Origin: a virus
Reading direction: 5' to 3' (one strand)
DNA length: 36,470 nt
IMG/VR virus record: IMGVR_UViG_3300029868_000028
Part shown: in pieces, positions 1 through 36,470 of the stretch
Numbering within the stretch: the stretch's first letter is position 1
How the letters are laid out: every line of letters starts with the position of its first letter
The notes under the pieces: model-generated
The model's database searches: none
What the model was told of the DNA's origin: nothing
Seen by the model: only the letters and a program-made list of their open reading frames with translations
Position numbers and translations under genes: made by a program

Positions 1-119
1 AGTGAACAAAGACATGGTGTTGACCTAAGCCAAAAGAGTTTCAAACATCTAACTTTTGATAAATTAGCTGAGAGATATTTTTCAAGCCTTGAACTATCTA
101 GCCAAAAGAGATACCAGCA
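1..119. repeat. Terminal direct repeat, left copy (identical to 36352..36470)
   Basis: Base-by-base identity read directly. An ORF continues across the junction. Confidence 0.95.
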
Positions 120-903
120 AATGTATGAAAAACATATATCAGATAGTTTTGGTGATATGGTCATAGCAAAACTTGAAGATAGTTTAGTAGATGAATTAAG
201 AGCTTTAAAACTTGCTGATGGTTACAGTAATTCAACTGTAGAACAATATGTAAAATTAATTCAAAGAATAGTAAGTTTTGGAATAAGAAGAGGCATTATA
301 TTTTATAGCCCTTTTAGAGATATTAAGCCCTTTAAAATTAACAATACAAGACTTAAATATTTAAGCAAAGATGAGATTAAAACTCTTTTAGAAGTTGTAA
401 AAAATGATGTTGTTTTAAATCTATTTGTAAAAATAGCACTTGGAACTGGTGCGAGAGCTAACAGCATATTATCTATTCAAAAAAAAGATATTAATCTTGA
501 ACATAGAACTATTACACTAAAAGATTTTAAAAGAAATAATACTTATATTGGTTATTTAGATGATGATATATTTGAAGCACTTGCTGAGCATATCAACCAG
601 TTTAAGCCAAATAGCTATGTAGTTTCACTTGATGGTGCTGCAACTAAGTATCAAAAAGTTTATTTATCATTGACAAAAGTATTTAACAAATTTAATCAAG
701 GTCTTAGTAAAAAAGATAGAACTAACCGTGTTGTAATCCATACACTTAGACACACTTTTGCTTCACACTTAGCAATAGCTGGTGTATCAATCCAAGAGAT
801 ACAAAAACTAATGAACCATAAAGATATAAAACAAACATTGAAATATGCAAAACTAATGCCTGATAGTGGTAGAGAGTTTGCAAAAAATCTATATAAAGGC
901 TGA
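1..903 (+). CDS. int: Tyrosine recombinase/integrase 1, C-terminal portion (the N-terminus is at the window end because of circular permutation)
   Basis: Frame 1 is open from base 1. Motifs GTGARANS, HTLRHTFASHL (HxxR) and LKYAKL (catalytic Tyr region) are present. The upstream reading frame continues from 36178..36470. Confidence 0.85.
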   Translation, partial: SEQRHGVDLSQKSFKHLTFDKLAERYFSSLELSSQKRYQQMYEKHISDSFGDMVIAKLEDSLVDELRALKLADGYSNSTVEQYVKLIQRIVSFGIRRGIIFYSPFRDIKPFKINNTRLKYLSKDEIKTLLEVVKNDVVLNLFVKIALGTGARANSILSIQKKDINLEHRTITLKDFKRNNTYIGYLDDDIFEALAEHINQFKPNSYVVSLDGAATKYQKVYLSLTKVFNKFNQGLSKKDRTNRVVIHTLRHTFASHLAIAGVSIQEIQKLMNHKDIKQTLKYAKLMPDSGREFAKNLYKG

Positions 904-905
904 TT

Positions 906-1427
906 ATGGAAGTAGAACTAACTGGACTTAATGAACTATTGAGAGTTCTGAACCCAAAAATATATCGTAAAGCACTGAATAGAACTGTTAATGATATTGG
1001 TGGGAAGATGAGAACACAAACTACAAAAGGTGTTAGAAAAACATACAATGTAAAAGCTAAAGAGCTTAAACAATTTATGAGAATAAGAAAATCAAGATAT
1101 AGCGATATGAAATATATTATGGATGTAAGAAGTAGCCCACTTAATGCTTTTAGATTTGGTGCAAAAGTATTAAAAAAGAGAGGTAATGTGAGTGTTAGAA
1201 TTAAAAAGCCTAATGGTAGAAAAACACTTCAAAGAGCTTTCTTAGCAAAGAACGGTAAAGCAATACTTCAAAGAGAGAAAGGAAGTCAAAAGGTAAAAGG
1301 AGTAATCACATTATCAATACCACAAATGTTCAATGATAAGATACTCAAAGAAGCTAATGATATGGCTACTAAAGAGTTTGGAAGTAAGCTAAAAGATAAC
1401 TTTGAATTCTATATTGGTAAGGTATAA
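906..1427 (+). CDS. Putative virion morphogenesis / tail-completion protein (lambda gpZ / HK97 gp10-like by sequence pattern)
   Basis: The N-terminus LTGLNELLRVLNPKIYRKALNRTVNDIGGKMRTQ resembles these families. This rests on recall only. Confidence 0.35.
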   Translation: MEVELTGLNELLRVLNPKIYRKALNRTVNDIGGKMRTQTTKGVRKTYNVKAKELKQFMRIRKSRYSDMKYIMDVRSSPLNAFRFGAKVLKKRGNVSVRIKKPNGRKTLQRAFLAKNGKAILQREKGSQKVKGVITLSIPQMFNDKILKEANDMATKEFGSKLKDNFEFYIGKV

Positions 1428-1784
1428 AAAAGTGACAAAACTTATGTACAGAAATAGGGACAAAAAAATATTATATATTTTAATGTCAATCTATATCATA
1501 AAACATTTACACACCGTTGTTCATTCAATGTTAACTAACTATACAAATAAATGTAACTATATGGAATATATAAATAAAATAGAGAGGGGCTTGAAACCTC
1601 TATGTAAAGGTACTCCTGGGGCTTTTCTCCTTAAGGGTGTTAGCAAGTGCGAGAAAGTTCTATTTATGAGTTTTCAAACTTGGTTATATTTTACACCTAC
1701 CCTTAACCAACTCCTAAGCCCTAGTGTGTCGAGGTTATTCCAACTTATTCCACTTGGTTATATTTTTGCAAAAGGTGGAATATA

Positions 1785-2414
1785 ATGGCTAAAGTGTACA
1801 TAACTCAAAAGGAATTAGCAGAGTTTTGTGGGTGTGAGCAACCATACATAGCTAAGCTAAAAAAGAAAGGTTTGTTTGATGAGTGTTTAGAAAATAATAA
1901 ATTTCTAAGAAGTAAATCTACTGAAGCAGCAAAAATATATGAAGACAACAAAGATGAAAGATATGAACCACAAAGAATAGCTAATGACCATGTAAGAAAT
2001 GGTGGTGATAAACCTAAAATTTCGCCGGCGAAAAAACCACCTACAAATTCTAATAGTGATTTTGGAATGTTCGATGTTTCATATCTAGGTGTTGAAGCTC
2101 AAAATGAATTAGACTTATTAATTGTTAGTAGCAAATCAGCAGTTCAAAAGATACAAATAAAAGACGCATTTATTGAGTCAAAAAGAAAAGAAAATGAGTT
2201 TAAAAAAGAGCTTGGAGTGTTAATTGAACTAGAAGAAGCTGAAGCACTCATTGAATTAGTTGCTTCAAATATGAAAACAAAAATGTACAATGTACCACAC
2301 TTGCTAAAATCAAAACACTCTAAGATAACCAAAGAACAAGTAAATTATATTTACGATTTAATAGACCTTGCATTTGCAGAATTTTACAAATTTGGATTAG
2401 AAACTAATGAGTAA
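1785..2414 (+). CDS. Putative terminase small subunit (N-terminal HTH)
   Basis: It lies immediately upstream of the large terminase and overlaps it. The N-terminus ITQKELAEFCGCEQPYIAKLKKKG is HTH-like. Confidence 0.5.
   Translation: MAKVYITQKELAEFCGCEQPYIAKLKKKGLFDECLENNKFLRSKSTEAAKIYEDNKDERYEPQRIANDHVRNGGDKPKISPAKKPPTNSNSDFGMFDVSYLGVEAQNELDLLIVSSKSAVQKIQIKDAFIESKRKENEFKKELGVLIELEEAEALIELVASNMKTKMYNVPHLLKSKHSKITKEQVNYIYDLIDLAFAEFYKFGLETNE
2020..2033. repeat. 14-bp palindrome TTTCGCCGGCGAAA, copy 1 (in the small-terminase candidate)
   Basis: Read directly from the sequence. Confidence 0.9.
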
Positions 2415-4257
2415 AATTACAACATTAACCAGTCAACAAACAAAGCTTCTAAAATACACCCAAGCCATTTTAAAACCTAAACCAAAACTAACTGGTTCAG
2501 AGTGGGCTGATAAATATTTTTATTTATCTCCTGAGAGTTCAGCAAGTCCCGGAAAGTGGACAACACTACCTTATCAGATTGAGCCTATTGATTGTATGAC
2601 TGATGAAACTACTGAACAAGTTAGCTGGTGGAAGAGTGCGAGGGTTGGATATACAAAGTGTATAAATATTGCAGTAGCTTATCACATCCATCAAAATCCA
2701 GCTTCAATACTTTTAGCACAACCAACTGAAGCCGAGGCTTTTGGATATGCTGAAGATGAAATAGAACCAATGATTAGAGATAACGATGTAGTTTCTGAGG
2801 TCATTGGTAAGACAACAAAAAAAGGAAAATCAAAAAGAGAGAAAACTGCTAAGAAAACATACCCCGGTGGGATACTTGAATTAGTTGGAGCACATTCACC
2901 AAAGAACTTTAGAAGAAGAACTGTAAGAGTTTTTATAGGTGATGAGATTGATGGTTGGGAACAACAAGCTGGTCAAGAGGGTGACCAACTTGAACTAGGT
3001 AAAAAAAGAACTAATGATTTTTGGAATAGAAAAATAATTTTTGGCTCTTCACCGGGAATAGATGAACTGTCAAAAATTAAACCTGAATTTCTAAGAGGTG
3101 ACCAAAGATTTTATCATTTACCTTGTCCATATTGTGGTCATTTTCATAAGTTAGAATGGGCTAATTTTGATATGCCAAGAGATAAAAGCGGTGATTTAAT
3201 AGAAGAAGAAATTGGTTTTTTCTGTCCTAGCTGCGGAGTTAAATACAATGAAGATAATAAAATTTCAATGATTGAAAAAGGCAAGTGGATAGCTGCTAAG
3301 CCATTTAAAGGTCATGCAAGTTTTCATATATGGGCTGCTTATTCATATAATGCTAATTCATCATGGATAGCAATAGCTAAAGAGTGGTTTGAAGCCCAAG
3401 GAAAAATATTAAAACTAAAAGCTTTTACAATGTTAACACTTGGTGAAACTTGGGAAGATGAACAAGGTGAGAAGATTGAAGATGATGTACTTATGGCTAA
3501 TCGTGAAGATTATACAACTATACCAAGCGAAGCGGTAATTCTAACATGTGGTGTTGATACTCAAGATGATAGATTAGAGGGTGAGGTAAAAGCTTGGGGT
3601 GCTGGTGATGAAAGCTGGGGTGTTATTCCTTTTAGAATTGAGGGCAAACCAAGTCAAAAACAAGTATGGGAAGATTTAGACAATATAATAAATTCAACAT
3701 ATAAAAGAGCTGATGGTGTTCAGCTTAGAGTTAGTTGTACATGTATTGATAGTGGTGGTCACTTTACAAATGAAGTATATAAATATTGTAAAAAAAGAGC
3801 TATTAAAAGAGTGTTTGCAATCAAGGGTTCAAGTATAGCCGGTAAGCCTATAATATCAAGACCTACAACATCTAATAAATTGAAAGTTAAACTTTTTACG
3901 GTTGGAACTGATACTGCAAAAGAGTTAATTTTTTCAAGGCTTCAGCTGAAAGAATTTGGTGAGGGCTTCATGCACTTTAATAAAAACTTTGATGAAGAGT
4001 ATTTTAAAATGCTTACAAGTGAAAAGCTAGTGATAACTTTTAAAAAAGGTAGACCAGTCACGATATGGAAACCAATAAGACCAAGAAATGAGTCTCTTGA
4101 TTACACTGTTTACAATCTAGCAGCTTTATCAATACTAAACCCAAACTATAAAAAAATCCAAGAGAATATTTTACCGGCGAAAAAAGAAATAACTCAACAA
4201 CAAGCAAAAAAACTTTCAAGACCAAAAAAAGGAGGGTGGGCTAATGGCTGGAAATAA
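2407..4257 (+). CDS. terL: Terminase large subunit, lambda GpA family
   Basis: 616 aa. It contains the GpA-like LPYQIEPIDCM...WWKSARVGYTK region and a zinc-ribbon-like CPYCGH...CPSCG. It precedes the gpW-like and portal genes. Confidence 0.85.
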   Translation: MSKITTLTSQQTKLLKYTQAILKPKPKLTGSEWADKYFYLSPESSASPGKWTTLPYQIEPIDCMTDETTEQVSWWKSARVGYTKCINIAVAYHIHQNPASILLAQPTEAEAFGYAEDEIEPMIRDNDVVSEVIGKTTKKGKSKREKTAKKTYPGGILELVGAHSPKNFRRRTVRVFIGDEIDGWEQQAGQEGDQLELGKKRTNDFWNRKIIFGSSPGIDELSKIKPEFLRGDQRFYHLPCPYCGHFHKLEWANFDMPRDKSGDLIEEEIGFFCPSCGVKYNEDNKISMIEKGKWIAAKPFKGHASFHIWAAYSYNANSSWIAIAKEWFEAQGKILKLKAFTMLTLGETWEDEQGEKIEDDVLMANREDYTTIPSEAVILTCGVDTQDDRLEGEVKAWGAGDESWGVIPFRIEGKPSQKQVWEDLDNIINSTYKRADGVQLRVSCTCIDSGGHFTNEVYKYCKKRAIKRVFAIKGSSIAGKPIISRPTTSNKLKVKLFTVGTDTAKELIFSRLQLKEFGEGFMHFNKNFDEEYFKMLTSEKLVITFKKGRPVTIWKPIRPRNESLDYTVYNLAALSILNPNYKKIQENILPAKKEITQQQAKKLSRPKKGGWANGWK

Positions 4258-4450
4258 TGAAGAAAAAAAAGGAGTTGGAAGACCAAGGACTAATGACCCA
4301 AAAATAAAGCTTGATAGTATTAGATTAAAGACTTCTACCATCATTGACATAGAAGTAATAGCTGAAAAACTAGGTGTGTCTAAGAGCCTTTTTGTTCAAA
4401 CTATCTTAGAAAGTGAAATGGAAAAATATAAAAATCTTTTAAAAATATAA
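4244..4450 (+). CDS. Small ribbon-helix-helix-like DNA-binding protein inserted between terL and gpW; paralog of 35492..35668
   Basis: The C-terminus LGVSKSLFVQTILESEMEKYKNLLK aligns with LGVSQNIFMQTILETEIENYAKLLK of the second copy. Confidence 0.5.
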   Translation: MAGNNEEKKGVGRPRTNDPKIKLDSIRLKTSTIIDIEVIAEKLGVSKSLFVQTILESEMEKYKNLLKI

Positions 4451-4520
4451 TTTTTGTCCCCTTTTAAACTATGCCCTTGTTTTGGAATAATACACCTAAG
4501 ATAAAAAATAAGGGTTTAAC

Positions 4521-4757
4521 TTGGCTGACACATTCGCTCAACAAATGCTTACTAAAATTGAAGCTATGCTACTTGGTAAAGTGGATAATGATGTAGCTGA
4601 ATATGAAATAGCTGGTAGAGCTTTAAAAAAATACTCTTTTAATGAACTTCAAAACTTAAGAAAACAATACAAAGGTGAAGCAAAAGCTGAGCAAGTAGCT
4701 GCTGATTTAGCAGCTGGACTTGGAAACCCAAATAGAAAAGTTTTAACTAGGTTTTAA
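4521..4757 (+). CDS. Head-to-tail joining protein, lambda gpW-like (TTG start)
   Basis: 78 aa, located between terminase and portal as in lambda. The Y-x-I-x-GR...ELQNLRKQY pattern is present. Confidence 0.55.
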   Translation: MADTFAQQMLTKIEAMLLGKVDNDVAEYEIAGRALKKYSFNELQNLRKQYKGEAKAEQVAADLAAGLGNPNRKVLTRF

Positions 4758-6223
4758 TGATGAAAATATTTGGATTTGAAATTAAAAGAACTGCACAACC
4801 AAAACAAAAGAAATCTTTTAGTGCTGCTAGTACCGGAAATTTATATGCTTCATGGATACCATCAAATTCAACTGCTGATGTAGATATAAAAAAAGATTTA
4901 AAATCAATTAGAGCTAGAAGTCGTGAACTTATGCGAAATGATGATTATGCTAAGAAGTTTAAAAGAATGATTAAAACTAATGTTATTGGTGTTAATGGTC
5001 TTAAACTTCAAAATCAAGCTAAAGATATTAATGGAAATCTTGATAAAAAAGCAAATCAATCCATAGAAGAGGCTTGGAAACTTTGGAGTAAAAAAGGTAT
5101 TTGTGATGTAACTGGTAAATACTCTTTTGTAGATATTCAGAAAATGATTATGGGAACAATAGCTGAGGATGGTGAAGTTCTTGTTAGAAAAATAAAAGGC
5201 TTTGATAATCCTTTTGGTTTTGCTTTACAGCTGCTGGAAGCTGACCACTTAGATGAGCAGTTTACGGATAGGGATAAAAATATCTTAATGGGTATTGAGT
5301 ATGACCAGTGGAACAAACCAGTAGCTTATCACTTGCATAAAACTCACCCCGGTAATCAAATGTTAACCAATAGAGACACTACAAGAGAAAGAATACCAGC
5401 TGATGAAATCATTCATTTATTTTTACCATTAAGAATTAGTGCAACTAGAGGTGTTCCGTGGATGCACACAGCTATGACTAGAATGAAAATGATTAATGGA
5501 TATGAAGAAGCTGAGCTTGTAGGTGCTAGATTAGGTGCTAGTAAGGCTGGTTTTTATACTCAAACCGCAATAGATGGTGAGTATGCTGGTGATGATATTG
5601 TAAATGGTACACCAGTTAATGAAGTTACACCCGGAGAGTTTGAGGTTTTACCTCAAGGTTGGGATTTTAAAGCCTATGACCCTCAACACCCAAATGCTGC
5701 ATTTAAAGATTTTATGAAAGTAGTTTTAAGAGGTGTTTCTAGTGGTCTTGATGTAAGTTACAACACTTTAGCAAATGATTTAGAGGGTGTTAATTTTAGC
5801 AGCTTAAGAAGTGGTGTACTTGAAGAAAGAGAAGTTTGGAAAGATTTACAAAAATGGATAGGTGAACACCTACATGATGATGTATTTACTGATTGGTTAG
5901 ATATGGCACTACTTACAAAAGCAGTACCACTACCATTCTTTAAATATGACAAGTTTAATAATCCTAGTTGGTTACCTCGTGGTTTTGCTTGGGTTGACCC
6001 ACTAAAAGACTCACAATCAAATATTTTATTAAATAAAGAGGGGCTAAAAAGTCATTCTGAAATATTTGCTGAAATGGGTAAAGATATTGAAGAAGTGTAC
6101 CAGCAGTTAGCAAAAGAGAGAGAACTTAGAGAGCAGTATGGAATTACAACTATTAGTGAAGCTGAGCTAATGCAGCTTATAGCAACAACTATAAAAGAAG
6201 AGGACAAAAAAGATGAAGCTTAA
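4757..6223 (+). CDS. Portal protein, lambda family
   Basis: 488 aa, in the expected position after gpW. The gene is translationally coupled to its neighbours. Confidence 0.8.
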   Translation: MMKIFGFEIKRTAQPKQKKSFSAASTGNLYASWIPSNSTADVDIKKDLKSIRARSRELMRNDDYAKKFKRMIKTNVIGVNGLKLQNQAKDINGNLDKKANQSIEEAWKLWSKKGICDVTGKYSFVDIQKMIMGTIAEDGEVLVRKIKGFDNPFGFALQLLEADHLDEQFTDRDKNILMGIEYDQWNKPVAYHLHKTHPGNQMLTNRDTTRERIPADEIIHLFLPLRISATRGVPWMHTAMTRMKMINGYEEAELVGARLGASKAGFYTQTAIDGEYAGDDIVNGTPVNEVTPGEFEVLPQGWDFKAYDPQHPNAAFKDFMKVVLRGVSSGLDVSYNTLANDLEGVNFSSLRSGVLEEREVWKDLQKWIGEHLHDDVFTDWLDMALLTKAVPLPFFKYDKFNNPSWLPRGFAWVDPLKDSQSNILLNKEGLKSHSEIFAEMGKDIEEVYQQLAKERELREQYGITTISEAELMQLIATTIKEEDKKDEA

Positions 6224-7973
6224 ACCACAATTTAGAGATTTGGAACTTAAAAGTTTTGATGAAGAAAAAAAAACTGTAACACTATCTTTTAGTAGCGAAG
6301 ACCCTTATGAAAGGTATTGGGGTATTGAAATTTTAGACCATTCTACTACATCAGTAAACATGGAACGGCTTAATAATTCGGCACCACTTTTATTTAATCA
6401 TAATCGTGATGAAGTAATAGGTGTTGTTGAGTTTGCAAAGATTGAAGATAAGAGAGGTATTGCAGTCGTTAGATTTGGTAATAGTGAAAAAGCCAAAGAA
6501 GTATTTAGTGATGTGGTTGATGGGATTATGAAAAATGTATCTGTGGGATACCAGATAGATGAAATGAAACTTGAAAGTGAAAAGGATGGTATGGAAACTT
6601 ACCGAGTAACTGGATGGCAACCGTTTGAAATATCAATTGTTTCAATACCAGCTGATAATACAGTGGGTGTTGGTAGAGGTGCTGAAGACTTGAAAGAGTT
6701 AGATGTAAAAATTTTAAATCAAAAAAGAGAGGTAACAATCGTGGATGAAGAACAAAAAAAAGCTTTAGAGCTTAAACAAGCAACTGAAGCAGCTAGAACT
6801 GCTGAGAGAACAAGAGTTAGAGAGATTAGTGCTATTGGTACTAAACATAAACTTGGTGACTTAGCTACTAAAGCTATTGAAGATGGCACTGATACTGATG
6901 ATTTTAGAACATTGGTTCTTGAAAAACTTGGTTCAGCTAAACCAGTTGATACAAAAACAGCTGGAATACAAATGAGTGAAAAAGAAGTACAAGGCTATTC
7001 ATTTTCAAGAGCTTTACATGCTGCTATAACTGGTGATTGGTCTAAGGCTGAAAATGAAAAAGCTGCTAGTAATAAAGTAGCAAAAATGCTAGGAAAAGAT
7101 AGTCGTGGTTTTTATGTTCCTCACCAAGTTCTTAAAAGAGATTTAACGACTACTGCTGGAGCTGCTATTGTAGATACTAATGCTGGTGGTGCTTCATTTA
7201 TTGAAATTTTAAGAAACAAACTTGTAATTGCTAAACTTGGTGGTCAAGTGCTAAGCGGTCTTAGTGGTAATGTTGCTATTCCAAAACAAACTGGCTCAGC
7301 TACAGCATACTGGATTGATGAGGGTGCAAACACTACAGCAAGTGAATTAGGATTAGGCTTAATTGAACTAAAACCAAAAACAGTAAGTGCAAAAACTGCA
7401 TATACTAGACAAATGTTACTTCAAGGTAATCCTGATGTAGAAAATTTAGTCATGAATGATTTAGCGATTAATATCGCTTTAGCGATTGATAAAGCTGCTA
7501 TTAGTGGTACTGGTTTAGCTGGACAACCTCTAGGTATTTTAAATACTACTGGTGTTAATGCGGTTGACTGTAGTACATTAGCTGGTGGTTTGACTTGGAA
7601 TAAAGCAGTTGAATTTGACACACTTATTGCTACAGATAATGCTGATGTTGGAAACATGAATTTTATTAGTGGTGCTGGTGTTACTGGTAAGTTAAAAACT
7701 ACTCTGAAATCAGCTAATGGCTCAGCTTATTTACTTGAAAAAGGTGAAGTTAATGGTTACAACCATACTAGAACAAATCAAGTAGCCGCTAATACTTTAT
7801 TGTTTGGTGATTTTAGTCAAATGATTACCGGTTTATGGGGTGGGCTTGACATTATGATTGACCCATATGAAAAAGCTGATAGCGGTGGTATCGTAATTCG
7901 TGCATTCCAAAGTGTTGACATTGGTGTCCGTTATGCTGAAGCATTTAGTGCTGCTACAAATATTGACCAATAA
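6213..7973 (+). CDS. Fused prohead serine protease (HK97/U35-like) - linker/scaffold - HK97-fold major capsid protein
   Basis: The N-terminal about 170 aa are protease-like (LLFNHNRDEVIGVV...VSIVSIPAD). A charged coiled-coil linker follows. The C-terminal about 300 aa are capsid-like (GNVAIPKQTGSATAYWIDEG...LKPKTVSAKTAYTRQML...). Confidence 0.75.
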   Translation: MKLKPQFRDLELKSFDEEKKTVTLSFSSEDPYERYWGIEILDHSTTSVNMERLNNSAPLLFNHNRDEVIGVVEFAKIEDKRGIAVVRFGNSEKAKEVFSDVVDGIMKNVSVGYQIDEMKLESEKDGMETYRVTGWQPFEISIVSIPADNTVGVGRGAEDLKELDVKILNQKREVTIVDEEQKKALELKQATEAARTAERTRVREISAIGTKHKLGDLATKAIEDGTDTDDFRTLVLEKLGSAKPVDTKTAGIQMSEKEVQGYSFSRALHAAITGDWSKAENEKAASNKVAKMLGKDSRGFYVPHQVLKRDLTTTAGAAIVDTNAGGASFIEILRNKLVIAKLGGQVLSGLSGNVAIPKQTGSATAYWIDEGANTTASELGLGLIELKPKTVSAKTAYTRQMLLQGNPDVENLVMNDLAINIALAIDKAAISGTGLAGQPLGILNTTGVNAVDCSTLAGGLTWNKAVEFDTLIATDNADVGNMNFISGAGVTGKLKTTLKSANGSAYLLEKGEVNGYNHTRTNQVAANTLLFGDFSQMITGLWGGLDIMIDPYEKADSGGIVIRAFQSVDIGVRYAEAFSAATNIDQ

Positions 7974-7983
7974 GGGGTAAATT

Positions 7984-8346
7984 ATGAGTAAAAAATTAAT
8001 AACAATCATCCTTACAAGTGCTATTTTTGTAAGGGGTGTAATGTGTCCAAAAGATAAAGTTTTAAAAATAGCTGAAAGTTCAGATATTAAAAACGATGAG
8101 ATTAATGAGAGAGAAGCTCAAAATCTTATCAACCTTGGTAAAGCAACTGATGAAGTAGATATTGAAATTGAAGAGGTCGGCTTTAGCGAAATGACACTTG
8201 GAGAGCTTGGTGAAGTTGAATTTAAAAAACTAAACAAAGACCCATTATTGGATTTTGCTACAGCATGTGGTCTTGAAATCACTGATGAAAATAAAAATGA
8301 AATCTATGAGCTTATCGCTGATGTAGATTTTGGAGCTGAAGACTAA
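7984..8346 (+). CDS. Hypothetical head-module protein (acidic)
   Basis: The call rests on its position after the capsid gene. No family was recognised. Confidence 0.3.
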   Translation: MSKKLITIILTSAIFVRGVMCPKDKVLKIAESSDIKNDEINEREAQNLINLGKATDEVDIEIEEVGFSEMTLGELGEVEFKKLNKDPLLDFATACGLEITDENKNEIYELIADVDFGAED

Positions 8347-8349
8347 TAA

Positions 8350-8670
8350 ATGAGTATTCAAGGGATGATAGATAATGATTTAGCTGCTTGTTTTAACTTA
8401 GGTGAATTTGCTGATGAAGCTACACACTTTTATGGTGTGGATAGCACTGAGTCACTAAATATAATCTTTGATGAGACAACTGATGTAATACTTGATAAAG
8501 GTGAATATGCTGGTATAGAAGCCACTGTACCATCTTTGCAAGTATCAACAATATTAGCAGTTAATATCAATCATAAATCCCTTTTTACTATTAATGGTTT
8601 TACATATAGTGTTATCGAAGTTCATAAGCAAAATGATAGCACCACTAAAGTTTATTTGGAGAAAGAATAA
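8350..8670 (+). CDS. Putative head-tail connector/neck protein
   Basis: The call rests on position and size only. Confidence 0.3.
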   Translation: MSIQGMIDNDLAACFNLGEFADEATHFYGVDSTESLNIIFDETTDVILDKGEYAGIEATVPSLQVSTILAVNINHKSLFTINGFTYSVIEVHKQNDSTTKVYLEKE

Positions 8671-9092
8671 TGAAACGACAATTAATCGTAACATCTATTG
8701 TTGAACAAATGCAACTAATTAGTAGTGCAAATGGATTTTATACTGAGGCTGGTAAAAATGTTTTTGAGTGGCTAGAAAAACCACTTGATAAAGGTGAGTA
8801 CCCAGCAATCATTATACGAGATATTGCAGATGATACTATTGATAGCCAAACATTAGAGCATGTTTTAAAAATTGAAATTGACATAGCAGTAAGCAATAAA
8901 AAAACAACAACTTGGGATATGAGAGAAGTAACAAGTGATGTTCTAAGGGCTTTTGGTCTACTAGAAAACATCATAAATTATAAATGCAGATACCAAGGTA
9001 GTGATTTTTTAATTGAACAAAAAGATAGTGTATATGGTGGTGTAAGACTTAGTTTTACTATCACTTATTTCACTCCTAGATGGGAACAATAA
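8670..9092 (+). CDS. Putative tail-completion/terminator-like protein
   Basis: The call rests on position and size only. Confidence 0.3.
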   Translation: MKRQLIVTSIVEQMQLISSANGFYTEAGKNVFEWLEKPLDKGEYPAIIIRDIADDTIDSQTLEHVLKIEIDIAVSNKKTTTWDMREVTSDVLRAFGLLENIINYKCRYQGSDFLIEQKDSVYGGVRLSFTITYFTPRWEQ

Positions 9093-9095
9093 AAG

Positions 9096-9692
9096 ATGTT
9101 TGCTGAGCTAAGAAGATTGATTAATAATATTGTTTGTTTTGGGACTGTATCTCAAACAAAAAGTGCTGATGGTAAAGCTCTAGTGAGAATAAAGGTTATG
9201 GAAAGAGAGACTGATTTTTTACCAGTTGTCTCTTTTTCAAATAGCTTTAAAAAGCATTTTATACCAGTAAGAGTTGGTGAACAAGTAGTGATGTTTAGCC
9301 CTTTTGGTGAAGCTAATGGTGGTTTTATTTTACGAAGTATTTTTAATAAAAGTGCAAAAGAACCAGCACTAGCCAATGAACATACTGAAGTTATGGAATA
9401 TGAAGATGGAACTGTAATCAGTTATGACACTAAAGCAAAAGAGCTAAAGATTAATGCTAGTGATAAAATTACTATCATTTGTAAAGCTGCAACTGTTACA
9501 GCTGATACGGTTGTAATAACTGCTACTACTACAAACAATGGTGATGTAACAATAAATGGTAATTTAACGGTTAGCGGTGATATTGGTGCTGATGGAAACA
9601 TTAGCAGTGGTGGAACTATTGAAGATAGTAAGGGTGATTTAACTGCTCATACACATAGTACAACCGATGGTGCTACTGCACTTGCAAGGTAA
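9096..9692 (+). CDS. Baseplate assembly/spike protein, P2 gpV-like
   Basis: The pattern CFGTVSQ...ALVRIKV...LPVVSF...VGEQVVMFSPFGEANGGFIL matches gpV. The C-terminus has a G/T-rich beta-helix-like region. Confidence 0.7.
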   Translation: MFAELRRLINNIVCFGTVSQTKSADGKALVRIKVMERETDFLPVVSFSNSFKKHFIPVRVGEQVVMFSPFGEANGGFILRSIFNKSAKEPALANEHTEVMEYEDGTVISYDTKAKELKINASDKITIICKAATVTADTVVITATTTNNGDVTINGNLTVSGDIGADGNISSGGTIEDSKGDLTAHTHSTTDGATALAR

Positions 9693-9696
9693 CTAG

Positions 9697-9984
9697 ATGT
9701 ATAAAGTAGGATTAGTAAAAAGTATCAATCGAATTTTAAAGACACCTCTTAAAACTCGTGTAATGAGACCACCTTTTGGTAGTTTGCTTTATACACTAAA
9801 AGATAGAAAGTTTGATGAAGAGTATAAGCTTAAAGCTACTATGTACACATATGAAGCCATAAGCAGATATGACCCAAGAGTGAAGATTGAGAAAGTTGAT
9901 TTTAAAGTTAAACCAGTGAGTGGTGTTGTTGTTTTATCAATTACACTAGCTAATGGTGAAGTAATAGAGGTTGAAAATGATTAA
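9697..9984 (+). CDS. Baseplate wedge protein, P2 gpW / T4 gp25-like
   Basis: 95 aa with PFGSLLY...YEAISRYDPRV. Confidence 0.65.
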   Translation: MYKVGLVKSINRILKTPLKTRVMRPPFGSLLYTLKDRKFDEEYKLKATMYTYEAISRYDPRVKIEKVDFKVKPVSGVVVLSITLANGEVIEVEND

Positions 9985-11071
9985 TATAGCGAATTTACCA
10001 AAGCCCAATGTAATGCAAGTGCTAGATTTTGAAGATATTTTAAATCAAAATATAGCAAATTTTAAAACATTAGTGCCGGACTGGATACCTTTAGAGAGCG
10101 ATGAGTTTAAAATGATACTTGAGGCTTTTTCTTATAGAGAGCTTCATTTGAGAGCTGAGTTCAATACTCTAGCTAATGCTTTTTTTCTTTCAACTGCAAC
10201 TGGTAATGACCTTGATAATTATGCTGCATTTTATGGTGTAGAACGGCTTAGTGGTAGTAAGCCATATGTGGATTATGATTTTAGTTTAAGCGAACCATTA
10301 ACTCAAGATGTAGTGATACCAGCAAATTTAGTTTTAACTGATGAAAATAGTGTTTATGAAGCAAAGCTTTTAAGTGCTTTAACAATTTTCGCCGGCGAAA
10401 TTAAATCCACTGGTGCGGTTGAATTACAGATAGAAATATCAAGTAGTGATGTTAAAACTGAAATTATTACCACACCTTTACCTTTTGTGGTGGCTGCTTC
10501 AGCTACTGACATTTTTTCTAATGGTAGTAATGTTGAAAGTGATGAAGAGTTTAGAGCTAGAATACTTCTAAGTTTGGCTGATAAATCAACTGCTGGAAGT
10601 GAAGAAACTTATAAGTCGTTTACATTTAATTCAGATGAACGAATAGAAGATGTTGCAATATTAAGTGAAGCAGCTGGAACTGTGAATGTATATTATTACA
10701 GTTCATTAGCTGATGATTTAATGAAGACTAGAATAGTTGCTATGCTGAATAAAAAAGATGTTAGACCACTTACAGATAATGTTGTGGTCAATAAAGCAAC
10801 TGAAATAAATTTTAATATAACTGCTGAACTAAAGATATTACCAAACCAAGAAACTGCAACTGTTTATAGCAATGCAGCAGCTAGTTTAACTGCTGGTTTA
10901 AAATCACTTAAACAAATTGGTACTGACATAACATTGAGTGAAATAAATCAATTTCTAAAAGTGAATGGTGTTAAAGAAGTTGTAGTGACTGCACCAGTAG
11001 ATAATGTACTGATAGCTGATAGTGAGATAGGAGTGAATAGTGTTCCAACAATCACTTATACCATCATTTGA
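9971..11071 (+). CDS. Baseplate protein, P2 gpJ-like
   Basis: 366 aa, positioned between the gpW-like and gpI-like genes. Confidence 0.65.
   Translation: MKMINIANLPKPNVMQVLDFEDILNQNIANFKTLVPDWIPLESDEFKMILEAFSYRELHLRAEFNTLANAFFLSTATGNDLDNYAAFYGVERLSGSKPYVDYDFSLSEPLTQDVVIPANLVLTDENSVYEAKLLSALTIFAGEIKSTGAVELQIEISSSDVKTEIITTPLPFVVAASATDIFSNGSNVESDEEFRARILLSLADKSTAGSEETYKSFTFNSDERIEDVAILSEAAGTVNVYYYSSLADDLMKTRIVAMLNKKDVRPLTDNVVVNKATEINFNITAELKILPNQETATVYSNAAASLTAGLKSLKQIGTDITLSEINQFLKVNGVKEVVVTAPVDNVLIADSEIGVNSVPTITYTII
10387..10400. repeat. 14-bp palindrome TTTCGCCGGCGAAA, copy 2 (in the gpJ-like gene)
   Basis: Read directly from the sequence. Confidence 0.9.
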
Positions 11072-11573
11072 GGCTAAAGAGCTACATAGTTCTGATTTAG
11101 TAGCTGCTGATGTGCATAGTGCTTTATCAAGTGAGATAAAAGCATTTAAGAATTTAGCAAACCCTGAGCTGTGTGAATTAAAGTATCTACCTTTTTTAGC
11201 TTATGCTTTTAAGGTCGATTTTTGGGATGAAGATTTAAGTGAGAGTGATAAAAGAGCTTTGATAAAACAGAGCTTAGTTCTTCATAGATATAAAGGGACT
11301 GTTTGGGCTATTGAAAAAGTGTTTGAAGCCTTAAACCTTATCGCTACTACTTATGAGTGGTTTGATTATAACGGTGAACCGTATCACTTTAAAGTTGATA
11401 TTTCAATGCTAGACAAAGAAATTACAACAAAAAAAGTAGAAGACCTTATTAGATATATAGAAATCTTTAAGAATGTAAGAAGTGTTTTAGATGAGGTTTC
11501 TGTGAGTTATCTAATGTCAAATAATAAATTAATCGCAACCGGTTGTGTATGCGAAATAATGATGGGAGTTTAA
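11040..11573 (+). CDS. Tail protein, P2 gpI-like (GTG start)
   Basis: LPFLAYAFKVDFWDEDLSESDKRALIKQSLVLHRYKGTVWAIEKVFEAL is a typical gpI signature. Confidence 0.7.
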   Translation: MFQQSLIPSFEAKELHSSDLVAADVHSALSSEIKAFKNLANPELCELKYLPFLAYAFKVDFWDEDLSESDKRALIKQSLVLHRYKGTVWAIEKVFEALNLIATTYEWFDYNGEPYHFKVDISMLDKEITTKKVEDLIRYIEIFKNVRSVLDEVSVSYLMSNNKLIATGCVCEIMMGV

Positions 11574-11574
11574 A

Positions 11575-12036
11575 ATGATTGGTGAAGTAACTGTAACAAA
11601 TGATGGCTTAGCTGCACTAGCTACTTCATTGCAAGATGGAACACAAATAAAGCCACTTAGATTTGGCTTTTCAAATCAAATTCTTAGCGGTGACATTACT
11701 GCATATAAAGCAAGTGATGTTAACTGCTGGATACAAGGGAGTATAAAAGCGGTAAACAAAATTAGTAATGACATAGTTGAGTTTGTATGTGATGTTGCAC
11801 CAAATGAGGCTGTAGATTATGCAAGAACTGCAGTAATTTATTTAGATGATGAATTACTGTTTGTAATTGCTCAGCCACCTTATGCAATGCCACCAAGTGC
11901 AAGACAAATTATTAAAATTCAAATAGCTTATGCGAATATTGAAAGTTTAACAGATTTTATTTTTATTGAAACAGATATTACTGAGTATAAAAGTAAGTTT
12001 GAAAAATGGGATTTTATTGGCATTAAACCATGGTAA
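11575..12036 (+). CDS. Tail-collar/fibre proximal protein
   Basis: The N-terminus TVTNDGLAALA...IKPLRFGFS resembles the N-terminal domains of P2-type fibres. Confidence 0.5.
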   Translation: MIGEVTVTNDGLAALATSLQDGTQIKPLRFGFSNQILSGDITAYKASDVNCWIQGSIKAVNKISNDIVEFVCDVAPNEAVDYARTAVIYLDDELLFVIAQPPYAMPPSARQIIKIQIAYANIESLTDFIFIETDITEYKSKFEKWDFIGIKPW

Positions 12037-12048
12037 AGGAGAAATAAC

Positions 12049-13398
12049 ATGGCAGATATAAAAACAGCACAACAAACATTAGTGCGAAAAATACAAGAAA
12101 CAGCTGAGAGTACAAGCGACTTAGAAAAGTTAGCTTATGCTTCATCCGGTCTCGAAAAGTTAGCTAGTCAATCATTTGATACTTATATGGCTAGTGATAT
12201 GTTTAGTATCGGTAAGGTTGGTGAACAAGGCTTTGGTGTAGCAGCTATTGCTGATGAAGATTTACCAGCTGGGTTTGTAAAACTATATGGTCACGATGAT
12301 ATTACAAGTCCAAACTATGGAAATGTTTTAGACAATAATGGTTCTACTATGGTTTGGGTACCTAAGTTTTATTTTAAGATTGATGGTAATGTAGTATTTA
12401 TTTCAGATATTCAAGAAACTGGATATGTAATACACCGTGCTTTTGTTGACAATGGAATTAAAAAAGGCTTTTTTGTAGATAAATATGGGTGTGGTAATGT
12501 CGGTGGTAAGTTTATATCTAAACAAGGGATTGACCCATGTTCTACAAACTCAGCACACAACCCTATTAGTGCTTTAAACAATATACCAGCTAATAACTAT
12601 GGTGGACTTTATACAGCTGTAAAAACAAGAGGTAGTATTTTTGGACTTACTTCAGTATTTATTTACAAAGCTTTAGCACTATTAGCATATGCACAAGGTC
12701 AAGCAGCTACAAGTTCAGCAAACTGTGCCTTTATAGATGTTAACCCAAAAATGCCAAAAGGTAATTTAGTAAGTGCCTTACATGATGTAAATGATACGAG
12801 TGTAGTTTTTACTGCTAGTGGCTATTCAGATTGTGCCTTAACTGGTAGCGGTAATCCATTTGCAAAAACTACACACAATGGTCAATCATGTGGTGTTGCT
12901 GATTTAAATGGAAACATGTGGGAAGTAGCTAGTGGATTTATTCTTTTAGAAACTGTAGCTGCTTCACCGGCACCAACTGATTTTAGAGTACTCAAAGAAA
13001 CGGTTTCTATTGCTGATTTAGCAACTGATACTGAGGCTTACACTTCAGCTAATTATGACACTATTGATTTAACTGATTTAATCCCAGTTAACGAAACTGG
13101 TACATCGGTGTATTTTGGTAATGGTGTAAATCAAGTGTTTGCAATGAGTACAGATACAAATTCAGACCTTTATAAAAGAACTGCAATAGGTATTCCTATA
13201 GCTGATGGTGTTAGTGCTGCTGGTACTACTCAGTTTGGTAATGATTACTTATATAAGTATTTTAGAAATGAAATGGCTTGTATCGTCGGTGGGCATTGGG
13301 GTGACTCTTCTAGTGCCGGTGTTTTTGCTATGTATTTGAGCGCTAGCCGTCCTGGCTCGAGCGGCGCTGTGGGTGGTCGTGCCTCTTGTTTTGTGTAG
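12049..13398 (+). CDS. DGR target protein 1: fibre-tip/receptor-binding protein with a C-terminal FGE/C-type-lectin-like variable region
   Basis: The last about 37 codons (ACIVGGHWGDSSSAGVFAMYLSASRPGSSGAVGGRAS) are VR1. The body (WVPKFYF, HRAF, GFFVDKYGCGN) is paralogous to 26972..28069. Confidence 0.85.
   Translation: MADIKTAQQTLVRKIQETAESTSDLEKLAYASSGLEKLASQSFDTYMASDMFSIGKVGEQGFGVAAIADEDLPAGFVKLYGHDDITSPNYGNVLDNNGSTMVWVPKFYFKIDGNVVFISDIQETGYVIHRAFVDNGIKKGFFVDKYGCGNVGGKFISKQGIDPCSTNSAHNPISALNNIPANNYGGLYTAVKTRGSIFGLTSVFIYKALALLAYAQGQAATSSANCAFIDVNPKMPKGNLVSALHDVNDTSVVFTASGYSDCALTGSGNPFAKTTHNGQSCGVADLNGNMWEVASGFILLETVAASPAPTDFRVLKETVSIADLATDTEAYTSANYDTIDLTDLIPVNETGTSVYFGNGVNQVFAMSTDTNSDLYKRTAIGIPIADGVSAAGTTQFGNDYLYKYFRNEMACIVGGHWGDSSSAGVFAMYLSASRPGSSGAVGGRASCFV
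13276..13386 (+). repeat. DGR variable region VR1
   Basis: A 111-bp hand alignment to the TR gives 18 mismatches at TR adenines, one T>G, and one G>C in the 3' IMH-like end. Confidence 0.85.
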
Positions 13399-13426
13399 TA
13401 GTAAGCGATAGCGAGCGGATGAAGTA

Positions 13427-13819
13427 ATGGCAGTTCATAGTGAAGCAATTTTAAATAGGAAGTATATGGAAATGATGAAGTTATTAAATATTTATTTAAA
13501 CCATTTTCCAAGATTTGAAAAATATGCACTAGCAAACAACATTAGAAATACTGCATATGATGTTTATGATTTAATCACAGAATGTCAAAAACGGTATTAC
13601 AAAAAGACTTCACTAACTGAGCTTGATGTTACACATCAAAAGCTAAGAATGCAAATATATCTAGCTAATGAGCTTAATTATTTTGCTTTTAGAAATGGTA
13701 AAACAGATGTTAATGTTAATCCGGCACAAAGATTTTTATCAATCTCTTCTCTTATTGATGAGATAGGTAAATTGATAGGTGCTTGGATAAATAAATTAAA
13801 AGAAATGGGTAAGTTTTAA
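13427..13819 (+). CDS. avd: DGR accessory variability determinant (Avd-like four-helix-bundle protein)
   Basis: 130 aa (possibly a shorter start at ATG 13466). It has the HFPRFEKYALANNIRNTAYDVYDLITEC motif and lies between target and TR/RT. Confidence 0.75.
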   Translation: MAVHSEAILNRKYMEMMKLLNIYLNHFPRFEKYALANNIRNTAYDVYDLITECQKRYYKKTSLTELDVTHQKLRMQIYLANELNYFAFRNGKTDVNVNPAQRFLSISSLIDEIGKLIGAWINKLKEMGKF

Positions 13820-13854
13820 AGATGAAAGATTTAGGGCAATGTAGCAATATGAAA

Positions 13855-13965
13855 GCTTGTATCGTCGGTGGTAATTGGAGTAACTCTTCTAATGCCGGTG
13901 TTTTTGCTATGAATTTGAACAATAACCGTACTAACTCGAACAACAATGTGGGTGGTCGTGACTGT
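13855..13965 (+). repeat. DGR template repeat (TR)
   Basis: It matches VR1 and VR2. It holds 27 adenines and 11 AAY (Asn) codons in the VR reading frame. Its 3' end gtgggtggtcgtgACTGT differs from gtgggtggtcgtgCCTCT in both VRs (IMH* versus IMH). Confidence 0.85.
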
Positions 13966-13986
13966 ATTTCCAAACCTGAAACAACA

Positions 13987-15093
13987 ATGGTTGATACTGG
14001 AAATAGAGGGGTATATTGTCCTGGGATAACCGAAATCAAAATAGAAGAGAGTCTTTTTAGTAGCAATGTCGAAAAACAGACTGTCTCACAAAAATCTAAA
14101 AGAATTGGACATCTTTTTGAAAAAGCTTTTACTATGGAAAATCTGTATTTAGCCTATTTAGACGCAAGAAAAGGTAAGCGAAAAAAGAGGTCTACACTAA
14201 AGTTTGATATTAACCTTGGTGCTGAACTAAAAACACTTTGTGAAGAAATAAATGGTGGCACTTATAAGCCAAGACCATATTCTCAATTTTATGTATATGA
14301 ACCAAAAAAGAGATTAATAAATGCACCAGCATTTAGAGACCTAGTTGTGCAGCACTGTATTTACAGAGCCATATATGACACTTTTGATAAGAGTTTTGTT
14401 CATACATCATATGCTTGTAGAAAAGGTGGTGGTACTCATAAGGCTAGTGAATATACACAAAGAGAGATGAGAAAATACAATGGTGAGCTGTATTTTGTTA
14501 AGTTGGATATTCGTAAATTCTTTTACTCTATTGATAGAAATATATTAAGAGGTTTTTTTGAAAAAAAGATTAAAGATAAAAGGTTTGTAAACATTATGTG
14601 TGAATTTGCTGAGATGAATGGTGATAAAGGTATTCCTATAGGAAACCTACTATCTCAGATTTATGCACTTATTTATCTTAATCCATTAGACCATTTTATT
14701 AAAAGAGAATTGAAAGTTAAAAGCTATGTAAGGTATGTAGATGATTTTGTTTTGATAGGACTTACTTTAGAAAAAGCAAAAGAGTTTCAAGCTCGTTGTG
14801 AAAAGTTTGTACAAGATAATCTTAATCTTGAATTATCGCACTGGCATATTCAAAAGATTAAAAAAGGAATTAACTTTGTTGGTTATCGGACTTGGAAAAA
14901 GATTAAATTTGTAAGAAAACATAGCATGTATAAGTTTAAAAAGTTTGCAAAGAAGTCAAAAATAGAGTCAATAATTTCTCTTATTGGTCATGCAAAAGGC
15001 ACAGGTAGCATTGTGTATTTTCGGAAGATATGTATTGAGTCAAAAATCGTAAATTTATTACCAAAAAGGAGTGTATCGTGTTTAAATATGTAA
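13987..15093 (+). CDS. DGR reverse transcriptase (the start is uncertain; the open frame extends back to 13822 through the TR)
   Basis: Motifs present are IGNLLSQIYALIYLNPLDHF, YVRYVDDFVLIG (YxDD) and an N-terminal LFEKAFTMENLYLAYLDARKGKRKK. Confidence 0.85.
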   Translation: MVDTGNRGVYCPGITEIKIEESLFSSNVEKQTVSQKSKRIGHLFEKAFTMENLYLAYLDARKGKRKKRSTLKFDINLGAELKTLCEEINGGTYKPRPYSQFYVYEPKKRLINAPAFRDLVVQHCIYRAIYDTFDKSFVHTSYACRKGGGTHKASEYTQREMRKYNGELYFVKLDIRKFFYSIDRNILRGFFEKKIKDKRFVNIMCEFAEMNGDKGIPIGNLLSQIYALIYLNPLDHFIKRELKVKSYVRYVDDFVLIGLTLEKAKEFQARCEKFVQDNLNLELSHWHIQKIKKGINFVGYRTWKKIKFVRKHSMYKFKKFAKKSKIESIISLIGHAKGTGSIVYFRKICIESKIVNLLPKRSVSCLNM

Positions 15094-15599
15094 GTTATGA
15101 AAAAGTAGAAACTGAACATACAGTTTTAGAATTTAGAGGTGGTGATGATATTATCAAAGTGAAGCACTATGATGTACCAGTAGTAAGTATTGAAGCTGAT
15201 ATTGAAGCTGATATTGATAGCTTGATAGCTCAGCAACCAGCTGAAATTAAGTGTACTGAACTTGTTAGAGCTGATTTTATTGCTATTACAAAAGATACTG
15301 CACAAACAAAAAGAGCATTAGTGCAAATTAACGATGTATTTGAAAGTAGTGTTAATGCTTTAAGTGATGGTGTTCCGGATAACGAAAGATTATCATGGGA
15401 TAAGCAAGAAGCTGAAGCTAGAGCTTTTGTAGCTGCTTCAACAGCTGCTACACCACTGATTGATAATTTAGCTTTAGCTAGAGGAATTGATAAGGCTTAT
15501 TTAGTATCTAAAATTATTGAAAAAGCTGATTTATCTTCAGTGGCAGTTGGCACATTGGTTGGTGAAAGACAAAAAAAAGAAGATGAGCTTTTAGCATGA
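15078..15599 (+). CDS. Hypothetical protein, possibly tail-fibre assembly/chaperone-like (GTG start with AGGAG RBS)
   Basis: It sits after the fibre/DGR module. It contains an ERLSWDKQEAEARAF motif and an internal 12-bp tandem repeat (IEADIEADID). Confidence 0.3.
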   Translation: MFKYVSYEKVETEHTVLEFRGGDDIIKVKHYDVPVVSIEADIEADIDSLIAQQPAEIKCTELVRADFIAITKDTAQTKRALVQINDVFESSVNALSDGVPDNERLSWDKQEAEARAFVAASTAATPLIDNLALARGIDKAYLVSKIIEKADLSSVAVGTLVGERQKKEDELLA

Positions 15600-15925
15600 T
15601 TTACTCTCAAGTAATTGTACAACCACTAAAAGGTGATAAGTATAAATTACTTGAGGATTTTCAATATAAAACTGTATTAGTACCCAAGGGGTATAAAACA
15701 AATGGTGCAAATATTCCAAGATTATTCTGGGCTATTTACCCACCAAATAAAAGTGACTTTTTACCAGCTGTAATCATTCACGATTATTTATGTGACAAGG
15801 AGGAGTATAAAAAAGCTGATGATTTGTTTGAAGAGTGTTTAAGAGAGTTGGGTGTAACAAGTTTTGATTTAACTGTACTGGTTAAGAGTGTACGGATATA
15901 TCATAAGATTAAATATAAAATCTAA
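15596..15925 (+). CDS. DUF1353-like protein
   Basis: The pattern VPKGYKTNGANIPRLFW...PAVIIHDYLC resembles DUF1353 (from recall). Confidence 0.5.
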   Translation: MIYSQVIVQPLKGDKYKLLEDFQYKTVLVPKGYKTNGANIPRLFWAIYPPNKSDFLPAVIIHDYLCDKEEYKKADDLFEECLRELGVTSFDLTVLVKSVRIYHKIKYKI

Positions 15926-15942
15926 TAAGAGAGGTAAATATT

Positions 15943-17067
15943 ATGGATTTAAATTTTGGTATTAATGGTAGCTTTGATGTAGCTGCTGCAAGACCTATAA
16001 CAATTAGTAGTTCTACACCTATTGGTATAGTAGCAACTGCTAATAATGGTGCAACTGGACTTATGAAGTTCAATAATGCAGATGATGGATTACAGTATGT
16101 AACTGATAATCTTATTACAGATGGTACTTTAGAGATAGCTCTAATTGGTATTTCACTTCAAGGTGTTAACTGTCCTATTGTTGTTCATGTGTCAACACTT
16201 GATGAAGTCACTGAAGCAAACAATATAACTAATGTTTTAGCTGGTCTTGACTTACTAAAGCAATCAGACCCAGTAACTGGCATTGATTTAAAAAATGGTT
16301 TGATTATCGTACCTGAGTATTCAGCTGATTTAACAGTAGCTGCTAAGATGGATAGTATCGCTTCAGTTCTTTGGATGACTGGTATTACAGATAACTTTAG
16401 TGCTGATGAAGCTGGTGTTGTTGATTTTGCTAGTAACTTTGGTAGTAAGTATCTATTGCTTGGTACTGGTAGATATAATGCAGATGGTAAATTAATACCG
16501 TTCAGTTCACTTATGGCTGGTCTTATTGCTTACCATGATGGTAATACATCTTATGGGTGGGCTAAAAACCACTCAAACAGAATAGCAAAAGGTGTCGCTG
16601 GTACTGAAAGAGTCATTGAGTACCTTGATGGTTCAGACTGTGAAGCTCGAAGACTAAGACAAAATTCTGTAGCAATGGTGCTAAAAGATGTTGGTTGGAG
16701 AACATACGGTTTTGAAACTACTGATATTGACCCTATTTGGCAAAGCCTTGATAGAGTTAGAACTTTTCACCGCCTTTTAGCAGCTATTTTAGCAGCTAAT
16801 AAATGGGCTAGAGATAGAGAGGCTGACCAATTAATTTGGGTTAAGAAATCTATCGTAGAGTTTATGAATGAACTTAAAGGTAATAATGTAATTATTGGTT
16901 TTGATGTGTTCTTTGACCCTGAAAAAAATACAGCTGCAACTGTTACAGCTGGTAAGTTTTATTTAACTGTATTGGTTCAAGATATGCCAAGTATCAGAGA
17001 ATTAAATATTGAATTAGTTTACTCAGACAACTGGGGCGAAACTTTAATAAATTACATTAACGGTTAA
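15943..17067 (+). CDS. Contractile tail sheath protein (P2 FI-like)
   Basis: 374 aa, directly upstream of the tube gene. Confidence 0.7.
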   Translation: MDLNFGINGSFDVAAARPITISSSTPIGIVATANNGATGLMKFNNADDGLQYVTDNLITDGTLEIALIGISLQGVNCPIVVHVSTLDEVTEANNITNVLAGLDLLKQSDPVTGIDLKNGLIIVPEYSADLTVAAKMDSIASVLWMTGITDNFSADEAGVVDFASNFGSKYLLLGTGRYNADGKLIPFSSLMAGLIAYHDGNTSYGWAKNHSNRIAKGVAGTERVIEYLDGSDCEARRLRQNSVAMVLKDVGWRTYGFETTDIDPIWQSLDRVRTFHRLLAAILAANKWARDREADQLIWVKKSIVEFMNELKGNNVIIGFDVFFDPEKNTAATVTAGKFYLTVLVQDMPSIRELNIELVYSDNWGETLINYING

Positions 17068-17081
17068 GGAGAAAATATATT

Positions 17082-17582
17082 ATGAAATATCCACAAACTT
17101 TAAAAGATATTAATATCTTTGTGGATGGCTTAGGTCATCTAGGAACATCTAAGGAAATTAAATTACCTACAATCAAGCAGAAAAAGCAATCTGTATCAGC
17201 TGGTGGTTTTGAACAAGATATTGATATAGGTATGTTTGAAAAGCTTGAAGCCGATTTTACTATAAATGAATACAGTCCTATTATCTTTGCAGCAATGGTT
17301 GCAGGGATGGCAACGGGTGCCGGTGTAAATATTACTTGTAAAGCAAGCATTATACAAGGCGGTAAATCTCTAGCAGCCGTGGCAACACTTCAAGGTACTA
17401 TAGAAGTTGATGATGGTACTTGGAAAGCTGGAGCCGAAGTAGAACGAAAAGTTAAAATGAATGTGAATAGATACATTTTAGAAATTGATGGTAAGCAAGG
17501 TTTGTCTTTTGACACTAGAAATATGATAGCTGTGATTGATGGTGTAGACTATTTGGCAGACCTTAGAACACATATCCAATAA
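17082..17582 (+). CDS. Tail tube protein (P2 FII-like)
   Basis: The N-terminus LKDINIFVDGLGHLGTSKEIKLPTIKQK...GGFEQDIDIGMFEKLEADFTINEY is an FII-like signature. Confidence 0.8.
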   Translation: MKYPQTLKDINIFVDGLGHLGTSKEIKLPTIKQKKQSVSAGGFEQDIDIGMFEKLEADFTINEYSPIIFAAMVAGMATGAGVNITCKASIIQGGKSLAAVATLQGTIEVDDGTWKAGAEVERKVKMNVNRYILEIDGKQGLSFDTRNMIAVIDGVDYLADLRTHIQ

Positions 17583-17589
17583 AGGGGAA

Positions 17590-17805
17590 ATGATGAAAAA
17601 AATTAAATTAAGTACTGGTGTAGAAGTAGAGATGAGAGAGCCAAAGGTTAGAGACATGAGAGTGGTATCAACTGAGGCAAATGAACAACTACAAGAGATT
17701 AAGCTAGTGGCTAACCTTACTGGTATGACTGTAGATGAGATTGATGATTTGTCATTAAGGGATTATGCTCTTTTTAGTGAGGGTCTTAAAAGTTTTTTGT
17801 CTTAG
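17590..17805 (+). CDS. Tail assembly chaperone (P2 gpE-like)
   Basis: 71 aa with VEMREPKVRDM. The gene lies between the tube and tape-measure genes. Confidence 0.7.
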   Translation: MMKKIKLSTGVEVEMREPKVRDMRVVSTEANEQLQEIKLVANLTGMTVDEIDDLSLRDYALFSEGLKSFLS

Positions 17806-17939
17806 AATGGAAAAATGTAAAAAAGGGAATGGCTTTAATCGGTCACTCCTTACATTTTTCCTATAACGATATGATGAAAATGAGTATAAAAGATTTTTTA
17901 GATTTTGTGGATGAGGCTAAGCTTTTTGTTGCAAAGTGA
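17590..17939 (+). CDS. Tail assembly chaperone -1 frameshift product (gpE+E'-like)
   Basis: A slippery T TTT TTG heptamer lies at 17793..17799, two codons before the E stop. The -1 frame is open to TGA 17937..17939. Confidence 0.6.
17793..17799 (+). promoter_or_regulatory. Programmed -1 ribosomal frameshift slippery heptamer TTTTTTG
   Basis: Read directly from the sequence. It is the same heptamer type as in P2 E/E'. Confidence 0.6.
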
Positions 17940-18074
17940 ATTTTTTATAAAAAAATAAAACAAACCCAAACGCAAGGGTAAATAAACCTAGTAAGTTTTC
18001 ATCTACTTTTTTAATATCAGCTATGAAAATGATTGATACAAATAATAATAAGGTCATTAATATTGATTTTATAA

Positions 18075-20312
18075 ATGGGAGTCCAAAAAATGAAAGAGAT
18101 GGCAATAGGTTTTGTAATCGGTGGGGTAATAGCTTCATCTTTAAAATCCTCATTAAATACAACTACTAAAAGTTTAGCACAAATTGGTAATGAAGTAAAG
18201 AAACTCAATAAGCAAAAAATTGATATTAAAAGATTTAGAGAGCTTCAAAAAAATACCCAAGGGAATAGAAAAGAGTTTGTTAAGTTAGGTCGAAGTTTAA
18301 AAGCTAGTGGTGTTGATTTAAAAAACTTTTCTAAATATACAGTTAAACTAAATAAGCAGTTGTTACAATTAAAGAAAAACTCTGTAATTAAGGGTCGGAT
18401 TGAAATAGAAAAACAAAGCCTATTTTCTCAAAAAGATAGTTTATTTGCTACACTTGGCTTAGCTGCTGCTGTAGGTGGAGTTATAAACTTAAGAAGTGAA
18501 GTTATGCAAGCCCAAGGTGAGCTTAAATCTTTAAAAATTGGCGATGTTGGCATTGAAAAAATAACCGCCCAAGCTAAAAAATTCAGTAATGAATTTGCTG
18601 GTACTACCACACCTCAATTTATTAAAGCAGCATACGATATAAAAAGTGGTATATCCTCTCTTGGTGATGAAGCAGTGGGTAAGTTTACAAGACTAGCTGC
18701 AATAACAGCTGGGGCTACAAAATCTTCTACTGAACAAATGACCTCATTCTTTGCAACCGGCTATGGTATATATAATAAACAGTTTGCTGAGTTTGGAGCT
18801 AGAACCATTAAGGGATGGGATAAACTAAGTCAAGAAGAAAAAGATATTAAGTTTGGAGAAAGCTTTAGTGCTGGAATTGGTACCGCGGTGCAGATGTTTA
18901 AAACAGACGGTACTAAAATGCAAAATGCTATGGAAACACTTGGAGCAGCAGCTACTACTTCAAATGTACCACTATCTGAGCAGATAGCAATACTAGGACA
19001 AATGCAAAAAACTTTTGCAAGTGGTAGTGAGGCTGCAACTGCATATAAGGGCTTTTTGTCGGGTGCAGTAAAAGCACAAGAAGAACTAGGATTAGAATTT
19101 TTAGATAGTAACAACCAATTAAAATCAGCACCTCTTATACTTGAAGAATTAAGAACAAAATATGGTGATACTTTAGACGATATGGAAAAACAAGAACTTA
19201 AGAAAGCTTTTGGTACTGAAGAGGGTTTAAAATTTATTACTGCATACTATGGGGAGGTTGACGAATTAAAAACCAATATCAATTCAATGGCTTCATCTAT
19301 GAAAGATGGGACCAAAACAGTAGATGATATGATGAAAGCTACACAAAGTGGTAAAGGTTTTACTTTGTTTGCTCAGCAAATGGGAAACTTAGGTGCTACA
19401 GTTGGTAAGATATTTTATCCAGCACTATCACTTGCTACTACTGTTTTAGGTGTGTTGGTTGTTGGGCTTGATAGTCTTATAACAGAATTTCCAATTGTTT
19501 TTAATGCTATAGGTTTTGTAGTCGGTGGATTTATTACATATATTGCAATTTCAAAAACTGCAATGATTGTATCTACTGCTTATAAAATATCTATGTTAGC
19601 ACTAAGAGGTTCTTTTTTAGCGAATGTTGGAGTAGTTAAAGCATTGAGAATTTCACTCAATAGGCTAACTATTCAAAAGATAGGAACAACATTAAAAACC
19701 AAAGCCTTAATCGTAAGTACATGGGCTTTGGGTGCAGCACAAACAGCTGCTGGAATGGCTGGCAAAGTGTTTGCTACTGGTATGATGATAGCAGGCAAGG
19801 CTATGAACTTTCTAAAAATGAATGTACGGCTTTTGATAGGTGCTACTGGTATCGGTTTATTACTTGTAGCAGCTGGTCTTATTTACGAGTACTGGAGTCC
19901 TATAAAAGAGTTTTTTAGTGATTTATGGGATGGAATTATGCAAAAAGCTATGCCATTTTTCAACTGGATAAGTGATAAAATTAGTATTGTTGGCGAAACG
20001 ATAAGCTCATTTGCTAGTTTCTTTGGTTTTGGGGATGATGAAGAAGATACTACAAAAAAATCTAAAGTAGGGGGTACTCTAAAAAAAGCTACTGCTAGTA
20101 TGGTAGTAGGTTCTCAATTAGCAACGGCTCAACCTAATCTAAGTTATGCACAAATGCCAGATATTCAACCAAAGACCCAAACGCAACAAATAACACAACA
20201 TGTAAAGGTAGTGATAAACAATCCAGCGGACACGGTTGAAGTAGAAAAGGCTATTAGAAACGCTATGGCTAATGGTGGTGCAGATAGAAGTCTAAGTGAT
20301 GAGGATATTTAG
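18075..20312 (+). CDS. Tail tape measure protein
   Basis: 745 aa, with a coiled-coil N-terminus, hydrophobic central segments, and the expected position after E/E'. Confidence 0.8.
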   Translation: MGVQKMKEMAIGFVIGGVIASSLKSSLNTTTKSLAQIGNEVKKLNKQKIDIKRFRELQKNTQGNRKEFVKLGRSLKASGVDLKNFSKYTVKLNKQLLQLKKNSVIKGRIEIEKQSLFSQKDSLFATLGLAAAVGGVINLRSEVMQAQGELKSLKIGDVGIEKITAQAKKFSNEFAGTTTPQFIKAAYDIKSGISSLGDEAVGKFTRLAAITAGATKSSTEQMTSFFATGYGIYNKQFAEFGARTIKGWDKLSQEEKDIKFGESFSAGIGTAVQMFKTDGTKMQNAMETLGAAATTSNVPLSEQIAILGQMQKTFASGSEAATAYKGFLSGAVKAQEELGLEFLDSNNQLKSAPLILEELRTKYGDTLDDMEKQELKKAFGTEEGLKFITAYYGEVDELKTNINSMASSMKDGTKTVDDMMKATQSGKGFTLFAQQMGNLGATVGKIFYPALSLATTVLGVLVVGLDSLITEFPIVFNAIGFVVGGFITYIAISKTAMIVSTAYKISMLALRGSFLANVGVVKALRISLNRLTIQKIGTTLKTKALIVSTWALGAAQTAAGMAGKVFATGMMIAGKAMNFLKMNVRLLIGATGIGLLLVAAGLIYEYWSPIKEFFSDLWDGIMQKAMPFFNWISDKISIVGETISSFASFFGFGDDEEDTTKKSKVGGTLKKATASMVVGSQLATAQPNLSYAQMPDIQPKTQTQQITQHVKVVINNPADTVEVEKAIRNAMANGGADRSLSDEDI

Positions 20313-20533
20313 GTATCATCACACTTAATATAAGGCTTCATTGTTTGAGCTACTTTCTCTATATCTTTTGCTTTGATATAGTTCTCTAACCAACTTTCTA
20401 CCCAAGGAGGAACTGGCTTATTTTCATCATTCCAATTATTTACAGTGTTGTATGAGATGTTAGATAAATTTGCAAATTCTTTTTTACTTAAATTTATATC
20501 TTTTAATTTCTTTGTTAATTCTACTTTAAGCAC
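20309..20533 (-). CDS. Small XRE/Cro-like HTH protein, reverse-oriented inside the tail operon
   Basis: LSKKEFANLSNISYNTVNNWNDENKPVPPWVESWL resembles the 35157..35387 protein. Confidence 0.6.
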   Translation of the reverse strand: MLKVELTKKLKDINLSKKEFANLSNISYNTVNNWNDENKPVPPWVESWLENYIKAKDIEKVAQTMKPYIKCDDT

Positions 20534-20604
20534 TATAAAATCCTATAAATATATTTAATTGATGTATTATTTTATCATAATATATGTAAAAGATGTATTT
20601 AATA

Positions 20605-20633
20605 TTGACATTTATATTTATTTGATGTATAGT
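20605..20633 (+). promoter_or_regulatory. Sigma70-like promoter TTGACA-17-TATAGT for the Rha-like gene, overlapped by GATGTAT repeats
   Basis: The hexamers and the 17-bp spacer were read directly. GATGTAT occurs at 20561, 20592 and 20624, with an inverted ACATC at 20646. Confidence 0.5.
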
Positions 20634-20663
20634 TGTATATATAAAACATCAAAGGAATGTAAA

Positions 20664-21329
20664 ATGAAGAACTTAATTGAAGTTGTGAATAGCGAACCAA
20701 GAGTATCACATAGAATAATTGCTGAAAATACTAGCAATAAAGCTAAAAATATCAATGAACTTATTAAAAAGTATATGGATGATTTTAATGAGTTTGGTAT
20801 TGTTCCGTTTGAAACGGAGAAATTAAATCAAGGGGCAGGAAGAAGCCAAATAACTTATTATCTAAATGAGCAACAATTTTATCTACTTATGACATATCTT
20901 AGAAATAGTGAAGTAGTTAGAAGTTTCAAAAAGCAACTTATCAAAGAGTTCTTTAGCTTAAAAGAAGAAATAAATATCTACCAGCTAAGAGGTCGCATTG
21001 GTGGGCTTACCACTTCTAACCAAAAATATCAAAAGATAGTAGTTGCTTTAAGTGATGAAGTAGAGTTATTGAAACTTCAAATGAATACATTAAAAGCTCT
21101 ACCAGCACCAAAAGAAAAGTGTGTACTTCCTCATAGATTTTTAGGAAGAAATGCTTTACTTGATTTTGTTGGTGCAGTTCAAAAAGAGCAGCAGTGTATA
21201 AAAATGCTTTTTGATGAAGTAGCTCAGCTTCATCACAACACAAACTACATGCAAGAAAAGTTTTTTGAGTTATATCCCGAAGCAAATCCAAACGCAATAT
21301 ATAATAAAGAGATACATATACATCTATAA
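20664..21329 (+). CDS. Rha-family phage regulatory protein (start moved to ATG 20664)
   Basis: The N-terminus EPRVSHRIIAENTSNKAKNINELIKKY...ITYYLNEQQFYLLMTYLRNSEVVRSFKKQLIKEF has the Rha-like pattern. Confidence 0.6.
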   Translation: MKNLIEVVNSEPRVSHRIIAENTSNKAKNINELIKKYMDDFNEFGIVPFETEKLNQGAGRSQITYYLNEQQFYLLMTYLRNSEVVRSFKKQLIKEFFSLKEEINIYQLRGRIGGLTTSNQKYQKIVVALSDEVELLKLQMNTLKALPAPKEKCVLPHRFLGRNALLDFVGAVQKEQQCIKMLFDEVAQLHHNTNYMQEKFFELYPEANPNAIYNKEIHIHL

Positions 21330-21401
21330 AATATTTTTTGTCCCCTTTTAAAATAACCTACTTTTTTAATAAACTCTTACAAATTAAAGTAGGAGTTTGT
21401 T

Positions 21402-21788
21402 TTGTTGGCACAAATCAGTGATTATGTATTTGAAATTAATGAAACAAACTTTGATAAGCTAAAAAGTACACTTAATTTTAGATTTACTTCAAGTCAAAGA
21501 CTTGGTAACTTTGATAGTTGGCAAAGTGTAGGCAAGTATGAAGAAACAGTTGAGATAAACGGTGTTTTGATAGCTAAGAGTCAAGAGCAGCTAAAAGACT
21601 TTGAACTGATGGCTAGAGATAAGCTACCGGTTACTATGGCTTTTAGTAATGGAACATGTAGCACGATTATTATATTAACTCTTGAAACTGAAAAAAATAC
21701 ATTTTTAAAAGATGGTGCATTTTTAAGACAAACATATAAGATAAATCTAGCTGTAATTGGTGATGGGTATAGATATGAAAACAGTTAA
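21402..21788 (+). CDS. Tail protein, P2 gpU-like (TTG start, AGGAG RBS)
   Basis: The call rests on size, on its position before the X/D genes, and on the sequence pattern. Confidence 0.6.
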   Translation: MLAQISDYVFEINETNFDKLKSTLNFRFTSSQRLGNFDSWQSVGKYEETVEINGVLIAKSQEQLKDFELMARDKLPVTMAFSNGTCSTIIILTLETEKNTFLKDGAFLRQTYKINLAVIGDGYRYENS

Positions 21789-21978
21789 AGCTCAATCTGG
21801 TGATAGATTAGACCAAATAGCATTTAATGAATATGGTACTTTAAAAGTGCTTGACAAACTTATTGAAGCAAACTCACATTTAGTTACAAAAGTAATCCTT
21901 GATGATAATGATATTGTAAATATTCCAGTTATTGAAATCCAAAAACAGACCATTAAAGAGGTGAAATCTTTATGGTAA
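21757..21978 (+). CDS. Tail protein X (P2 gpX-like, LysM-like)
   Basis: VKAQSGDRLDQIAFNEYGTLKVLDKLIEANSHL is present. Confidence 0.65.
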   Translation: MVMGIDMKTVKAQSGDRLDQIAFNEYGTLKVLDKLIEANSHLVTKVILDDNDIVNIPVIEIQKQTIKEVKSLW

Positions 21979-22910
21979 AAACTCCAAACTTTAAATTAAC
22001 TGCAAATGATACTGATGTTACAGATACTTTAAAAAAAGAACTCATATCATTATCTTTCAAAGATGAAGTAAATGAAAAAGCTGATGAGTTAACTATTAAA
22101 GTTGCTGGTGAGTTTACTAGACCTCAATATGAAGATGAGCTAAAGCTATATCTTGGATATGGTGAAGAACTTACTTTTTGTGGTCTTTTTTTAGTCCAAA
22201 CCACTACACGAGATAATAACAATATTCTAAGCATTAGTGCAACTGGTGTTAATTTTGCAAACAGTTTAAAAGAAAAAAGAGATATTACCTATGAGGCTAT
22301 ATCCATTAAAGATATATGTAGTCAAGTAGCTGCTAGAAGTGATTTAAAATTAAAGAGTGATTTTGATGATATTTCTATATTATCAATAGCTCAAAGTAAT
22401 GAGAGTGACCTACATTTTTTAAACAGACTTGCTAAAGAATATAACTCTATATTCAACATCAAAAATGGAACATTAATCTTTACCAAAAAAATAAAAGATA
22501 AGAAGAAAAATGAAGAGTTACCAGCATATGAAATAAGTGCTGATGAAGTAAGTTCTATATCTATTAAACATTCAAATAAAACATTATATAAATCTTGCAA
22601 ATCAACATGGCATGACACCAAAGAAAACAAAGCTAAAGAAATAACAGCTGGTGCTGGTGAACCATGCTTAATTAACAAAGGTAATTTTAAAGATGAGGCT
22701 GAAGCTAAACTAAAAGCTGAAGCTAAACTACAAAGAGCTAACCAAGGTTTAATAAGTGGTACTTTAGCAACTGATGGTGAAATAATCTTTGCTGGCGGTA
22801 AGTTAGACTTGATAGATACACTTGAAGATGATGGTGAGTATCAAATTAAATCAGTTCAGCATGACTATAGTGCTAATGGCTGGAAAATAAATTTAGAGTT
22901 TGAGAGGTAG
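21972..22910 (+). CDS. Late control/tail protein D (P2 gpD-like)
   Basis: 312 aa, following the gpX-like gene. Confidence 0.65.
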   Translation: MVKTPNFKLTANDTDVTDTLKKELISLSFKDEVNEKADELTIKVAGEFTRPQYEDELKLYLGYGEELTFCGLFLVQTTTRDNNNILSISATGVNFANSLKEKRDITYEAISIKDICSQVAARSDLKLKSDFDDISILSIAQSNESDLHFLNRLAKEYNSIFNIKNGTLIFTKKIKDKKKNEELPAYEISADEVSSISIKHSNKTLYKSCKSTWHDTKENKAKEITAGAGEPCLINKGNFKDEAEAKLKAEAKLQRANQGLISGTLATDGEIIFAGGKLDLIDTLEDDGEYQIKSVQHDYSANGWKINLEFER

Positions 22911-22913
22911 AAA

Positions 22914-23321
22914 ATGGATACTTGGATTATAAGTCCTTTAATTATTATTGCTGGGTTTATTGGTACTTTTGCAGTTATAAGAAGTAAAGTTGTTGTTGGT
23001 GAGAGTAAAAATATTAAGCAAGATGAGAGAATTGAAATACTCGAAAAATTTATGAACAACAACACTCCGCTACTCACTCATTTATCTAAAAGTGAAAATA
23101 CTATTTTTAGTAAACTTGATATTCATTCAAACAATATTACAACAATGCAGCAACAAATAGGACAAAGTCCAACAATGAAAGAAGTTAGGGATGAATTTAT
23201 GACAAAAGAAATGTTTAGACAAGTTGAGAAACATATTGATACTAGGTTTGATAGCTTTGAAAAAAAGTTTGATGGGCTTAGTGATGGTTTAGAAAAAATT
23301 TTAACAGCAATAAAGGGGTAA
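22914..23321 (+). CDS. Membrane-anchored coiled-coil protein (possible holin or lysis regulator)
   Basis: It has an N-terminal TM segment, IISPLIIIAGFIGTFAVI, and lies just upstream of the endolysin gene. Confidence 0.3.
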   Translation: MDTWIISPLIIIAGFIGTFAVIRSKVVVGESKNIKQDERIEILEKFMNNNTPLLTHLSKSENTIFSKLDIHSNNITTMQQQIGQSPTMKEVRDEFMTKEMFRQVEKHIDTRFDSFEKKFDGLSDGLEKILTAIKG

Positions 23322-23323
23322 AA

Positions 23324-23773
23324 ATGGCTAAGAAATTTAAAGGTATCGTTATACATTGTAGTGATAGTTCTTTTGGAACTGCACAAGATATAGAAGACTG
23401 GCATAAGGAACGAGGCTGGAGCGATATAGGTTATCACTGCACTATCTCTAATGGATGGATAGATAAAAATAGATATGTGGACTTCATGGACGGTTCTAAA
23501 GAAATTGGTCGTGACTGGAATATAAACGGTTCTCATGCTAAGGGCTATAATGATTGGTTTGGTGTGTGTTTAGTTGGAACTGATACATTTACTCAAAAAC
23601 AGTTTAATTCTTTGCTAGAGGTATATAAACACTTGATTAAAAAGCATGGTATCAGCATAAAAAATATTATAGGGCATTATGAGTGTAAAAACACTACTAA
23701 AACTTGTCCTAATTTTGATGTAGAAGAAGTTAGAAATATGCTTTTAGCTCAGCTGGAGGAATGGAATGGGTAA
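23324..23773 (+). CDS. Endolysin, N-acetylmuramoyl-L-alanine amidase (Amidase_2/PGRP, T7-lysozyme-like)
   Basis: GIVIHCSDS...GYHCTI...GSHAKGYND...IGHYEC...CPNFDV are present. Confidence 0.8.
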   Translation: MAKKFKGIVIHCSDSSFGTAQDIEDWHKERGWSDIGYHCTISNGWIDKNRYVDFMDGSKEIGRDWNINGSHAKGYNDWFGVCLVGTDTFTQKQFNSLLEVYKHLIKKHGISIKNIIGHYECKNTTKTCPNFDVEEVRNMLLAQLEEWNG

Positions 23774-23960
23774 AAATATTAAATTAGCACTCAGATATGT
23801 AATCATCGCTTTTGTGATGTTTATAGTTTATAAGGTGATACAACCATCTTATATAAAAGAAGTTGCAGACCAGCAGCTATTACAAGTTGTTGTAGTAGCT
23901 GTATTTGGTGCTTTAACTTTGATTTTAAAATTTATGTTTGAACAAGGAGTAGATGAATGA
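23766..23960 (+). CDS. Holin-like small membrane protein (two TM segments)
   Basis: The call rests on its hydrophobic profile and on overlap with the endolysin gene. Confidence 0.45.
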   Translation: MGKNIKLALRYVIIAFVMFIVYKVIQPSYIKEVADQQLLQVVVVAVFGALTLILKFMFEQGVDE

Positions 23961-24253
23961 TTAGATTTTATGTAGCCTTAGCGGTGTTTATTGTAATGAT
24001 TGGTGGTACTATTTATGGTGTCATTCTTTATAAAGATAAAGAGTTCCAAGATGAAAAGATTATTTATAAAAATGAGATAAATACTCTTAAATCTGAAAAA
24101 AATAAGTTGATTGTTGATAAAAAAGAAACTAAGTCAAAGAGAGATTTTATCAACAAAGAAAAAAAGATTGTAAAAAAATCAAATGAGACTAAAGCTCATA
24201 CAAAAAAAATGATGGAGAAAAAAGATGTTAAAGAGTTTACTGATAGTTTTTAG
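23957..24253 (+). CDS. i-spanin-like protein (N-terminal TM plus charged coiled coil)
   Basis: The call rests on the protein architecture and on overlap with the next gene. Confidence 0.45.
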   Translation: MIRFYVALAVFIVMIGGTIYGVILYKDKEFQDEKIIYKNEINTLKSEKNKLIVDKKETKSKRDFINKEKKIVKKSNETKAHTKKMMEKKDVKEFTDSF

Positions 24254-24539
24254 TTTATTATTCTTTCTTAGTGGGTGCAGCACTAAAGAGATTTTATATG
24301 TTGATAAAGAATGTGCTAAGCCGACCATTGATATGACAAAGTTTGCTGAACCTAAGACAAATAGTTTTAAGGTTCATAAAGGTAGCTTTGTAGTGACTAT
24401 AAAAAATGAAGATTATGTTGCGATAAAGACAACAAATCAAAGCATAAAAGATAAATATGTTAAGTTGAGAGAATGGACTATTGTAAATATTAAAAATAGT
24501 TTAATTAAGAATGAAATAGCTAAAAAAGAACCTGATTAG
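24225..24539 (+). CDS. Lipoprotein, o-spanin-like
   Basis: A lipobox (LLFFLSGC) is present. The gene overlaps the i-spanin-like gene. Confidence 0.45.
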   Translation: MLKSLLIVFSLLFFLSGCSTKEILYVDKECAKPTIDMTKFAEPKTNSFKVHKGSFVVTIKNEDYVAIKTTNQSIKDKYVKLREWTIVNIKNSLIKNEIAKKEPD

Positions 24540-24548
24540 GTATGTAGA

Positions 24549-24625
24549 TGGTGGGCTTAGCAGGACTCGAACCTGCGACAACCCCGTTATGAGCGGGGGA
24601 CTCTAACCAGCTGAGTTATAAGCCC
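24549..24625 (-). tRNA. tRNA with CAU anticodon (elongator Met or Ile2), 77 nt with encoded CCA
   Basis: The hand-folded cloverleaf has acceptor GGGCTTA/TAAGCCC, D stem ACTC/GAGT, anticodon stem CCCCG/CGGGG with loop CTCATAA, and T stem GCAGG/CCTGC with loop TTCGAGT. G1-C72 argues against an initiator tRNA. Confidence 0.9.
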
Positions 24626-24634
24626 ATCTATTTA

Positions 24635-24666
24635 ACAAAAGGGACACCCAAAGGGACACCCAAATA
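24635..24666 (+). repeat. 32-bp direct repeat copy A (two tandem AAGGGACACCC units); candidate integrase arm-type sites
   Basis: It is identical to 24833..24864. Confidence 0.8.
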
Positions 24667-24832
24667 AATCTTAAAGTAGTTTATCGCCCTCTACAAGGCA
24701 CTTACAGCTTTTTCTAATTATCCGTTATGAGCCGATAGCACATAATACCATAACTTTGTAAACCTCGTTAAATAAGCCTATTTTCCTATCTTGCTATTGT
24801 AAATAAATCTAAATTTTTATATACTTTTAGAT

Positions 24833-24864
24833 ACAAAAGGGACACCCAAAGGGACACCCAAATA
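24833..24864 (+). repeat. 32-bp direct repeat copy B; candidate integrase arm-type sites
   Basis: It is identical to 24635..24666 and lies 22 bp upstream of the int2 start. Confidence 0.8.
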
Positions 24865-24885
24865 TAGCAAAAGGAACTGGGACAA

Positions 24886-25959
24886 ATGGCTATAGATATA
24901 TCTGACTATCCAAATAAAATAAAAACCAATTTGTGGGCTAATAAAAAACATACAATATTCTACTACAATTTTAAAATAGACACTAAGAAACATAGAGGGC
25001 TCATTGATTTGAGTGATAAAGTAGCTTGGAGTAAAAGAGATAAAATCTCAGTAGCTGAAGCTGAGCTTATCAAAATAAAAGCTGATAAAAAAGATGGTGT
25101 ACTTAGCGATAAAATTACATTAGATAAATTTTTAGAAAAACACTATCAACTTCATGCTGAAACCAACTGGAAAAAAACAAGACTTAGTTTTTATGAAACA
25201 TATATTAGTCCAAGTATCGGTAAAAAAACATTAATATCTATAAGACAACTGCACATCAAAGAAGTTATAAAGATACAAGAAAACAAAAAACTAGCACCTA
25301 GGACTGTTAAACAAACTTTAGAGGTATTATCACCAATATTTAAAGCTGCTGTAGCTAATAGATTGATAGTACATAATCCACTTGATGGAATAAAAATAAA
25401 GCTACCAAAAACTAAAAAGATTGTTACTAATGCAACTGATAAACTGATTGAGATATACAAAGCGATACAAGAAGAGTTTAGTGAAGACCCTTTTTATCTA
25501 TCTTTATTTTTATTTGGTTTACAGGGTAGAAGAAGAGGTGAAATTTTAAAGCTTAGATGGGAAGATATGAACTTTAAAAATGATTATTATGTGCTAAGAG
25601 ATACTAAAAACAATGAAGAACAAAAAATATACTTACCGGATAATATCAAAACTGAGTTATTAAAATTTAAAAGAAGTAGTGGCTGGGTATATCAGTCAAG
25701 AAAAACAGATACACATATAGTTGATATTAGAAAAGCTACTGATAAGCTAAAAACTAGGCTTAATGATGATAACTTTGGTATTCACTATCTAAGAAATGTA
25801 ATTGTAAGTGCTATGGCTGAGGCTGGTATGGATAGTATTCATTTAAGTGGTGCATTAGGTCACAATGACCCAAATACTATTACTAAATATCTTACTTTGA
25901 ATTATCTAAAAGGTAGTGAACTTGCAAGTGATGTTATAGATGGCATAGTTAAGAAATAA
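24886..25959 (+). CDS. int: Tyrosine recombinase/integrase 2
   Basis: RRRGEILKLRWEDM, HYLRNVIVSAM (HxxR) and LGHNDPNTITKYL are present. The gene is adjacent to the tRNA and the repeats. Confidence 0.85.
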   Translation: MAIDISDYPNKIKTNLWANKKHTIFYYNFKIDTKKHRGLIDLSDKVAWSKRDKISVAEAELIKIKADKKDGVLSDKITLDKFLEKHYQLHAETNWKKTRLSFYETYISPSIGKKTLISIRQLHIKEVIKIQENKKLAPRTVKQTLEVLSPIFKAAVANRLIVHNPLDGIKIKLPKTKKIVTNATDKLIEIYKAIQEEFSEDPFYLSLFLFGLQGRRRGEILKLRWEDMNFKNDYYVLRDTKNNEEQKIYLPDNIKTELLKFKRSSGWVYQSRKTDTHIVDIRKATDKLKTRLNDDNFGIHYLRNVIVSAMAEAGMDSIHLSGALGHNDPNTITKYLTLNYLKGSELASDVIDGIVKK

Positions 25960-26244
25960 CTATTGTTCATTTCTTACTTCTATAAATTCACCAATACCAA
26001 TAGCAAAAAAACAACCAGTTCCAAGGTCGGTTAACTCATCATCATCCGTGATACGAAGACCAGCGAATTTAGCTATGATGGTTGGTCTATGTTCACCGTA
26101 ACCATTTACAATTTTTACTAGGGCTATAGGGTCTTTTAATCTTTGTTTCCAGTGTAGTCGTATTTCTCTAAAGTCTTCTTTTTTATGACCGTTTAATATT
26201 TTTTCAAACCACTCTTTAGTTACTGATAAATGTAATGTTTTCAT
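25960..26244 (-). CDS. ASCH-like domain protein
   Basis: The pattern LSVTKEWFEKILNGHKKEDFREI was recognised from recall only. Confidence 0.35.
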   Translation of the reverse strand: MKTLHLSVTKEWFEKILNGHKKEDFREIRLHWKQRLKDPIALVKIVNGYGEHRPTIIAKFAGLRITDDDELTDLGTGCFFAIGIGEFIEVRNEQ

Positions 26245-26432
26245 TATCCACCTACTTCTACAGAGTGGCTTTCAATCCATTCATCTATCTTTTTTCTATC
26301 GTAATATATGAAGCCCCCTATTTTGCAATAAGGTATTTTCTTTTGGCTTCTATAGAGTGCTTGGGTACTTTTTTTCATTCCATAAGCTTCTTCAAACTCA
26401 TCCGTATCCATCCATTTTTCATTAGACATCAC
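26244..26432 (-). CDS. xis: Excisionase/AlpA-like HTH protein
   Basis: 62 aa with YGMKKSTQALYRSQKKIPYCKIGGFIYYDRKKIDEWI. Confidence 0.6.
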   Translation of the reverse strand: MMSNEKWMDTDEFEEAYGMKKSTQALYRSQKKIPYCKIGGFIYYDRKKIDEWIESHSVEVGG

Positions 26433-26438
26433 AGACCC

Positions 26439-26981
26439 CTAAAATGGTATCTCATCACCATCTTCATCTTTTTGTGGTGCTGGTTGTTGGTAGCTTTGTT
26501 GCTGCTGTGGTGCTTGATAACTTGCTGGTGTTTGCTGTGAGTTGGCATAATCATCTTGATAGCCTTGATTGTTGTTATCTTGGGTATCTTGCATGGTTTT
26601 AATATCATAAAGATAATTAACCACTTCACCATCAAATCTTGGTTCAGCTTTCCAAACAGCTATAGAGACTTTTGTAAAAGCTACTTCAAGTGTCCCAGTC
26701 ATAAACTTTTTAAGTACACCATCAATAACCTTTTCACCAAGCCATAATGAACCAATAGCAATATCTCTAAAACTATCACCTTTATTTATGTTACTTCTAA
26801 GATAAATAATGAAGTCCGGTTGGTTTGGTTTTTCTTTTCTTTTGTTTGGTGTCATTTTTGCACTAAATGGTCTAATGCCAGCTATTCTAAAATGACATTC
26901 AAGCCATTTAATTACTTTACTCTCTTTTGTATCTTTATCTTTTACACTCATACTTTCTTGTTTTATGAAACCTATTTGCAT
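26439..26981 (-). CDS. DUF736-like domain protein with a Q/P-rich linker and SSB-type acidic C-terminal tip (..DEDGDEIPF)
   Basis: The N-terminus has IGF...NQPDFIIY...IGSLW, a DUF736-like pattern from recall. The C-terminal architecture mimics the SSB linker plus DDDIPF tip. Confidence 0.45.
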   Translation of the reverse strand: MQIGFIKQESMSVKDKDTKESKVIKWLECHFRIAGIRPFSAKMTPNKRKEKPNQPDFIIYLRSNINKGDSFRDIAIGSLWLGEKVIDGVLKKFMTGTLEVAFTKVSIAVWKAEPRFDGEVVNYLYDIKTMQDTQDNNNQGYQDDYANSQQTPASYQAPQQQQSYQQPAPQKDEDGDEIPF

Positions 26982-28069
26982 TTTAATTTTCCTTTTTTAT
27001 TGTTTAATTTATTATATAGTGAGCTATCGCTCACTATTACAGAGGCACGACCACCCACAGTGTTGCTCGAGTAAGTACGGTTATTGTACAAATACATAGC
27101 AAAAACACCGGCATTAGAAGAGTTACCCCAATTACCACCGACGAGACAAGCTAGTTCATTCCTAGCATATCTATACACACCAGCCTTAGCAAATCTTTCA
27201 TTACTATTATCACTAAGTGCTTTTGTTCTAGGAATACCCATACATGTTTTTATATAATCTTTAGAGTAAATATCATCACTCATTTTAAAAGCTGTAGTTT
27301 CATCGCTGGTATACTTCCAACCACCATCACCAATAAACTTAGTCAAGTCTAAATTATCATAAAAAGTTTCATTATATGCCTCAGTATCACTTTCAAGTTC
27401 AGCAGCTGCTGAATTAAACTTAAGCACTTTAAAAATTCCATCTTCATCATTTAGTTTAGTTAGTCCAGCTGCAACTTCATATCTTGATGGGTCAATGTTT
27501 TTTACACCACATTCTTGATTGTTATGAAACTTCATTTGTTCTAACTTATTTCCATTATTTGCATAAGCCAACATTCCTAAAGCATTCCAAATAAATAGAG
27601 TTGTTAAAAAATGCTTATCACCTCTTGTTTTAACCGCTTTATACAGTCCACCAAGGTTAGAGTTAGGATTGTTACTTAAATGCGAAATAGAGTCATTCCC
27701 ATAAGTACTACAAGGTTTTAAATCTTCTTTACTTGTAAACTTACCATCCACATTACCACATTCATATTTATCTATGAAAAAACCATCTTGTTCAGCACCA
27801 CCATCTATAAAAGCACGGTGTAAAACATAACCATCTTTTTCAACTGCTGAAATCTTACATTTGTTCTTTTTAGTCCACTTAAAATAAAACCTAGGTATCC
27901 ATACCATCACTGAACCATTATCATCTAAAACATTTCCATAGTTGGAATGTTCCGGGTTATCGTGACCATCTAATTTACTCCAACCTTTTGGAACTTGTTT
28001 ATCTTCAATGGCTGCTACACCAAAACCTACTTCACCAGCTACACCAATTAAATCTACATTATGTTCCAT
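26972..28069 (-). CDS. DGR target protein 2 (remote): FGE/C-type-lectin-like paralog of 12049..13398 lacking its N-terminal about 50-60 aa
   Basis: It shares blocks GFGVAAI, NYGNVLD.NGS.MVW.P.FYF, GYV.HRAF, GFF.DKY.CGNV.GKF, and GGLY.AVKTRG. Its C-terminus ACLVGGNWGNSSNAGVFAMYLYNNRTYSSNTVGGRAS is VR2. An AGGA RBS lies upstream. Confidence 0.85.
   Translation of the reverse strand: MEHNVDLIGVAGEVGFGVAAIEDKQVPKGWSKLDGHDNPEHSNYGNVLDDNGSVMVWIPRFYFKWTKKNKCKISAVEKDGYVLHRAFIDGGAEQDGFFIDKYECGNVDGKFTSKEDLKPCSTYGNDSISHLSNNPNSNLGGLYKAVKTRGDKHFLTTLFIWNALGMLAYANNGNKLEQMKFHNNQECGVKNIDPSRYEVAAGLTKLNDEDGIFKVLKFNSAAAELESDTEAYNETFYDNLDLTKFIGDGGWKYTSDETTAFKMSDDIYSKDYIKTCMGIPRTKALSDNSNERFAKAGVYRYARNELACLVGGNWGNSSNAGVFAMYLYNNRTYSSNTVGGRASVIVSDSSLYNKLNNKKGKLKCK
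27017..27036 (-). promoter_or_regulatory. Perfect 8-bp stem / 4-nt loop hairpin (TAGTGAGC-GATA-GCTCACTA) 4 nt downstream of VR2
   Basis: Read directly from the sequence. Its position and geometry match the DGR target hairpin/cruciform described for Bordetella phage BPP-1. Confidence 0.7.
27041..27151 (-). repeat. DGR variable region VR2
   Basis: The reverse complement aligns over 111 bp to the TR. There are 8 mismatches, all at TR adenines, plus the same 3' G>C seen in VR1. Confidence 0.85.
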
Positions 28070-28183
28070 CTTATTTTCCTTTTATGCTTACTATCACTTT
28101 GCCTTTTCTCTTTATGGCATTCACTAATCCCTCATCTACTGAGTATTGAAAGATTTTTATTAGATCATCAATACCGACCACTA

Positions 28184-28193
28184 CCCCCCCCCC
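28184..28193 (-). repeat. Homopolymeric G10 tract (C10 on the plus strand) 115-124 nt upstream of the DGR target 2 start codon
   Basis: Read directly. No other G/C homopolymer run of comparable length was seen in the window. Confidence 0.9.
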
Positions 28194-28237
28194 TAAGAAA
28201 CAAGTTATCTATATTTATTCTAATCTCTGTTTTTTCA

Positions 28238-28747
28238 TCATTTACTTGCATGTTGTATTTCCTTTATATTTTTATTTGCTCTAACTACACTTGAATAGTA
28301 AGAAACGGTTACCTCTCTTTGATAAACTATTGCACTACCACACACTCCACATTCAATAGTGCCACTATCAATATATTCCCAATTATCACTAAACTCATTA
28401 GCACAATTAGGACATGTAATCTCATCATTATCATGACTTGTTTCATTGAATGGTGGTTCTTTAATCTCTTCAACTGAAAGAAGATTTAGTTTAAAATCTT
28501 GGTGACATAATTTATAAAATTTATCATCAATTTTAATTATTCCACTTTCAAATTCAACACCATCATCAAGTTCTTTTATTATCTCAAAATCATCAATAGT
28601 CTTACTTACTTTAGCAACTACTGATACATCCCATTTAACTATGTAAAAAGTGCTTTGTTCTTTTACTTCACAATGCTCAGAACACATACCACATAAACCA
28701 GTTTCATCTACAATAGGGTAACTACAACAGTTACTTATTTTTTTCAT
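28238..28747 (-). CDS. Hypothetical zinc-ribbon protein
   Basis: Cys clusters CC..x..CGMCSEHC and CPNC...CGVCG are present. The gene is coupled to parB. Confidence 0.4.
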   Translation of the reverse strand: MKKISNCCSYPIVDETGLCGMCSEHCEVKEQSTFYIVKWDVSVVAKVSKTIDDFEIIKELDDGVEFESGIIKIDDKFYKLCHQDFKLNLLSVEEIKEPPFNETSHDNDEITCPNCANEFSDNWEYIDSGTIECGVCGSAIVYQREVTVSYYSSVVRANKNIKEIQHASK

Positions 28748-29643
28748 TATCCTAACCTCACAAATTCATTATTTATCATCACATAGATATTAAGTTCTTC
28801 TAAGTGGTAATTTCCACCTACTCCACCTAAAACCTCACCAAAATGGTCACTATCTTTTTTTGTTGGTATAGTTACCTCAAAAGGGACCGGCTTACCATCT
28901 TTAGTATGATAAGACTGCTGAGAATAATGCTTTGAAGATTTTTTAATCATTGCATATAGTTGAGTTTCTTTTTTCGCCGGCGAAATTTTTACATCTTTTA
29001 TTACTTTTATAGCTCTGTTATAGTGTCTTATTTCCTCTCTTGTTAAATTTGTTTGATAAGCTTCAAGTTGCTTAGCTTCATCTTTTATATTACTAAGCTC
29101 TTGCAATATCTCTAAACCAATATCTTTTTTATTAGCTTCAATATCAGCTACTATTTCATCACATATTTTTACAGCTTTAAAGACCTTTGATAAATAGCTT
29201 TGTGGTTTACCTATTGCAGCAGCTAATTCTTTTTTAGTTTCATAGTTTTTACTAGCCCAAAGCTGATTTATAAATTTTGCTTTTTCAAAATCTGTTAAAT
29301 CATCCCTTTGGATATTTTCTACAAGTGCTAATTCAAGTACCTTTTTTTCATCGGCTACTATTATGTGAGCTTTGATAGTTTTTAGTTCAAGTGTTTCACA
29401 TGCTCTAAATCTTCTTTCACCGCTGATAATCATGTATTTACTATCAACTTTAACAACTGCTATAGGTTGAATTAAGCCATTAGTAGAAATACTAGCTGCT
29501 AACTCATCAATCTCATTAAAGCTTTTTCTAGGCTGGTTAGGGTTCGGATATACTTTGTGTAGTTCAAGCTCTAAAAATGGACTTACACCAGTAGTTCTAA
29601 CCTTTCCTTTAGTAGCTGAATTAATCGCTGATAAGTTCATCAC
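28747..29643 (-). CDS. parB: ParB-like partition/nuclease-domain protein
   Basis: VYPNPNQPRKSF...LIQPIAVV...YMIISGERRFRA is present. Confidence 0.85.
   Translation of the reverse strand: MMNLSAINSATKGKVRTTGVSPFLELELHKVYPNPNQPRKSFNEIDELAASISTNGLIQPIAVVKVDSKYMIISGERRFRACETLELKTIKAHIIVADEKKVLELALVENIQRDDLTDFEKAKFINQLWASKNYETKKELAAAIGKPQSYLSKVFKAVKICDEIVADIEANKKDIGLEILQELSNIKDEAKQLEAYQTNLTREEIRHYNRAIKVIKDVKISPAKKETQLYAMIKKSSKHYSQQSYHTKDGKPVPFEVTIPTKKDSDHFGEVLGGVGGNYHLEELNIYVMINNEFVRLG
28972..28985. repeat. 14-bp palindrome TTTCGCCGGCGAAA, copy 3 (in parB)
   Basis: Read directly from the sequence. Confidence 0.9.
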
Positions 29644-30232
29644 ATAGCCTTTTAATTTCGCCAGCTGCTACTTTGTCTTTTACATCAAAAACAGATTTAC
29701 CAACACCTAAAGTATCTTTGTAAATTTTTCTATTTCTTATGATAGATTTTTGCAGTTTTATTTGTGGGTTATCACCAATAGCTCCAGTAATCACATCAAA
29801 GTTTTTAGCTAATGGGTGTATGTTGTTCAGTACCACATTAATGAAAGGGTTTTGTATCTCTTGTAGTATCGCTTCAAATGTTTTAAAACCAAGTACCTCA
29901 GTAACACTATTTGCAATAGGTACTACAACTTTATCAGCCCAAGAGATAGCAATACGGTTAATATCATTATCAAAACCACCTACATCAACTATAAGGTATC
30001 CATCATAGTTTTCAAATAGTTCTATAAGTTCATCACCGCTTTGTGGTTGAACTACATCTAAACTATCAAGCTTTGTTTCTACTCTTATATGGTTGATAAA
30101 AAAAAGTGTTTGTTGAAAATCTAAATCAACTATAGTTACTTTTTTACCATCGGCTTTTAAAGAGTTAGCCAAGTTCCAAGCAAGGGTAGATTTACCAGTG
30201 CCACCTTTTGAATGTGCTACTGTAATAATCAT
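29621..30232 (-). CDS. parA: ParA-like partition ATPase (small, no N-terminal HTH)
   Basis: It has the deviant Walker A motif HSKGGTGKST, is 203 aa long, and overlaps parB. Confidence 0.85.
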   Translation of the reverse strand: MIITVAHSKGGTGKSTLAWNLANSLKADGKKVTIVDLDFQQTLFFINHIRVETKLDSLDVVQPQSGDELIELFENYDGYLIVDVGGFDNDINRIAISWADKVVVPIANSVTEVLGFKTFEAILQEIQNPFINVVLNNIHPLAKNFDVITGAIGDNPQIKLQKSIIRNRKIYKDTLGVGKSVFDVKDKVAAGEIKRLCDELISD

Positions 30233-30358
30233 AGTACCACCTCAGATAATCTATAAATTAGTTCTTCAAAACTAACAAATATGCCTTTTATATTTTCTAA
30301 CATCCCAGTTCCTTTTTATCTATCTAGTTATAAATCTTTATAACCTTTTAGATATTGT

Positions 30359-30430
30359 TATATCATAATCATACAGATTGAATGATTAAGAATAACTTAA
30401 AAACCATTCATACTGTATGATTATGATATA
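30359..30430. promoter_or_regulatory. Perfect 18-bp inverted repeat (TATATCATAATCATACAG / CTGTATGATTATGATATA) with a 36-bp partly palindromic spacer, between parA and 30452
   Basis: Read directly. The arms carry TGnTATAAT-like extended -10 elements facing outward (TGATATAAT at 30424..32). Confidence 0.6.
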
Positions 30431-30451
30431 ATTTTATAAAAAAGGGATGTA

Positions 30452-30760
30452 ATGAGTAAAGATTTTTTTAATATTATGGATGTAATGAGTGATGATGAGA
30501 TAGAAACTAAATTTTTACAATATGATAATGAAAATATAATATCTCACTATGTTGTTTCTTTACATGGTAAAGAAGCAGCTGTTGAACTTGTAGAGTGGGA
30601 TATGATTTATGGTGTCTTATCTAGTGATAAAAAAGAAGATAAAAATTCTGAGTGCTTAAAGGAAATTTTTAGAAGATATAGTATTAAATGGGAAGAGATA
30701 GATACTACATCTAGTGAGTTGAGTGATAACGGTGATGGTACTTTTACTTGGAATGGTTAA
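30452..30760 (+). CDS. Small acidic hypothetical protein
   Basis: The ORF lies behind an extended -10 promoter. No family was recognised. Confidence 0.35.
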   Translation: MSKDFFNIMDVMSDDEIETKFLQYDNENIISHYVVSLHGKEAAVELVEWDMIYGVLSSDKKEDKNSECLKEIFRRYSIKWEEIDTTSSELSDNGDGTFTWNG

Positions 30761-30772
30761 ATTTTAATTACA

Positions 30773-31381
30773 CTAAATAAATTTAATAAAATGCTCTTCA
30801 GTAATTATCTTAATACCAGTTTTTTTAGTATCTCTTAATTCAGCAGCTTTTTCTATTTTTCTTCCATAAGATGAGTGTATCCAGTCTTCATTTCCTAAAA
30901 TTCCTATTACTAAATAATCAGTGTCTAGTGTTGGGGCTTTTTTTGTAGTTCCGCCAAGTTCTTTAATAAGTTTTTCACATTGACCTCTAGTACCTATAGT
31001 AAATGCTCCGGTTAAGCAAAAAACCTCACCTATTATTTTAACATCTGGTAGTGGTTCGCTTAATGGAAGTGATGAACTCATACTTTTTATTTGTTCAGCT
31101 ATTGGTTTTTCACCAGTAAAGCTTTGTAATAATTCTTTTATCTCTATAGCTTCATCTTCATCTAAAATATTATCATCTAATACTTTTTTCAATCTATCAT
31201 ATATGGTATTAAATGGATATTCTTGTAAATCTTTTTTATTAAAATGATTTTCAATCCACTGTAATAAAAACTTAGCCTCATCTTCATTGATATTACCATC
31301 TGCTAATAAACCTCTACTAATTCCTATTAATTCATCAATATTTCTATCTCTTATCTCACTATTCCTATAACCTAAAGCCAT
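30773..31381 (-). CDS. BRCT-domain protein (C-terminal BRCT, helical N-terminal domain)
   Basis: The C-terminus GEVFCLTGAFTIGTRGQCEKLIKELGGTTKKAPTLDTDYLVIG...KIEKAAEL...IKIITEEHF matches the LigA-type BRCT pattern. Confidence 0.6.
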   Translation of the reverse strand: MALGYRNSEIRDRNIDELIGISRGLLADGNINEDEAKFLLQWIENHFNKKDLQEYPFNTIYDRLKKVLDDNILDEDEAIEIKELLQSFTGEKPIAEQIKSMSSSLPLSEPLPDVKIIGEVFCLTGAFTIGTRGQCEKLIKELGGTTKKAPTLDTDYLVIGILGNEDWIHSSYGRKIEKAAELRDTKKTGIKIITEEHFIKFI

Positions 31382-31383
31382 AT

Positions 31384-32124
31384 TTATCCTTTTAAAATTC
31401 TACCAACAACCTTACCTATTATGTTTAAATATTCTTGGCTGCCTTTGTCTATCTCTTCATCATAACCATCTTTTGTATGGTAACTTGGGTTCTCACTTAT
31501 AATTCTGATATTTCCATTTAACATGAACTTAATGTTTTTAACTTGTTCACCTTGGCTTGTACTTATAATGTATTTTCCATCACCATAGATACTTTCACCG
31601 TTATTAAGCTTATGAAACAGTACAAGGTCATTATCATTAACATATGGTGTCATACTATCACCGGCTACTCTAATTGCTTGTAGCTCTTTATTTCTATATG
31701 CTTTATCTATGGTGTGAATATCCACATATACACTATCTACTATTTCGTTTGACTCATTAGAACCAAAACTACCAGCACCTACAAGTCCATTTATTAAAGA
31801 GATCTTTTTTAAACTAGATGGAATTGTACATTTTGGTAAATAAACTTCATACTCTTCTATATTATCTTGAAGCTCAGCTTTTATTATTTTCTTTTTTTCT
31901 TCTAATGAATATGGCAAAAGGTCAATTACAGATACACCTAAAATATCAGCTATTTCATATATTTTTAAAATATCGTTTGGAAACCTATTACCATTTTTAT
32001 AATTATAAATAGCACCTGAAGTCACACCTAACTTTTTTGATAATGCTTCACCAGTTATTTTATTTTTTTTCATATAAAACTTTAACTTTGCAGAAAAAAC
32101 ATTTGGTATATCTTCTTTATCCAT
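31384..32124 (-). CDS. CI/LexA-like repressor (XRE HTH plus S24 peptidase domain)
   Basis: The N-terminus has ITGEALSKKLGVTSGAIYNYKNG and the C-terminus has RVAGDSMTPYVNDNDLVLF...GKVVG. Confidence 0.8.
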   Translation of the reverse strand: MDKEDIPNVFSAKLKFYMKKNKITGEALSKKLGVTSGAIYNYKNGNRFPNDILKIYEIADILGVSVIDLLPYSLEEKKKIIKAELQDNIEEYEVYLPKCTIPSSLKKISLINGLVGAGSFGSNESNEIVDSVYVDIHTIDKAYRNKELQAIRVAGDSMTPYVNDNDLVLFHKLNNGESIYGDGKYIISTSQGEQVKNIKFMLNGNIRIISENPSYHTKDGYDEEIDKGSQEYLNIIGKVVGRILKG

Positions 32125-32171
32125 TATGTGAAAACCCCTTTACATTCAAATTGTATCAAATATACTCAAAC

Positions 32172-32219
32172 GAATTGAATGGTTTTTAAGTTCTTATTAA
32201 CCATTCATTCTGTATGATT
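32172..32219. promoter_or_regulatory. Operator-like element in the cI / cro-like intergenic region, similar to 30376..30425
   Basis: By eye, about 38 of 52 positions are identical. The flanks ATTGAATG and AACCATTCATnCTGTATGATT are conserved, and there is an internal 8-bp dyad GAATGGTT/AACCATTC. Confidence 0.5.
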
Positions 32220-32224
32220 TTGTT

Positions 32225-32449
32225 ATGAAACGAAAAAACCTTAAAAAACTACTACTAAAATCATATACAGTTGCTGGTGCTGATTTAATCTTAAGAGGTG
32301 ATAGAAAGCCTCGGTATGAAATCATGGTTGAACTAGCTAAAAAGAATAAAATTCCTTTTGGTATTTGGCTTGATATTAAATCTTATTTAAAGAATGATAC
32401 AAAAGATTGTGGTGTTGAGTCTAATACAAAACAAGATACAAGGGTATAA
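32225..32449 (+). CDS. Cro-like small regulator (assigned by position; the start is uncertain and no clear RBS is present)
   Basis: It is divergent from the repressor and 74 aa long. Confidence 0.35.
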   Translation: MKRKNLKKLLLKSYTVAGADLILRGDRKPRYEIMVELAKKNKIPFGIWLDIKSYLKNDTKDCGVESNTKQDTRV

Positions 32450-32451
32450 AC

Positions 32452-32946
32452 ATGAGCGATTACACACAAAATAAAGCTCCTAAAGATAGTGGGCTTTGTA
32501 AGGTACTTAAAAGAGCTATGAACCTTGATAGAAAAAGACAAGGTTATGAGTGGAGTGATATAGCTGCTGAACTTGGTTTAAATGGTGGTACTCTTGAAAA
32601 CAAACTAAAACCATCTATGGCTACAAGTGATTTAACTGTTACTGAACTAATGCACTTTATAGAACTTAGTGGTGACTACTCAGCACTTGAATATATAGCT
32701 AATAAGTATGACATGGTACTGATAACTAAAAAGCAAGCTACTGCAAATATATCTGATATTAATCTTTTAGTAGATAAAGCAAACATTGAAAATAGTGATG
32801 TTTTTAGAGTTGTTAAAAAAGCCATTGAGGATGGTGTTATTGATGAGTTGGAACAAGAAAGTATTTTAAAAGAGATTGATGAAGCACAAACAGCTAATGC
32901 TGAACTTAAAAACTTAGTATTACACACTGCAATAGGTAAAAAGTAA
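32452..32946 (+). CDS. CII-like regulatory protein
   Basis: The call rests on its position after the cro-like gene and on an HTH-like SDIAAELGLNGGTLENKLKP. Confidence 0.35.
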   Translation: MSDYTQNKAPKDSGLCKVLKRAMNLDRKRQGYEWSDIAAELGLNGGTLENKLKPSMATSDLTVTELMHFIELSGDYSALEYIANKYDMVLITKKQATANISDINLLVDKANIENSDVFRVVKKAIEDGVIDELEQESILKEIDEAQTANAELKNLVLHTAIGKK

Positions 32947-32956
32947 TAGTTTCTTT

Positions 32957-32980
32957 GAAGCCCTTTTTAAAAGGGTTTTG
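32957..32980 (+). terminator. Rho-independent terminator-like hairpin (CCCTTTT/AAAAGGG followed by TTTT)
   Basis: Read directly, 11 nt after the stop codon of 32452..32946. Confidence 0.5.
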
Positions 32981-33141
32981 AAGAGGCTATGAGGGTTAAG
33001 GAACTGGAATTCAAGACCCTCATAGTTTCACAACATATTTAAAAATACATCCAAATATGAGCCGGTAATTATACCCAGTTCTTACTGGCTCTTAATTTAA
33101 AAGTTTAGAGGGTTCATATTTGGATGAACTGGGAGTAATAT

Positions 33142-33504
33142 ATGAGAGTACCAACAAAGCAAGAACAACCTACATTTAAAGCTGCTTTTAACTGCATTTG
33201 TAGAGTTGCAGCTGCACTACATTCTACAAGTAATATTCATGAAATTAAAATATCAAATGGTAGAGAACTAAACTCTTTACCAATAAAGTTAGTTAATCTT
33301 TTTATTGATAATGGAACTTCTAAAATGCAAAATGACTATAGCATGTTAAATGAAGAAAAAACACTACATGAATTTACACAATACATCTTCAGTAATCGCC
33401 TACAGCCAAAAGATTATATCTTTCAAGGTTTAATATCAATTCATAAAACAACTGTTAAAGAACACACTTATGAATACACTGATGATAGTAGGTATTCATC
33501 ATGA
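33142..33504 (+). CDS. Hypothetical early protein
   Basis: The ORF has a GGGAG RBS. No family was recognised. Confidence 0.35.
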   Translation: MRVPTKQEQPTFKAAFNCICRVAAALHSTSNIHEIKISNGRELNSLPIKLVNLFIDNGTSKMQNDYSMLNEEKTLHEFTQYIFSNRLQPKDYIFQGLISIHKTTVKEHTYEYTDDSRYSS

Positions 33505-34364
33505 AGTACACATTAATTATCAATCAAAAACAAGCTTTAGAACTTGGTATGAAAAATGTAAATCAAGTAATTATACTTGGATTAATTGCTGATAGTCACT
33601 CTTGGGCTGAGCCTGAGATTATTGATAGTCAAGTTTATTACTGGACTGCTAGACAAAAAATATCAGATGAATTACCACTACTAAATTTAAAATCTGATAG
33701 TGTTTATAGGCACTTAAAAACCTTAGCAGTTTTAGAGCTTATTGACTATAGAAAAGTAGGTAAAAAAGATTGTGTAAGACTTACTAAAAAAGGTAAAAGT
33801 TACTATGTCGGAAATAAATCCGAATTTGATAATAACTCGGAAATAAATCCGAATGAACTCGGAAATAAATCCGAAAAAAACTCGGAAATAAATCCGACAT
33901 ATAAGAATACTAATTCTATAAGAGTTACAAAAGAAATAAAAGAAGAAGAAAGATATACAAAAGACTTTTCTGAAATTTTAAATATTTGGAATGAAGTAGC
34001 AGCTACTTCAAATCTAAATAAAGTTTCTAAACTTACCACTAAAAGAAGAAATAAAATAATTACTAGACTAAATGAAAATGAAAACTTTTTAGAAGATTTT
34101 AAAGCAGCTATAGAAAATATTAAACTCAGTAACTTTTTGCAAGGTAAAAATAATCGTAACTGGAAGATTGATTTTGATTGGTTAATTACAAATGATACAA
34201 ACTTTGTAAAAGTCTTAGAGGGAAAATATACTGATAATGCTGCACCAGATAAGCAAACAGACTTTAGTCAATTTGGAACTGTACCTAAAAGTGCTTTTGC
34301 AGTTGATGATTTTATTGATACTGAACCAATACCACAAATAACCACAGGAGCTACACATGAATAG
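33501..34364 (+). CDS. Replication initiator (lambda O-like organisation: N-terminal wHTH-like domain with the origin iterons inside the gene)
   Basis: Four iterons lie in the linker region of the gene. A conserved C-terminal block NWKIDFDWLITNDTNFVKVLEGKY is present. Confidence 0.55.
   Translation: MKYTLIINQKQALELGMKNVNQVIILGLIADSHSWAEPEIIDSQVYYWTARQKISDELPLLNLKSDSVYRHLKTLAVLELIDYRKVGKKDCVRLTKKGKSYYVGNKSEFDNNSEINPNELGNKSEKNSEINPTYKNTNSIRVTKEIKEEERYTKDFSEILNIWNEVAATSNLNKVSKLTTKRRNKIITRLNENENFLEDFKAAIENIKLSNFLQGKNNRNWKIDFDWLITNDTNFVKVLEGKYTDNAAPDKQTDFSQFGTVPKSAFAVDDFIDTEPIPQITTGATHE
33808..33897. repeat. Four 16-bp iterons TCGGAAATAAATCCGA (33808, 33837, 33859, 33882), each with TCGGA/TCCGA dyad ends, followed by an A-rich stretch
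   Basis: Read directly. All four copies are exact. Confidence 0.85.
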
Positions 34365-34971
34365 AGTTGAGTACCTAAAGTTAGCTTTAGAGATAAATGA
34401 GGTTCAAGCTGATTTATTGAATGATTTAATTAGTGATATTCCGAATGAAAAATTAAAAGAGTTTTTAGTTTTTAGAATGAATTATGTACAACCAATGATG
34501 AGTAAAGAGCTGATAACTAAAACAGCACTCTTTGATTTTAAAAGAAAACTTGTAGAAACTCAGCTAAGAGCTGGTGTAAATGTTTTTAAAGATATTTATG
34601 AAGTTAAAGAGTTTCTTTTGACATTTTACAAGGGTAAAGAAGTTGCTAATGGTGCTGGTAATTATTATGACTTTGTAGTTATAGCAATGGATAAAGATGG
34701 TGAACTTATAAACAAATATGTACAAAATGAACACGGTACATATAAAAAACTTAGCAATGATGAGACTGGTACAGTGTTGACATGGTTGTTTAATAAGCAG
34801 CATAGAATAGGTGTTGTTGAATATGTACCTTATTATAATCCGGATGAAGCTAAACAGCTACAACACACCCAAGCAGCTAAGCTTGAAAAACTTGTTTTAG
34901 AACAACCTACAGACACTAAAGTAAATTCAATGCTTAGTGATTTAACTTTTAAAATTAAAGTGAGTTCGTAA
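34357..34971 (+). CDS. Hypothetical protein in the replication module
   Basis: It is coupled to the initiator gene. No family was recognised. Confidence 0.35.
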   Translation: MNRVEYLKLALEINEVQADLLNDLISDIPNEKLKEFLVFRMNYVQPMMSKELITKTALFDFKRKLVETQLRAGVNVFKDIYEVKEFLLTFYKGKEVANGAGNYYDFVVIAMDKDGELINKYVQNEHGTYKKLSNDETGTVLTWLFNKQHRIGVVEYVPYYNPDEAKQLQHTQAAKLEKLVLEQPTDTKVNSMLSDLTFKIKVSS

Positions 34972-35105
34972 TGACTGGATTTTTAAAAGGTCGTGCAATT
35001 AGTCAAGTTGATAAACTCTTGATTGATGGTAAAGAATATACAAAAGAAGATATTTTAAAAATGATAATAAACTCTAAAATTTCGCCGGCGAAAAAACAAA
35101 AATGA
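34971..35105 (+). CDS. Small hypothetical ORF (44 aa) containing one TTTCGCCGGCGAAA palindrome
   Basis: Its ATG overlaps the preceding stop (TAATG). It is absent from the supplied ORF track, presumably because of its size. Confidence 0.3.
   Translation: MTGFLKGRAISQVDKLLIDGKEYTKEDILKMIINSKISPAKKQK
35080..35093. repeat. 14-bp palindrome TTTCGCCGGCGAAA, copy 4 (in small ORF 34971..35105)
   Basis: Read directly from the sequence. Confidence 0.9.
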
Positions 35106-35156
35106 TTAGATTGGTAATTTTAATGAATTTTGATAAAATTATAAACTTAAAAGGAA

Positions 35157-35387
35157 ATGGATATGAAAGAAAAGAATATAGTAAAAGAGGTGTGTGCCGA
35201 ACTTGGAATAAGTCAAGCCGAATTATCAAGAGTGTTAGAAGTCAGTCAACCCACTATATCAGAGTGGAACAAGGGAAAAATACCAAAAATGGCACAAATG
35301 GCATTAGAACTTATGATAGAGAACAAAAAACAAAAAGGACAATTAGAAAATATAAAGAATTTTTACAAAACACTTCAAGAAATCTAA
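35157..35387 (+). CDS. XRE/Cro-like HTH protein
   Basis: VCAELGISQAELSRVLEVSQPTISEWNKGKIPK is present. Confidence 0.65.
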   Translation: MDMKEKNIVKEVCAELGISQAELSRVLEVSQPTISEWNKGKIPKMAQMALELMIENKKQKGQLENIKNFYKTLQEI

Positions 35388-35426
35388 TAAAATATCAATA
35401 TTTATTTAGAAAACTAAATGAAACTA

Positions 35427-35455
35427 TTGACAATCTTCTAAAATCAGAATACAAT
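35427..35455 (+). promoter_or_regulatory. Near-consensus sigma70 promoter TTGACA-17-TACAAT, bracketed by two TTTAGAAAACTAAA palindromes (35405..35418, 35468..35481)
   Basis: Read directly from the sequence. Confidence 0.55.
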
Positions 35456-35491
35456 ACACCCAAACAGTTTAGAAAACTAAAGGGGTATATC

Positions 35492-35668
35492 ATGCAAGTT
35501 CTATCAAAATCAACAAAAACAATACTCAAAGATATAAAATTAAAAAGTTCTATCGTCTTTGACATTCAGAGAATTTCTAATCAGTTAGGTGTATCTCAAA
35601 ATATATTTATGCAAACAATCTTAGAAACTGAGATTGAGAACTATGCTAAATTATTAAAGATGAGGTAA
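35492..35668 (+). CDS. Small RHH-like protein, paralog of 4244..4450
   Basis: ATG 35492 has an AAAGGGG RBS. The C-terminal 25 aa closely match the 4244 protein. Confidence 0.5.
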   Translation: MQVLSKSTKTILKDIKLKSSIVFDIQRISNQLGVSQNIFMQTILETEIENYAKLLKMR

Positions 35669-35675
35669 CCAATTT

Positions 35676-36185
35676 ATGAAAAAACATAAATTAATTACTC
35701 ATGGTCTATCCTCACATCCACTTTATAAAGTCTATTACAGTATAAAAAGTAGATGTTATTTATCAACAGATACAGCCTACCATTATTATGGTGGTCGTGG
35801 AATAGTTATGTGTCAAGAATGGAAAAATAGCTTTATATCTTTTTATGACTGGTGTATAACAAATGGCTGGGTTAAAGGGCTAGATATTGATAGAAGAGAG
35901 AATGATGAAAATTATGAACCAGCAAACTGTAGATTAGTAGAAAGAAAAATTAATACAAGAAATAAAAGAAAAATACAATCAAATAATACTACTGGCTACA
36001 GAGGTGTAACAAAAATCATAAAAATATATAAAAGCAAAAAATACATATATTTTGTAGCAAATATTACAGTAAATAATAAAAAGATTTATTTAGGAAATTT
36101 TAAAACACCACTTCTAGCTGCTAGAACTTATGACAAATATGCCACTGATAATAATCTTGAACATACAAGGAATTTTAGTGATTAA
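35676..36185 (+). CDS. AP2-domain DNA-binding protein (phage type)
   Basis: The C-terminus has GYRGV...YIYFVANITVNNKKIYLGNFKTPLLAARTYDKYA. The N-terminus has LYKVYYSIKSRCY...YYGGRGIVMCQEW...DIDRRENDENYEPANCR. Confidence 0.6.
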   Translation: MKKHKLITHGLSSHPLYKVYYSIKSRCYLSTDTAYHYYGGRGIVMCQEWKNSFISFYDWCITNGWVKGLDIDRRENDENYEPANCRLVERKINTRNKRKIQSNNTTGYRGVTKIIKIYKSKKYIYFVANITVNNKKIYLGNFKTPLLAARTYDKYATDNNLEHTRNFSD

Positions 36186-36470
36186 TTCTAGTCGATATGG
36201 GTACAAAGTACAGCTATACCATTTAAAAGATGGAGATATTACTTATTATATAGTTTATAAAGATGGTCAAGAAAGATACTGCAAGAAAATAGGTAGAAAA
36301 TCTGATGGTATTACTGAAAAAAAATGTATAGACCTTAGAAGCCAAATATTAAGTGAACAAAGACATGGTGTTGACCTAAGCCAAAAGAGTTTCAAACATC
36401 TAACTTTTGATAAATTAGCTGAGAGATATTTTTCAAGCCTTGAACTATCTAGCCAAAAGAGATACCAGCA
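36178..36470 (+). CDS. int: Integrase 1, N-terminal portion (continues at base 1 after circularisation)
   Basis: The same frame is open from GTG 36178 (alternative ATG 36130) through the repeat into 1..903. It encodes ...GYKVQLYHLKDGDITYYIVYKDG..., resembling the N-terminal arm-binding region of integrase 2. The exact start is uncertain. Confidence 0.6.
   Translation, partial: MINSSRYGYKVQLYHLKDGDITYYIVYKDGQERYCKKIGRKSDGITEKKCIDLRSQILSEQRHGVDLSQKSFKHLTFDKLAERYFSSLELSSQKRYQ
36352..36470. repeat. Terminal direct repeat, right copy (identical to 1..119)
   Basis: Base-by-base identity read directly. Confidence 0.95.

Follow-up and report, generated by a model that had tools for sequence, protein, structure and literature searches.

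The diversity-generating retroelement (DGR) of the Bordetella podovirus BPP-1 has the gene order mtd-avd-TR-brt, with the template repeat (TR) separated from the reverse transcriptase (RT) gene by a 144-nt spacer (PMC6182149) that has been described as non-coding. The TR and spacer of BPP-1 fold back on each other and contain conserved RNA elements (PMC6182149; bioRxiv 10.1101/2023.10.23.563531), and a perfect hairpin past the variable repeat (VR) is needed for efficient homing. Such DGR hairpins or cruciforms are located 4-34 bp past the VR; their stem measures 7-10 bp and carries a GRNA loop of 4 nt (Guo 2011, PMC3240598). Many phage-associated DGRs use one TR for an adjacent and a distant target within 50 kb (Wu et al. 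2018, PMC5758913). Two further systems are of relevance for the comparison: TaqVP from Thermus aquaticus (PDB 5vf4), a cellular protein, and the DGR of Pseudomonas phage Bise (OR683401), whose RT is the closest among the deposited phage genomes (48.6% identical).

The stretch of DNA analysed here (36,470 nucleotides, in the following termed the window) represents a circular 36.35-kb genome from North Pond crustal-fluid metagenomes (subseafloor). As judged from its sequence, it carries, with a probability of about 0.9, a functional DGR of the canonical order target-avd-TR-RT on a temperate myovirus with a P2-like tail, the host probably being Sulfurimonas-like; the element adds a well-documented case to a known system and does not constitute a new type. 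The first-pass annotation of this DNA had proposed a complete cassette with precisely this gene order: Each of its parts passed an independent test, and the statements on adenine bias, codon design, IMH/IMH* and RT motifs all held on recomputation. The cassette and its flanks comprise the following features (positions refer to the window).

11575..12036, plus strand: ORF of 153 aa between gpI and target gene 1, directly after Tail_P2_I (11040-11573)
12049..13398, plus strand: target gene 1 (449 aa), predicted to have a C-type-lectin/FGE-like body and, at the N-terminus (residues 4-40), a helical hairpin
13276..13386, plus strand: VR1, at the C-terminus of target gene 1; its final 18 nt (13369-13386) are the IMH
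13404..13412, plus strand: post-VR element AGCGATAGC of the RCGATAGY family, 17 nt past VR1
13427..13819, plus strand: avd, accessory variability determinant (130 aa; Pfam bAvd, 8e-17)
13822..15093, plus strand: ORF of 423 aa comprising TR, spacer and RT, beginning 2 nt past the avd stop
13855..13965, plus strand: TR, with the IMH* at 13948-13965
13962..14008, plus strand: predicted RNA helix of the TR 3' end (13962-13971) with the spacer (13999-14008), within the TR-RT spacer region
15596..15925, plus strand: DUF1353/tail-assembly-chaperone gene (PHROG 1158, 2e-31; PF07087), immediately before the sheath gene

The DGR is flanked by the baseplate genes Baseplate_J and Tail_P2_I on its upstream side and by the DUF1353 tail-assembly chaperone and sheath genes beyond, and the target gene follows gpI in the tail module as had been stated. 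The P2 order of the tail genes is present in the window; GPW_gp25, sheath, tube, P2_GpU, tail_X and GPD were found in a contig identical to it, the head genes of which are lambda/HK97-like, unlike those of P2. By this gene order, the cassette site is the P2 fibre-gene position. The 153-aa ORF had no family match in Pfam and PHROG; from its context, it possibly encodes a fibre or baseplate adaptor. In contrast to the podovirus BPP-1, the element resides in a P2-like-tailed myovirus and serves two targets, the second of which is encoded 13 kb away on the opposite strand.

26972..28069, minus strand: target gene 2 (365 aa), paralogous to target 1 but shorter, and carrying VR2 close to the C-terminus
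27016..27037, minus strand: perfect 9-bp hairpin with GATA loop (inverted repeat I1), containing AGCGATAGC, 3 nt past VR2
27041..27151, minus strand: VR2, the third copy of the repeat, with the IMH at 27041-27058
28184..28193, minus strand: poly-G tract (G10) of a small ORF that starts at 28251 and precedes target gene 2

The proposed 111-bp match of TR and VR1 was recovered as an ungapped alignment (a repeat search of the window returned the pair as 122 nt at 80%). The two repeats differ at 20 of the 111 positions, and 18 of these differences affect adenines of the TR (12 A>G, 5 A>C, 1 A>T; hypergeometric P=3e-12), i.e. 18 of the 27 adenines of the TR are substituted, exactly as counted before; the sole non-adenine change in the VR1 body is the synonymous T>G at 13293 (GGT>GGG), whereas the remaining mismatch, G>C, is situated within the IMH tail. 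VR2 deviates from the TR at 9 of 111 positions, 8 of them adenines (P=4e-5). The TR contains the 11 AAT/AAC codons expected from the earlier reading, no substitution of its adenines yields a stop codon, and its 26 mutable adenines correspond to about 1.7e15 protein variants. Both VRs end in GTGGGTGGTCGTGCCTCT and the TR ends in GTGGGTGGTCGTGACTGT, which confirms the distinction of IMH and IMH*: A 13-nt G/C-rich core is common to VRs and TR, and the bases after it are CCTCT in the two VRs, but ACTGT in the TR. In DGRs, such a TR-specific IMH* renders the transfer one-directional. The core 13-mer occurs three times in the window, each time at one of the repeats (0 expected), and related loci show the same C-versus-A discriminator between IMH and IMH*. 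An AAY-rich TR, a GC-rich IMH core with TR-specific IMH* bases and a C-terminal VR in a tail protein of C-type-lectin fold are likewise features of BPP-1.

The product of avd reached 62.1 bits with Pfam bAvd (cut-off 40) and had 'Avd protein of DGR' as its top PHROG match (4e-19), in support of the proposed Avd gene; the NCBIfam equivalog DivGenRetAVD scored 68.8 bits, under its cut-off of 80. Within the 423-aa ORF, which also includes the TR, the RT domain proper extends from residue ~93 (about 14098-15093), and the reported motifs IGNLLSQ (residues 273-279) and YVDD (residues 305-308) are both intact, in line with the [I/L]GxxxSQ of motif 4 and the YxDD of DGR-clade RTs. In the AF2 model of this ORF, residues 1-91 have a pLDDT of 31-40, while the core is confident. 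Among the PDB structures, the DGR RT of Bordetella phage is closest (8ub7, E=2e-53; 280 residues, aligned from residue 93), as compared with 4e-17 for group II intron RTs and 4e-17 or weaker for retron and Drt RTs; further matches were RVT_1 (6e-17) and PHROG 1423 (5e-114), and those among known DGR phages include Bordetella phage. The RT is assigned to the DGR clade by these sequence comparisons, and the locus shares with BPP-1 the gene order and the Avd homologue.

The TR-RT spacer is of similar length to that of BPP-1 (about 130 nt, 13966-14097) and shows TR-spacer pairing as well. In an alignment of 23 loci (RNAalifold), the helix 13962-13971/13999-14008 revealed compensatory changes in 6 of its 9 pairs; 94% of the cells were paired versus 39-54% when the helix was slid, and its covariation was 0.314 versus 0.146±0.018, a value reached by none of 500 shuffles. 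This covarying helix is consistent with the fold-back of BPP-1. The Rfam search yielded tRNA alone and no other RNA family.

The post-VR element AGCGATAGC has two matches in the window (0.06 expected), and elements of the RCGATAGY family are positioned 14-28 nt past an IMH-like core at 20 VRs of the window and related loci. Past VR2, the element is part of a hairpin (DNA fold of -8.8 kcal/mol, z=-4.7; 0 of 200 shuffles equally stable) whose 9-bp stem and GATA loop agree with the description of Guo 2011, although merely 44% of the stem is G+C, and which resembles the GRNA-loop hairpin of BPP-1 (criteria of PMC3240598). Downstream of VR1, the search for a BPP-1-type hairpin gave no stable structure (z=+1.3); the left arm and GATA loop alone are kept there, and tandem G·A pairs might conceivably allow an imperfect stem. 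In contrast to the perfect hairpin needed by BPP-1, VR1 has a conserved sequence element at a fixed distance instead. By homology to Bordetella phage BPP-1, the mechanism would start with transcription of the avd-TR-spacer-RT region; an RT-Avd complex would bind the structured RNA around the TR, including the helix of TR 3' end and spacer, and would prime itself and copy the TR to cDNA, with random bases placed opposite the 26 template adenines. The cDNA would finally replace the homologous VR, directed by the IMH and the downstream RCGATAGY element or hairpin.

Unlike the spacer of BPP-1, the spacer and the TR are part of the RT reading frame. Beyond the avd stop, TR, spacer and RT share one uninterrupted frame at all 12 loci with an RT at least 72% identical; the same applies to 103 of the 120 best protein clusters, whereas the two alternative frames contain 45 and 120 stops over 19 spacer sequences; indels at the open-frame loci occur in multiples of three. 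An RT start inside the spacer was considered, but the positions of the candidate ATG/TTG codons are inconsistent; a search for a Shine-Dalgarno sequence before the RT found none. The DGR of phage Bise has the same order of four-helix-bundle gene, TR, spacer and RT, with conserved nucleotide blocks in the spacer, but differs in its high-GC host, in stop codons in the TR-to-RT frame and in an RT with a separate start codon (ATG) immediately ahead of the conserved KR.GNLF. Only 17% of the differing codon pairs in the spacer are synonymous versus 51% in the RT, and the spacer substitutions are distributed over the codon positions (1362/1688/1919) with little third-position excess. Because of this substitution pattern, the predicted disorder and the stops in phage Bise, the TR-RT segment was rejected as a constrained part of the protein. 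With more doubt than conviction, it may be proposed that DGRs of the Campylobacterota-phage clade and some relatives keep TR and priming spacer within the RT frame, translationally coupled to avd, as a disordered leader of ~91 residues. If so, the same RNA would encode the leader and serve as template and primer of the enzyme; translation and template use would be mutually exclusive, and RT production and mutagenesis would thus be coupled or gated.

Neither target matched a Pfam or NCBIfam family, and their identification needed structure prediction. The AF2 model of target 1 (pLDDT 89.8) has a C-type-lectin-like fold, which besides the Ig fold is the one that displays the VR in DGR variable proteins: In the structural comparison with the Mtd and TvpA folds that the first-pass annotation had suggested, TaqVP (5vf4) was the best PDB Foldseek match (E=3e-16, TM 0.52-0.61), with the match spanning the GN(M/V)WE core and the VR segment, and TvpA and Mtd (E about 0.01) were weaker, so that the target is TaqVP-like and not, as in BPP-1, Mtd-like. 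The same structure was the sole significant sequence match in PDB (phmmer, E=3e-7), with an identity of about 19-21%; target 1 differs from TaqVP in its N-terminal helical anchor and its location in a phage tail module. In the viral structure library, a CP220 protein (E=4e-25) was followed by many 'tail collar fiber' proteins, and PHROG tail families matched both targets. Target 1 is probably the receptor-binding fibre tip, a reading put forward earlier and supported by the fold match and the tail-module position; diversification of VR1 would then most likely change the receptor specificity, and tropism switching may be its consequence. It is rather unlikely, albeit worth consideration, that the DGR is active on a target 1 that does not bind a host receptor, but e.g. 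environmental ligands, or that serves to evade a host factor. Such a role would be in keeping with the absence of both a Pfam family and an experimental homologue, with the closest solved structure being a cellular protein of unknown ligand, and with a paralogue, target 2, that is clearly outside the structural module. However, target 1 occupies the gpH position between gpI and the tail-assembly chaperone, possesses the N-terminal helical anchor that its non-structural paralogue lacks, and has mostly tail (collar) fibre proteins as structural neighbours besides its matches to PHROG tail families; these points argue for the fibre tip.

Heterogeneity of the VRs, named beforehand as a check of the DGR, was present in independent assemblies of the phage and concerned mainly TR-adenine positions. 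A contig from another North Pond sample (L001) differs from the window over 21,350 bp by 18 nucleotides, all inside VR1 and 16 of them at TR-A positions; a second one (L009) differs over 2,084 bp by six nucleotides, all at TR-adenine positions of VR2. Three natural VR1 alleles were found (window; L001 and L015; L016), and the TR was identical in all contigs compared; the VR alleles derive from consensus assemblies and represent differences between samples. The North Pond copies of the 36-kb phage are base-for-base identical outside the two VRs and the poly-G tract. Both VRs have changed in nature, mainly at TR-adenine positions, with the rest of the genome identical, and VR1 has done so despite its absent perfect hairpin. 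The missing hairpin, the ambiguous RT start codon and the missing Shine-Dalgarno sequence would favor a relic, i.e. VRs diversified in the past by an element now non-working in this phage; this is very improbable, as different VR1 alleles are found on genomes otherwise identical over 21 kb and VR2 alleles over 2 kb, with the changes mainly at TR-A sites, the TR is invariant, and the ORFs and catalytic motifs are all intact. That the repeats are ordinary drifted paralogous duplications without directed mutagenesis, next to an RT from a group II intron, retron or defence system, can be dismissed in spite of the 39% identity of the two paralogous targets and the NCBIfam matches of the RT to group II, Drt3a and retron models (all far under the cut-offs), since the mismatches concentrate on TR adenines, the repeat is near-identical while the remaining paralogue sequence shares just 39% identity, an Avd gene is present, and the RT carries the SQ motif and matches the DGR RT better than group II RTs by 36 orders of magnitude.

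The functional DGR proposed here documents DGR activity in nature with unusual clarity and would, in ecological terms, mean that phages of Sulfurimonas subject a receptor-binding protein to targeted hypermutation. The picture of what a DGR is stays unchanged; studies of the mechanism may profit from a VR that diversifies next to a conserved sequence element in place of the canonical perfect hairpin, from a long/short target pair on one TR, and from a TR inside the RT frame. Among the Campylobacterales, a Sulfurimonas-like bacterium is the probable host; Sulfurimonas is reported to be dominant in the deepest horizon of the North Pond aquifer (PMC4776111). A DNA search of the deposited phage genomes revealed no close relative, the four matches (1-4% of the query) being Helicobacter/Campylobacter phages.

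VR2 and its target gene, which lie outside the fibre module, had been neither located nor interpreted in the first-pass annotation. Target 2 shares 39% identity with target 1 (BLASTP 2e-84) without the N-terminal 46-residue anchor of the latter, and is part of the leftward regulatory operon parA-parB-orf169-small ORF-target 2-orf180-xis-like. As in the prophage DGRs of Wu et al. 2018, a single TR serves a cassette-adjacent and a remote target; in contrast to these, the second target is a conserved anchor-less short form in a regulatory, not structural region, has a poly-G tract of variable length ahead of it, and recurs with the long form in diverged phages. Indeed, the layout of long and short target sharing a single TR was found in at least two other, diverged phage contigs, short-form orthologues co-occur with the long form in other phages, and two VRs are also present at a third locus. 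Target 2 has neither a signal peptide nor an anchor nor a known partner; at a guess, it may most likely be another ligand-binding protein, produced early or conditionally. The region upstream of parA and the repressor-cro interval have a 65-nt palindromic repeat in common, which may point to an early-left operon rather than to a role of target 2 in lysogenic conversion; the short target of another phage comes after cro/CP76. The small ORF before target 2 (no family match) comprises 59 aa in the G9 state, ending 1 nt short of the start codon of target 2, and is truncated by G10. This tract, the sole G/C run of at least seven in the genome, may phase-switch expression around the non-structural target 2; among the contigs, it was G9 in two (L005, L007) and carried a G-to-A change at 28193 in a third (L006).

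The analysis of the template repeat (TR), the variable repeats of the two target genes (VR1 and VR2) and the accessory genes of the diversity-generating retroelement (DGR) concerns the following features of the window:

12049-13398, + strand: target 1, tail-fibre-module protein of 449 aa (AlphaFold model, structure matches)
13276-13386, + strand: VR1, ungapped 111-bp alignment with TR
13427-13819, + strand: avd (accessory variability determinant)
13822-15093, + strand: reverse transcriptase (RT) ORF of 423 aa
13855-13965, + strand: TR, ungapped 111-bp alignment with VR1
26972-28069, - strand: target 2, shorter paralogue of 365 aa (39% identity to target 1, E=2e-84)
27041-27151, - strand: VR2, third copy of the repeat core

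TR and VR1 differed at 20 positions, 18 of them TR adenines (12 A>G, 5 A>C, 1 A>T; P=3e-12, hypergeometric); the two non-adenine mismatches were a synonymous T>G at 13293 and a G>C near the 3' end of the repeat. VR2 deviated from TR at nine positions, eight being adenines (P=4e-5). The core GTGGGTGGTCGTG was present three times in the window (VR1, TR, VR2; 0 expected), and both VRs ended in GTGCCTCT as compared with GTGACTGT in TR, i.e. the arrangement of IMH (the element at the VR 3' end) versus its TR counterpart IMH*. TR contains 27 adenines, 26 of them mutable and located 5' of the IMH core, and 11 AAT/AAC codons; no stop codon can be reached by adenine substitution, and the computed (theoretical) repertoire amounts to ~1.7e15 proteins per VR. 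As the recomputed mismatches, core counts, repeat ends and codon tally agree with it, the first-pass description of an adenine-biased 111-bp alignment (18 of 27 TR adenines changed), a stop-free TR of 11 AAY codons and an IMH/IMH* difference was correct as written.

The Avd-like gene that had been assigned to the cassette exceeded the Pfam bAvd cut-off (62 versus 40 bits) and matched the PHROG "Avd protein of DGR", whereas its score against the NCBIfam equivalog (68.8 bits) lay under the stricter cut-off of 80. Likewise, the RT (RVT_1) contained the IGNLLSQ and YVDD motifs ascribed to it, and its closest solved relative was the Bordetella phage DGR reverse transcriptase (PDB 8ub7, E=2e-53); matches to group II intron RTs reached 4e-17 or weaker, those to retron-type and Drt3a RTs being weaker still. 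Since the alignment with 8ub7 begins at ORF residue 93, the RT domain begins near 14098.

Natural variation was assessed on consensus assemblies of independent metagenome contigs of the same phage. The contig L001 (another sample of the same study) differed from the window at 18 positions in 21,350 aligned bp, all 18 within 13282-13364 in VR1 and 16 of them at TR-adenine positions; the two others were T/G differences, each abutting a mutated adenine. TR, avd and RT were unchanged, as were 21 kb of genes for structural proteins. A third VR1 allele (L016) was one more adenine position apart from that of L001, and in L009, which covers the 3' part of VR2, all six differences from the window over 2,084 bp were located at TR-adenine positions of VR2. 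The multi-allelic variation at TR adenines for which the first-pass annotation had proposed a test was thus recovered at consensus level, with the differences in these contigs confined to VR1/VR2 and mostly at TR-adenine sites; these assemblies support an active DGR working on both targets. The sole non-adenine changes among the VR1 alleles, at 13293 (window) and 13331 (L001/L016 allele), are both T>G and each abut a substituted adenine.

Target 1 had no family match in Pfam or NCBIfam; its homologues comprised more than 1,000 matches, Halarcobacter and Sulfurimonas proteins among them. The AlphaFold model (54 sequences; pLDDT 89.8, confident) was most similar in the PDB to the DGR variable protein TaqVP (E=3e-16, TM 0.52-0.61), followed by weaker matches to Mtd variants (Mtd being the variable protein of the Bordetella phage BPP-1), FGE-like PvdO and TvpA, and it falls within the TaqVP-like branch of the C-type-lectin-fold variable proteins, not the Mtd branch. 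In a viral structure library, a Campylobacter phage CP220 protein (E=4e-25) was followed by many "tail collar fiber" proteins. The gene order reads gpV-like, gpW (GPW_gp25), Baseplate_J, Tail_P2_I, a 153-aa ORF without known family, target 1, avd, TR, RT, a 173-aa ORF, DUF1353 tail-assembly chaperone, sheath and tube; the target does follow the P2-type gpI, as had been proposed, and by this order occupies the place of the fibre gene gpH of P2 in the tail module.

Target 2 belongs to a string of leftward genes (parA-parB-orf169-small ORF-target 2-orf180-excisionase-like HTH) at a distance of 13 kb from the cassette. Its start coincides with the end of the N-terminal helical hairpin of target 1, and an internal segment of ~55 residues present in target 1 is absent. 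The combination of a long anchored target beside the cassette with a short form elsewhere recurred in two other phage contigs (RTs ~80% identical to that of the window), in which all target copies fit one TR; in one of the two, the short target lay downstream of cro/CP76 homologues. Two VRs were present at a third related locus too. Because prophage DGR targets away from the cassette are already on record (PMC5758913), this two-target layout is not new in kind. Target 2 extends 22 codons beyond VR2 (26972-27040, - strand), reading across the downstream hairpin and sharing 10 nt with the following ORF, which starts at 26981, unlike target 1 and the family consensus, which stop three codons past the VR.

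The only G/C homopolymer of at least seven bases in this genome (32% G+C), a G10 run at 28184-28193 (- strand), lies inside the small ORF (start 28251, - strand) upstream of target 2. In the G9 state this ORF has 59 codons, a single base separating its stop from the ATG of target 2; in the G10 state of the window it ends early. G9 was found in two contigs and a G>A at the tract edge in one, the rest of these contigs being identical to the window or different at one further base. The tract looks like a candidate slipped-strand phase-variation switch, a homopolymer assembly error being the alternative. A 65-nt palindrome-rich element occurs in two copies, at 30365-30429 (upstream of parA) and 32162-32226 (between the S24 repressor and cro-like genes); these are candidate left and right operators, in which case target 2 would belong to the early-left operon.

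Three nucleotides past VR2, a perfect 9-bp hairpin with a GATA loop was found (z=-4.7), in agreement with the phage DGR hairpins described as having a 7-10 bp stem, a GRNA loop and a distance of 4-34 bp (PMC3240598). No such hairpin was present downstream of VR1 (z=+1.3), where the left arm and loop alone are retained. The 9-mer AGCGATAGC occurs downstream of both VRs (13404-13412, + strand; 27023-27031, - strand) and at these two sites only (0.06 expected). At 20 VRs of the window and related loci, RCGATAGY was positioned at a nearly fixed distance, 14-28 nt past the IMH-like core, the perfect hairpin being mostly absent from these sites. Each VR of this clade is thus found with the conserved element, but not each with a perfect stem.

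A further element is an RNA helix (+ strand) in which 13962-13971, the last bases of TR including those specific to IMH*, pair with 13999-14008 in the spacer. When 23 diverged TR-spacer regions were aligned, six of nine pairs showed compensatory changes, 94% of cells were paired (39-54% in slid controls), and the covariation score was attained by none of 500 shuffles. BPP-1 self-primes by a fold-back between TR and spacer, and other DGRs are reported to have conserved RNA elements (PMC6182149; bioRxiv 10.1101/2023.10.23.563531); the helix is consistent with both.

The 423-aa ORF starts with the ATG at 13822, two bases past the avd stop, and spans TR and a spacer of ~130 nt into the RT. Related loci with an RT identity of 72% or more, 12 in number, all had this frame open, as did 19 sequences in the full set of 38 distinct ones; in the two alternative frames, these spacers contained 45 and 120 stops. 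Indels among open-frame loci were multiples of three, and, of the 120 best protein clusters (identity 56-100%), 103 covered 95% or more of the 423-residue length. Spacer differences by codon position (1362/1688/1919 for positions 1/2/3) showed almost no coding-type pattern, the synonymous share of differing codon pairs was 17% in the spacer versus 51% in the RT, and residues 1-91 were predicted to be disordered (pLDDT 31-40). No consistent internal RT start was found, candidate starts being at inconsistent positions; the more distant phage Bise, unlike the window, has stops in the TR-RT stretch and an ATG right before the RT core. Our reading of these patterns is that the frame is maintained open without constraint on the encoded peptide, which would fit a translated leader letting avd-coupled ribosomes reach the RT. 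The literature searched contained no account of such a translated TR/spacer leader.

All testable defining features of a DGR were thus found, save the perfect hairpin at VR1; the element is a member of the same family as the BPP-1 DGR and by analogy would work like it. The DGR concept is left unaltered by any of these features; the window is a useful specimen for its host lineage, habitat, clean record of natural VR turnover and conserved long/short target pair, and also for the conserved sequence that follows the VRs and the uninterrupted frame from TR into the RT.

The first 119 bp of the window recur exactly at its end (1-119 and 36352-36470), which indicates a circular or terminally redundant genome of 36,351 bp. 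Its head genes are lambda/HK97-like and its tail is P2-like; an integrase, an S24 repressor, ParA/ParB and an excisionase-like HTH protein are also encoded. One of the datasets of origin (Ga0071101) is named in a study of North Pond crustal fluids, according to which Sulfurimonas dominates the aquifer's deepest horizon (PMC4776111). A complete tRNA-Met (24549-24625) adjoins the integrase gene. Identical tRNA genes occur in one Sulfurimonas and one Campylobacterales MAG, the homology to these loci ending ~35 bp past the tRNA; the region 24549-24864 probably represents attP together with arm sites for the integrase. The 32-nt direct repeat ACAAAAGGGACACCCAAAGGGACACCCAAATA lies by the tRNA at 24635-24666 and 24833-24864. 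The phage may persist as a plasmid or chromosomally integrated; a ParA/ParB pair (28747-30232, - strand) and a tyrosine integrase (24886-25959) are found together in this genome. At 33794-33897, in or near a 287-aa ORF (33501-34364), AACTCGGAAATAAATCCGA occurs as four iteron-like copies with a spacing of 22-29 nt, possibly a replication origin.

Follow-up and report, generated by a model that had tools for sequence, protein, structure and literature searches.

The window analysed here (the whole stretch of viral DNA, 36,470 nt) carries a DGR cassette together with two target genes, one beside the cassette on the plus strand and the other on the minus strand:

12049-13398, plus strand: target 1, a 449-aa long-form variable protein in the P2 gpH (tail-fibre) position
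13275-13384, plus strand: VR1, inside target 1
13404-13412, plus strand: AGCGATAGC motif 3' of VR1
13427-13819, plus strand: Avd accessory protein (PF22296 bAvd, E = 8e-17; phrog_3206)
13822-15093, plus strand: DGR reverse transcriptase ORF (PF00078, E = 6e-17; phrog_1423, E = 5e-114)
13854-13963, plus strand: TR, in frame within the 5' end of the RT ORF
26972-28069, minus strand: target 2, the ORF of a 365-aa short-form DGR variable protein, a target 1 paralog
27043-27152, minus strand: VR2, the variable repeat of target 2, in the 3' end of the gene, a TR match of 110 nt
27042-27058, minus strand: IMH-like G/C-rich 3' end of VR2, GTGGGTGGTCGTGCCTC, equal to the VR1 end and differing from TR at two positions
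27016-27037, minus strand: 9-bp hairpin with a GATA loop, 5 nt past the VR2 IMH, including AGCGATAGC at 27023-27031

The DGR cassette and its TR-VR matches

The RT ORF contains the motifs IGNLLSQ and YVDD, as read in the sequence. IGxxxSQ together with YxDD is the mark of DGR-clade reverse transcriptases. Target 1 is placed after the baseplate J/I homologs. Judged by sequence comparison, the DGR is active in this phage, because the relative L005 is identical to the window over 4880 nt bar 18 differences, all of which lie within VR1 and 16 of which fall on TR adenines.

Taken as its reverse complement, VR2 matches TR over 110 nt with eight mismatches (TR positions 13861, 13879, 13912, 13918, 13933, 13940, 13946 and 13961), all of them on TR adenines and all nonsynonymous. 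Given 28 adenines in the 110 nt of the TR core, the hypergeometric probability of eight out of eight mismatches at A is 7.6e-6, with the mismatch at 13961 to be read as the IMH/IMH* marker and not as a product of mutagenesis. The first-pass annotation had described this match as 111 bp with eight mismatches, all at A. The description stands for the 110 nt at 27043-27152, but the exact limits given at the time (27041-27151, corresponding to TR 13855-13965) bring in a ninth mismatch, G>C at 13964, which is an IMH/IMH* difference. The same annotation was right that VR2 shares its IMH-like 3' end with VR1: the 18-nt IMH reads GTGGGTGGTCGTGCCTCT in both VRs and GTGGGTGGTCGTGACTGT in TR, and the A/C distinction between IMH and IMH* is present in all relatives read. 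Its placement of a remote second target about 13 kb from TR on the minus strand agrees with the measured distance between TR and VR2 of 13.08 kb; VR1 and VR2 lie on opposite strands. Eight of eight mismatches at A and an IMH identical to that of VR1 argue that, as had been proposed, VR2 truly is a second acceptor of this TR.

The hairpin that follows VR2 has a DNA folding energy of -8.8 kcal/mol (z = -4.9), a stability reached by none of 200 shuffles. DNA folding revealed no hairpin after VR1 (z = +1.7), and the hairpin was therefore rejected as a cis element common to both VRs. The AGCGATAGC motif (RRCGATAGY) occurs at two sites in the whole 36 kb window, each just 3' of a VR, and in the relatives a related motif follows every VR and never a TR.

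The retrohoming steps can be sketched after the paradigm of Bordetella phage BPP-1. The avd-TR-RT cassette (13.4-15.1 kb) would give rise to TR RNA, which RT and Avd would copy into cDNA with misincorporation opposite adenines, and this cDNA would replace, in trans, any intracellular DNA that has homology to TR and ends in IMH. Retrohoming in trans would render the distance of 13 kb and the strand of no consequence, and VR1 and VR2, which share the IMH and the AGCGATAGC element downstream of it, would each be rewritten independently.

Target 2 is a C-type-lectin binding tip alone

Target 2 aligns to target 1 with 39% identity (BLASTP, E = 2e-84), which bears out its earlier assignment as a paralog of the fibre-tip target. 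Its beginning had been equated with about residue 55 of target 1; the alignment begins at residue 47, and an internal segment of about 65 aa is missing as well. Target 2 does lack the N-terminal segment of the fibre-tip target, as had been noted. AlphaFold models this segment in the long form as three helices (residues 2-51), which are found in the long form only and may serve as a docking element. The absence of these helices does not prove target 2 to be absent from virions. Conservation between target 2 and the long form is good over residues 1-180 of target 2, which take in the IGxxGxxGFGV start. The AF2 model of target 2 (pLDDT 88, pTM 0.91) is a single globular C-type-lectin domain of the FGE subtype, with VR2 predicted to form the C-terminal ligand-binding face. 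Target 2 is a conserved short-form variable protein that comprises the C-type-lectin binding tip alone. Foldseek matched it to TaqVP (5vf4, E = 3e-12) and Mtd (1yu*, E = 2e-3), and also to human FGE and TvpA; Pfam and NCBIfam yielded no family for target 1 or target 2.

Such a protein might be a second receptor-binding tip of the virion, alternative or additional to target 1, which is assembled onto the tail via its conserved N-terminal core (the well-conserved residues 1-180, IGxxGxxGFGV start included) and has a diversified specificity of its own. Among viral proteins, the structural neighbours of target 2 are longer tail-fibre proteins, matched at their C-terminal tips, its fold is common at the C-terminus of many annotated tail-collar and fibre proteins, and its PHROG matches include tail-protein families, whereas TaqVP, to which its structure is matched best, is a monomer with a single domain, and the long-form N-terminal helical segment is missing. 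There are descriptions of two-target phage DGRs whose two products are both proposed to be RBPs (PMC10743442).

The protein could also descend from a duplication and be in decay, or be kept passively as a reservoir copy, with a similarity to TR that is only inherited. VR2 of the window stands near TR, being the least diverged VR seen (8 of the 28 TR adenines changed), and five of its eight substitutions are the same as in VR1. Moreover, in comparison with L079 a deletion of 8 nt abolishes the usual stop codon, and the C-terminus is altered by an extra tail of 19 aa, which is modelled with low confidence. However, the ORF is intact, with a dN/dS of 0.13-0.27 in the scaffold outside the VR, the IMH and the downstream motif are preserved, and the short-form family is kept at 50-84% identity across many phages. 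In four phages the differences between VR2 and the TR of the same phage are nearly confined to adenines, as in L014 (14 of 15 mismatches at A), L002 (18 of 18) and the Halarcobacter anaerophilus prophage (13 of 15). Adenine variation is seen even between near-identical phages: L086 and L002, without a single difference over about 6.6 kb of flanking sequence, differ at five VR2 positions, all five at TR adenines. Between the window and L079, its closest relative, 19 of 110 VR2 positions differ, 16 of the 19 at TR adenines (p = 3e-9), and the 300 nt flanking VR2 are 93% identical. By these comparisons, the target 2 gene is a functional, conserved family member and not a decaying copy. The reservoir copy or decaying duplicate considered in the first-pass annotation fits poorly, because the short form is old and conserved, is under purifying selection and varies in its VR at TR adenines; we regard this origin as highly improbable.

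Gene neighbourhood, relatives and possible roles

The surroundings of target 2 comprise the following features, the first four of the gene string lying upstream of it:

31.4-32.9 kb: CI/Cro/CII immunity region
29621-30232, minus strand: ParA, co-directional with target 2
28747-29643, minus strand: ParB, co-directional with target 2
28238-28747, minus strand: Cys-rich 169-aa protein, co-directional with target 2
28071-28251, minus strand: small ORF broken by a poly-G tract (G10 at 28184-28193)
26439-26981, minus strand: 180-aa protein with an SSB-like acidic tail (...DEDGDEIPF), overlapping target 2 by 10 nt
26244-26432, minus strand: Xis (HTH_17), downstream of target 2
25960-26244, minus strand: 94-aa protein, downstream of target 2
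24886-25959: integrase

Target 2 thus lies between ParB and xis and not in the tail/fibre module. The par/early operon to which it had been assigned holds up as an arrangement, a co-directional, overlapping string of genes from ParA and ParB to xis; the timing of expression is read from gene order. A promoter and terminator scan was uninformative: shuffled sequences had more promoter-like sites, and the gene string had no terminator inside it. Since the overlapping string ends in xis, expression of target 2 probably goes along with that of the early-left operon (ParA-ParB-169aa-small ORF-target 2-180aa-xis), which would follow induction or infection.

Campylobacterota phages of at least four independent lineages have the pair of a long and a short target. 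Short-type genes also occur in genome assemblies of Halarcobacter anaerophilus and Aliarcobacter butzleri, and the Halarcobacter prophage contains the complete DGR set with both the long and the short form. A genome scan with the short-family profile retrieved one contig only, which comes from a Sulfurimonas sp. MAG and is identical to L079. Megablast of 12000-30300 against GenBank phages gave no match, an exact look-up of the target 2 protein found no record, and exact-pattern scans of metagenome and viral contigs for the VR2 3' flank revealed no second copy of the VR2 region of this phage. The context of a 414-aa distant homolog (P0072), considered for short N-termini in fibre modules, was uninformative. 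A Mu/P1-like invertible alternative fibre segment, to which the inverted orientation of the short gene in the window might point, was rejected, the short and the long gene being on the same strand in L002, L086 and Halarcobacter.

The positions of the short-type genes speak against a second virion tip. In none of the 10 contexts read does the short gene lie in the tail module or beside Avd/RT; the genes around it are early genes, lysogeny genes or genes at the terminase boundary, and no conserved partner or chaperone gene accompanies it beyond the close relative L079. Because the helices are missing and the gene is located outside the tail and DGR modules, target 2 is probably not mounted on the fibre in the manner of target 1, and we consider a second tip possible but doubtful.

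The same positions are compatible with a conversion gene that is expressed in the lysogen and whose diversified binder excludes superinfecting phage or acts as a decoy. The short gene adjoins the int/att region in the window, L014, L002/L086 and L080, and it is the first gene at the end of the Halarcobacter anaerophilus prophage, a place typical of lysogen-expressed genes; DGR-diversified immunity proteins have been proposed (PMC10053308). In the window, however, the gene forms an overlapping string with xis and should be off in a stable lysogen. Reading the target 2 sequence by eye, and not with a predictor, revealed no recognisable signal peptide or lipobox, so that the protein could not easily reach a surface receptor. 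Furthermore, VR2 is not matched to VR1, most variable codons being different, and target 2 would therefore be unable to mask the phage's own receptor. These two points make a decoy that matches VR1 and masks the receptor unlikely, and the conversion gene in general seems to us rather improbable.

The small ORF with the poly-G tract is coupled to the target 2 start codon. A G9 tract would give a conserved ORF of 59 aa that ends 1 nt short of the target 2 ATG; the tract is G10 in the window and G8 in L079, lengths that come from two assembled sequences in which a homopolymer assembly error is possible. No other run of G8 or longer is present in the window, against 0.09 such runs expected. Campylobacter and Helicobacter are known for phase-variable contingency loci with poly-G tracts. 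Like these loci, the tract is a G8-G10 homopolymer in a small coding frame of a 32% G+C genome, it differs in length between relatives, and one tract length restores a conserved ORF. Unlike them, it is located in a phage early operon directly upstream of a DGR target and is known here from two sequences. One might go further and suppose that temperate phages of Campylobacterota have a conserved DGR-diversified, tip-only lectin, a non-virion early free binder whose translation is gated by a poly-G phase-variable leader ORF; it would serve, for example, in counter-defence or host takeover, by recognising variable molecules of the host or of competitors. We think this extended proposal unlikely, but if true it would combine hypermutation and phase variation, two stochastic diversity mechanisms, on one phage gene.

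Our best guess is that target 2 is a free, early-expressed, diversifiable ligand-binding protein, with the second virion tip as the main rival. The explanation as a whole, according to which VR2 is the second acceptor of a single DGR and its product a conserved, tip-only, probably early, free binder, appears likely to us. A DGR that writes into two sites on opposite strands and 13 kb apart is a clean example of action in trans, with well-defined shared cis elements (the IMH and the AGCGATAGC motif). The second target represents a recurring family that consists of the binding domain only and is encoded outside the tail genes in the contexts read. Should target 2 be no part of virions, phage DGRs would serve not only host-range switching but also the diversification of a soluble binder; as a virion component, target 2 would be a fibre tip encoded apart from the structural genes.

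Comparison with known DGRs

That a single phage DGR should have two such targets had been called unusual, which is overstated. Wu et al (2018; NAR, PMC5758913) speak of "many examples" of phage DGRs that have, within a single prophage, an adjacent and a non-adjacent target, and two-target phage DGRs are a subject of PMC10743442 as well. Because Wu et al already report many such prophage DGRs, the split into adjacent and non-adjacent targets is documented and the novelty of the present system is limited. The likeness includes one RT/TR with two VRs, one beside avd-TR-RT and the other kilobases off within the phage, A-to-N differences between TR and VR, and action in trans. Set against the systems described there, the non-adjacent target here is paralogous to the adjacent one but shorter, it belongs to a conserved family of its own, and it consistently occupies an early, lysogeny-proximal or module-boundary position in Campylobacterota phages.

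With Bordetella phage BPP-1 (Mtd, bRT, Avd) the system has in common an Avd and an RT with IGxxxSQ, a VR at the C-terminus of a protein with C-type-lectin fold, a G/C-rich IMH that separates VR from TR and, at VR2, a stem-loop with a 4-nt loop just past the IMH. In contrast to BPP-1, there are two targets, and the hairpin is missing at VR1, which varies nevertheless; what the two VRs share is a sequence motif, AGCGATAGC, and not a structure. TaqVP of the Thermus aquaticus prophage DGR (PDB 5VF4, PMC6328139), the best structural match of target 2 (Foldseek E = 3e-12, TM 0.55 over the full length), is likewise a single globular FGE-subtype C-type-lectin domain with a C-terminal VR and of similar size (381 aa against 365 aa). 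Its sequence identity to target 2 is only about 14%, and the paper on its DGR (PMC6328139) names TaqVP as the target and mentions no second paralog.

Baykov et al (2023; PMC10743442) described gut-phage DGRs with two targets, tentaclin and tgt2. Here as there, a single TR is the template for two VRs, each in a C-type-lectin protein of the same phage, and the VRs diverge independently. Whereas tentaclin and tgt2 have unrelated topologies and are both encoded in the DGR cassette, the two targets of the present phage are paralogs, the second of which lies remote from the cassette among early genes.

Features of the DGR and its two targets

The window carries one DGR with an adjacent target gene and a remote one whose VR lies 13 kb from the TR, and the features on which the following comparisons rest are:

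12049-13398 (+), target 1, the 449-aa long-form variable protein with VR1 (13275-13384), in the position of P2 gpH, preceded by homologs of baseplate J/I and by a 153-aa protein, and followed by genes for sheath, tube and tape measure
13427-13819, Avd (PF22296, E = 8e-17)
13822-15093, RT ORF (PF00078; phrog_1423, E = 5e-114; motifs IGNLLSQ and YVDD)
13854-13963 (+), template repeat (TR)
26972-28069 (-), target 2, the 365-aa short-form paralog with VR2
31.4-32.9 kb, CI (S24), Cro and CII

A repeat search of the window returned the TR twice, as an inverted repeat with 27043-27152 (110 nt, 93% identity) and, within 13842-13963, as a direct repeat of 13263-13384. Base by base, all eight mismatches between TR and VR2 fall on TR adenines, which account for 28 of the 110 nt of the TR core (chance of 8/8, 7.6e-6). 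Each of the eight alters an amino acid (...IVGGNWSNSSNAGVFAMNLNNNRTNSNNNVGGRD encoded by the TR, ...LVGGNWGNSSNAGVFAMYLYNNRTYSSNTVGGRA by VR2) and five are identical to substitutions in VR1, where 19 of 20 mismatches are at adenines. The first-pass annotation had given VR2 as 111 bp (27041-27151) with eight mismatches, all at adenines; this holds for 27043-27152, but its limits add a ninth, 13964 G>C. The mismatches at 13961 and 13964 (G>C) represent the fixed difference between IMH, the 3' end of a VR, and IMH*, the corresponding TR end, and are present in every relative. The IMH-like end described as common to both VRs was recovered as GTGGGTGGTCGTGCCTCT, whereas the TR has ...GACTGT instead.

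The DGR is mutagenic in the window's own phage, because a 4880-nt contig from a different sample (L005) differs from window 11002-15881 at 18 positions, all within VR1 and 16 of them at TR adenines. The sole non-adenine VR1 mismatch, at window 13293 (G, against T at TR 13872), is T in this otherwise identical contig. The TR lies in frame within the 5' end of a long RT ORF of 423-425 aa (window 13822-13965; L014 1240-2517 and L004 11750-13027 in relatives), so that RT translation begins 3' of the TR or else the TR belongs to the RT coding region.

Cis elements and variation of VR2

The sequence RRCGATAGY has only two copies in the 36 kb, 13404-13412 (+) and 27023-27031 (-), both directly 3' of a VR and oriented as that VR. 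Among the relatives compared, a motif of roughly GTGARCGATAGYGAGC follows the IMH of every VR1 and VR2 by 5-25 nt and follows no TR. At VR2 the RRCGATAGY copy folds as a 9-bp hairpin with a GATA loop (z = -4.9); downstream of VR1 there is no hairpin (z = +1.7), and the element common to both VRs is therefore sequence, not structure. The GTGARCGATAGYGAGC-like motif may be a target-recognition element that is sequence-defined rather than hairpin-defined. Compared with the closest relative (L079), the window has lost 8 nt (GTTTATCT) just 3' of the IMH (window 27032-27041; L079 2102-2109). The deletion removes the family's usual stop (...SVYL*), so that the target 2 frame continues across the hairpin for a further 19 codons; this tail is modelled with low confidence, and the extended ORF runs into the beginning of the gene that follows.

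Protein searches yielded two classes, a short one that shares 50-84% identity with target 2 and measures ~342-362 aa, apart from two members that reach 397 and 403 aa, and a long one of mostly ~420-482 aa. Both forms co-occur in several phages, each VR matching its own TR:

VR2 mismatches at TR adenines in phages with both forms
L001/L014: 14/15
L002: 18/18
L086: no separate count (near-identical to L002)
Halarcobacter anaerophilus prophage: 13/15, the two target genes ~40 kb apart

L086 and L002 show no difference over ~6.6 kb (avd, TR, RT, lysis genes, int) and five in VR2, all five at TR adenines. The VR2s of the window and L079 differ at 19 of 110 positions, 16 of which are at TR adenines (p = 3e-9), with 93% identity over the 300 nt upstream. 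Outside the VR, dN/dS is 0.13-0.27. Target 2 belongs to a conserved family and is not a relic; these values and the variation at TR adenines contradict decay and fit poorly with the reservoir copy proposed earlier. VR2 would be rewritten according to the established retrohoming model: its acceptor features and comparative variation are read directly from the sequences, and the biochemical steps are inferred by analogy with BPP-1.

The protein nearest to target 2 (84% identity) is encoded on a 3-kb contig (L084, JAQIBW010000122.1) binned to a Sulfurimonas sp. MAG, a hint as to which group hosts the window phage.

Target 2 protein and its genomic context

The two targets are 39% identical (BLASTP, E = 2e-84). 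The alignment opens at target 1 residue 47, and ~65 internal residues are absent from target 2; paralogy and the missing N-terminal segment stand as first described, but the start is not at residue ~55. The AlphaFold predictions proposed earlier gave confident models (pLDDT 88 for the short and 92.5 for the long form), in which the long form opens with three helices (residues 2-51) that are absent from the short form. The best solved structural match of the short form is TaqVP (E = 3e-12), a prophage DGR variable protein that is monomeric and consists of a single domain (PMC6328139), followed by Mtd, human FGE and TvpA; among predicted viral structures, its neighbours are longer "tail collar fiber" proteins, which it matches in their C-terminal parts.

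The N-terminal half of target 2 (residues 31-181) shares ~31% identity with hypothetical proteins from jumbo myophages that are virulent on Campylobacter (GenBank phages, among them CP220, CP21 and CPt10), and among viral structures target 2 is best matched by a 583-aa protein of CP220 (E = 4.5e-22). The target scaffold, irrespective of any DGR, is therefore widespread in Campylobacterota phages.

As first annotated, target 2 lies in the par/early string and not in the virion module. This leftward, overlapping string converges on int and encodes ParA, ParB, a Cys-rich 169-aa protein, a small ORF, target 2, a 180-aa protein (C-terminus DEDGDEIPF), a 68-aa ORF, Xis (HTH_17) and a 94-aa protein. 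In ten contexts read, the short type adjoins int/att in seven, lies downstream of a CI-like repressor in an early operon in one and beside a terminase gene in two; it is beside Avd/RT or tail genes in none of the ten, and no conserved neighbours were found.

Besides the 357-aa integrase (24886-25959), the window has a second tyrosine-recombinase/integrase-like ORF (121-903 (+), 260 aa; E = 4e-45 to phrog_1), directly upstream of the neck/terminase genes. Identical 32-nt direct repeats (ACAAAAGGGACACCCAAAGGGACACCCAAATA) at 24635-24666 and 24833-24864, 198 nt apart and just upstream of int, each hold a GGGACACCCAAA doublet. On the minus strand each also scores as a terminator-like hairpin, and the pair may represent att or arm-type sites.

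What looks like a 168-nt gap upstream of target 2 is in fact occupied by a small ORF (28071-28251, minus), overlapping the end of the 169-aa gene and broken by G10 at 28184-28193, the window's only poly-G run (0.09 runs of at least G8 expected). The tract is G8 in L079 (936-943), the sole indel in that stretch, and G9 would encode a conserved 59 aa with its stop codon 1 nt ahead of the ATG of target 2. The ORF is a candidate for a phase-variable leader of target 2. Early regions of other phages of the group likewise contain single 7-9-nt G/C homopolymers (L002 8312-8320, G9; L086 11283-11291, G9; L003 12613-12619, G7; L080 14332-14339, C8), at inconsistent positions that are ~0.4 to ~3.7 kb away from the gene for the short target.

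Putative function and known two-target DGRs

The main rival reading takes target 2, a paralog of the fibre-tip target, as a second virion tip. We favour a putative free, early-expressed variable binder, because the short form is without the putative docking helices, is in a tail module in none of the ten contexts and is xis-linked in an overlapping string. The decoy option, if matched to VR1, is unlikely since the two VRs differ and no signal peptide was recognised on reading the target 2 sequence by eye.

The arrangement is not as unusual as first thought: a passage in Wu et al (2018; PMC5758913) speaks of "many examples" of prophage DGRs with one adjacent and one non-adjacent target, and two-target phage DGRs are treated by Baykov et al (2023; PMC10743442), so that the split-target architecture was already known. 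A full-text literature search for DGR and Arcobacter gave nothing relevant. New here are the lineage and its conserved paralog, which is tip-only and non-tail.

Follow-up and report, generated by a model that had tools for sequence, protein, structure and literature searches.

Phage contingency loci have been recognised only recently, in the Campylobacter Fletchervirus group in 2021 and in the T-even phages in 2025, and it is against these, together with the polyG/C genes of Campylobacter jejuni and Helicobacter pylori and a polyG tract in a Bordetella phage, that the locus described here is best judged. The hypermutable polyG tracts of Fletchervirus (Sorensen et al. 2021, Cell Rep 35:109214, cited in PMC10877375 and bioRxiv 10.1101/2025.10.21.683753) lie, as far as the citing papers relate, in receptor-binding or structural genes of lytic C. 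jejuni myoviruses. The contingency loci of T2 and T4, including agt and rIIA (Gomez, Barrick & Waters 2025, bioRxiv 10.1101/2025.10.21.683753), are mostly runs of at least 6 nt in AT-rich coliphages, and for these both reversion and phenotypes have been measured. In C. jejuni and H. pylori the polyG/C genes are chromosomal and concern surface structures or restriction-modification, and the chromosomes of S. denitrificans, A. butzleri and W. succinogenes have been reported to be without hypervariable G:C tracts (PMC2147049). Finally, the DGR phage BPP-1 carries a polyG in a methylase gene (Liu et al. 2004, as cited in bioRxiv 10.1101/2025.10.21.683753).

The locus that we consider lies in a window of 36,470 bp (the whole stretch of DNA that was analysed), a complete circular element in which bases 1-119 recur at 36352-36470, and which we read as a temperate phage or phage-plasmid, probably of Sulfurimonas. 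That host assignment draws on three indirect indications: one 3-kb MAG contig, the dominance of Sulfurimonas in the source samples (PMC4776111) and GC content. We think it probable that a G10 tract in this genome is a hypermutable slipped-strand contingency tract within a small early gene of a temperate Campylobacterota phage, and what leads us there is its position inside a gene, the consequences of its length for the reading frame, its polymorphism between near-identical genomes, and the conservation and purifying selection seen across lineages. The features of the locus, all on the minus strand, are as follows.

28238..28747, minus strand: gene for a zinc-ribbon protein of 169 aa, upstream of the small gene, whose start is overlapped by its final 14 nt
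28260..28264, minus strand: AAGGA Shine-Dalgarno-like motif, 8 nt upstream of the small-gene ATG and within the 3' end of the zinc-ribbon gene
28071..28251, minus strand: small early gene, 181 nt here; the G9 version is of 180 nt and encodes a 59-aa protein, MQVNDEKTEIRINIDNLFLRGGVVVGIDDLIKIFQYSVDEGLVNAIKRKGKVIVSIKGK
28168..28251, minus strand: truncated frame that is open in the window (G10), 27 aa, MQVNDEKTEIRINIDNLFLRGGGSGRY, then a stop
28184..28193, minus strand: G10 tract on the Arg-Gly-Gly codons (AGG GGG GGG G) of the small gene, one G above the in-frame G9
26972..28069, minus strand: DGR target 2, 365 aa, a paralogue of target 1 without target 1's first 46 aa
26439..26981, minus strand: SSB-like gene, 180 aa, with a C-terminal DEIPF tail, downstream of target 2

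In the full-length frame the small gene starts with the ATG at 28251 and stops with the TAA at 28073-28071, and the target-2 ATG follows 1 nt after that stop (TAAGATG), with an AAGGA motif of its own upstream. A preliminary description of this DNA had the zinc-ribbon and target 2 genes correctly placed, 168 nt apart, and took the tract to lie in a gap between them; in fact the gap is filled by the small gene, which the tract splits in two. It had also pointed to a 77-aa plus-strand ORF at 28061..28294, which reads the tract as PPP, as spurious-looking. That ORF does exist, and since it runs antisense to conserved coding sequence and ends early when the tract is G9, we too regard it as spurious.

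The tract stands out sharply from its surroundings. It is C10 on the plus strand at window positions 28184-28193, flanked by A at 28183 and T at 28194, and it is the only G/C run of at least 6 nt in the whole window, which has a GC content of 31.9%, so the initial impression that it has no comparable companion was accurate (the next longest run is shorter than 6). A first-order Markov model leads one to expect 0.0017 G/C runs of at least 10 nt per window and 0.05 of at least 8, and none of 300 simulated windows contained a run of at least 10. An intragenic contingency locus is usually recognised by a homopolymer of at least about 7 nt within a reading frame, by a switch between full-length and truncated product when one unit is gained or lost, by length polymorphism among otherwise identical genomes, and by maintenance of the tract at a fixed position despite codon bias and divergence. 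The G10 run, lying within the frame of the small gene, exceeds the required length. As for the frame itself, G9 or G12 gives 59 aa and G8, G10 or G11 gives 22-27 aa, so that a change of one G in either direction toggles between full-length and truncated products. The allele in the window is OFF, because G10 is one G longer than the in-frame G9, and its alternative frame ends ...RGGGSGRY* after 27 aa.

The same phage is found with other tract lengths. Searching with the G9 reading recovered the 59-aa protein, called identically (as P0001) on JGI contig Ga0071102_1000475 (L001) and on Logan contig SRR2226463_136 (L002), and the zinc-ribbon protein led to 4 further contigs of the same phage. Outside the tract these 6 other assemblies have 0 mismatches to the window over 1.9-16.7 kb, bar one SNP in L008, and within it they read as follows.

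Window: G10, OFF
L001: G9, ON
L002: G9, ON
L009: G9, ON, in a contig that stops 25 nt beyond the tract
L006: G10, OFF
L007: G10, OFF
L008: A+G9 (the first G changed to A, total length as in G10), plus the SNP at 27446, OFF

A break in the assembly at a heterogeneous site would fit the end of the L009 contig so near the tract. At the level of assemblies, then, otherwise identical genomes differ in tract length, and a second lineage repeats the pattern, with G9 in L012 and G10 in L022, which are 94-97% identical. The samples are subseafloor crustal fluids from North Pond, on the flank of the Mid-Atlantic Ridge (Holes U1383C Shallow and Deep), and the North Pond libraries were low-input, PCR-amplified (Ovation Ultralow) and sequenced on Illumina HiSeq (PMC4776111). 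Samples 3300029926 and 3300029927 lie inside or adjacent to the span of accessions given for the reassembled 2012-2014 metagenomes (bioRxiv 10.1101/2020.08.03.235341). Several of the 7 same-phage contigs (the window and the 6 others) are re-assemblies of the same 2012 libraries, so they do not amount to 7 independent data sets, and the difference between G9 and G10 could come in part from slippage during library PCR or from the choice made by an assembler.

An exhaustive HMMER search together with a profile search collected 31 protein clusters of the wider family, whose full-length members have 53-67 aa and share the motif EI+L.I.NLFF.GGV…QY.[LI]D..[LI]V.V.KRKGK; the HMMER matches P0010 and P0013, which are large repeat proteins, look like chance matches amplified by repeats and were set aside. 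Its members are carried by temperate phages and prophages of Campylobacterota, with SSB, RecT or exonuclease genes as neighbours, and some are labelled as Aliarcobacter butzleri MAGs. Closest to the window are the sister phages L003 and L004 (the latter the same contig as L005, originating from a Sulfurimonas sp. MAG), which keep the gene order ParA, ParB, zinc ribbon, small gene, target 2, SSB-like, HTH_17 and integrase, and also the AAGGA motif ahead of the small gene. Both halves of the small protein are retained in these phages, with a G8 at the same codons that is out of frame in each (G7 or G10 would be in frame for L003, G9 for L004). Across the lineages of the window, L003 and L004, the C-terminal half shows pN/pS of 0.11-0.20 at a pS of about 0.55, which indicates that this half is translated in that frame and is under purifying selection.

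A distant blastn of 26900-30300 against GenBank phages gave no match, IMG/VR scans with the zinc-ribbon protein and with the DNA pattern AAAACAGAGATWAGAATAAAT returned nothing, the zinc-ribbon alignment likewise retrieved nothing from JGI metagenome contigs, and the sole return from a scan of a genome collection was the 3-kb Sulfurimonas MAG contig that is L004. Two contigs with zinc-ribbon homologues, L010 and L011, proved uninformative, the small gene being absent from both. The more distant relatives carry the following alleles.

L012: TTG CGG GGG GGG GTA, G9, ON
L018 (= L020): TTG CGG GGG GGG GTA as in L012, G9, ON
L019 (= L022): context as in L012, G10, OFF
L013, L014 and L015 (three samples): GAG GGG GGG GTA, G8, ON
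L017: TTG GGG GGG GTA, G8, ON
L024, L025 and L026 (three runs): GAG GGG GGG G GTA, G9, OFF
L027 and L028 (prophage in a 1.9-Mb contig): GAG GGG GGG GTA, G8, ON
L016: GAT GGT GTT, no tract, the only type without one

Tract length thus varies among related genomes, a comparison that the preliminary description had itself proposed, and its suggestion of a slipped-strand phase-variable tract is borne out both by the G9, G10 and A+G9 alleles in assemblies of one phage and by the in-frame and out-of-frame lengths in its relatives. A run of G8-G10 occupies the same Gly-Gly codons in 7 of the 8 sequence groups. Among the distinct contigs 11 of 21 are in frame and 10 of 21 out of frame, with in-frame alleles in 6 of the 8 groups, and these counts should be read with the bias of the search routes in mind, since matches to the full-length protein favour ON alleles and matches to half of it favour OFF. 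In each tract-bearing relative locus (1-16 kb) the tract is the sole G/C run of at least 6 nt.

The codons themselves tell much the same story. GGG is the rarest Gly codon in the window, at 6.6% of Gly codons, and still both Gly codons are GGG in every lineage that bears the tract; the residue before Gly-Gly varies (R, S, E or L), and its codon ends in G in all but L003 (AGT). That the rare GGG is kept at both glycines and is preceded by a G-ending codon argues for selection on the homopolymer, and not on Gly-Gly alone. The tract has accordingly been maintained at a fixed position despite codon bias and divergence. Of the 31 family clusters, 12 are of 36-43 aa, comprising 11 C-terminal pieces, which mostly start at a Met right after the tract, and 1 N-terminal fragment (P0030). 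Gene callers yield pieces of this kind from OFF alleles, and where the DNA behind one of them (P0031) was read, it was a G9 OFF allele in three samples.

How else might one account for these observations? One possibility is that the true genome has G9 and an ordinary small gene, and that the out-of-frame alleles are length errors that arose in library PCR or in calling the consensus. It is true that the contigs with G9 and with G10 come from few low-input, PCR-amplified Illumina libraries, some of them re-assembled, and the tract is the position at which the contigs differ, as it would be for an error hotspot (L008 differs by one SNP as well); in addition, some relatives appear to be long-read assemblies, judging by contig names of the form 'ctg...l'. 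We nevertheless find this unlikely, since out-of-frame lengths occur in 5 independent sequence groups from many samples (window/L006/L007, L003, L004, L019 and L024-26), all three separate runs behind L024-26 give G9, and in L008 the tract's first G is genuinely substituted. Illumina consensus seldom goes wrong at a run of 10 nt, HiSeq not being prone to homopolymer errors, and even were single calls wrong, the persistence of an 8-10-nt G run made of the rarest Gly codon, across lineages as diverged at synonymous sites as a pS of about 0.55 indicates, needs selection for the tract. A second possibility, programmed recoding, would have transcriptional slippage or ribosomal frameshifting produce a short and a full product, with variation in DNA length being secondary. 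Long homopolymers promote RNA-polymerase slippage, and about half of the sampled alleles are out of frame even while the C-terminal half is under purifying selection, as one would expect were some full-length protein still made from them; both points speak for the idea. Against this, programmed sites are normally fixed out of frame, whereas here in-frame alleles are present in 6 of 8 groups; the shift needed would be of one sign in L004 (-1 G) and of the other in the window, L003, L019 and L024-26 (+1 G); the tails read in the alternative frame (GSGRY*, *, CSRN* and KYE*) lack conservation; and stimulatory RNA structure is absent (fold z = +0.5). Having neither the fixed out-of-frame state nor the conserved second product and stimulator of a programmed site, the locus is in our judgement decidedly unlikely to work in this way.

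The idea closest to the preliminary description is that the tract regulates from between the genes, as a promoter spacer or a modulator of readthrough, and directly controls the transcription of target 2. Poly-G promoter switches are known in Neisseria and Haemophilus, and the tract does share a strand with target 2, 115 nt upstream of its ATG. In the porA/opc type of Neisseria the tract sits in non-coding DNA, between the -35 and -10 elements or upstream of them, and here both flanks are coding and conserved at the protein level. There is no sigma-70-like promoter or intrinsic terminator on the minus strand from 28238 to 28069, which leaves the proposed changes in promoter spacing or readthrough across the supposed gap unsupported, and the RNA folds no better than shuffled sequence (z = +0.5). 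The downstream gene in relatives is an SSB gene, a RecT-adjacent gene or one of unknown kind, and one lineage has its DGR-target-like gene upstream. Direct control of target 2 transcription is thus very improbable, and a slipped-strand contingency tract within a coding sequence remains the reading that we prefer.

What, then, of the DGR? The window contains one with a remote second target, whose parts are listed here.

13427-13819: bAvd, E = 8e-17
13822..15093, plus strand: DGR reverse transcriptase (RVT_1, E = 6e-17)
about 13854-13963: TR
13263-13384: VR1, in target 1 (12049-13398)
27043..27152, minus strand: VR2, in target 2, with its mismatches to the TR confined to TR adenines

A reverse transcriptase, an Avd and a TR are therefore present, and the VR2 mismatches are all at TR adenines, as one expects of a DGR. 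Target 2 is 42% identical to target 1, begins at target 1's Met47, and is located in the parAB operon and not among the tail genes. We considered whether the small ORF might represent the missing N-terminal 46 aa of target 1, and rejected this, as the ORF resembles neither target 1 nor that target's upstream neighbour. A component of the DGR would be tied to the TR, the VR, the IMH or the target gene, and the tract belongs to none of these, lying in a separate gene. Furthermore, the tract is found in relatives with SSB or RecT beside it and no DGR target nearby, which makes it a feature of the small-gene family and not of the DGR target, and the stacking on DGR hypervariation that was first proposed would on the same grounds be an indirect effect at most.

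In these relatives the small gene belongs to the early replication/recombination region, next to SSB, RecT or a PDDEXK exonuclease. SSB (PF00436) follows directly after the small gene in L013-15, with an overlapping TAATG; in L016 the small gene lies between a DUF3799 PDDEXK nuclease and RecT; the order in L027-28 is RecT, small gene, integrase; and in L024-26 the small gene stands ahead of DUF1351, a Rep_O-like gene, DUF3799 and RecT. Because SSB follows the small gene in relatives, target 2 in the window can be seen as sitting between the small gene and its usual SSB partner. The best explanation is that the tract predates the DGR target and is independent of it, their adjacency being incidental, and that any effect of the tract on target 2 would be at most indirect, through translational coupling of the TAA at 28073-28071 to the ATG at 28069. 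In L018, L012 and L019 an Mtd-like gene of 342 aa lies immediately upstream of the small gene; its product shows a PF21916 match at E = 4e-8, the C-terminus is VR-like, and no similarity to target 2 could be detected. No TR for the Mtd-like gene was found in the 17-21 kb of L018, L020 and L022, and these contigs were not among the returns of an RT-based IMG/VR scan. A gene of DGR-target type accordingly abuts the small gene in two lineages, downstream in the window and upstream in L012/L018/L019, and this hints at a bolder idea, namely that the small gene is a conserved stochastic ON/OFF switch of the early recombination/SSB module in temperate Campylobacterota phages and, in those members that bear a DGR, might also gate a DGR target that is remote and non-structural, whether by translational coupling or as its protein partner. 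We regard this joint reading as unlikely. The link between tract and DGR is circumstantial so far. If it were true, a single cassette would combine a lottery of expression (phase variation) with a lottery of sequence (DGR mutagenesis).

Our working model of the switch itself is simple. Polymerase slippage during phage or prophage replication would add or remove one G; with G9 the full 59-aa protein would be made (ON), and with G10 the frame would shift past Arg-Gly-Gly and meet a stop at 27 aa (OFF). In vivo, such switching would be expected to be reversible and to occur at a high rate, giving rise to ON and OFF subpopulations, and the phage population might in this way hedge its bets over whether the small protein is expressed. 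Slippage during transcription of G9-G10 could make the two states less distinct, and the rate of slippage in the host may be lower than in Campylobacter, given that related chromosomes are reported to be without hypervariable G:C tracts (PMC2147049). The ON state may also modestly raise translation of the next gene, here target 2, since a ribosome that terminates 1 nt before the target-2 ATG would favour its expression through coupled re-initiation. The tract probably affects target 2 no more than modestly. A stretch of 98 nt goes untranslated in the OFF state, and Rho-dependent polarity over it is unlikely, with 9 C against 21 G; this C-poor composition, together with target 2's own AAGGA, means that strong polarity is not expected. 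Two further routes were examined and discarded: a frameshift that would fuse the small ORF to target 2, for which the target-2 frame has a stop 4 codons before the ATG and no slippery site, and an RNA hairpin that would hide the ribosome-binding site of target 2, which a fold z of +0.5 against shuffled sequence does not support.

What the small protein does is a harder matter. Sequence searches against Pfam, PHROGs and PDB gave nothing significant. AlphaFold2 models were poor with 3 sequences (pLDDT 55) and moderate with 5 (pLDDT 70), the latter being a beta-beta-helix-beta-hairpin with the basic KRKGK at the hairpin turn. A Foldseek search with the model found no match below E 0.49, and the sole structural resemblance is that of its helix and beta-hairpin to the wing of winged-helix DNA binders. 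As a working guess, held with low confidence, the small protein may be a nucleic-acid-binding accessory of the recombination/SSB module, or else a protein that host defence senses; were it sensed by host defences, its stochastic silencing would be useful, as has been proposed for T2 agt and T4 rIIA. With no family match, a moderate model and no significant fold match, any benefit of switching is likewise a guess.

There are nonetheless good reasons to be interested in this locus. It adds to the known phage contingency loci a homopolymer kept at one codon of a small early gene across many diverged temperate Campylobacterota phages, and one whose ON and OFF alleles coexist in subseafloor metagenomes. 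It also furnishes a defined experimental target, both for the hedging of early or recombination functions by phages and for any effect on a neighbouring DGR-diversified protein. On the practical side, gene callers split or miss the small gene in about half of assemblies, so that it looks like an intergenic gap.

How, finally, does the locus compare with the systems with which we began? As in Fletchervirus, going by the accounts in the citing papers, there is a phage-borne run of G7-G11 in an ORF, a Campylobacterota host, a length that switches the product and, here as a prediction, the existence of subpopulations. Unlike those tracts, the present one lies in a 59-aa early gene by recombination/SSB genes, in temperate phages of environmental Sulfurimonas- or Arcobacter-type hosts, and is kept at one codon position across a whole protein family. 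With the T2/T4 loci it shares the presence of homopolymers in phage genes of many classes, the frameshifts (predicted to be reversible here) and the proposed bet-hedging against host defence, and it differs from them in being a G8-G10 run in a 32%-GC genome otherwise free of such runs, and in that the evidence here is wholly comparative. The polyG/C genes of C. jejuni and H. pylori offer a further parallel, with an intragenic G8-G11, ON/OFF switching by slippage of one unit either way and a tract that is conspicuous in an AT-rich genome, although those are chromosomal genes for surface structures or restriction-modification, unlike the small gene. Because the free-living relatives have been reported to be without such tracts (PMC2147049), it is the phage and not the host that carries the contingency locus here. 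Bordetella phage BPP-1, as it is presented in the citing preprint, is likewise a DGR-bearing temperate phage with a polyG in a non-DGR gene, and the C9 run that we observed near the 5' end of a DNA-methylase gene in L003 parallels the methylase polyG described there; on that same account the BPP-1 tract does not lie beside the DGR target, whereas here the tract-bearing gene abuts a remote one. The tract is thus a known kind of element, of the sort familiar from the polyG tracts of Campylobacter phages, found here in a new gene family.

The target 2 gene of the diversity-generating retroelement (DGR; 26972-28069, minus strand) is placed in the parAB/early operon and not in the tail module. In addition, target 2 begins where target 1 (12049-13398, plus strand) has Met47, and is consequently without the N-terminal 46 amino acids; together, this truncation and location suggest a DGR-diversified protein that would lack virion attachment. 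The junction between the poly-G small gene and target 2 differs in the two sister phages L003 (~10105-10135) and L004 (~1050-1090), where there is an insertion of ~16 nt with an A8 or A9 run. In L004, the target 2 ATG is followed three codons later by an in-frame TAA, and for this reason the gene is called from a downstream TTG.

A separate phage lineage, distinct from that of the window, carries the small gene with an Mtd-like gene lying directly upstream of it:

L018 3932-4960 (= L020 6058-7083): Mtd-like protein gene
L012 2360-3301: Mtd-like protein gene
L022 10001-10939: Mtd-like protein gene

The encoded protein matches PF21916 (E = 4e-8) and has a Gly/Trp-rich, VR-like C-terminus, and a template repeat for it was sought in 17-21 kb of sequence and not found. 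This is a second DGR-target-type gene in contact with the small gene, and one non-homologous to the first.

Two assemblies of the window phage break at exactly the two hypervariable sites: L002, a Logan contig, ends at window position 27103, within VR2 (27043-27152), and L009 ends 25 nt beyond the poly-G tract. This suggests that both VR2 and the tract are heterogeneous within samples.

With regard to lifestyle, an exact 119-bp repeat at both ends (1-119 and 36352-36470) shows that the window closes into a circle of 36,351 bp. It encodes an integrase as well as ParAB, a combination that points to either a phage-plasmid or a temperate phage that integrates. Other features of the window are as follows:

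2020-2033, 10387-10400, 28972-28985 and 35080-35093: four copies of a 14-bp GC-rich palindrome, TTTCGCCGGCGAAA
30344-30445 and 32162-32226: related inverted and direct repeats of 44-65 nt (ATAATCATACAG…CTGTATGATTAT)
24549-24625, minus strand: complete tRNA-Met (CAT) gene, with the lysis/lipoprotein genes on one side and the integrase gene on the other
26439-26981, minus strand: gene for an SSB-like 180-aa protein

The palindromes, of which one lies within parB, occur in a genome of 32% GC and are probably dispersed parS-like centromere sites of the phage ParAB system; the longer repeats, positioned upstream of parA and beside the S24-repressor gene, look like operator or partition-regulation sites. 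The tRNA gene may be carried by the phage itself, or its position may indicate the att region. The 180-aa protein, probably a divergent SSB of the phage, has a Gln-rich linker and ends in a DEIPF tail of the kind usual at the C-terminus of SSB proteins, but it matches SSB profiles only weakly (PHROG 18154, E = 0.02).

Finally, sister phage L003 contains a second long G/C homopolymer:

L003 3112-3120: C9 on the plus strand (G9 on the coding strand), inside a DNA_methylase (PF00145) gene, 2122..3198, minus strand

Because this run sits ~80 nt into the gene, we think of the latter as a candidate phase-variable methyltransferase, and there is a parallel in the DGR phage BPP-1, for which a polyG within a methylase gene has been reported.
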